A stretch of 20,000 bases of DNA from an uncultured virus (IMG/VR IMGVR_UViG_3300030107_003727). Taxonomy: Duplodnaviria; Heunggongvirae; Uroviricota; Caudoviricetes. How positions within the stretch are numbered: the stretch's first letter is position 1; each line of letters starts with the position of its first letter. Made by a program: the position numbers and the translations under genes. A model generated the notes under the pieces. That model saw only the letters and a list, made by a program, of their open reading frames with translations. It had not been told where the DNA came from and searched no databases. Of this stretch, positions 1-20,000 are shown piece by piece. The stretch lies in the IMG/VR virus record IMGVR_UViG_3300030107_003727. One strand, given 5' to 3'.

Positions 1-2
1 TA

Positions 3-3000
3 AAGATTCGTGCAAAAGCAGAAGCCGACGTACGACAAGAAATAGAAGAAGAAACCAGCGCACAGGCGTGGCTAGACAGAGAAGACTCCGGCCCATCACC
101 ACGGGACAAGGTTGGCCCAAGAACCCCAGTCGAAGGTGTTCCTCCCGCTGAACAAGTTGTTGCTGCTGCCCAAGAGGCTGCCCTGCCTTTGCCAACAGAT
201 CCCGAAGAGGGGACAGATGCTCGTCAGGAGCGGCGAAGCGCCCCAAGGCGGTTTGTTGAACGACTTGTTAAGCGGTACAAAAACGCAGGCAAGGTAAAGG
301 GTGATGTTGTTGAAGCGCCCTCGCAAGAAGCAAAAGATTTGCAAGACGCAATGATGCAAATTGGCGTGCCCGTGGTATTTGTTGAAGGAATGACTGGGGG
401 TGAGGCTGCTGTGCGTGACCGCGACACAGGGGTTATCTTGGTCAACGCAGCAAACTTCTCTGATATTGCAAGTCCTGAAATCAGGAACACTGCAATCTCC
501 GCAGTCGTTGCTCACGAGTTTGTACACACGCTCCAATCAGAACACCCGCAGGCATACGCCGCGTTGACCAAAGCACTTGGTGATGTAAGTCCTGAGTTGT
601 TTATGGAGTCTGCTCGCGCCTTCCTTGTTGACAAAGCGGCAACACGAGCAAGAGAGAAAGGCATCGAGTTGCCCGATCAAGACTTCACTGATTCGGAGTT
701 GATTGATCTCATCAAGAACAACCCAGAGGTTGCTCTTGAGATTGTTCCATACGCGGTGCAAAACCTTGTTGAGAACATTACTGTTGACGCTGAAGGCAAG
801 GTCGGAACAGGCACAAAGAAATACCAGCGCGAAGCACTTGTCAACGCAATGAAAGGTATGCCGCGCAAAGGCTTAAATCGGTTCCTGTTTAGAATGCGAA
901 ACATGTTTACTGCCATGAAGTCAAGCGGAAGTTTGACTCAAGCATGGAAGAGCATGAAGAATTGGGACGCTTTGATTGATGCGTTCGAGATCGCGGCGGC
1001 TGACTTTGGTCAGGTTGGACCGTTGGACACAGAGGGGCCAGTCGGTCCAGACGGCGCTTTGCCGGAAGGTCGCGCGCCACCGCAACTGCCCGAAGGTCGT
1101 GACCCTGCTTTGCCAGAGGGTCGTAGCCCCGCTTTGCCACAAGGGCGCAATCCCGCTTTGCCAGAGGCAGAGACGCTCGAAGAGGCAATCGGTGCTGCAC
1201 TTGAAATTGCTGACTCCACCGAAAGTCTTGATGACATTCGTGAAGAGCGAGTTCGCGGGGCGGAAGGTAGACAGATGCAGTTTGAGTTCCCAGAAGGAAC
1301 TTCATCACATGTGTTTGAGCAACCCGTTGTTGACCCGCCAGTGCAAACTGACCCGCTTGACCGTTCGTCTACACGCGCAAAGCGAAGCCGTGCAAAAGAG
1401 TTGGCTGATCGCAGAAAACAGGTGGGTAAGGCGGCAGCAAACCACGCAAGGCGTTTGGCTAAACAGCGGCGCAAGATTGTGGCAGACAGAATCCTTTCTG
1501 AGCGGGCAGATACAGGGTCTAGCAATCCTCAACATGCCGCAAAAGGCATTGCAAGAAACATTGTTACTGAGTCTATGGATGCGGCGGAACAAGGTTTGCG
1601 CCTGACGCAAGGGCCGCCCACTAAAGCACAGGTTGTTCAGCAAACCATTCGAGACATGCTTGAAGAAGACCCAGAAGGGTATGAGGGCATTCTCCCCGCG
1701 CTTATTAATTACGCAGTTACTGATGGCGGCATGTCTCAGGCCGACGCTGAAGCCTTTGTATTTACTGCTACACAGAAGGGGCATATCAAAGAGGGACAGG
1801 CTGTTTTTGAACAGGGTATGTTCTCTGACTCGGTTGAAGTTGCAGTGAGTATGCGCGGCGACTTTGACCAAGACAATGTTGCCGATGAGGAAGTTGATTA
1901 CGACGCATCCAGAATTCCGCGTAACTGGGAGTCCAGAACCCTACCGACAAGAGACAAAAGTTTTGGGCGTTTGCACAAGAAGTTTGGTCGCCCCAAAATT
2001 ACAGTCACAGGAAGAACCGAAGTCCAGTCCGATAACGCTTACGACCTTATGAGGCAGGCTGCATACGAAGAATTTAACTTGTCCGACAGTGATTTCCAAG
2101 ATTTGTTTGATGAAATACAGAACGGGACTGCGGACCCCCAAGCACAACAGTTGTTTATAGACATCCAAGATGAGTTAGACGTTCACGAAAACTACTACAA
2201 ATCAAGAGTCACAACAGGAACACCCATTGATATTGGCGACTTGGCAAAGGAAGAACTTCCCGATCTTTCGGTGGGTGGTTATCTTGCTGTTGAGGTAGAG
2301 ATTCCTCCACCCGCCGGACATATCCCGCAAAGGGCTATGGATTTGGATTCAAACCAACGCCGAAGAAGGGGATCGCAAGATGAAACTATGCTTGGCCCTC
2401 ATACGCCAAGAGCGCGCGAGTGGTTGGAAAGACAGCCTAACTACATATTGAGAATCGTCATGGACGGTGAAACGGGAGACGGCAGTGTTGGACTTTCGTT
2501 TATGGTCGCTGCTCCGGGCAGTAGAGATATGGATTATGGGCAGCAAATCAATCAGCCCAAAGAGGTCTCGCAATACATTTTCGGCGTTGTAGATCGTGTG
2601 GTCCGTTCTGCTGGTGCAAAAGGATTGTTTGACCGTGGTGGAGCAGCGTTTAGTGGATCAGACAACAACCCTAAGCGGCAAGATTTGTACCGCAGATATG
2701 TGTACCAAGTTGCCGCCGCTTTGCGAAACCGTGGGGTTCGGTCGGCTGTTGTCGAATCCTACAACTTGGCTGGCGGTGGCAGTACATCGGCATTTGTTCT
2801 TCAAGATGAAGATGGCAAGATCAACTCTGGAACCGAACAAGGTACTGCCATTGTCAACAACTTGGAGAGGACGAGACGGACAAACGAAAATGTAATAGAT
2901 GGAATCGAAAACGCAATAAGTTCATTTAGCCAGCCAGACATTCTTCCTGACAACGTGGTTCGTGCTGCTGAAAATGTTGTTCTTGCTTTGACTGACGTTA

Positions 3001-5954
3001 GCCTAATGGCTAATGACCAAACACAACAGGTTTCCAACAACAAGTTCAAGGACCGCACCCCTGAAGAAAGCCGTCAAGACTTTGAAAACCAGATAAATAA
3101 GCACAATGATGTTATTGACAAGATTGATGTTTTAGTCGAAGTTGCGGGTGAAGCAAGGCTGCGAGCATCAGCCAATGGTGACTCTGCGCTTGTGGCGGCA
3201 CTGGATCAATTTGTGGAAGTGAAAGAGAGGGTTCACCTAACTAGGGTTACTTTGGATGTCCCGCCAAGCGCAAAAGTAGACGTTGATGTTAAGTATGACG
3301 CATCCATGATGAACGGGCGGTCGTTGGCTGGACTGTTTAGAAGCCGTGGCGACTTGCCGCCCGGTGTGTTTGACGCAAAGTTCCGCAAAGACTCACGCAT
3401 CCGTGCGGCACAGGATCAGGTCAACTTCCGCGCCTCACAACTTTCGGCTGCTGTATCTGCTGAAGCAAAAGAAGCGGGCATGAGCAAAGAGCAGTTGACG
3501 CAACTGGTTGACTTGGCATTGAAAGATACGCGGATGATGGAAAAGTTGCCATCCAGAACCCGCACCGCTGCGGAAGGGATGCGGAATGACATTGACAAGA
3601 TGACCGACCTGCTGATTGACATTGGTGCAATCTCTGGTGAATTGGCTGTATCTGTTCGAGCAAACAAAGGCTTTTATGTCCACCGATCCTATCGCGTGTT
3701 TGACGACCCTAACTGGGCAAAGAAGGTTCCAAAAGACGTACGAAACAAAATGAAAAGATACCTCATCCGCACTGCTGCGGAAGATGGCAAAAGGATGACT
3801 GATGAAGAGGCAGAAATTATTGTCAAACAACTTTTGCTCAAAGGTGCTGAGTCTGATTCACCAATGGCTATTCTTGCATCGGGTAAAGGTGGCGTTGTTG
3901 CTGATGTATTGAAGCGGCGCAAAAAAATCGCTCCAGAACTTGCCGCCCTATGGGGTGAGTACGACGACCCGAATGTCAACTACGGCAAGTCCATGCAAAA
4001 GATGGCGCAACTTGCTGCAACGTGGCGGTTCACAAATGAAACTGCAAGAGAAGGTTCTGGGTCGTTTATCTTTGACGAAGCACAGGGTGACGCGGTTGTG
4101 CAGTTCCCAACCGACAGGGGCCGGTATGGTGGTCTTGCAGGCAAGTACACCACTCCCGAGTTTATGAACGCTTGGGAGAATGCGCACACTACTGAGACTA
4201 ACACTAGCGCAGTGGCTGGCGTGTATTACCGGGGTGTTGCTGCGGTCAAGTGGGGCAAAACCATTGGTTCGCCAATGACCCATGTTAGGAACATGGTTGG
4301 CAACATTGGCTTTGCTATCGCCAACGGTCATGTTGGGTTGAATAGTGCTGGTGCGGTAGCAGACCTTTGGAACACGATGCCATTCGTCAAGTCATGGAAG
4401 AGCGGAGAGAAAGAGAGGGCGCAGCAGGAGTACAACAGACTTGTTGAACTTGGGGTTGTGCAGGGCGGCAATGTTCAAGACATTATTGACTTGATTGATG
4501 CTGCAAACGAAACGGGCTTGACTGTTCCTGACTTCCTTAAACAGTTGCAGGACAACACTGTTGCTCGTGTTGCTGGCAAATCTGCTGAGGCTTTGATTGA
4601 TGCTGCAAACCGGCTGTACTCGTTTGAAGACGACGCATGGAAAATTTATGCGTTCTCGTTTGAGAAGCAGCGTTATGAAGAGGCTTACACCAAGGCGGGA
4701 CAGCCTGTACCAACAGACCTTGATGAGCGTGTTGCAAAAATAATTAGGGACACTTACCCGAACTACAACATGCCGGGTCGTTTGCTTCGTGGTTTGCGTC
4801 GCACCCCGTTTGTAGGCACGTTTGTGTCATTCCCGTTTGAGGTGCTGCGTACGGGTGTGGAGCGTTTGCGTATTACCCACGGGGAATTGAGCGACCCCGT
4901 ACTTCGCGGTATCGGCATGAAGCGTGCGATGGGACAACTTGTTGCATACAACATGGGCTGGTCATTTGCAAAAACAGTGACTGCACTGTTTGGTATCGAC
5001 GAGGACGAAGTTGATGCACTGCGAGAAATGGTTCCACCGTGGGCGCAAAACTCTCCGCTGATCGTGTACAAAAATGAGAAGGGCCAATACGAGTACATTG
5101 ACATTGGCTACACCGATCCGTTTGCGTACTTTGCAAGACCTGTTTATGCGTTGATGCGTGGAGAGAGTTTCAACGAAGCCATGTTCGGATCTTCGGACGG
5201 CCTGCGTCGTGGTGCTATGGATGAGATTCTTGCACCATTCATTGAAGAAGACATGGTGTTTGGTTCACTTCTTGAGGCTTACAACGGAAAGACCAAGAGT
5301 GGTCGCCCGCTGTACGCTCGTGCAGATAGCCGAATGATAAAAATTCAGAAACTTGCCGAACATATTGCTGGCGACTTTGCACCGGGCGCATACAACCAGT
5401 TGTTCAAAATTCCGATGCGTATTTTGCAGGACAAGACTGATGACTACGGCAATTCCTACAACTGGAGAAGTCACGCTCTGTCAATCGCAACAGGGTTTAA
5501 GCAACAGCCAATTAATCCTGAGCAGGCTTTCTCGTTCCACTGCCGAACCTTTGCCAAAATGGAGATCGAACTTCGTGGTCAGTTGACGCGAGTGGCCGGT
5601 CGTGCAGGCACAGTTGACGACAGCGAGTTAGAGTTTGCGTACAACACCGTGAACGCGGCGCGCGAGCAAAACCTCAGGGGCTTCCAGCGTATCCTGAGGG
5701 CGGCTGATCGTTTGAATATCCCAGAACGCCGCCGCGCAGAGTTGATGTATTCAGCAGGGGTAGCGCGCAAAAATATCCCAGCGTTGATTCGGAACGTACA
5801 CATTCCGGTACAGATCGACTCAGATTTCCTTGAGCGGAATGTGCGAAGATCCAAACTCAACAACCCTGATGCCCCGTTGTCGCAGCGAGATGAAACCAGA
5901 CGGCGCTTGCTCAAACTGCGCGCGCTGCAAAAGGAAGCAACCTCAAGTCGTTAG
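3..5954 (+). CDS. Very large phage protein (5'-truncated, >1980 aa), probable internal virion/ejection or polyvalent protein with a zincin-like HExxH motif
   Basis: The frame of ORF 189..5954 is open back to position 3 (KIRAKAEADVRQ...), so the true start lies upstream of the window. Contains AHEFVH (HExxH, 513-527), an LPEGRxP repeat and a long helical C-terminal region typical of large phage internal proteins. Function is inferred. Confidence 0.7.
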   Translation, partial: KIRAKAEADVRQEIEEETSAQAWLDREDSGPSPRDKVGPRTPVEGVPPAEQVVAAAQEAALPLPTDPEEGTDARQERRSAPRRFVERLVKRYKNAGKVKGDVVEAPSQEAKDLQDAMMQIGVPVVFVEGMTGGEAAVRDRDTGVILVNAANFSDIASPEIRNTAISAVVAHEFVHTLQSEHPQAYAALTKALGDVSPELFMESARAFLVDKAATRAREKGIELPDQDFTDSELIDLIKNNPEVALEIVPYAVQNLVENITVDAEGKVGTGTKKYQREALVNAMKGMPRKGLNRFLFRMRNMFTAMKSSGSLTQAWKSMKNWDALIDAFEIAAADFGQVGPLDTEGPVGPDGALPEGRAPPQLPEGRDPALPEGRSPALPQGRNPALPEAETLEEAIGAALEIADSTESLDDIREERVRGAEGRQMQFEFPEGTSSHVFEQPVVDPPVQTDPLDRSSTRAKRSRAKELADRRKQVGKAAANHARRLAKQRRKIVADRILSERADTGSSNPQHAAKGIARNIVTESMDAAEQGLRLTQGPPTKAQVVQQTIRDMLEEDPEGYEGILPALINYAVTDGGMSQADAEAFVFTATQKGHIKEGQAVFEQGMFSDSVEVAVSMRGDFDQDNVADEEVDYDASRIPRNWESRTLPTRDKSFGRLHKKFGRPKITVTGRTEVQSDNAYDLMRQAAYEEFNLSDSDFQDLFDEIQNGTADPQAQQLFIDIQDELDVHENYYKSRVTTGTPIDIGDLAKEELPDLSVGGYLAVEVEIPPPAGHIPQRAMDLDSNQRRRRGSQDETMLGPHTPRAREWLERQPNYILRIVMDGETGDGSVGLSFMVAAPGSRDMDYGQQINQPKEVSQYIFGVVDRVVRSAGAKGLFDRGGAAFSGSDNNPKRQDLYRRYVYQVAAALRNRGVRSAVVESYNLAGGGSTSAFVLQDEDGKINSGTEQGTAIVNNLERTRRTNENVIDGIENAISSFSQPDILPDNVVRAAENVVLALTDVSLMANDQTQQVSNNKFKDRTPEESRQDFENQINKHNDVIDKIDVLVEVAGEARLRASANGDSALVAALDQFVEVKERVHLTRVTLDVPPSAKVDVDVKYDASMMNGRSLAGLFRSRGDLPPGVFDAKFRKDSRIRAAQDQVNFRASQLSAAVSAEAKEAGMSKEQLTQLVDLALKDTRMMEKLPSRTRTAAEGMRNDIDKMTDLLIDIGAISGELAVSVRANKGFYVHRSYRVFDDPNWAKKVPKDVRNKMKRYLIRTAAEDGKRMTDEEAEIIVKQLLLKGAESDSPMAILASGKGGVVADVLKRRKKIAPELAALWGEYDDPNVNYGKSMQKMAQLAATWRFTNETAREGSGSFIFDEAQGDAVVQFPTDRGRYGGLAGKYTTPEFMNAWENAHTTETNTSAVAGVYYRGVAAVKWGKTIGSPMTHVRNMVGNIGFAIANGHVGLNSAGAVADLWNTMPFVKSWKSGEKERAQQEYNRLVELGVVQGGNVQDIIDLIDAANETGLTVPDFLKQLQDNTVARVAGKSAEALIDAANRLYSFEDDAWKIYAFSFEKQRYEEAYTKAGQPVPTDLDERVAKIIRDTYPNYNMPGRLLRGLRRTPFVGTFVSFPFEVLRTGVERLRITHGELSDPVLRGIGMKRAMGQLVAYNMGWSFAKTVTALFGIDEDEVDALREMVPPWAQNSPLIVYKNEKGQYEYIDIGYTDPFAYFARPVYALMRGESFNEAMFGSSDGLRRGAMDEILAPFIEEDMVFGSLLEAYNGKTKSGRPLYARADSRMIKIQKLAEHIAGDFAPGAYNQLFKIPMRILQDKTDDYGNSYNWRSHALSIATGFKQQPINPEQAFSFHCRTFAKMEIELRGQLTRVAGRAGTVDDSELEFAYNTVNAAREQNLRGFQRILRAADRLNIPERRRAELMYSAGVARKNIPALIRNVHIPVQIDSDFLERNVRRSKLNNPDAPLSQRDETRRRLLKLRALQKEATSSR
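1056..1166 (+). repeat. Intragenic tandem repeat of ~24 bp encoding (A/Q)LP(E/Q)GRxP, about 4.5 copies
   Basis: Protein reads ALPEGRAPPQLPEGRDPALPEGRSPALPQGRNPALPE. The DNA units differ at synonymous positions. Confidence 0.9.
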
Positions 5955-6022
5955 ACCTGAGGTTGCTTCAGCCGGGGGGGTTGTCGCCTCGCCGCACACG
6001 CGGACCTTATTCGAGGCAAACA

Positions 6023-6050
6023 CCAAGGGGGAGGGTGGATTCCCCCTTGG
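6023..6050 (-). terminator. Probable intrinsic terminator between convergent genes
   Basis: 10 bp perfect stem CCAAGGGGGA/TCCCCCTTGG with an 8 nt loop, 13 nt after the stop of the minus-strand SSB-like gene. Followed by TGTTT on the minus strand. Confidence 0.7.
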
Positions 6051-6062
6051 CGCGGAGGTGTG

Positions 6063-6440
6063 TCAGAAGGGAACTTCGTCTTGGTTTACAGGTTGTTGCG
6101 GAGCAACAGGCTGCTGAGGGGGAGATGTTTGCGCAGCCCCCTGTGGAAGACGACAACGGACACATGGCATCACCCGTCCTTGGAATGATGCTTGGTCTTG
6201 ATACAGTTCAATCTGACGACCTGCCCACTGCTCAGTTTGAGGACCGAGGGCACTGGACAGGGTGTTTGCGTTTGTCTTGTTCAAGACAAACTTTTGTTGA
6301 GATTCATTGAAAGAGATTGCGGGTTTTTGAGTTCCATCCTGCATCTGTTCGATTGACACGTCAGCAATCGTCAGAGTCCGTGGCTGCGCCACATCCGCCG
6401 CCTTGAAATATGTTCCGGGGAAAGCATCGTTGATATTCAT
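6063..6440 (-). CDS. Putative phage single-stranded DNA-binding/annealing protein
   Basis: N-terminal FPGTYFKAADV, beta-rich core, Q/P-rich linker and an acidic C-terminal tail ending DEVPF as in SSBs. Co-transcribed with the RecE-like gene. Confidence 0.65.
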   Translation of the reverse strand: MNINDAFPGTYFKAADVAQPRTLTIADVSIEQMQDGTQKPAISFNESQQKFVLNKTNANTLSSALGPQTEQWAGRQIELYQDQASFQGRVMPCVRCRLPQGAAQTSPPQQPVAPQQPVNQDEVPF

Positions 6441-6452
6441 GTTGAAGTTCCT

Positions 6453-7277
6453 TCAAATAGTTAGAGGTTCGTGTTCAATAGCCCAGTCAGGAAGAGATAG
6501 GGTTTCCGGCGAGAGACTGTATGCCGGATAGTTCCCAGATGCTACACACTCTGTCCATTGTGTCAACACCCTTTTGTAATTTTTTCTCCCCTGTTCTACG
6601 GCTTTCCCATCCAGCAGGTACACACCCACTGCAAACGGGGCTGTTTTCTCAACTGCGATTATACAAAATCCGCAGTTTTTTTTCTCGCCGTGTTCCATAC
6701 CGTCCTTGTAGAACGCGGCTTGTGTGTGATATCCAAACTTTGCAATGCTGTTTGCAAACTTTGGCCCCGCATCTTGCGTGGTCTTGAGGTCAACAATCAT
6801 GGGCTTTTGCCTGCCTTTGCCTGCAAGCAAAAGGTCGATACGGCCTTTGCAGTCAACACCCGTGTCAGGGTCACGCCAAGTAATCGTTTGCTCCACTTGC
6901 CCTTTACGCTTGAACAGGGGGGCAGCGGCAGGGTGACTTCGGACAGAATCGCGCATTTTCATAGCGATATCCCAGTCTTCCTGTTTGCAAATCACACGGT
7001 CAGAGTTGACTTGTATGAAATCCTCATACTCAAGTTTGCCAGCCTTGGTGCGCCGGTCAATTTTGGGCATGATTGCGTACATATCCCTGACATATTCTTC
7101 TTCAAGAACCACCGCATGCACAAGTGAACCGAGAGAAAGCGCATCACTTTCGTATGAAATCTCACCGTCAAGGTAAGCCTTCATGTGTGCCATACTTCTC
7201 AGCCCATGCTTAATTGCACTTTGATTCATCAAAGGCAAAGCCCTGTATTGCTCTTCATCAATGTTAGATAAGCCCAT
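6453..7277 (-). CDS. recE: RecE-like exodeoxyribonuclease VIII (PD-(D/E)xK, DUF3799-like)
   Basis: Motifs LGSLVHAVVLE, CKGRIDLL, IVDLKTT, YHTQAAFY, IAVEKTAPF. Start moved to ATG 7277, which has GGAGG (7286-7290) 8 nt upstream. Confidence 0.88.
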   Translation of the reverse strand: MGLSNIDEEQYRALPLMNQSAIKHGLRSMAHMKAYLDGEISYESDALSLGSLVHAVVLEEEYVRDMYAIMPKIDRRTKAGKLEYEDFIQVNSDRVICKQEDWDIAMKMRDSVRSHPAAAPLFKRKGQVEQTITWRDPDTGVDCKGRIDLLLAGKGRQKPMIVDLKTTQDAGPKFANSIAKFGYHTQAAFYKDGMEHGEKKNCGFCIIAVEKTAPFAVGVYLLDGKAVEQGRKNYKRVLTQWTECVASGNYPAYSLSPETLSLPDWAIEHEPLTI

Positions 7278-7308
7278 ATTTATGTCCTCCAAACTGGGGT
7301 TGAAAGGG

Positions 7309-7338
7309 GTTGTACCAAAACTGGCGAGGCCGTGTCAA
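7309..7338 (-). promoter_or_regulatory. Leftward sigma70-type promoter
   Basis: Minus strand TTGACA (7338-7333), 18 nt spacer, TACAAC (7314-7309) preceded by TGG (extended -10). Points into the recE-like gene. Confidence 0.55.
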
Positions 7339-7361
7339 GCAAAAAAATCAGATTCTTTTGG

Positions 7362-7390
7362 TTGACATGGTAAGATAGATATTGTACACT
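7362..7390 (+). promoter_or_regulatory. Rightward sigma70-type promoter of the replication operon
   Basis: TTGACA (7362-7367), 17 nt spacer, TACACT (7385-7390), with an A/T-rich tract upstream. Confidence 0.8.
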
Positions 7391-7396
7391 GTCTGC

Positions 7397-7666
7397 ATGG
7401 ATGCAACTGACATGCAAAACAAGATCCGAGAGATCCGGGCACTGCTTGCAAACACTGCTCTCCTCTCGACCAAACTGGACACACCAGTTCTGGACAAGAA
7501 GGCGGTGATGGTACACATTCAAGCGGTGGACAATCATCTCAAACTTGCATCTCCAGATGTCATGTGCGGGTACTGCTCAGGGCAGGGTTGCCGCGCATGC
7601 AAAGAGACTGGTTGGATGAGCAAAGAATTCGCTGCAATGCAGCCCAAGGAGTTCCATGCTTCGTGA
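7397..7666 (+). CDS. Small hypothetical protein with a CxxC-x4-CxxC zinc-finger-like motif
   Basis: CGYCSGQGCRACKETG. Start set at ATG 7397 because the annotated TTG 7382 lies within the promoter; ATG 7412 is an alternative. Overlaps the helicase start. Confidence 0.7.
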   Translation: MDATDMQNKIREIRALLANTALLSTKLDTPVLDKKAVMVHIQAVDNHLKLASPDVMCGYCSGQGCRACKETGWMSKEFAAMQPKEFHAS

Positions 7667-9413
7667 TTACCAGCACCAAGCAATCGCTGCTGCATCCGAT
7701 TCTTTGTCAAAGAATCGGTCGTGCTTGCTGGTTGCTGCAACTGGCGTGGGCAAGACCACCATCTTCTGCGAAATCATTCGCAGAGCCTTGAGTAAAGGCA
7801 AGCGTGTTTGTGTGATGGCGCACCGTGACGAGTTGATTCGCCAAGCCGCCAGCCGTATTGAGCAAATTGCTGGTGTTCAACCAGAAATTGAGAAGGCTGG
7901 CCAGTGGGCCAAAGGTGATGTCCCAGTCTTTGTTACTTCGGTGCAAACCATGAATGCAAAATGGATTTTAGACCGAAGATTTCAGCGTTTTCAGCCTGAT
8001 GACTGGGATTTGCTCATCATTGACGAGGCGCATCACGCGCTTGCTCAGTCGTATCGAAACGTCATAGACCACTTTCAAAAAAACCCCAAACACAAAGTGA
8101 TTGGGGTAACTGCTACCCCTGACCGTGGGGACCAACTTGGACTTGGGGAAATTTTTGACGACTGCCCGTTTCAGTACGAAATTGGTGACGCTGTTTGTGA
8201 TGGGTGGCTTGTGCCGATCCGCCAGCAGTACGTCACCGTGGGCAGCCTTGACTACTCTGAGATCAAGACAAGGCTAGGCGACCTTTGCGGCGGAGACTTG
8301 GCCGAGGTGCTGGAGCAAGAAAAAAACATACATGGCATGGTTTCGCCAACCCTTGAATTACTCAAGGGCAAAAGTGCAATCGTGTTTTGTGCAACTGTTC
8401 GGCAGGCAGAAATGGCCGCCGAAGTATTCAATCGACATAAGGAGGGCATTGCAGCATGTGTCCATGGAAAGACCAGCCCGGAGGATCGGGCGGACATTCT
8501 TGCGCGATTTGCGGATGGATCACTTCAATTTGTGACGAATGTTGGAGTGCTTACCGAGGGCTTCGACGCGCCCCGGTGCGACGCAGTCGTGATGATGACA
8601 GCGACCAAGGTTCGGGCGAAGTACGTCCAATGCGTGGGTCGTGCGACGAGGCCGATCACCCCACCTTTGCAGACGATGACGAAGGAGCAGCGGGTGGAGG
8701 CCATCGGGTCGAGTGAGAAACCCTTTTGCACAGTCATCGACTTCAAGGGTAACTCTGGTCGCCACAAACTGATAGGCATGGTGGACGTACTTGCCGGCAA
8801 CAGGCCAGAAGGTGTTGTTGACCGTGCAAAACGAATCATCGCCGACGAGGGTGTGGCCGACCCAGAGGATGCGCTCCGCATGGCGGAGATTCGGGAGGAA
8901 GAGGAGAAGCAAAGGGAAGAGGCCCGTCAGCGCGAGATTTTGCGGAAAGCAAAAGTCAAACTCAAAGCCGATTACCACGCCAGAGAGGTAGACCCTTTTG
9001 CACGATTTGACATGACCCCCGTACATCCGTCTGATCCCAAGGAGCAGCCATCTGAAAAGCAGCAGGCCATGTTGATGAACAACGGGGTAGATCCCACAGG
9101 ATTGACGCGCAAACAGGCCGGAAGATTGGTTGGAGATATTATGATGCGGAGAAAACTTGGCCGTCCAAGTCTAAAGCAAGAAGCAATCCTTGACCGATAT
9201 AACCTTACAGCACGATCCTCATTCGAGGCTAAAGCACTGATCGACGAGATCGCTGCTGCTGGATGGAAACTACCTAATGCACCTTCTGGACGAGAACCTG
9301 AAACTTCTGTTCTTTCTGGCTCGGATGCAAAAGAGCAAAGGCCACTTCCGCAGGTGGACGGTGGACGAACTGGTGAGCGAGACATACCTGATCGCCCGCC
9401 CGGCGGTGGATAA
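7656..9413 (+). CDS. Superfamily 2 DEAH-type helicase (ResIII/SSL2-like)
   Basis: Q motif LRDYQ, Walker A ATGVGKT, DEAHH, TATP, LTEGFDAP, QCVGRATR. The C-terminal end is uncertain (see findings). Confidence 0.93.
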   Translation: MLRDYQHQAIAAASDSLSKNRSCLLVAATGVGKTTIFCEIIRRALSKGKRVCVMAHRDELIRQAASRIEQIAGVQPEIEKAGQWAKGDVPVFVTSVQTMNAKWILDRRFQRFQPDDWDLLIIDEAHHALAQSYRNVIDHFQKNPKHKVIGVTATPDRGDQLGLGEIFDDCPFQYEIGDAVCDGWLVPIRQQYVTVGSLDYSEIKTRLGDLCGGDLAEVLEQEKNIHGMVSPTLELLKGKSAIVFCATVRQAEMAAEVFNRHKEGIAACVHGKTSPEDRADILARFADGSLQFVTNVGVLTEGFDAPRCDAVVMMTATKVRAKYVQCVGRATRPITPPLQTMTKEQRVEAIGSSEKPFCTVIDFKGNSGRHKLIGMVDVLAGNRPEGVVDRAKRIIADEGVADPEDALRMAEIREEEEKQREEARQREILRKAKVKLKADYHAREVDPFARFDMTPVHPSDPKEQPSEKQQAMLMNNGVDPTGLTRKQAGRLVGDIMMRRKLGRPSLKQEAILDRYNLTARSSFEAKALIDEIAAAGWKLPNAPSGREPETSVLSGSDAKEQRPLPQVDGGRTGERDIPDRPPGGG

Positions 9414-9576
9414 AAGATTTGACCCCAACAAGGGGTCGCTGTCGCGGTTCCTGACGCGAATTATTATTCAGGATGTCAACTACAAGTACCGCCGTTTGCA
9501 TGGTGCAGTAAGGCGGAGAATTGATGGAAAGAACGTATGGGTTCAACTGGAAAGACCGAACGAAATAGATTTCTGA
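9277..9576 (+). CDS. Small protein resembling sigma70 region 2
   Basis: DELVSETYLIARPAVDKRFDPNKGSLSRFLTRII resembles the sigma region 2.2-2.3 pattern DLxQEGxxxLxxAVxKFDPxKGxxFxTYA. Too short to contain region 4. Confidence 0.55.
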   Translation: MHLLDENLKLLFFLARMQKSKGHFRRWTVDELVSETYLIARPAVDKRFDPNKGSLSRFLTRIIIQDVNYKYRRLHGAVRRRIDGKNVWVQLERPNEIDF

Positions 9577-9806
9577 CCACAGGCGAGATCGCAAACCTTT
9601 GCGGGATGTCGCAGCAAACCATCATCCGACAGATTGACAAGGGATACCTTGAGGGTTTCCGCATTCCCGGATCAACACACCGGCGTGTAAGCCTGACCAA
9701 CCTGCGCAACTGGATGGAGCAAACTGGAATAGATCAAGGAGATTTGGATGACTTCATCGGGGTGGAACCGGGTCAACAGAACCAACAAGTGTCCGATTTG
9801 CGGTAA
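9537..9806 (+). CDS. Excisionase/MerR-like helix-turn-helix (HTH_17-like) DNA-binding protein
   Basis: FLTTGEIANLCGMSQQTIIRQIDKGYLEGFRIPGSTHRRV. Confidence 0.85.
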   Translation: MGSTGKTERNRFLTTGEIANLCGMSQQTIIRQIDKGYLEGFRIPGSTHRRVSLTNLRNWMEQTGIDQGDLDDFIGVEPGQQNQQVSDLR

Positions 9807-10569
9807 GCCTGATTGGTGTTTGATATCTGAGGATGGGTTGGCGGTAATTTGCCCGCGCACACCATCTGACAAACGTGTGGGTGATGCAGGGTGGCTACAC
9901 AAGCCTTCTGAGTTATTGCATACCCCTGCCGTGAGTGTTGCGCCACTCGAAGTGCCAGATTTTGCACCACCAGAGTGGGCAGAAAGGGTTGAGATGTGTC
10001 ACAAAGAAATGCAGGCGTACCAATGGGATTTTCTGAAAGCCAACACGGGTTGCAGTGTTGAGTCATTGCATCGCATAAGAGCAGGATGGTCGCAGGCTAA
10101 GGGCGCGTACACGTTCCCCATGCGTAACGGCAAAGGGCAAGTGTGTGGCGTGCGATTGCGCTACCCCAACGGAAAAAAATCTTCTGTCAAAGGTTCTCGC
10201 AACGGGTTGTTTTTTGACCCGGACACTGAGATGCCAAGGGCGGGCAGGGTGTATGTGTGCGAAGGCCCAACCGACACAGCAGCCATGCTGTCCATAGGTC
10301 TTATGGCTGTTGGCCGTCCGTCATGCAACACCGGCAGCAAATTTCTTTGTGATCTGATCCCGTTTGCCAACGAGTGCGTGGTTGTGGCTGACAAGGACAG
10401 GCCCGGTAGAGATGGTGCAAAACTTGTTGCAACACAACTAGCAAAAGCCAAACGATCCGCTAAGGTTATTGAGCCGAAAGACGGCGGTGATGCAAATGAA
10501 TGGGTCCAGCGCGGAGCCACCAAAGCAGTCGTCGAAGTTATTGCAGAGCAAGCAAAGGAGATCCGATGA
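9748..10569 (+). CDS. Primase-like protein (N-terminal Zn finger plus TOPRIM)
   Basis: CPICGKPDWC...VICPR zinc-binding region, TOPRIM motifs VYVCEGPTDTAA and VVADKD, and C-terminal DANEW. Confidence 0.82.
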   Translation: MTSSGWNRVNRTNKCPICGKPDWCLISEDGLAVICPRTPSDKRVGDAGWLHKPSELLHTPAVSVAPLEVPDFAPPEWAERVEMCHKEMQAYQWDFLKANTGCSVESLHRIRAGWSQAKGAYTFPMRNGKGQVCGVRLRYPNGKKSSVKGSRNGLFFDPDTEMPRAGRVYVCEGPTDTAAMLSIGLMAVGRPSCNTGSKFLCDLIPFANECVVVADKDRPGRDGAKLVATQLAKAKRSAKVIEPKDGGDANEWVQRGATKAVVEVIAEQAKEIR

Positions 10570-10742
10570 AGTCCGCAGCCGAAAAGTTGCACCAAACCCT
10601 CAAGCAAACAACCACAAATTTTGCGGTTGAATTTGACATGACTGTCTACGAGGTGCTTGGTGTTATCAAATTGCTTTTGCTTGAGTTGTGGTACGAGCAT
10701 GACCAAGAGGGTGCTGGAGAGGAATTTGACGACGATGAGTAG
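10566..10742 (+). CDS. Hypothetical protein (58 aa, acidic tail)
   Basis: ATGA overlap with the primase stop (MKSAAEKLHQ...). Its stop overlaps the next start. Confidence 0.7.
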   Translation: MKSAAEKLHQTLKQTTTNFAVEFDMTVYEVLGVIKLLLLELWYEHDQEGAGEEFDDDE

Positions 10743-11169
10743 GCCCATGTACGAGCAAGCCATGGACTTGGCGCGCGAACACGAGATGATGTCACATGTA
10801 AGTGCAAAGTGGGGCGTGCAGTATTACAAACTGCCAATCTCATATCGCATGGATTTCATTCTGATGAGTGCTGAAAAGCCAAAGGCTTTTGCTGAGTGCA
10901 AGCACCGCAACTTCAAGTGGGGCCAATACCCCGATGTGATGATTAGTCTGAGCAAAGTGCAGGCTGCGGATTCGTTGCTGACTACCACCGGCCTAAAGAC
11001 AATGTTGATAGTGCGCGCCATTGACACCATCTATTACGTCTGCTTGAACGAGTGCGTGGAAAATTACAGTTGGTTGCAGTTCGGCGGGCGTACCGTGAAC
11101 ACTCGTGACGACGGTGATGTTGAACCTGTTTACCACATACCGATTGAAAGATTCGGCTGCATCGCATAG
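10735..11169 (+). CDS. Putative PD-(D/E)xK endonuclease
   Basis: YRMDFILM...AFAECKHR (D...ExK). Start at ATG 10735 (MSRPMYE) is coupled to the previous stop. Confidence 0.65.
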   Translation: MSRPMYEQAMDLAREHEMMSHVSAKWGVQYYKLPISYRMDFILMSAEKPKAFAECKHRNFKWGQYPDVMISLSKVQAADSLLTTTGLKTMLIVRAIDTIYYVCLNECVENYSWLQFGGRTVNTRDDGDVEPVYHIPIERFGCIA

Positions 11170-11181
11170 CATCGTATAGGT

Positions 11182-11562
11182 ATGGGTAAGTCTCAGCGCG
11201 ACAAAGGCAAGCGGGGAGAACGAGAGGTCGTTGGGATTTTGCGTGGGCTAGGTTTTCCGTCCGCAAGGCGCGCGCGGCAAAGCGACGGCGCAATAGATCC
11301 CGACGTAGCAGGATGCCCAGAGTTATGGGTAGAAGTGAAGCGGCGCAAAAGTATTGCGGCCATGCGCTTCATGGATCAAGCGGTGCAAGATGCAAAAGAC
11401 GGAACAATCCCCGTAGTCTTCATGCGAGAAGACCACGGGGATTGGGTCGTAGCGTTCAGGGTTGAAGATTTTCCCCGCGCCGTTCGGGAGTTCTGGTACA
11501 GATCCTCCGAACCGACGACGGATCCCACGCCTTCCCACGCGGAGCAAAACCATTCCGGTTGA
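11182..11562 (+). CDS. Hjc-like Holliday junction resolvase (PD-(D/E)xK)
   Basis: MGKSQRDKGKRGEREV, DPDV and WVEVKRR motifs. Confidence 0.8.
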   Translation: MGKSQRDKGKRGEREVVGILRGLGFPSARRARQSDGAIDPDVAGCPELWVEVKRRKSIAAMRFMDQAVQDAKDGTIPVVFMREDHGDWVVAFRVEDFPRAVREFWYRSSEPTTDPTPSHAEQNHSG

Positions 11563-12151
11563 GCAAGTCGCAGATGGATCGCCAGCCGTATCCGGCCTCG
11601 CGCCATTCAAGCATCTTGTCGATTGCCTGCTGCTCTGATTGATTGAGTTGAAGACGAGAAGGGTCTGCATCGCATAGCATCCAACCGTAAGGTGGATGCC
11701 GCGACATGCGCCTGCCTTCGGACTGGTAGCGTCGCATAGCAACGCTTGTCCGCACCTGCACAAGCCTGCGCTCGTACTCGGCTGCTGCGGATAACACTTG
11801 GCGAATGAGCCTGCCTTCTGCCGTATCATCTTGCACACCTTCTCTTGCCGCTTGGATCTTGAACCCATGCTTCTCAGCATGACGGTGCAAAGCCTCGGCC
11901 AGATACAGGTCACGCGCAAGACGGTCCATTTTCCAGACCAGCATCACGCCACCCTTTGGCGTTTGCTCCATAGCATCCCACAAGCCGGGCCGTTCAGGAT
12001 CAGCACCACTCTTGTGTTCGTCACCATGCTTGCCAAGTACGCGCCAGCCGTTTGCTTTTGCAAACTGCTCACACTCTTGGTACTGGGTTTCGATTGACCC
12101 GCTCTCCCCCGGTCTGGGGGAGTAGCGGGCGTAAATGACACACTCAATCAT
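11456..12151 (-). CDS. Serine recombinase (resolvase catalytic domain plus short recombinase-type DNA-binding domain), 231 aa
   Basis: VIYARYS (catalytic Ser), SG...RPGL, VWKMDRLAR, AEYER, PPYGW, ICDLLNRNG...W...SVRRI. Start at ATG 12151 overlaps the sirtuin stop. Confidence 0.9.
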   Translation of the reverse strand: MIECVIYARYSPRPGESGSIETQYQECEQFAKANGWRVLGKHGDEHKSGADPERPGLWDAMEQTPKGGVMLVWKMDRLARDLYLAEALHRHAEKHGFKIQAAREGVQDDTAEGRLIRQVLSAAAEYERRLVQVRTSVAMRRYQSEGRRMSRHPPYGWMLCDADPSRLQLNQSEQQAIDKMLEWREAGYGWRSICDLLNRNGFAPRGKAWDPSSVRRICTRTPERRGENLQP

Positions 12152-12800
12152 CGGGGAACAACAGCGGCATGACTTCCTCAGCCGTCCCTTGTATGTGCAA
12201 ACCTTTTGCCTTCTCAACCTTGACTGGGTTGATGAAGATGGCCGAGTCGTCCTTGGCAATGTCTTGCCATAGTTCAGCAGCGGGCTGCACCTCAAGCGAT
12301 GTGCCGATTGCAACAAGCAAGTCGGCATTCTTCATAAGATCGTGTGCCTCCATCAGTTCCGTGATTGGCAAACACTCGCCGAACAACACTACGTCTGGCC
12401 GCATGATGTGGAGTTCAGGATCGTACCTGTCCTTCATCACCTCGCCGTGCAAATGGATGGCTGGCTTGCCAGCACGTTCTGACAGGTCGTCAACATTTTG
12501 CGTAATGTGGTGTTTGATTCTGTCACACTTTGCAATAGCAAAGTGTGCGGCGTTGGGTTCCTTGCGCTGTAGTTGCTCACGCCATGTGGCGTACATTTTG
12601 ACGAAGTCATCGGTGTGGTTGACCAGACCGTGGCGGCTGCCATAAATCTTGGGGTCATGGGTTTGCCAAAGCGGGTCGTTTGCATCGCGGTATGTAGGCA
12701 CACCGCTCGCCTTGCTCAGTCCCGAGCCGGAGAACACAACAATGTTCTCTGCCTCGATAATCATTTCGTTAGCCGCAGACATATCTAGCAATGATGTCAT
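12144..12800 (-). CDS. cobB: Sir2/CobB-family NAD-dependent protein deacylase lacking the Cys4 Zn module
   Basis: SGSGLSKASGVPTYRD, PNAAH, ITQNVDDL, HLHG, RPDVVLFGE, IGTSLEVQPAA, INP. Confidence 0.9.
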   Translation of the reverse strand: MTSLLDMSAANEMIIEAENIVVFSGSGLSKASGVPTYRDANDPLWQTHDPKIYGSRHGLVNHTDDFVKMYATWREQLQRKEPNAAHFAIAKCDRIKHHITQNVDDLSERAGKPAIHLHGEVMKDRYDPELHIMRPDVVLFGECLPITELMEAHDLMKNADLLVAIGTSLEVQPAAELWQDIAKDDSAIFINPVKVEKAKGLHIQGTAEEVMPLLFPDD

Positions 12801-12801
12801 G

Positions 12802-13215
12802 TCAGTTTTCCTTTTGATAGAAAAAGAATTCGATTTCAGGGTCAGGACGTAGCGTCGGTGGGATTTGCTCCAACACTTCGTCTGGAATGTCAGTGTCGTA
12901 CCCGTCGATGTCGGTCGGGCCAGTGAGCAAAATGTTGCCGATCAGTGGTGCGTTGTAGCCAATGTGGCCAGACAACCAGATGCTCCAGATGTTGACAACA
13001 GAGTTGTCCTTGAGCAAACCCTCGTCGTCAACGTATACGCTCAGGCCAGACTTACCAGCCGGTGCATTTTGGTTGACCGGAACGACAGTGAACACGTCAC
13101 ACCCAAGCAAATCGTAGATGTCTTGGATGTTGTTCTTGCGAATTGACACGACTTGTCGTGTCCCATTGGTGTGCAAAAGCACAGCCTTGGTGGTGTCATC
13201 ATTCTGTTTCGTCAT
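12802..13215 (-). CDS. DUF3846-like phage protein
   Basis: VYVDDEGLLK...N...PLIGNILLTG pattern. Start set at ATG 13215 (MTKQND); 13230 is possible. Confidence 0.7.
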   Translation of the reverse strand: MTKQNDDTTKAVLLHTNGTRQVVSIRKNNIQDIYDLLGCDVFTVVPVNQNAPAGKSGLSVYVDDEGLLKDNSVVNIWSIWLSGHIGYNAPLIGNILLTGPTDIDGYDTDIPDEVLEQIPPTLRPDPEIEFFFYQKEN

Positions 13216-13543
13216 CGTATAGATCCCCATAGTTGACGTTCCATGCTTTGCAAAGTCGGCGCACCATGCGCTCGATTCGCTCAAGCGATTCTGTCTTTTC
13301 TTGTTTCTTCTCTTGCATAGCAAGAGTCGTCCGGCAAGCAGGTCTGGCACGGTATTCAATGCCTCGTCGTTTGCATGCCCTCCGGGTGGTGCTTGGACTT
13401 ACGTCCAAGTTCAACGCATCGCCACATTGTTTCGCAAGAGTCACATGGTGTGGGCGCTCCTCAAGGATTCGTTTGCGCTGCGATTCAATCCACTCGTTGA
13501 TGCGATCTAAGTCGTCATCGGTTTGTTTGCGTCGGGTACTCAT
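13199..13543 (-). CDS. Hypothetical basic protein, possible HTH
   Basis: LAKQCGDALNLDVSPSTTRRACKRRGI resembles a winged HTH. Its start is coupled via TAATG to an upstream small ORF. Confidence 0.65.
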   Translation of the reverse strand: MSTRRKQTDDDLDRINEWIESQRKRILEERPHHVTLAKQCGDALNLDVSPSTTRRACKRRGIEYRARPACRTTLAMQEKKQEKTESLERIERMVRRLCKAWNVNYGDLYDDETE

Positions 13544-13662
13544 TAGCGGTCCTCGTGTCTTTCCACCGTGTCACCGTACACACGGTCGTATCCGTTGATA
13601 TCAAAGATCGTGAGTACGGCTTTCGCCGTACCCACGATCACCTTGAACACAGTCTGTATCAC
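13543..13662 (-). CDS. 39 aa micro-ORF (MIQTVFKVIVGTAKAVLTIFDINGYDRVYGDTVERHEDR), not in the ORF track
   Basis: Fills the gap exactly, with a GTGA overlap at its start and a TAATG overlap at its end. Confidence 0.6.
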   Translation of the reverse strand: MIQTVFKVIVGTAKAVLTIFDINGYDRVYGDTVERHEDR

Positions 13663-14147
13663 TCGGTGGCCTCCGAGTCGTCATCCCCAGACCATGTGTC
13701 CGCCACACTGTTGTGGAGTTCGTGCAGTGCGATTACACGTTTGCGGTACTCATGCTGATTCCGCTCTCCCAGTGAGACAAGTATCTTTTCGCACAAGTCA
13801 ACCATCTGTTGATTCTGCGCTGCAAACTTGTTTGCACCGTTGGCAATTTTGTCGTAGTCAAGTTGTTCACCCGCCGCCGCCATCCGTGCAAAATCTGCAA
13901 GTTGCTCGGCCAGTTCCCCGAGGTTCTTGAACCTTGAGCCGTACGCCTTGATGATGGACGAGAGCATAAGACCACGCTGGTCGTTGCCCTCTTTTAGTTT
14001 GCAAGCAAACTTGAACATCATCTCTGTCTCTGCGTCTGCCGGTATTGGCAGGTGTCCAAACAATGTCATTGTGCCAATGACATCTTTCCAATCGCCCGGA
14101 TCACCGGACGATTCCAATTCGGGGAATGGTGTGTTTTCCATGCTCAT
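13659..14147 (-). CDS. Hypothetical protein
   Basis: 162 aa ORF with an ATGA overlap with the upstream gene and GAGG upstream. Confidence 0.75.
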   Translation of the reverse strand: MSMENTPFPELESSGDPGDWKDVIGTMTLFGHLPIPADAETEMMFKFACKLKEGNDQRGLMLSSIIKAYGSRFKNLGELAEQLADFARMAAAGEQLDYDKIANGANKFAAQNQQMVDLCEKILVSLGERNQHEYRKRVIALHELHNSVADTWSGDDDSEATE

Positions 14148-14620
14148 GCTTGCACCTCTTCGGTTTGTGGGTTTGCGGCGTTGGGAGTCTCTTCGTCGGA
14201 GACGGGAGGCAGCGAATCGACAAGGTCGTCGAGCCTGCCGTACAGGACGTTCAGTCCTTCACAAAGTGATTGGATATCGTCTCGAAGCACTCGTGCTTCT
14301 TGCCAGTCAACGTCAATGCTTTCGCAGGTATTCTCGGCGTTGTCAATGTAGTGGTGTGCATCACTGATGGATGCGTCACCAATCTCGCGGATCTCGGATG
14401 CCAAGTCCTTGACTTCAGAGTCTACGCGGTCCATGTTGTCCGCCACAGTGTCGGCATCGCTGTCGAGGGACTCGACTTCACGAAGCAGGTCGCCAAGGTA
14501 GTCACGGATAGCAAGGACACGACCCGAAATTCCCGGGGCCATGTCACCGGTAGGGATGCCAGCCTCCTTGGAGGCAGCGGCGAGAATGGTGTTGAGTTGG
14601 GTGATGAGTTCAGTGTTCAT
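14144..14620 (-). CDS. Hypothetical acidic coiled-coil protein
   Basis: Heptad-like acidic helix. Start at ATG 14620 (MNTELITQ), just downstream of hairpin A. Confidence 0.75.
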   Translation of the reverse strand: MNTELITQLNTILAAASKEAGIPTGDMAPGISGRVLAIRDYLGDLLREVESLDSDADTVADNMDRVDSEVKDLASEIREIGDASISDAHHYIDNAENTCESIDVDWQEARVLRDDIQSLCEGLNVLYGRLDDLVDSLPPVSDEETPNAANPQTEEVQA

Positions 14621-14633
14621 AGTGGTTTCCAAT

Positions 14634-14687
14634 CTCCCCCGAATCTCTGGGGGTTCATTTCATTACCCCCCCAGATATTCAGGGGAG
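14634..14687. repeat. Intergenic hairpin repeat, copy A (divergent centre)
   Basis: CTCCCC-C-GAAT-C-TCTGGGGG...CCCCCAGA-T-ATTC-A-GGGGAG. Arms are closely similar to copy E, but the centre is TTCATTTCATTAC. Confidence 0.75.
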
Positions 14688-14714
14688 TGTAAGGTGTGGT
14701 TCAACCGTCGTCAA

Positions 14715-15644
14715 TCAGGAACGAACAAGTCCCTTGTTCACAATGGACAAGTAGGCTTCGGTGAGGTCTTGCATGTCCTCGACCGGGGTGAGCATCAGGT
14801 CGTAGCGATCACCGTGGATCTTTTCGTACGCCGCTGAACGCTTGGCTGGTGTGCAAAGCCCTTGCCCCGAGTCCATCTTGAACTTGGCTAAGCCTCGTGG
14901 CATTGGTTGACACCATGACTCGAAGCAAAGCATTCGATAGAACGCTGGGTGACCAAGTGCCATCAACGCTTGCGGATCGACTCGTCGATCAGCAGGCTTG
15001 ACGCAGATGCCTTGTCCAACGGATCGTGTTCCGGAGCCGGTGCAAAATTGGCCACCGTCACCGGTCTGTCCGACCACTGCCTCGATGCGAACGGGGTAGC
15101 CATCGTTCTGTAGTTGCTCCGCAAGAGCAGTGGCTCGGCCCCAACACTCGGCAAACTTTTTACCGTCCGTGGTGCAAACAGCAGAGATGCCAACGCCAAG
15201 CGTCACCAGTGGGTGGAAGGCTTGGTTCTGTTTGCGCCGCCAGTGGTACTCCGTGCCGCTGAGGTAGCGGTCGATCATCGGTGACCCACCACCTGCCGCA
15301 ACGGAGTTGCGTTTCCGTTTTGCATACGTCTTGGTGCGGTTGCCGGTCTTGCCGAGCAAGACCTTAGCGGCCTCCTGCCGCGCCTTGTCGTACCAGTCAC
15401 GAGTGTTTGCATCGGAGCAAACGCCGCATTCAATGTCCGACATGGCATCGGCAAACCGGACACCTCCGGTGTGGAAGCGGTCGCTGAAGTTGGGGTTGCC
15501 CTTCAGGGCATCGGCCCAAACACCGTGGTTGTTGTCTGTGTCAATCGAGAGCGTTCGCTCCTTAGTGACCTTTTGCACGAAGTCATCGACAGAGTCGAAG
15601 TATTCGAGCATGGTGTTTTCGTCGTGCTTTGCTGTGAATTGCAT
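14715..15644 (-). CDS. Putative vWA-like partner of the AAA ATPase (degenerate MIDAS)
   Basis: Directly downstream of a MoxR/CobS-like ATPase. VTLGVGISAVC strand, helix, PVRIEAV strand and GHPAFYRML fit a vWA-like fold, but there is no intact DxSxS. Confidence 0.5.
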   Translation of the reverse strand: MQFTAKHDENTMLEYFDSVDDFVQKVTKERTLSIDTDNNHGVWADALKGNPNFSDRFHTGGVRFADAMSDIECGVCSDANTRDWYDKARQEAAKVLLGKTGNRTKTYAKRKRNSVAAGGGSPMIDRYLSGTEYHWRRKQNQAFHPLVTLGVGISAVCTTDGKKFAECWGRATALAEQLQNDGYPVRIEAVVGQTGDGGQFCTGSGTRSVGQGICVKPADRRVDPQALMALGHPAFYRMLCFESWCQPMPRGLAKFKMDSGQGLCTPAKRSAAYEKIHGDRYDLMLTPVEDMQDLTEAYLSIVNKGLVRS

Positions 15645-15656
15645 GGTGCAAACTCC
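15642..15656 (-). promoter_or_regulatory. Start-associated motif GGAGTTTGCACCATG (copy 1)
   Basis: Exact 15-mer comprising the SD and start codon. Identical copies at 18188-18202 and 18996-19010. Confidence 0.85.
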
Positions 15657-15660
15657 TTAT

Positions 15661-15704
15661 CCCCTCACCTACTGGGGTCGTAGACTCCCCCAGTAGGAGA
15701 GGGG
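15661..15704. repeat. Intergenic hairpin repeat, copy B
   Basis: CCCCTC-A-CCTACTGGGG-TCGTAGACTC-CCCCAGTAGG-A-GAGGGG. Confidence 0.9.
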
Positions 15705-15726
15705 TTGGGTTAGTGGTTGGGTTGGA

Positions 15727-17004
15727 TCACCATGATCCAACCATTGACACGGCCATGTCCAAGTCCGTCTTGGAGAGGTGCTTCCACACCTTCTTGATCT
15801 CCGTAGGAGACCAAAGCCGACACATTCGTCCGACCGTCTCACCGATGGTGAGGCCAGCGGCTCGCCACTTCTCCCATCCCAGACATGTCCGAGTCTGGAT
15901 GGTGCGGGCTGACGAGACCCCTTCGTCTTTGATATTCTTCCTTGCTTTCGCAAGGAGGTCGTACTCGGTGGCAAACGTGCCAAGCAAGACACGCTCCATG
16001 TCCGGGTCGTAGTCAAAGTGAACCATGACACCGAGTTGCTCCCACCGAGCGACGAAGTCGGTTGACTGCCGCTCGGTGTCGTAGACACCTTCGCTGCCGC
16101 CGGGTCCATCCATCGCTGAGTTGCCAGTACCGATGAAGACGAAGTCTTCGTGACGGTGAACCTTGCGGTCCCCAACGTTTACGTTGTCGTCGAAGTTGAC
16201 GAATTGGTTTAGACATGCGGTGCAACCGCTGTCTGCCTTGTCCATCTCGTCAAGGACGAGAACGACTGGCTTGTCGTATGCCCCAGTCACGACCCCTTCC
16301 TTGAAGGTTCCGTCGAGGGTGGGGTTCCCGAGATACTTCTCGGGATAGTCGTTCTTGTTGCAGCCATGGTAAATGTCCTCTCGACCAAGGATTGCAGCGA
16401 CTTGCTTCGCAGCAAACGACTTGCCAGTCCCAGAGGGACCAGCGGCGTAGCACCGACCGAACATCAGAACGCAGGTCAGCATCTCTTCGAGTTGCTTGTG
16501 TGGGTTCTTGATCGTGCCATTGGCAACGGCTTGCTCGATCATCTCCTTTGCCCTAGCAAAGGGGTTGTCGGGGGATTGCTTCAGCAATTCCTGATTGGGT
16601 GGAGGAGGTGGCGTTGGAGCAGGCTGAGGCTGATCCTCTGCCCCAAGGGGCATGTCAAGCGGCTCGCCGCCGAACGATGAGACCAAACGTTCCAAGAACG
16701 TTGGGTCGCCGCCGACCATCTTGAGCCGGTAATGCCGACGTAAGTCGGAAGGATCCCATCCCCGATCCTTGCACTCTTCTTGCAGAAGAGCAGGCCAGTC
16801 ACCAGCAAACCGGTACGAAAGTACCGCTTTGACAGCGTCACCGCCGAACTGCTGAAGCCACATTGATGCACCTTCGTTGCCGTGCTGAAGCAAGAACCTT
16901 GCTTCTGGCATCCGAAGGTAGTTGTAAAGCGAGGACTTCGTCCCCGAACGATTGCAAGCCACCTTGATGCGGTCCCTTGCTTCGGTCAATTCTCGTCGGC
17001 TCAT
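15727..17004 (-). CDS. MoxR/CobS/CbbQ-like AAA+ ATPase with N-terminal extension
   Basis: Walker A GPSGTGKS, Walker B VLVLDEMD, HEDFVFIGTGN sensor and a Pro-rich linker. Start at ATG 17004 has AAGGAG 6 nt upstream. Confidence 0.85.
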   Translation of the reverse strand: MSRRELTEARDRIKVACNRSGTKSSLYNYLRMPEARFLLQHGNEGASMWLQQFGGDAVKAVLSYRFAGDWPALLQEECKDRGWDPSDLRRHYRLKMVGGDPTFLERLVSSFGGEPLDMPLGAEDQPQPAPTPPPPPNQELLKQSPDNPFARAKEMIEQAVANGTIKNPHKQLEEMLTCVLMFGRCYAAGPSGTGKSFAAKQVAAILGREDIYHGCNKNDYPEKYLGNPTLDGTFKEGVVTGAYDKPVVLVLDEMDKADSGCTACLNQFVNFDDNVNVGDRKVHRHEDFVFIGTGNSAMDGPGGSEGVYDTERQSTDFVARWEQLGVMVHFDYDPDMERVLLGTFATEYDLLAKARKNIKDEGVSSARTIQTRTCLGWEKWRAAGLTIGETVGRMCRLWSPTEIKKVWKHLSKTDLDMAVSMVGSW

Positions 17005-17077
17005 GGCCATCTCCTTGCTGCAAAGCAGCGCCAGTTTTACGGCAGCCAACGACCATCGCTGACTTGCCAGTTGCTTT

Positions 17078-17122
17078 CCCCTTTCTCTCAGGGGTCGTAA
17101 GACTCCCCCTGAGATAAAGGGG
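17078..17122. repeat. Intergenic hairpin repeat, copy C
   Basis: CCCCTTT-C-TCTCAGGGG-TCGTAAGACTC-CCCCTGAGA-T-AAAGGGG. Confidence 0.9.
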
Positions 17123-17123
17123 T

Positions 17124-17298
17124 ATTCGGTTCCTTGTGTCCCGCCGTTTGGGGCAGGGACTATTCATTCCCATGACCTGCCTACACTCGCAGCCGCATCC
17201 GGCTGATCCCTTGAGGTCCGGTGCATTCGCAGGCTTGTTCGTGCCATGTCTGGCGAGACTTGATCTCACCCCACACGGCAGGACACAAGAAACCGAAT
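17124..17298 (-). ncRNA. Candidate structured ncRNA (~175 nt rod-like fold)
   Basis: 30 nt terminal arms (17124-17153 and 17269-17298) are complementary at 27/30 positions. Two of the three deviations are G-U pairs on the minus strand. Further internal stems are present and there is no credible ORF. Confidence 0.55.
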
Positions 17299-17315
17299 TG
17301 TCGCCTCGCGGCAAA

Positions 17316-17348
17316 CCCACCACGCAAGGCAGAGCCTCACGCGGTGGG
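17316..17348 (-). terminator. Terminator-like or processing hairpin
   Basis: Minus strand CCCACCGCGTGAGGC-TCT-GCCTTGCGTGGTGGG (15 bp, 3 G-U) followed by TTT, 13 nt after the stop at 17361. Confidence 0.55.
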
Positions 17349-17360
17349 GAGTTTGCACCG

Positions 17361-18011
17361 TCACTGAATGATGGTGTATGGCGTAGCCACTACGCCGGGA
17401 TGATTGTCGAAGTGAAACTTCCCTTCGCGCCACTCGCCACGCTCACAGAAATCCATCTCCACTTCGTGGGTTGGATTGGAGGCGTAGCCGATTTGGTACT
17501 TGCCTTGAGGATCAAGGCAGTTGCCCTCGCCGTCTTCGACGCGCCATCCAACGCACCAATCGAAGAACGAAGAGTCACCGATGCTATCCACCTCGAAGAG
17601 GCGAATATCACCGTAGTTGCCCCGGACATCTCCACCTCGGTGGAGATTGCAAGCGACAACCAAGTTGTCGCAGTACAGCCAATCCCCGGAGTCAACTCCA
17701 CCGTTGGACGACCAATGGTCGTCAATCATGCTTTGGGGAACCCAAAGGGAGAACAGGATTTGCTCCGCAAAGTTGTTCTCGTGGTTGTATGTGTTGTCGG
17801 CTCCAGAGCCGACTCGGACGTACGGCTCGCCTTTGGTCTTTGCAAGCAAAGACGCGACCTCTGCTTCGTCAGAAGCAAAGATGAACCTGTCGCTGTCGTT
17901 GTCTGCCTCGATCTCTCGGTCTGTGACCGAGGTGAGCCACGACTCAGAATCAATGTAAACCTCGGAGAGGTAAGTGTCACCTTCGGTGGTGATGATTTTT
18001 GCTTCGGACAT
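17361..18011 (-). CDS. Acidic hypothetical phage protein (216 aa)
   Basis: Start at ATG 18011 (MSEAKII) is preceded by the motif variant AAGGGTTTGCACC. Contains conserved-looking DNTYNHENN and LHRGGDVRGNY segments. Confidence 0.8.
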   Translation of the reverse strand: MSEAKIITTEGDTYLSEVYIDSESWLTSVTDREIEADNDSDRFIFASDEAEVASLLAKTKGEPYVRVGSGADNTYNHENNFAEQILFSLWVPQSMIDDHWSSNGGVDSGDWLYCDNLVVACNLHRGGDVRGNYGDIRLFEVDSIGDSSFFDWCVGWRVEDGEGNCLDPQGKYQIGYASNPTHEVEMDFCERGEWREGKFHFDNHPGVVATPYTIIQ

Positions 18012-18028
18012 GGTGCAAACCCTTCTGT

Positions 18029-18190
18029 TCAGCAAGGCTGAACGCTGATGATCTCTTCGGTGTCGGTCATCGGCAGATTCTCTGCCGCGACGAACTTGGC
18101 ATCCATGGTGCAATCCGACTGGATTGCCACGGTCATGCTGTGGGTGTGGCCGGTGTCTCGACACCGGACGACGATCTCAAACTCAAACAT
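18029..18190 (-). CDS. 53 aa hypothetical protein (MFEFEIVVRCRDTGHTHSMTVAIQ...), not in the ORF track
   Basis: Begins at an exact GGAGTTTGCACCATG copy (18188-18202) and ends just before the next gene's RBS. Confidence 0.75.
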   Translation of the reverse strand: MFEFEIVVRCRDTGHTHSMTVAIQSDCTMDAKFVAAENLPMTDTEEIISVQPC

Positions 18191-18202
18191 GGTGCAAACT
18201 CC
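18188..18202 (-). promoter_or_regulatory. Start-associated motif GGAGTTTGCACCATG (copy 2)
   Basis: Exact 15-mer. Confidence 0.85.
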
Positions 18203-18572
18203 GTTTGTTGAATAAACAGCCTAACTTGGCAAACTTGCCAAGTCAAGCGAATACCGCTGAGGGGAATTGAACCCCACCAAAGGCTCTAGCCTTTGCCATG
18301 AGCGGCGACCGATCTTCGATCCATGCCAAGCCGTGGCTGGTGCCTACCGCAACGAAGTTGCCATACGCGGCTCCATTTGCTGGTACAGCAAATGTGCAAT
18401 TCACCCTGCTACCGTCGTGCTGCCTCACCTAGTGATTACCAATCACTAGGGACATGGACTCTTTCGCTCGTCTTCGGCTTCGCCGTTTGTCGGCAAGCCT
18501 CGACGCCGTAGCATAGAGGTGTCCGGATCGCTCCAGATCGAATCGGTTTGTCGGGGCCAGTTTGGTTGGTGG

Positions 18573-18624
18573 CCCCCTCCTGAGTAGAGGAGTCGTAAGA
18601 CTTCCTCCTCTACTCAGGAGGGGG
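18573..18624. repeat. Intergenic hairpin repeat, copy D
   Basis: 20 bp perfect inverted repeat CCCCCTCCTGAGTAGAGGAG around TCGTAAGACTTC. Confidence 0.92.
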
Positions 18625-18656
18625 ACAACACCCTTTGGGTGTTGAACCCTTCGTGG

Positions 18657-18998
18657 TCAAGACCTTCTCTGAAGGTCTTGTATGTCCTTTTTGAGGTCAT
18701 CAATGGCCTCAAAAACATGGTCGAGGGCAGAGACTGAGGTCATGGCCAAATCAAATGCTTCCGCATTTGCTTTGTCCAAGATTTCGCATGAGTCTGCAAG
18801 ACTCATCATGTTTTGCTCGTCTTGGTGGTCGGGGCAAGCCGATTTTTCGGCTTGGTCGAGGATGTCCTCGGCTTTAGCCGAGGCATCCGAGGCCCGAATG
18901 ACCTGATTTTCGAGGTCAGTGAGACGTACGATCATTTGCTCTAGCAAATGTTCTGCGGTGAATTTTGGTGGTTGAACTGCTTCGGATGGCTTTGCCAT
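18657..18998 (-). CDS. Hypothetical helical/coiled-coil protein
   Basis: 113 aa ORF starting at an exact start-associated motif. Confidence 0.8.
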   Translation of the reverse strand: MAKPSEAVQPPKFTAEHLLEQMIVRLTDLENQVIRASDASAKAEDILDQAEKSACPDHQDEQNMMSLADSCEILDKANAEAFDLAMTSVSALDHVFEAIDDLKKDIQDLQRRS

Positions 18999-19010
18999 GG
19001 TGCAAACTCC
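18996..19010 (-). promoter_or_regulatory. Start-associated motif GGAGTTTGCACCATG (copy 3)
   Basis: Exact 15-mer. Confidence 0.85.
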
Positions 19011-19064
19011 TGCTGCTTCAGCAGCAAAATGAACTCGACCTCGGCAGCAGCAACTTTGCTGCTA

Positions 19065-19113
19065 CCTCCCATTTCTCTGGGGGTCGTAAGACTCCCCCCA
19101 GATAAATGGGAGG
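19065..19113. repeat. Intergenic hairpin repeat, copy E
   Basis: CCTCCCATTT-C-TCTGGGGG-TCGTAAGACTC-CCCCCAGA-T-AAATGGGAGG. Confidence 0.9.
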
Positions 19114-19489
19114 GTGAACCCCTTTAGGGGTTCAAGGTTGGCTGGGCTAACCTTGCTCCGATCCGACAGTTAGTTAGTCCACGCTGAGGGTTTGCAGTGC
19201 AAACCCCGTGCCGACTCATGGGGCTTCCCATGGGGTTTAGATACGATCTAAACCTGTGCGAAGCCTTGCGTACGCGCGCGCGAGCATTTTGCTCTGCAAA
19301 ATGGCCAACCGAACACTTGGCCAACGCTTTTTCAGCCCCTGTAAGGGGCTGGCCATCGGTTTTTGCTGCGGTTGTCTTGATCTGGCAAAGCCAGATCCAC
19401 ACCCCTACCCTCACTACATATTACATATCCCACGCAAATACACGGTGGATTTTGGAGTGTTAAGTTAGGTAAGACCCGATGATGGGGTT

Positions 19490-19909
19490 ATGGATTGCCC
19501 TGTATGCAAGAAGCGTGTGGAGCAGGGTTTCTCAGACTGTGAGCAGCAGAAAGAAAGGTTGCAGGCCAAGAACCAGCGTTTGGTTTTGGCTTTGACAGTT
19601 TTGGGAACCTTGGCCGGTAAAGAGGTTGTTGACTATGCGGTTGGATTGTCAAAAACCGTCGAGCAGGTCATCTCGCAAGCAGAAACTCAGCCCAGAGGCT
19701 CAACGGGCTTTGCTTCGAGCGTACGGCCTTCAAGAGAAGGAAAAGAAATACTGTTGGTTCAGAGCAGCAATGCCCGATTGTTTTCTAATGTGCCACCACT
19801 TACGCCAAATCTCCAATTTAACACTTCGGTCGATCCAATCATTCTTCCGGACCCTGCTCCGATGATGCTAATGGGGTTGCTGCTTACCCCGTCCAGAAAA
19901 AGGAAGTAG
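19490..19909 (+). CDS. Hypothetical membrane-associated protein with a PEP-CTERM-like tail
   Basis: N-terminal CPVC, coiled segment, hydrophobic LVLALTVLGTLAG, and C-terminus LPDPAPMMLMGLLLTPSRKRK. Confidence 0.65.
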   Translation: MDCPVCKKRVEQGFSDCEQQKERLQAKNQRLVLALTVLGTLAGKEVVDYAVGLSKTVEQVISQAETQPRGSTGFASSVRPSREGKEILLVQSSNARLFSNVPPLTPNLQFNTSVDPIILPDPAPMMLMGLLLTPSRKRK

Positions 19910-19914
19910 TTCTA

Positions 19915-20000
19915 ATGCTGACCCAACTGTTGTTGTTGCTGGTTGCCCAAAGCGGCCCCCCTGCTGATCCTGATTCGGTAGCCATGTGGGTTGACGATTT
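19915..20000 (+). CDS. Start of a 3'-truncated protein with a signal-peptide-like N-terminus
   Basis: MLTQLLLLLVAQSGPPADPDSVAMWVDD..., open to the window end and starting just after the previous stop. Confidence 0.5.
   Translation, partial: MLTQLLLLLVAQSGPPADPDSVAMWVDD

What the first reader, a model, noticed from the sequence alone, without database searches (positions are those of the whole stretch)
14634..19113. Family of five long intergenic hairpins with variable stems and a conserved GTCGTA(A)GACT core, punctuating the accessory gene array
Seen: hairpins at 14634-14687, 15661-15704, 17078-17122, 18573-18624 and 19065-19113, all between genes. Outer stems of about 16-20 bp differ in sequence but keep pairing. 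Four copies share an apical GTC-GTA(A)-GAC mini-stem offset from the outer stem by a 3-4 nt one-sided bulge (GGA/GGAA on the minus strand). Copies A, C and E share the same C/T mismatch, and none has a clear U-tract. Known analogues are T7 early RNase III sites, N4 hairpin promoters, T4-type PeSL shuffling cassettes and integron attC sites, none of which I can match exactly. Inference: a structure-recognised signal, either RNA processing/protein-binding sites or folded-ssDNA recombination sites that delimit exchangeable gene cassettes.
Basis: partly seen in the sequence, partly recalled or inferred. Interest (0 to 1): 0.88.

Follow-up and report, generated by a model that had tools for sequence, protein, structure and literature searches.

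The report
Fixed-tip RNA hairpins between phage genes
Five long hairpins between the accessory genes of an uncultured marine phage belong to an uncatalogued family found in otherwise unrelated phages, with freely varying stems and a nearly fixed tip, so some unknown factor probably reads that tip on the messenger RNA.

Summary
Five hairpins sit at the stated coordinates, against about 0.1 hairpins of 12 or more pairs per shuffled window. All five lie between genes of one leftward operon. On the mRNA-sense (minus) strand, four share the apex GGGG-GA-GUCUUAC-GA-CCCC. I read this as tandem G.A pairs, a 2-bp mini-stem and a small loop. Copy A is a divergent member.

A covariance model finds exactly these five in the window, five in a 91%-identical phage, and two to four per contig in other marine phage contigs. 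Those other phages share almost no proteins with this one. Stems covary strongly, and 20 of 28 have a helix defect 9-13 bp below the apex.

The elements are co-oriented with genes in a stop, hairpin, Shine-Dalgarno, start order. None has a U-tract. No phage RNA polymerase or tyrosine recombinase was found, and there is no Rfam match.

Best reading, confidence 0.45: intercistronic RNA signals that a loop-specific factor reads to process or stabilise early mRNA. One hairpin plus its start-associated sequence precedes at least four different genes in relatives, so it also marks mosaic junctions in the manner of PeSL cassettes. An attC-like ssDNA mechanism is not supported. I class it as a new variant of a known kind.

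The parts
19065..19113 (-). Hairpin E. It has 19-bp arms with one A.G mismatch 9 pairs below the apex, and apex GAGUCUUACGA. It is the first element of the leftward operon, about 66 nt upstream of the start at 18998.
   Evidence: Family model 68.5 bits and 67.9 bits.
18573..18624 (-). Hairpin D. It has a perfect 20-bp stem, extendable to 18570-18627, and apex GAAGUCUUACGA with one extra A. A 382-nt structured non-coding stretch follows it.
   Evidence: Family model 51.3 bits and 57 bits.
17078..17122 (-). Hairpin C. It has a 17-bp stem with an A.G mismatch 10 pairs below the apex, and lies about 70 nt upstream of the AAA_5 ATPase gene.
   Evidence: Family model 64.3 bits and 69.3 bits.
15661..15704 (-). 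Hairpin B. It has a 17-bp stem with a U.U mismatch 11 pairs below the apex, and apex GAGUCUACGA, 1 nt shorter than usual. The start-associated sequence and ATG of the DUF7192 gene follow at once.
   Evidence: Family model 59.4 bits and 69.8 bits.
14634..14687 (-). Hairpin A, a divergent member. It has a 20-bp stem with a G.U pair and an A.G mismatch, and a different 14-nt loop.
   Evidence: Family model 26.5 bits, E 3e-5, and 26.7 bits. The copy is conserved in G001.
15642..15656 (-). Start-associated sequence GGAGUUUGCACCAUG (Shine-Dalgarno, fixed spacer, ATG) directly after hairpin B. The same 15-mer, with 0-2 mismatches, also stands at 18009-18023, 18188-18202 and 18996-19010.
   Evidence: 7 matches against 0.86 expected, four of them at gene starts. 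One search shows it conserved together with the hairpin in relatives.
18626..18644 (-). Small 8-bp hairpin between the stop of gene 18657-18998 and hairpin D. A similar one (19116-19133) stands just upstream of E.
   Evidence: Read.

Best explanation
The five hairpins are cis-acting RNA elements in the polycistronic transcript of the phage's leftward early/accessory operon. Each is a 16-25 bp helix of arbitrary sequence. Most have a helix defect about one turn (9-13 bp) below a nearly invariant cap: tandem G.A pairs, a G-C/U-A mini-stem and a 3-4 nt pyrimidine-rich loop. A trans-acting factor recognises that cap. The factor is probably of the host, because the phages that carry the element share almost no proteins. 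I infer that binding directs endonucleolytic processing and/or protects the flanking cistrons from exonucleases. Single-gene segments of the early mRNA would thereby get their own stability and translation. This works like the RNase III sites of T7 early mRNA, but with a loop-specific determinant. As a by-product, the conserved hairpin plus start-associated sequence offers short homology at gene junctions where genes are exchanged between phages. Shown: the structure, its conservation, its strand specificity, its intercistronic placement and the mosaic junctions. Inferred: that RNA is the active form, that a factor reads the apex, and that the outcome is processing or stabilisation.
For: 1. 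The hairpins are real and far beyond chance.
2. Family model R1 finds only these five loci in the window. It finds five syntenic ones in G001, three in G002, two in G003 and one in G005, and further copies in marine metagenome contigs. The refined model R2, run with filters off, again finds exactly five in the window.
3. Covariation is strong. On 33 distinct sequences, 88.3% of cells pair, 16 of 21 pairs change on both sides, and the covariation score is 0.566. Shuffles give 0.168 and 0 of 500 reach the observed score. Slid registers give at most 0.19 (that alignment is fitted to the model). The independent MAFFT alignment gives 17 of 23 pairs and 0 of 500 shuffles. Orthologous copies in 91%-identical genomes differ by compensated changes: E has two double substitutions plus a paired insertion, and D and C have one each.
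4. The apex is invariant or varies compatibly. The variant GA-GCGAAGC-GA turns U-A into C-G, and the variants GUUCU(U/A)AC also occur.
5. The element is strand-specific. Of 27 non-redundant copies, 22 have a Shine-Dalgarno, start and ORF of 50 or more codons within 90 nt downstream on the apex-sense strand. Only 4 have this on the other strand. An ORF stop lies within 60 nt upstream in 20 on the sense strand against 10 on the other.
6. The sense strand folds better as RNA in 29 of 31 copies, by a mean of -2.7 kcal/mol. Much of this comes from the shared apex, so the copies are not independent.
7. No mismatch falls in pairs 1-8 below the apex. Twenty of 28 copies have a defect at pairs 9-13, most often A.G.
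8. Carriers G001/window, G002, G003 and G005 share only a helicase and one small protein at blastp E<=1e-3.
9. E lies in the operon leader next to a divergent intergenic region. B lies 16 nt before its ATG, so it must be transcribed through.
Against: No RNA data exist, so neither cleavage nor RNA ends are shown. The G.U versus A.C count in stems does not decide the strand: 6 sense wobbles against 4 antisense. The G005 copy lies antisense to its flanking genes. Bacterial RNase III is not known to read loops (recalled), so a plain RNase III model leaves the conserved apex unexplained. No candidate reader protein was identified, and no copy was found in the bacterial genome loci examined. Eight of 28 copies have no helix defect. 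Compensatory change preserves a DNA cruciform as well as it preserves an RNA hairpin.
Confidence: 0.45

Rival explanations
1. The hairpins are factor-dependent or regulated transcription stop or anti-stop signals. Each would pause or terminate host RNA polymerase without a U-tract, or load an antitermination factor through its apex, and so time the expression of successive early genes.
For: They are strong GC-clamped hairpins between co-directional genes. The first stands in the operon leader, where nut-type sites stand in lambdoid phages (recalled). As I recall it, the pyrimidine-rich loop resembles the core of boxA elements; this is a lead and was not tested. The conserved apex fits recognition by a factor.
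Against: None has a U-tract, while two terminator-like hairpins with T-rich tails exist elsewhere on the same strand (13639-13606 and 18248-18219). Processive antitermination needs one site per operon, not five (recalled). B ends 16 nt before its gene's ATG with no room for a new promoter. The variant apex GCGAAGC lacks the pyrimidine run.
Confidence: 0.2
2. The hairpins are translational operators. A protein bound to the apex would control ribosome access to the Shine-Dalgarno sequence that follows within about 3-70 nt, together with the start-associated sequence.
For: Twenty-two of 27 copies are followed closely by a Shine-Dalgarno and start. B-type copies sit 3 nt before the Shine-Dalgarno and are conserved as one block with the start-associated sequence. 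Cluster K mycobacteriophages show an analogous pairing of inverted repeats with start-associated sequences, of unknown function.
Against: The hairpins do not contain the Shine-Dalgarno or the start codon. The distance to the start varies from 13 to about 380 nt in the window. D is followed by non-coding RNA, not by a gene. Two of the four start-associated sequences have no family hairpin directly upstream (18009-18023 and 18188-18202).
Confidence: 0.15
3. The hairpins work at the DNA level. Extruded cruciforms or folded single strands would serve as recombination sites (attC-like) or simply as conserved junction homology that shuffles gene cassettes, with no RNA role.
For: The B-type hairpin plus start-associated sequence is a homology island before at least four different genes. 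In relatives the gene between E and D is replaced, by 396 other letters in one contig. A 168-176 nt segment beside C is absent. The phage encodes an exonuclease VIII-like nuclease and a serine recombinase.
Against: Breakpoints lie 9-80 nt from the hairpins, not at them. The conserved part is the asymmetric apex, not the stem bases where attC sites carry their core sites (recalled). No tyrosine recombinase was found. Strict co-orientation with genes and strong selection on an 11-nt loop across unrelated phages are not needed for mere homology.
Confidence: 0.12
4. The hairpins are promoters for a virion-carried RNA polymerase, as in N4.
For: Hairpins stand immediately upstream of early genes. 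The phage carries a giant (2875 aa in G001) virion protein of mostly unknown function.
Against: Pfam, PHROGs and PDB sequence searches of the giant protein and the other large ORFs found no RNA polymerase domain. The giant protein has no D.D.D-type motif, only HExxH. Stems of 16-25 bp are far longer than the 5-7 bp recalled for N4. The sense-strand apex, not a template-strand loop, is the better-folded form.
Confidence: 0.03

Closest known systems
RNase III processing sites of the T7-group early region (recalled; no paper read here)
   Same: Both are several similar hairpins between genes of one early polycistronic transcript. Both have about two helical turns with an internal defect and no U-tract, and they are thought to give each cistron a protected end.
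   Different: Here the stems differ freely and the apical loop is the conserved part. The family spans phages with no detectable protein similarity. Cleavage is untested, and the host and its RNase III are unknown.
PeSL (promoter-early stem-loop) cassettes of T4-type phages. PMC4122927: abstract read. PMC2839356: search listing only.
   Same: Both are repeated intergenic motifs in variable regions of small accessory genes, at the borders of gene replacements between relatives. The B-type hairpin plus start-associated sequence precedes at least four different genes.
   Different: No promoter consensus accompanies the hairpins. The promoter-like hits equal the chance expectation, and no shared upstream motif is visible. 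The shared sequence is about 19 nt of apex, or about 75 nt for one subtype. The stems are not conserved among copies.
SAS/ESAS of Cluster K mycobacteriophages. PMC3203893: abstract and passages read.
   Same: Both have a fixed sequence at the translation start of a subset of non-structural genes. About half of those sites are preceded by roughly 17-bp inverted repeats with a 4-13 bp spacer. Both are in one orientation, and the function is unknown.
   Different: In ESAS the inverted repeats have a consensus and the spacer varies. Here the arms vary and the spacer (apex) is fixed. The host phylum and the sequences differ.
Integron attC sites (recalled)
   Same: Both are imperfect palindromes after each gene of an array, conserved in structure rather than in sequence.
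   Different: No conserved core sites stand at the stem bases and no integron integrase was found. The breakpoints are not at the hairpins. The conserved element is the loop.
Fixed-loop gene-end hairpins of a Streptomyces phage
   Same: Both have variable stems and an invariant short loop, with many copies among small accessory genes. In both cases an unknown loop reader was proposed.
   Different: The loop sequence, the host and the placement (gene ends there) all differ. I did not examine that locus.

Membership tests
T7-type RNase III processing sites | Located between cistrons of a polycistronic early transcript and co-oriented with it | tested here: met
   All five lie between minus-strand genes. 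Twenty-two of 27 copies have a sense-strand start downstream, against 4 antisense.
T7-type RNase III processing sites | About two turns of double-stranded RNA interrupted by an internal loop or mismatch | tested here: inconclusive
   Stems are 16-25 bp. Twenty of 28 copies have a defect at pairs 9-13, and 8 of 28 have none.
T7-type RNase III processing sites | Cleaved by host RNase III | not testable with these tools
   This needs in vitro cleavage or RNA end mapping.
Intrinsic (rho-independent) terminators | GC-rich hairpin followed directly by a U-tract | tested here: not met
   None of the five has a T-run after the stem on either strand. The terminator scan lists other hairpins on the sense strand, but no complete family hairpin on either strand.
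PeSL cassettes | An early sigma-70-type promoter joined to the stem-loop | tested here: not met
   Four promoter-like sites were found in 9 kb against 3.9 expected. No shared motif appears upstream of the five.
PeSL cassettes | Copies mark the borders of gene insertions, deletions and replacements between relatives | tested here: inconclusive
   A homology island precedes at least four different genes. Breakpoints lie 9-80 nt from hairpins C, D and E. Only a few cases were examined.
Integron attC | Conserved core sites at the two ends of the palindrome and extrahelical bases | tested here: not met
   The stem bases are variable C-rich/G-rich clamps, and the conserved part is the apex.
Integron attC | An integron-type tyrosine recombinase nearby | tested here: not met
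   Only a serine recombinase (PF00239) was found in the window. G001's remaining ORFs were scanned only against PHROGs, plus Pfam for six large ORFs, and gave no integrase hit.
N4-type hairpin promoters | Short hairpin (5-7 bp stem, 3-nt loop; recalled) read by a virion RNA polymerase | tested here: not met
   Stems are 16-25 bp. No polymerase domain was found.
REP/BIME-type repeats | Conserved stem sequence, many chromosomal copies | tested here: not met
   Stems differ between copies. None of the 100 bacterial or archaeal loci that carry the 14-mer holds a full element.
Any Rfam 15 family | Score at or near a family's gathering threshold | tested here: not met
   The only hit on a hairpin is mir-627, at 24.4 bits against a gathering score of 86, E 0.19.

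The most novel reading that the evidence does not exclude
A so far unknown loop-specific double-strand RNA endonuclease or RNA-binding factor of marine bacteria reads a GA-capped hairpin tip and acts one helical turn below it. This would be a bacterial counterpart of the loop-measuring RNase III of yeast. Unrelated phages would have independently kept or acquired this tip to cut their early operons into single-gene messages, and the same module would travel between phages as a portable gene junction.
Probability: 0.2. Interest if true: 0.8.

Novelty: new variant of a known kind. Interest (0 to 1): 0.62.

Why it matters
Almost nothing is known about how uncultured marine phages organise early gene expression. 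This RNA motif has strong covariation and a nearly invariant 11-nt cap, and it is shared by phage lineages with no detectable protein similarity. That makes it a concrete handle. It predicts a specific reader factor that could be fished out with the RNA. It gives a covariance model for annotating early operons in viromes. It also offers a testable case of regulatory hairpins doubling as junctions for gene shuffling outside the T4 group.

Tried and rejected
- **Rfam:** the scan of the whole window at E<=1 gave only two chance-level hits.
- **tRNA/tmRNA:** ARAGORN found none.
- **Deposited phages:** megablast of the window gave no match. blastn of the 33-nt upper hairpin at E<=10 gave no match.
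- **Paper search with the apex letters:** 12 papers, all primers or coding sequence. The T7 paper holds a piece of gene 1. A word search for conserved intergenic stem-loops in phages found nothing relevant.
- **Sequencing runs:** no RNA holder was listed. Only DNA contigs could be laid, so no RNA ends are available.
- **Whole genome:** none is held for the window.
- **Strand test:** the G.U against A.C count gave 6 against 4 and is undecided.
- **Apex partner:** a search for a partner complementary to the apex on the sense strand found none.
- **Sixth copy:** the hairpin at 5934-5969 has a similar tip but is not found by either model.
- **Pattern matches:** most 14-mer and some 16-mer matches in the collections are chance matches without a stem.
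- **First gene-context scripts:** two were too strict or too noisy and were replaced.
- **Earlier notes of this scan:** none exist for this genome or sequence.
- **Host:** it was not identified.


Full report
**The window.** The window is part of an uncultured marine phage. It holds the 3' two-thirds of a giant virion protein gene and a set of replication and recombination genes: exonuclease VIII-like, helicase, Toprim primase, two PD-(D/E)XK nucleases and a serine recombinase. From about 19100 down to about 13600 on the minus strand runs a row of accessory genes. These include Sir2, DUF3846, an AAA_5 ATPase, DUF7192 and several ORFs with no family. No whole genome is held. The nearest record is the 44.6-kb virus contig G001, about 80-92% identical depending on the segment, in the opposite orientation and called complete. 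No deposited phage matches at the DNA level. The DNA occurs in marine and seawater metagenome runs.

**The observation.** Each folds as a single long helix on either strand. The window holds 9 hairpins with 12 or more pairs, against a mean of 0.1 in 40 dinucleotide-preserving shuffles. Four copies (B to E) share the core, and A has another loop. The C/T mismatch of A, C and E is real. No copy has a T-run behind it.

**Anatomy.**
- On the minus strand, which is the sense strand of the flanking genes, the common apex reads GGGG-GA-GUCUUAC-GA-CCCC.
- Minimum-free-energy folds pair G with C and U with A inside the loop and leave GA opposite GA. I read these as tandem G.A pairs. That is an inference, because the folds only show them unpaired.
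- Natural variants fit this reading: GA-GCGAAGC-GA (U-A becomes C-G), GA-GUUCUUAC-GA, GA-GUUCUAC-GA, GA-GUUCUAAC-GA, GA-GUCUAC-GA (copy B) and GAA-GUCUUAC-GA (copy D).
- In 28 distinct copies no mismatch falls in the first 8 pairs below the apex. Eighteen mismatches fall at pairs 9-13. In all, 20 of 28 copies have a mismatch, bulge or internal loop there, most often A opposite G. Eight copies have none.
- The 5' arms are pyrimidine-rich and start with a C-run. The 3' arms end with a G-run.

**The family.**
- The 16-nt core occurs in 11 virus contigs and in 90 metagenome stretches. Many pattern matches are chance matches without a stem.
- Covariance model R1, built from 13 copies, finds the five loci in the window and nothing else. 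It finds five syntenic loci in G001, three in G002, two in G003 and one in G005.
- It also finds two to four copies per contig in several metagenome contigs, spaced about 0.4-1.4 kb apart.
- A second model, built from 37 matches and run with filters off, again gives exactly five loci in the window. Four score 57-70 bits and A scores 26.7 bits.
- None of the 100 bacterial or archaeal loci that carry the 14-mer holds a full element.
- Rfam 15 has no such family.

**Covariation.** On the MAFFT alignment of 13 copies, 17 of 23 pairs change on both sides and 0 of 500 shuffles reach the observed covariation score. On 33 distinct model-aligned copies, 88.3% of cells pair and 16 of 21 pairs change on both sides. 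The score is 0.566, against 0.168 in shuffles and at most 0.19 in slid registers. That alignment leans towards the model. Between the window and its close relatives the orthologous stems differ by compensated changes. E has two double substitutions, a paired G-C insertion and a repaired mismatch. D has one A-U to U-A swap, and C has one A-U to G-C change.

**Strand and context.**
- I started from 39 copies and dropped 12 near-duplicates. These were the five G001 copies and seven from contigs nearly identical to ones kept.
- Of the remaining 27, 22 have a Shine-Dalgarno, start codon and ORF of at least 50 codons within 90 nt downstream on the apex-sense strand. Four have this on the other strand.
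- Twenty have an ORF stop within 60 nt upstream on the sense strand, against 10 on the other.
- The G005 copy is an exception. It lies antisense between two genes.
- In the three complete carriers the copies cluster in the first few kilobases of an operon of small genes that leaves a divergent intergenic region.
- In the window, E stands in that leader, and B ends 16 nt before its ATG.
- The sense strand folds better as RNA in 29 of 31 copies. This largely reflects the shared apex.
- The wobble count, 6 against 4, does not decide the strand.

**What it is not.**
- It is not an intrinsic terminator. No copy has a U-tract, while two terminator-like hairpins with T-rich tails lie elsewhere on the same strand.
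- It is not a PeSL in the strict sense, because no promoter motif accompanies it.
- It is not attC-like. The ends are not conserved, there is no tyrosine recombinase, and the breakpoints are not at the hairpins.
- It is not an N4-type promoter. No RNA polymerase was detected in the window or in G001, including the 2875-aa virion protein, which only shows an HExxH motif and a virion-protein PHROG.

**Mosaic junctions.**
- Compared with G001 and with contigs of other runs, the gene between E and D (18657-18998) is replaced. One contig carries 396 other letters in its place. The conserved flanks end 13 nt inside the ORF and just after its stop.
- A 168-176 nt segment beside C is absent in relatives, with breakpoints 0-9 nt from the stem base.
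- A block of about 75 nt, made of the B-type hairpin plus the sequence AUAAGGAG(A)UUUGC, is conserved between the window and four more distant contigs. Homology stops at the start codon, and four different coding sequences follow.
- One of those sequences is a relative of the window's 216-aa gene, which in the window stands elsewhere.
- This is the behaviour described for PeSLs (abstract). It also resembles the pairing of start-associated sequences with inverted repeats in Cluster K mycobacteriophages (passages).

**Who reads the apex.** The carriers G001/window, G002, G003 and G005 share only a helicase and one small protein at blastp E<=1e-3. A common phage-encoded reader is therefore not evident, and a host factor is the simpler assumption. 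Three carriers do have an AAA_5 ATPase with a VWA-like or DUF7192 partner downstream of a copy. I cannot interpret this.

**Mechanism.** I think intercistronic RNA signals read at the apex are the most likely explanation, acting in processing and/or stabilisation of early mRNA segments (0.45). The rivals are regulated termination or antitermination (0.2), translational operators (0.15), DNA-level recombination or mere junction homology (0.12) and hairpin promoters (0.03). That the elements act as RNA at all I hold at about 0.7.

**Novelty and limits.** I found no catalogued RNA family and no paper with this motif. Comparable fixed-loop, variable-stem hairpins have been noted by this scan in another phage (unchecked). 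The kind of element, repeated regulatory hairpins in phage early regions, is known. This family, its GA-capped apex and its spread across unrelated marine phages appear to be new.

The limits are these:
- No RNA data are available.
- The host is unknown.
- The statements about T7 RNase III sites, N4 promoters, attC, lambda nut sites and yeast RNase III are recalled, not read here.

Noticed in passing
window 15642-15656, 18009-18023, 18188-18202, 18996-19010 (minus strand); 19189-19208: Four gene starts share GGAGTTTGCACCATG with 0-2 mismatches (7 matches against 0.86 expected). A palindrome built from the same TTTGCA word lies in the divergent intergenic region upstream of E. It may be an operator or a translational signal.
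   Followed up: partly
window 17126-17298: A segment of about 170 nt directly beside hairpin C is closed by a roughly 24-bp stem and is highly structured (-97.6 kcal/mol, z -7.1). It is absent from G001 and from contigs of two other runs. It may be a small mobile element or a structured RNA.
   Followed up: partly
window 18191-18572 (minus strand): A 382-nt stretch without a convincing ORF lies between hairpin D and the next gene. It is strongly structured (z -5.0), contains a tRNA-like T-arm and acceptor-like pairing, and ends in a terminator-like hairpin (18248-18219). ARAGORN and Rfam find nothing.
   Followed up: partly
window 11405-11444: A 17-bp inverted repeat lies just beyond the 3' end of the serine recombinase gene and is conserved in G001 (27812-27851). 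It could be a recombination site or a two-way terminator.
   Followed up: no
window 5934-5969: A 16-bp hairpin at the convergent end of the giant gene has a minus-strand tip GTCTAACGAC, one letter from the family core. Neither family model reports it.
   Followed up: partly
window 3-5954; L364:303-8930 (G001): The giant virion protein (2875 aa in G001) has an HExxH motif. Its C-terminal third resembles virion proteins of Cellulophaga, Pelagibacter and Pseudoalteromonas phages. No Pfam or PDB sequence match was found.
   Followed up: partly
window 15727-17007 and 14715-15644; L266:5750-6982 and 4275-5798; L262:17221-19134: In three phages that otherwise share almost no proteins, a copy of the hairpin stands in an operon with an AAA_5 (MoxR/CobS-like) ATPase and/or a VWA-like, CobT-like or DUF7192 partner.
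   Followed up: no
L272:4318-4389 (G005): This copy has AT-rich stems and lies antisense between a VRR-NUC gene and a primase-helicase gene. It is the one clear exception to co-orientation.
   Followed up: no
window 13199-13543: This 114-aa gene is replaced by unrelated sequence in G001. It lies next to a terminator-like hairpin at 13606-13639.
   Followed up: no

Follow-up and report, generated by a model that had tools for sequence, protein, structure and literature searches.

T7-type phages carry RNase III processing hairpins between the genes of their polycistronic mRNAs, as single, irregular structures of ∼50 to 60 nt that are fixed parts of the genome. 6S RNA (Rfam RF00013 and related families), the product of an independent gene, is ∼180 nt long, with its ends paired in a closing stem and a central bubble that resembles an open promoter. 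Correia elements (CREE or nemis) of Neisseria are described in PMC2649163 as intergenic, strain-variable segments of 104 to 157 bp, located 5′ of genes and built on a 26-bp inverted repeat, that are cotranscribed and bound or cleaved by RNase III; the same account gives >100 copies of CREE per genome, with a target-site duplication and a conserved core. Of viral genomes, 0.01% have been reported to contain MITEs (vMITEs; Nadal-Molero et al. 2024, PMC11602168). As presented in that source, vMITEs were defined by MITE-Tracker, i.e., by terminal inverted repeats plus target-site duplications, and many of them have cellular counterparts (PMC11602168).

Here, we describe a small structured intergenic element in the operon of a marine phage, a kind of element that is already known. 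It shares the intergenic location of the T7-type RNase III hairpins but is 168 nt long, branched, and optional. It is like 6S RNA in size and in the pairing of its ends within a closing stem, whereas its predicted fold has no open-promoter-like bubble and, as far as visible, it is not independent. The likeness to CREE/nemis as described in PMC2649163 extends to its length, its 30-bp stem, its position 5′ of a gene, and its strain variability, the RNase III part being an analogy; in contrast to the multicopy CREE with their target-site duplication, the element occupies one locus, shows only TT at its junctions, and takes the left end of its stem from the flank. Similarly to the nonautonomous vMITEs, it is bounded by terminal inverted repeats within a phage sequence, but no cellular or second viral copy was found by our pattern scans, whereas vMITEs often have cellular counterparts in the account of PMC11602168.

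RESULTS

Genomic setting of the element

The window, i.e., the whole 20,000-nt stretch of DNA that was analyzed, is phage-like by gene content. It encodes a virion protein of >1,900 aa, a RecE-like exonuclease, a helicase, a primase, PDDEXK and RusA-like nucleases, a serine recombinase, Sir2, DUF3846, and a MoxR/CobS-like AAA ATPase, and the 20 sequencing runs listed as containing its DNA, none of them recorded as RNA, are marine/seawater metagenomes from 12 studies. The element lies in the early/accessory part of the genome and separates two minus-strand genes: an upstream gene that ends at 17361 and the AAA-ATPase gene that starts with the ATG at 17004. The features referred to throughout are as follows (L001 is a related phage record and X5/X6 a seawater data set, both described below).

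15727 to 17004, minus strand: downstream gene, MoxR/CobS-like AAA ATPase (Pfam and PHROG matches), 425 aa with the ATG at 17004 as start
17078 to 17122, no strand: long hairpin, one of several copies, whose apical core is GGGGTCGTAAGACTCCCC; separated by 1 nt from the closing stem and by 9 nt from the indel boundary; also in L001
17124 to 17153, no strand: left arm of the 30-bp closing stem (inverted-repeat list, alignment with L001)
17132 to 17299, minus strand: optional segment of 168 nt, in the window and missing from relatives (BLAST and MAFFT against L001; X5/X6 contig joint skipping 17122 to 17297)
17156 to 17171, minus strand: small GGGA/TCCC hairpin of the minus-strand minimum free energy (MFE) structure, with the pair 17159/17168 changed from A-T to G-C in the X5 variant
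17269 to 17298, no strand: right arm of the 30-bp closing stem, entirely within the indel
17316 to 17348, minus strand: ∼15-bp hairpin that directly follows the upstream gene's stop codon and has a poor T-run (TTTGCC); identical in L001
17361 to 18164, minus strand: upstream gene of unknown function (ORF call)

The true start of the upstream gene is likely the ATG at 18011, behind a repeated GGAGTTTGCACC-like motif. This translation-start motif, (A/G)GGAGTTTGCACCATG, precedes four minus-strand genes (15642 to 15657, 18009 to 18024, 18188 to 18203, and 18996 to 19011) and thus supports gene starts at 18011 and 18190 instead of the longer ORF calls. An inverted copy of the motif, GGAGTTTGCACC, occurs without an ATG on the plus strand at 17343 to 17354, inside the region of the 17316 to 17348 hairpin.

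On the minus strand, the intergenic RNA is predicted to fold into a row of four hairpins that leaves the element intact (z, −8.9), in the order 17316 to 17348 hairpin, a small GCC/GGC hairpin, the element, and the 17078 to 17122 repeat copy, which are followed by the leader and ribosome-binding site. Both structures that the original prediction had placed on either side of the element, i.e., the 17316 to 17348 hairpin and the repeat copy, are real by the inverted-repeat list and by folding. The former was not called as a terminator in a terminator/promoter prediction, which also found no terminator belonging to the element itself. A sigma-70-type promoter adjoining the element had neither a match nor room, the one promoter-like site in 16800 to 19500 lying at 17980 to 17952. 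Since the element has no promoter of its own and is located 13 nt past the weak terminator-like hairpin of the upstream gene, we infer that it is transcribed by read-through. No transposase is encoded in the window, whose sole recombinase is the serine recombinase 5 kb away, and no tRNA or tmRNA was called by ARAGORN.

The ORFs that run across the element have no Pfam or PHROG match. A coding reading was rejected for both ORF 16838 to 17323 (minus strand) and ORF 17136 to 18041 (plus strand), which match no family; the second of the two empty alleles described below, which removes 169 nt net, not a multiple of 3, likewise argues against coding.

Predicted fold and comparison with known RNA families

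The arms at 17124 to 17153 and 17269 to 17298 make up the top-ranked inverted repeat (I1) of the window, 30 nt long and 90% complementary, with a spacing of 115 nt. The minus-strand sequence of 17124 to 17298 folds with an MFE of −96.6 kcal/mol (shuffle mean, −59.0; SD, 4.5; z, −8.38) and the plus-strand sequence with one of −80.7 kcal/mol (z, −6.41); none of 200 shuffles was as low in either case. In the closing stem, 29 of the 30 positions are paired on the minus strand, by 27 Watson-Crick and 2 G-U pairs (17132/17290 and 17142/17280, positions that become C·A mismatches on the plus strand), and the sole mismatch is 17148/17274. These findings reproduce exactly the stem of the original prediction and confirm the inverted repeat and its self-pairing fold as real. 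The element is also richer in G+C than the window (58.3% versus 52.5%).

The interior was predicted differently from what had been proposed. Instead of a rod with a central bubble, both the MFE and the centroid structures of both strands are thermodynamically predicted as the 30-bp stem closing a multibranch junction, which on the minus strand takes the shape of a long stem set onto a five-way junction. The two small hairpins anticipated by eye, GAGA/TCTC and GGGA/TCCC, are both in the minus-strand MFE structure. So are the GCCTGC/GTAGGC inner stem and a stem around CCGG, whereas the proposed CATGGC/GTCATG stem gives way to a GCCA/TGGC hairpin.

Rfam models yielded no credible family for the element, either for 6S RNA or for phage RNA motifs. 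The whole 20,000 nt returned no match at the gathering score, and the most permissive filters (E ≤ 10) returned four matches in a 601-nt and two in a 203-nt sequence, with 6S RNA among none of them. The best match, to the plant microRNA-precursor model MIR5998, scored 19.7 bits against a gathering score of 180, as expected from a generic long hairpin. Self-cleaving ribozymes, phi29 pRNA, and the other phage RNAs in Rfam had no match at E ≤ 10. A phage-encoded 6S RNA is named in no title or abstract opening of the literature searched, a depth that does not prove that none is in print.

Other structured entities were considered and rejected. A retron noncoding RNA (ncRNA) was discarded because none of the 19 ORFs scanned has a reverse-transcriptase domain and the neighbors of the element encode an AAA ATPase and an unknown protein. 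By eye only, an integron attC site was discarded (the junctions lack RYYYAAC/GTTRRRY cores, and there is no tyrosine integrase), and so were an IS200/IS605-type end and an IS110 bridge RNA, the latter for want of such a recombinase nearby.

Presence and absence among related phages

L001, an IMG/VR record of 44,579 nt rated 100% complete, is 91.5% identical to the window over 4904 aligned nt. It aligns to window positions 13540 to 17131 and then straight to 17298 to 18214. The exact gap is 17132 to 17299 (168 nt), with a boundary that slides by 2 nt owing to a TT at both junctions. Eight indels separate the two sequences, and only two of them exceed 6 nt: that at the element and one of 39 nt at 18214 to 18252. 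The empty site of L001 reads AAAGGGGTATTCGGTT|GTCGCC, and the two phages do not differ over the 92 nt left of the junction. The outer 8 nt of the left arm (ATTCGGTT, 17124 to 17131) lie outside the indel and are retained in this empty site, which makes the inverted repeat asymmetric with respect to the indel. No second copy of the element occurs in the L001 record, the one relative record searched.

We also compared the contigs of four public sequencing runs across 16600 to 17800, excluding as evidence the stretches that had no contig cover in some runs and counting X5 and X6, whose numbers are identical, as one data set. The element is unchanged in run X2, which comes from the same study as the probable source of the window, and is present at ∼92% identity in run X3 from another study, at a depth of 3 to 4.6 at which differences may be errors. 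In the X5/X6 seawater data set, a filled contig covers 17092 to 17327 at a depth of 6.4 with 10 differences from the window, and an empty joint skips 17122 to 17297 with TTGTTGG in between (depth, 13.5; shorter side, 30 nt). The filled and empty paths share identical 30-nt anchors, indicating that both alleles co-occur in one sample. This empty allele, AAAGGG-TTGTTGG-TTGTCGCC, differs from that of L001. Runs with the element thus come from three or four studies (X1/X2, X3, and X5/X6), which argues against an assembly artifact. Collectively, these comparisons show that the element is optional within a phage population of ∼91 to 100% identity, being present in some members and missing without trace of rearrangement beyond the clean gap in others.

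In this comparison, which covers filled and empty alleles only, the 8 nt of the stem that persist at the empty site (ATTCGGTT) would be explained most simply by deletion from a filled ancestor, in which case the empty alleles would be the derived ones. Two distinct empty alleles that end near the base of the stem fit palindrome-stimulated loss.

Further variation was noted around the element. In a single X3 contig (depth, 4.6), the hairpin repeat and the element are joined, to the left of 17077, to sequence unlike the window that, on the minus strand, resembles a ribosome-binding site followed by a start codon. This junction suggests a different downstream gene or leader, brought in by mosaic exchange at the hairpin repeat. 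In X2, several differences and small indels at 17364 to 17374 make the surroundings of the upstream stop codon variable, and another, independent assembly of the same phage (L002) breaks at 17363, 64 nt past the element.

Conservation of pairing in a natural variant

The X5 filled contig has 10 differences, eight of which were mapped onto the minus-strand MFE structure of the window. Two of them, 17145 C>T and 17277 G>A, affect partners in the closing stem and convert a C-G pair into T-A. Another two, 17159 A>G and 17168 T>C, affect partners in the 4-bp GGGA/TCCC hairpin and convert A-T into G-C. The difference at 17162 falls in a loop, those at 17290 and 17210 each turn a minus-strand G-U pair into a Watson-Crick pair, and that at 17283 weakens a pair, leaving A·C on the minus strand and T·G on the plus strand. 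At least two compensatory pairs among eight random transitions are expected with a P of ∼0.003 (200,000 trials), a value obtained from one variant contig and a structure built from the window's own sequence. Both X3 insertions examined (after 17160 and after 17216) fall at unpaired positions of the minus-strand MFE structure. Pairing has thus been shown to be kept by compensatory changes, placing the element under some structural constraint, and the two compensated pairs lend some support to the alternative raised in the original prediction, a new class of ncRNA.

Compensatory changes between the arms can also come from DNA-level arm-to-arm correction without any RNA function, and of the compensatory changes, only the pair in the 4-bp hairpin, a single event, escapes this objection. 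The strand signals conflict: the two G-U pairs of the window favor the minus strand, whereas the X5 wobble at 17283 (T·G) is on the plus strand.

Searches for further copies

The inverted-repeat list has no second locus of the element within the window, and a nucleotide search with 2.2 kb around it had no match in 50,697 phage records. Three inverted-repeat patterns, exact or degenerate, had no locus in IMG/VR. An internal 16-mer had 13 loci in the same collection, all 13 of them chance matches of 16 to 20 nt, and all three matches in GTDB representative contigs were single-arm chance matches. A pattern scan of metagenome contigs retrieved one locus, L002, which is 100% identical to window positions 14130 to 17363 and represents the same phage and the same site. 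Exact-pattern scans can miss diverged copies, and two of those used here (IMG/VR and metagenome contigs) would miss even the X5 variant. When relatives were sought through the flanking proteins, one of eight IMG/VR loci was close (L001) and the others were 24 to 29% identical; GTDB contained none, and named phages gave 27% matches only. More distant relatives share 53 to 60% protein identity, and the protein cluster of the AAA ATPase alone comprises 29 sequences, on contigs of as much as ∼70 kb.

The element has several attributes of a MITE: inverted ends, given as terminal inverted repeats of 22 to 30 bp (30-nt arms), a length of 168 nt, no coding capacity, and presence/absence at an otherwise conserved site, as seen in L001 and in the filled and empty X5 alleles. 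The original prediction had set a MITE-like insertion against its own reading, and the clean presence/absence does agree with such an insertion; neither further copies nor a convincing target-site duplication turned up, however, TT being all that the junctions have in common. No second locus was seen in the window, L001, IMG/VR, metagenome contigs, or GTDB and no transposase in the window. Membership of the element in a MITE family is a conjecture, of which the exact-pattern scans are a weak test.

Other structured features in the vicinity

The repeat next to the element belongs to a set of three long-hairpin copies (17078 to 17122, 18564 to 18633, and 19065 to 19113) with the common apical core GG(G/A)GTCGTAAGACT(C/T)CC. 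Their stem sequences differ while pairing is kept, and each copy lies upstream of a minus-strand gene start. Copies flank the segment 18654 to 18984, which is nonhomologous in L001. Their wobble pairs favor the plus strand (G·T on plus, A·C on minus), opposite to the genes. The core occurs at 57 loci in IMG/VR, none of which carries the element; many of them are short GGGAGTCGTAAGACTCCC hairpins followed by a T-run, resembling ordinary terminators, and versions with long stems occur several per contig in a few phage contigs of 49 to 59 kb.

The 39-nt indel at 18214 to 18252, in the window and missing from L001, is flanked by a GAATA direct repeat and contains a terminator-like hairpin on the minus strand with a 13-bp stem and a T-rich tail. 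Next to it, the minus-strand stretch 18249 to 18562 (∼310 nt) lacks a convincing ORF, shows 94% conservation in L001, and folds with an MFE of −128.8 (z, −4.2). It ends in a tRNA-like minihelix (18253 to 18309) with the T-loop GGTTCAATTCC, which is GGTTCGATTCC in L001. Rfam matches to this stretch were weak (mascRNA, 16.4 bits, E of 1.3; tRNA-Sec, 16.1 bits), and ARAGORN called no tRNA in the window or in L001. This stretch may encode a phage ncRNA that is as yet undescribed and whose 3′ end resembles a tRNA.

DISCUSSION

We tentatively read the optional segment as an accessory, structure-constrained element that is cotranscribed with the minus-strand genes and may act in cis on RNA processing or stability in the manner of Correia elements, a reading that we hold to be quite possible although somewhat short of probable. 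Read-through would place the element in a minus-strand polycistronic RNA, between the unknown gene (17361 to 18011) and the AAA-ATPase gene (15727 to 17004). Its long double-stranded stem could there be cleaved or bound by a double-strand-specific RNase of the RNase III type, whose action might determine how the message for the downstream ATPase is processed, stabilized, or coupled. We infer cotranscription, the strand, and the RNase, and RNase III action is proposed by pure analogy. Because relatives live without the element, any such role in cis would be dispensable.

The clean presence/absence between near-identical flanks would also suit a selfish MITE- or REPIN-like insertion with no function for the phage, in which the hairpin would be a terminal inverted repeat or a single-strand transposase hairpin. 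The inverted ends, the small size, the noncoding and intergenic nature of the segment, and its raised G+C content point the same way, and MITEs do occur, if rarely, in phage sequences as surveyed in PMC11602168. We nevertheless consider this origin rather unlikely, given that no collection scanned with exact patterns holds a second locus, that the junctions share TT alone, that the empty site already includes the leftmost 8 nt of the repeat, and that the window encodes no transposase and its serine recombinase is 5 kb off. Moreover, a compensatory change in the internal 4-bp hairpin is unexpected for a site recognized by a transposase as double-stranded DNA. That same change, together with the compensated closing stem, the multibranched fold, and the conserved small hairpins, would agree with a trans-acting phage ncRNA of a new class, cut from the operon transcript at the base of the stem and serving as a decoy or sponge for a host double-stranded RNA-binding, defense, or transcription factor. 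The strain-variable accessory locus beside accessory genes such as those for Sir2 and DUF3846 and the absence of matching Rfam families are in line with this possibility as well. It is unlikely in our judgment, since no promoter or terminator belonging to the element was found, pattern scans retrieved no homologues beyond one phage population, and no particular target is indicated. In its boldest form, to which we give the same slim chance, this possibility would make the element the founding example of a novel accessory ncRNA class in phages, ∼170 nt long and branched, with a 30-bp stem, acting in trans on a host factor, structurally selected, and gained and lost between strains like an antidefense gene.

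Watson-Crick compensation suits DNA as well as RNA, and the strand bias is inconsistent, so the locus may be viewed as a DNA-level palindrome, either a cruciform or single-strand hairpin for recombination, replication, or packaging or a side product of intergenic DNA that tends to form hairpins and is lost repeatedly. The only other indel of >6 nt relative to L001, with its GAATA direct repeat, is also a hairpin, and the two different empty alleles end at or near the base of the stem, as a palindrome-stimulated deletion would. Against this stand the 115-nt interior, which is nonpalindromic and yet conserved with a covarying small hairpin, and the dispensability of the element, which speaks against an essential origin or packaging site; we regard a purely DNA-level explanation as very unlikely. 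Least credible of all is the phage-encoded 6S RNA, or 6S-like RNA polymerase decoy, that had drawn attention to the locus. Size (∼175 nt) and the long closing stem are the only features in its favor. No 6S model matched at the gathering score or at E ≤ 10, neither the MFE nor the centroid structure opens a large central bubble in place of the stem and multibranch junction, the element has no promoter of its own adjoining it, and close relatives do without it, all of which leaves this assignment extremely improbable.

At present, the finding is a modest one, concerning one locus in one phage population, and it removes a false 6S lead. If our reading of a Correia-like accessory element is true, the isogenic-like filled and empty alleles within one water sample would offer a natural experiment on long RNA hairpins in phage operons, the paired changes in the natural variant would be direct evidence of selection on pairing, and marine phage populations would carry a structured noncoding module as a strain-variable accessory trait.

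Follow-up and report, generated by a model that had tools for sequence, protein, structure and literature searches.

Sequence comparison and computed folding make it fairly probable that a 12-nt word just behind the stop codon of an early phage gene is an anti-RBS seed in a 3′ tail, which would damp the early genes that carry the matching start tag, in cis and perhaps in trans. The word lies in the window, by which we mean the whole 20,000-nt stretch of DNA that was analysed and which is part of an uncultured marine tailed phage, and its complementarity spans the Shine-Dalgarno (SD) sequence plus the spacer of four early genes. The features concerned, all on the minus strand, are as follows.

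15645..15656, minus: exact copy of the start tag, before the DUF7192 gene 14715-15644; lies downstream of the seed
17078..17122, minus: long hairpin, one of five between early-gene blocks (four with a GTC(T)TACGAC loop)
17132..17299, minus: multibranched element of 168 nt, closed by a 30-bp stem, behind the hairpin
17316..17348, minus: hairpin of 15 bp, three of the pairs being G-U; only three U come after it
17348..17359, minus: putative anti-tag seed, 1 nt past the stop codon; the leftward transcript reads GGUGCAAACUCC
17361..18011, minus: 216-aa gene without a Pfam family; its tail contains the seed
18012..18023, minus: variant start tag AGGGTTTGCACC of gene 17361-18011
18191..18202, minus: exact copy of the start tag, before the 53-aa gene 18029-18190; favoured cis partner in the folds
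18999..19010, minus: exact copy of the start tag, before the 113-aa gene 18657-18998

The inverted start tag and its surroundings

The motif GGAGTTTGCACC occurs exactly on the plus strand at 17348-17359 and, as the original prediction had it, is not followed there by ATG; the next letters are GTC. It is also close behind the stop codon (17361-17363) of the leftward gene 17361-18011, although the gap is a single base (17360) and not 2 nt, and its adjacency to the hairpin 17316-17348, described before as abutting, is in fact an overlap of one base, 17348. Exact copies of the tag are found on the minus strand at 15645-15656, 18191-18202 and 18999-19010, each immediately 5′ of an ATG, and a fourth copy with two mismatches occupies the same position at 18012-18023. 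The perfect 12-nt complementarity claimed previously applies to three tags, whereas the tag of gene 17361-18011 gives 11 pairs, one G-U; the idea of one switch for the whole gene set lacks support, the tag being limited to four genes.

Matches to the motif with at most two mismatches number 13, compared with a mean of 2.31 in 200 shuffles, and Markov models of orders 1-5 predict 0.002-0.03 exact copies per 20-kb strand by chance. Under a look-anywhere null, which accepts any of 12 start regions and any place in 7.5 kb, a complement of at least 12 nt was reached in 6/200 shuffles. Given these results, a chance origin is, from the window alone, unlikely yet possible. The GGTG of the 12-mer can pair locally with 17373-17376 and its GCAAAC with 17311-17316; the idea that the 12-mer is the mere foot of a local hairpin was dropped, the probability of that pairing being at most 0.3.

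On the plus strand of positions 1-12000, GCAAA is found 74 times and TTTGC 49 times, where about 12 would be expected at even base use. Also, a generic anti-SD word, CACACCTCC, is located at 6054-6062 (minus strand) directly past the stop of gene 6063-6440 and ahead of a hairpin, and is kept in the relative G001. A palindrome at 19190-19208 contains a tag-like word and its 10-nt complement, with a changed loop in the relative.

This relative, IMGVR_UViG_3300030099_002989 (G001, 44.6 kb), carries terminase, head and virion genes, and its early arm is about 90% identical to that of the window. The closest matches among cultured phages are remote (terminase 37% over 46%, ATPase 27%), and the host is probably a planctomycete, since a Phycisphaeraceae MAG encodes a terminase homologue at 50%. 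Between 12 and 19.5 kb, the leftward arm encodes small genes, an AAA ATPase, DUF7192, DUF3846, Sir2 and a serine recombinase, spaced by strongly folded gaps (z -11.0, -9.3 and -6.5). Fold strength favours the transcribed strand (z -11.0 vs -7.2), to which the G-U pairs also point. An Rfam scan of 12000-20000 returned 10 weak matches, none at gathering score and none in 17050-17360; no tRNA or tmRNA was found, and promoter-like sites in the scanned region numbered 3 vs 3.8 expected.

The hairpin 17316-17348 has a computed energy of -27.4 kcal/mol on the minus strand and -19.0 on the plus strand and is probably a 3′ end or a stabilising stem. Its G+C-rich stem on the transcribed strand is a terminator feature, but it has no U tract (3 T in 8 nt) and the terminator scan did not call it. 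With only three U after the hairpin, compared with 5-7 in the distant seed-bearing relatives described below, it is a putative transcription end. A pattern search for this hairpin matched the close relative only. The 168-nt element behind it (17132-17299) is absent from the close relatives L079, L134 and L135, and the run contigs contain both forms; it is not needed for the seed. Part of one of its arms was seen in a different context in a 185-nt contig, and a pattern search for the element gave 51 matches, all of at most 20 nt.

Four long hairpins (19065-19113, 18564-18633, 17078-17122 and 15661-15704) have differing stems and a common GAGTC(T)TACGAC loop and, together with a variant at 14634-14687, may mark unit boundaries. 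The same loop occurs on other stems in four further phage lineages; in two Nitrospira MAGs the hairpin adjoins Rep-like or excisionase and integrase genes (labels assigned by eye), and in a Crenothrix MAG it precedes a T run. The loop resembles the pMV158 nick sequence TACTACG/AC as given in the available part of its source (PMC1851628). No Rep was detected among 27 proteins scanned, and three phages having the TACGAC hairpin showed no 9-nt start tag. In L087, another phage with the TACGAC hairpin, the early region contains a hammerhead ribozyme of Type II and a short match to tmRNA (2267-2343 and 4151-4233). Finally, a tRNA-like piece with a T-arm and an acceptor-like stem lies at 18242-18312 (minus strand), called neither by ARAGORN nor by Rfam; the loop of its T-arm is TTCAATT here, whereas the relative has TTCGATT. 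A hairpin between two TATTC repeats at 18210-18248 is missing in the relative.

Start tags and their complements in related phages

In each of L079, L134 and L135 the seed shows 0/12 differences, while third codon positions of gene 17361-18011 differ at 24/216, 23/216 and 29/205, respectively. The neighbouring gap 17005-17131 is equally invariant (0, 0 and 2 of 127 differences), and L079 and L134 are near copies of each other. Since the entire gap is conserved too, the close relatives say little on the seed in particular, and its conservation there is compatible with function without being a test of it. A frameshifted protein, P0004, runs through the seed with an unchanged residue sequence. 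The whole relative G001 has two exact forward copies of the tag and one reverse copy; its counterpart of the tag at 18999-19010 reads GGAGTTTGTACC (C to T), a change that retains G-U pairing with the seed.

Farther afield, the tag was missing from all 43 distant homologues of the 216-aa protein in viruses, and inspection by eye revealed no mirror of their own start past the stop. Among 78 viral stretches with the tag and an ATG, a reverse copy within 3 kb was present in the close relative only, and two unrelated phages with two similar tags each had no reverse copy at one mismatch or less. In the unrelated phages L019 and L028, two adjacent genes each start with GGAGTT(T/C)GCACC ATG.

To extend the comparison we turned to the terminase alignment, in which the best 80 of at least 587 relatives were considered and 18 whole records and 6 loci were taken, two further handles and short loci being omitted. 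The window, G001 and three other phages brought the set to 29 sequences, which were searched automatically for a 9-nt start tag; one was found in 15/29 (the window and 14 family members). The distant members share about 50% terminase identity with the window's clade and carry different tags. When long complements were sought, the tags of five records being set by hand, G012, G014 and G015 showed the complement of their own tag just past a stop codon and before a hairpin with a U run, the arrangement seen in the window.

A first formal zone rule passed 2/15 and missed the window, where the fold absorbed the seed, and was replaced. The corrected rule demands 9 nt with at most one G-U pair, no more than 45 nt from the stop, and a hairpin of -15 or better directly after. 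It is passed by 6/15 (the window, G011, G012, G014, G015 and G027, hence 5/14 besides the window), compared with 5/184 for foreign dissimilar tags, 3/26 for similar tags and 21/814 for untagged SD regions. The nominal binomial p of 2e-4 (4/12 at 0.027) has to be read with the thresholds in mind, which were partly tuned after the G012, G014 and G015 matches were known; among the nine tagged records outside the hand-set-tag search, G027 alone passes. The sisters G011 and G012 share 88% terminase identity. Three seeds differ from their tag by a G-U pair, and permitting one non-G-U mismatch instead adds no site.

The seeds of G014 and G015 (terminase 88%) are CCCCTTTCAG for the tag CTGAAAGGGG and TCCTTTCAA for TTGAAAGGA, respectively; they stand behind other, unrelated genes, and within 33 kb the G015 seed is the sole reverse copy of its tag, which occurs six times. 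The window's seed is at a non-homologous place with respect to the distant relatives, so that the layout is common and the locus is not. Co-variation of tag and anti-tag in relatives, which the original prediction had put forward as a check, is seen in part of the terminase family, while 9/14 tagged records, G017 included, fail the corrected rule; several of the failing records are fragments, and some automatic tags are doubtful. Many tags in the early arms of G011 and G012 are preceded by an inverted repeat, GTTGGTTC..GAACCAAC, similar in this to the extended start-associated sequences of cluster K.

In G011, G012 and G027 the seed follows a homologous 130-aa gene (43-63% identity, no Pfam family). 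Behind this gene, G011 and G012 have GCTATCTCT for the tag GGAGATAGC, G027 has TTTTCCAGT for ACTGGAGAA, and G017 has TGTTCTCCT for AGGAGAACA, a 9-mer that occurs once on its strand (45.8 kb). The gene was found in 11 records, of which 10 were compared (G024 was dropped, being identical to G016 there). Own starts paired over at least 9 nt amounted to 3/37 in G011, 5/30 in G012, 4/33 in G027, 2/39 in G017, 1/39 in G016 and 1/36 in G020, and to none in G013, G014, G015 and G028; between unlike records, 0-2 starts per cell were paired. At the sequence level, each of three tag types thus has a matching seed behind the 130-aa gene: that of G011/G012, that of G027 and, weakly, that of G017.

Predicted pairing and alternative explanations

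The computed seed-tag duplexes range from -20 to -25 kcal/mol for all four tags, with opening costs of 3.6-10.6 for the seed and 3.2-5.1 for the tags. In 6/6 folded transcripts the seed was paired with a tag at a summed probability of about 0.95-1.0, the exact tag being preferred, a result that speaks to feasibility only, since any perfect 12-bp helix does well in equilibrium folds, which take no account of ribosomes. The anti-RBS half of the original prediction thus gains from favourable computed pairing and from the co-variation seen in part of the terminase family. According to the available text of a study in B. subtilis, a 12-mer directed against the SD plus 6 nt and placed more than 500 nt downstream cut protein by 44% (PMC12697547).

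The 12-mer would accordingly be an antisense seed in the 3′ tail of the early-gene message. Once transcribed, the tail could pair with the start tags and lead to less ribosome loading and a shorter message life, with the genes 18029-18190 and 17361-18011, 0.65-0.85 kb upstream on its own transcript, as the first targets. If the hairpin-protected tail were to outlive the message, it could act on other tagged messages as well. The private tag would then serve as an address, and the tail would exert delayed negative feedback on the early genes. We regard the cis action as more secure than the trans action, which is about an even bet. A broader proposal, which we put forward tentatively and with less than even confidence, is a family-wide, protein-free early shut-off, in which each lineage would place a private tag over the ribosome sites of a selected group of genes and keep a single complement of it in a 3′ tail protected by a hairpin. 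This tail would accumulate as a small RNA that represses the whole group in trans; tag and seed would co-evolve, and the seed could move between genes.

The motif could instead be a relic or a product of chance, namely an inverted piece of a start cassette at a palindrome- and indel-rich module junction, kept together with the whole conserved gap. The region does gain and lose hairpin modules, TTTGC/GCAAA words are frequent genome-wide, pieces of the 12-mer are able to pair locally, and the look-anywhere shuffles did reach 12 nt; we nevertheless hold such an origin to be unlikely, given that distant relatives show the same layout with their own tag, far above the rates for foreign tags, and that tag and seed co-vary behind one gene. 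We give even less credence to the tag being a DNA site for a phage protein in either orientation, with the reverse copy as one more site before the terminator. The palindrome 19190-19208, with its head-to-head tag-like half sites kept in the relative, would suit a protein site, and protein binding is left open in the available text on start-associated sequences (PMC3203893). However, the reverse copies are single and always lie between stop and hairpin on the coding strand, and three of them deviate from the tag by a G-U-compatible change.

That the reverse copy bounds an invertible segment, as had also been proposed, with the phage serine recombinase as the cutting enzyme, is very improbable. 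The same arm does encode such a recombinase (Resolvase and Recombinase domains), and its G001 homologue has matches in the PHROG families for integrase and DNA invertase. The sites used by invertases measure about 26 bp, and an inverted pair would have homology or dyad symmetry well beyond 12 bp. Here the flanks are identical at only 0-8/20 positions on either side, so that homology ends at the 12-mer, and the motif is self-complementary at only 6/12 positions. L079, L134 and L135 are collinear with the window in the same orientation, and the contigs of four DNA runs, which drop rare variants, contain no strand-changing joint (the tables of runs X8 and X10 were identical, and X1 is perhaps the source). 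No variant fell in 17300-17400 among the 40 of 248 variant places listed for the four runs.

Comparison with known systems

The available portions of the cited papers describe several systems with which the anti-RBS seed can be compared. In icaR of Staphylococcus aureus, a 3′-UTR anti-SD motif pairs with the SD region of its own message and blocks initiation (PMC3868564). Pairing of this type lowers translation and yields a substrate of RNase III. As in icaR, an anti-SD motif past the stop is able to pair with an SD of the same message, here by computation only; unlike icaR, which concerns one bacterial gene and a 7-nt motif, the seed covers SD and spacer over 12 nt and the tag is found at four phage genes.

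The cluster K mycobacteriophages carry 11-19 start-associated sequences (SAS) with a 13-bp consensus, an asymmetric SD-containing word that stands just before the start codon of non-structural genes; four K1 phages have, in addition, one reverse copy (PMC3203893). The window likewise has a repeated asymmetric SD-core word near the ATG (four copies), in one orientation and with a single reverse copy away from gene starts; the 12-mer is a different word with fewer copies in another host, outside the 13-bp consensus with 11-19 copies. In Anaya, a separate structured gap of 385 nt (z -6.0), located behind a promoter-like site, carries the reverse SAS copy in a hairpin loop, whereas the window's seed stands between stop and hairpin. 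Among 10 cluster K phages picked from 182 matches, the reverse copy is present with at most two mismatches in four, reduced to a pyrimidine-rich loop in three and absent in three. In Unicorn, Ekdilam and Scarlett the SAS is unchanged while the reverse copy drifts or is deleted, hence without co-variation, and the cluster K loop looks like a loose, dispensable anti-SD. The conserved non-coding stretch itself (L159:29682-30066 in Anaya, and L160-L168), behind a TTGACG-N17-TAGACT-like site and matched in 182 records, is probably an unannotated small RNA; the three stretches scanned had no Rfam match.

The C4 and CI RNAs pair with targets among the phage's own messages. Both the C4 RNA of P1/P7 and the CI RNA of P4 are RNase P substrates (PMC5499578), and a phage RNA cut from a longer transcript to act on its own messages is an idea shared with the proposed seed, although there is no Rfam match here and no cloverleaf around the seed. 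In T4-type phages, PeSL cassettes, which are repeated stem-loops with promoters and terminators, drive shuffling (PMC2839356); the window resembles them in its variable early region of gene modules separated by repeated stem-loops and differs, as far as the abstract of that paper goes, in having an antisense copy and promoter-like sites no more frequent than expected.

Repeated start-associated words in phages, the reverse copy included, were described in 2011 without a function, as given in the available text (PMC3203893), and for the layout of stop, seed and hairpin in phages no description was found in the titles and abstract openings searched, which mostly exclude subscription journals. 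If the family-wide shut-off were true, start-associated sequences would gain a function. Tag/anti-tag co-variation across a phage family makes these words a testable rule, and the 12-nt tag, the seed and the hairpin are usable in a reporter independent of the phage host. By analogy, the seed would work like the icaR 3′-UTR pairing and possibly, in trans, like C4 and CI, while being a member of neither family.
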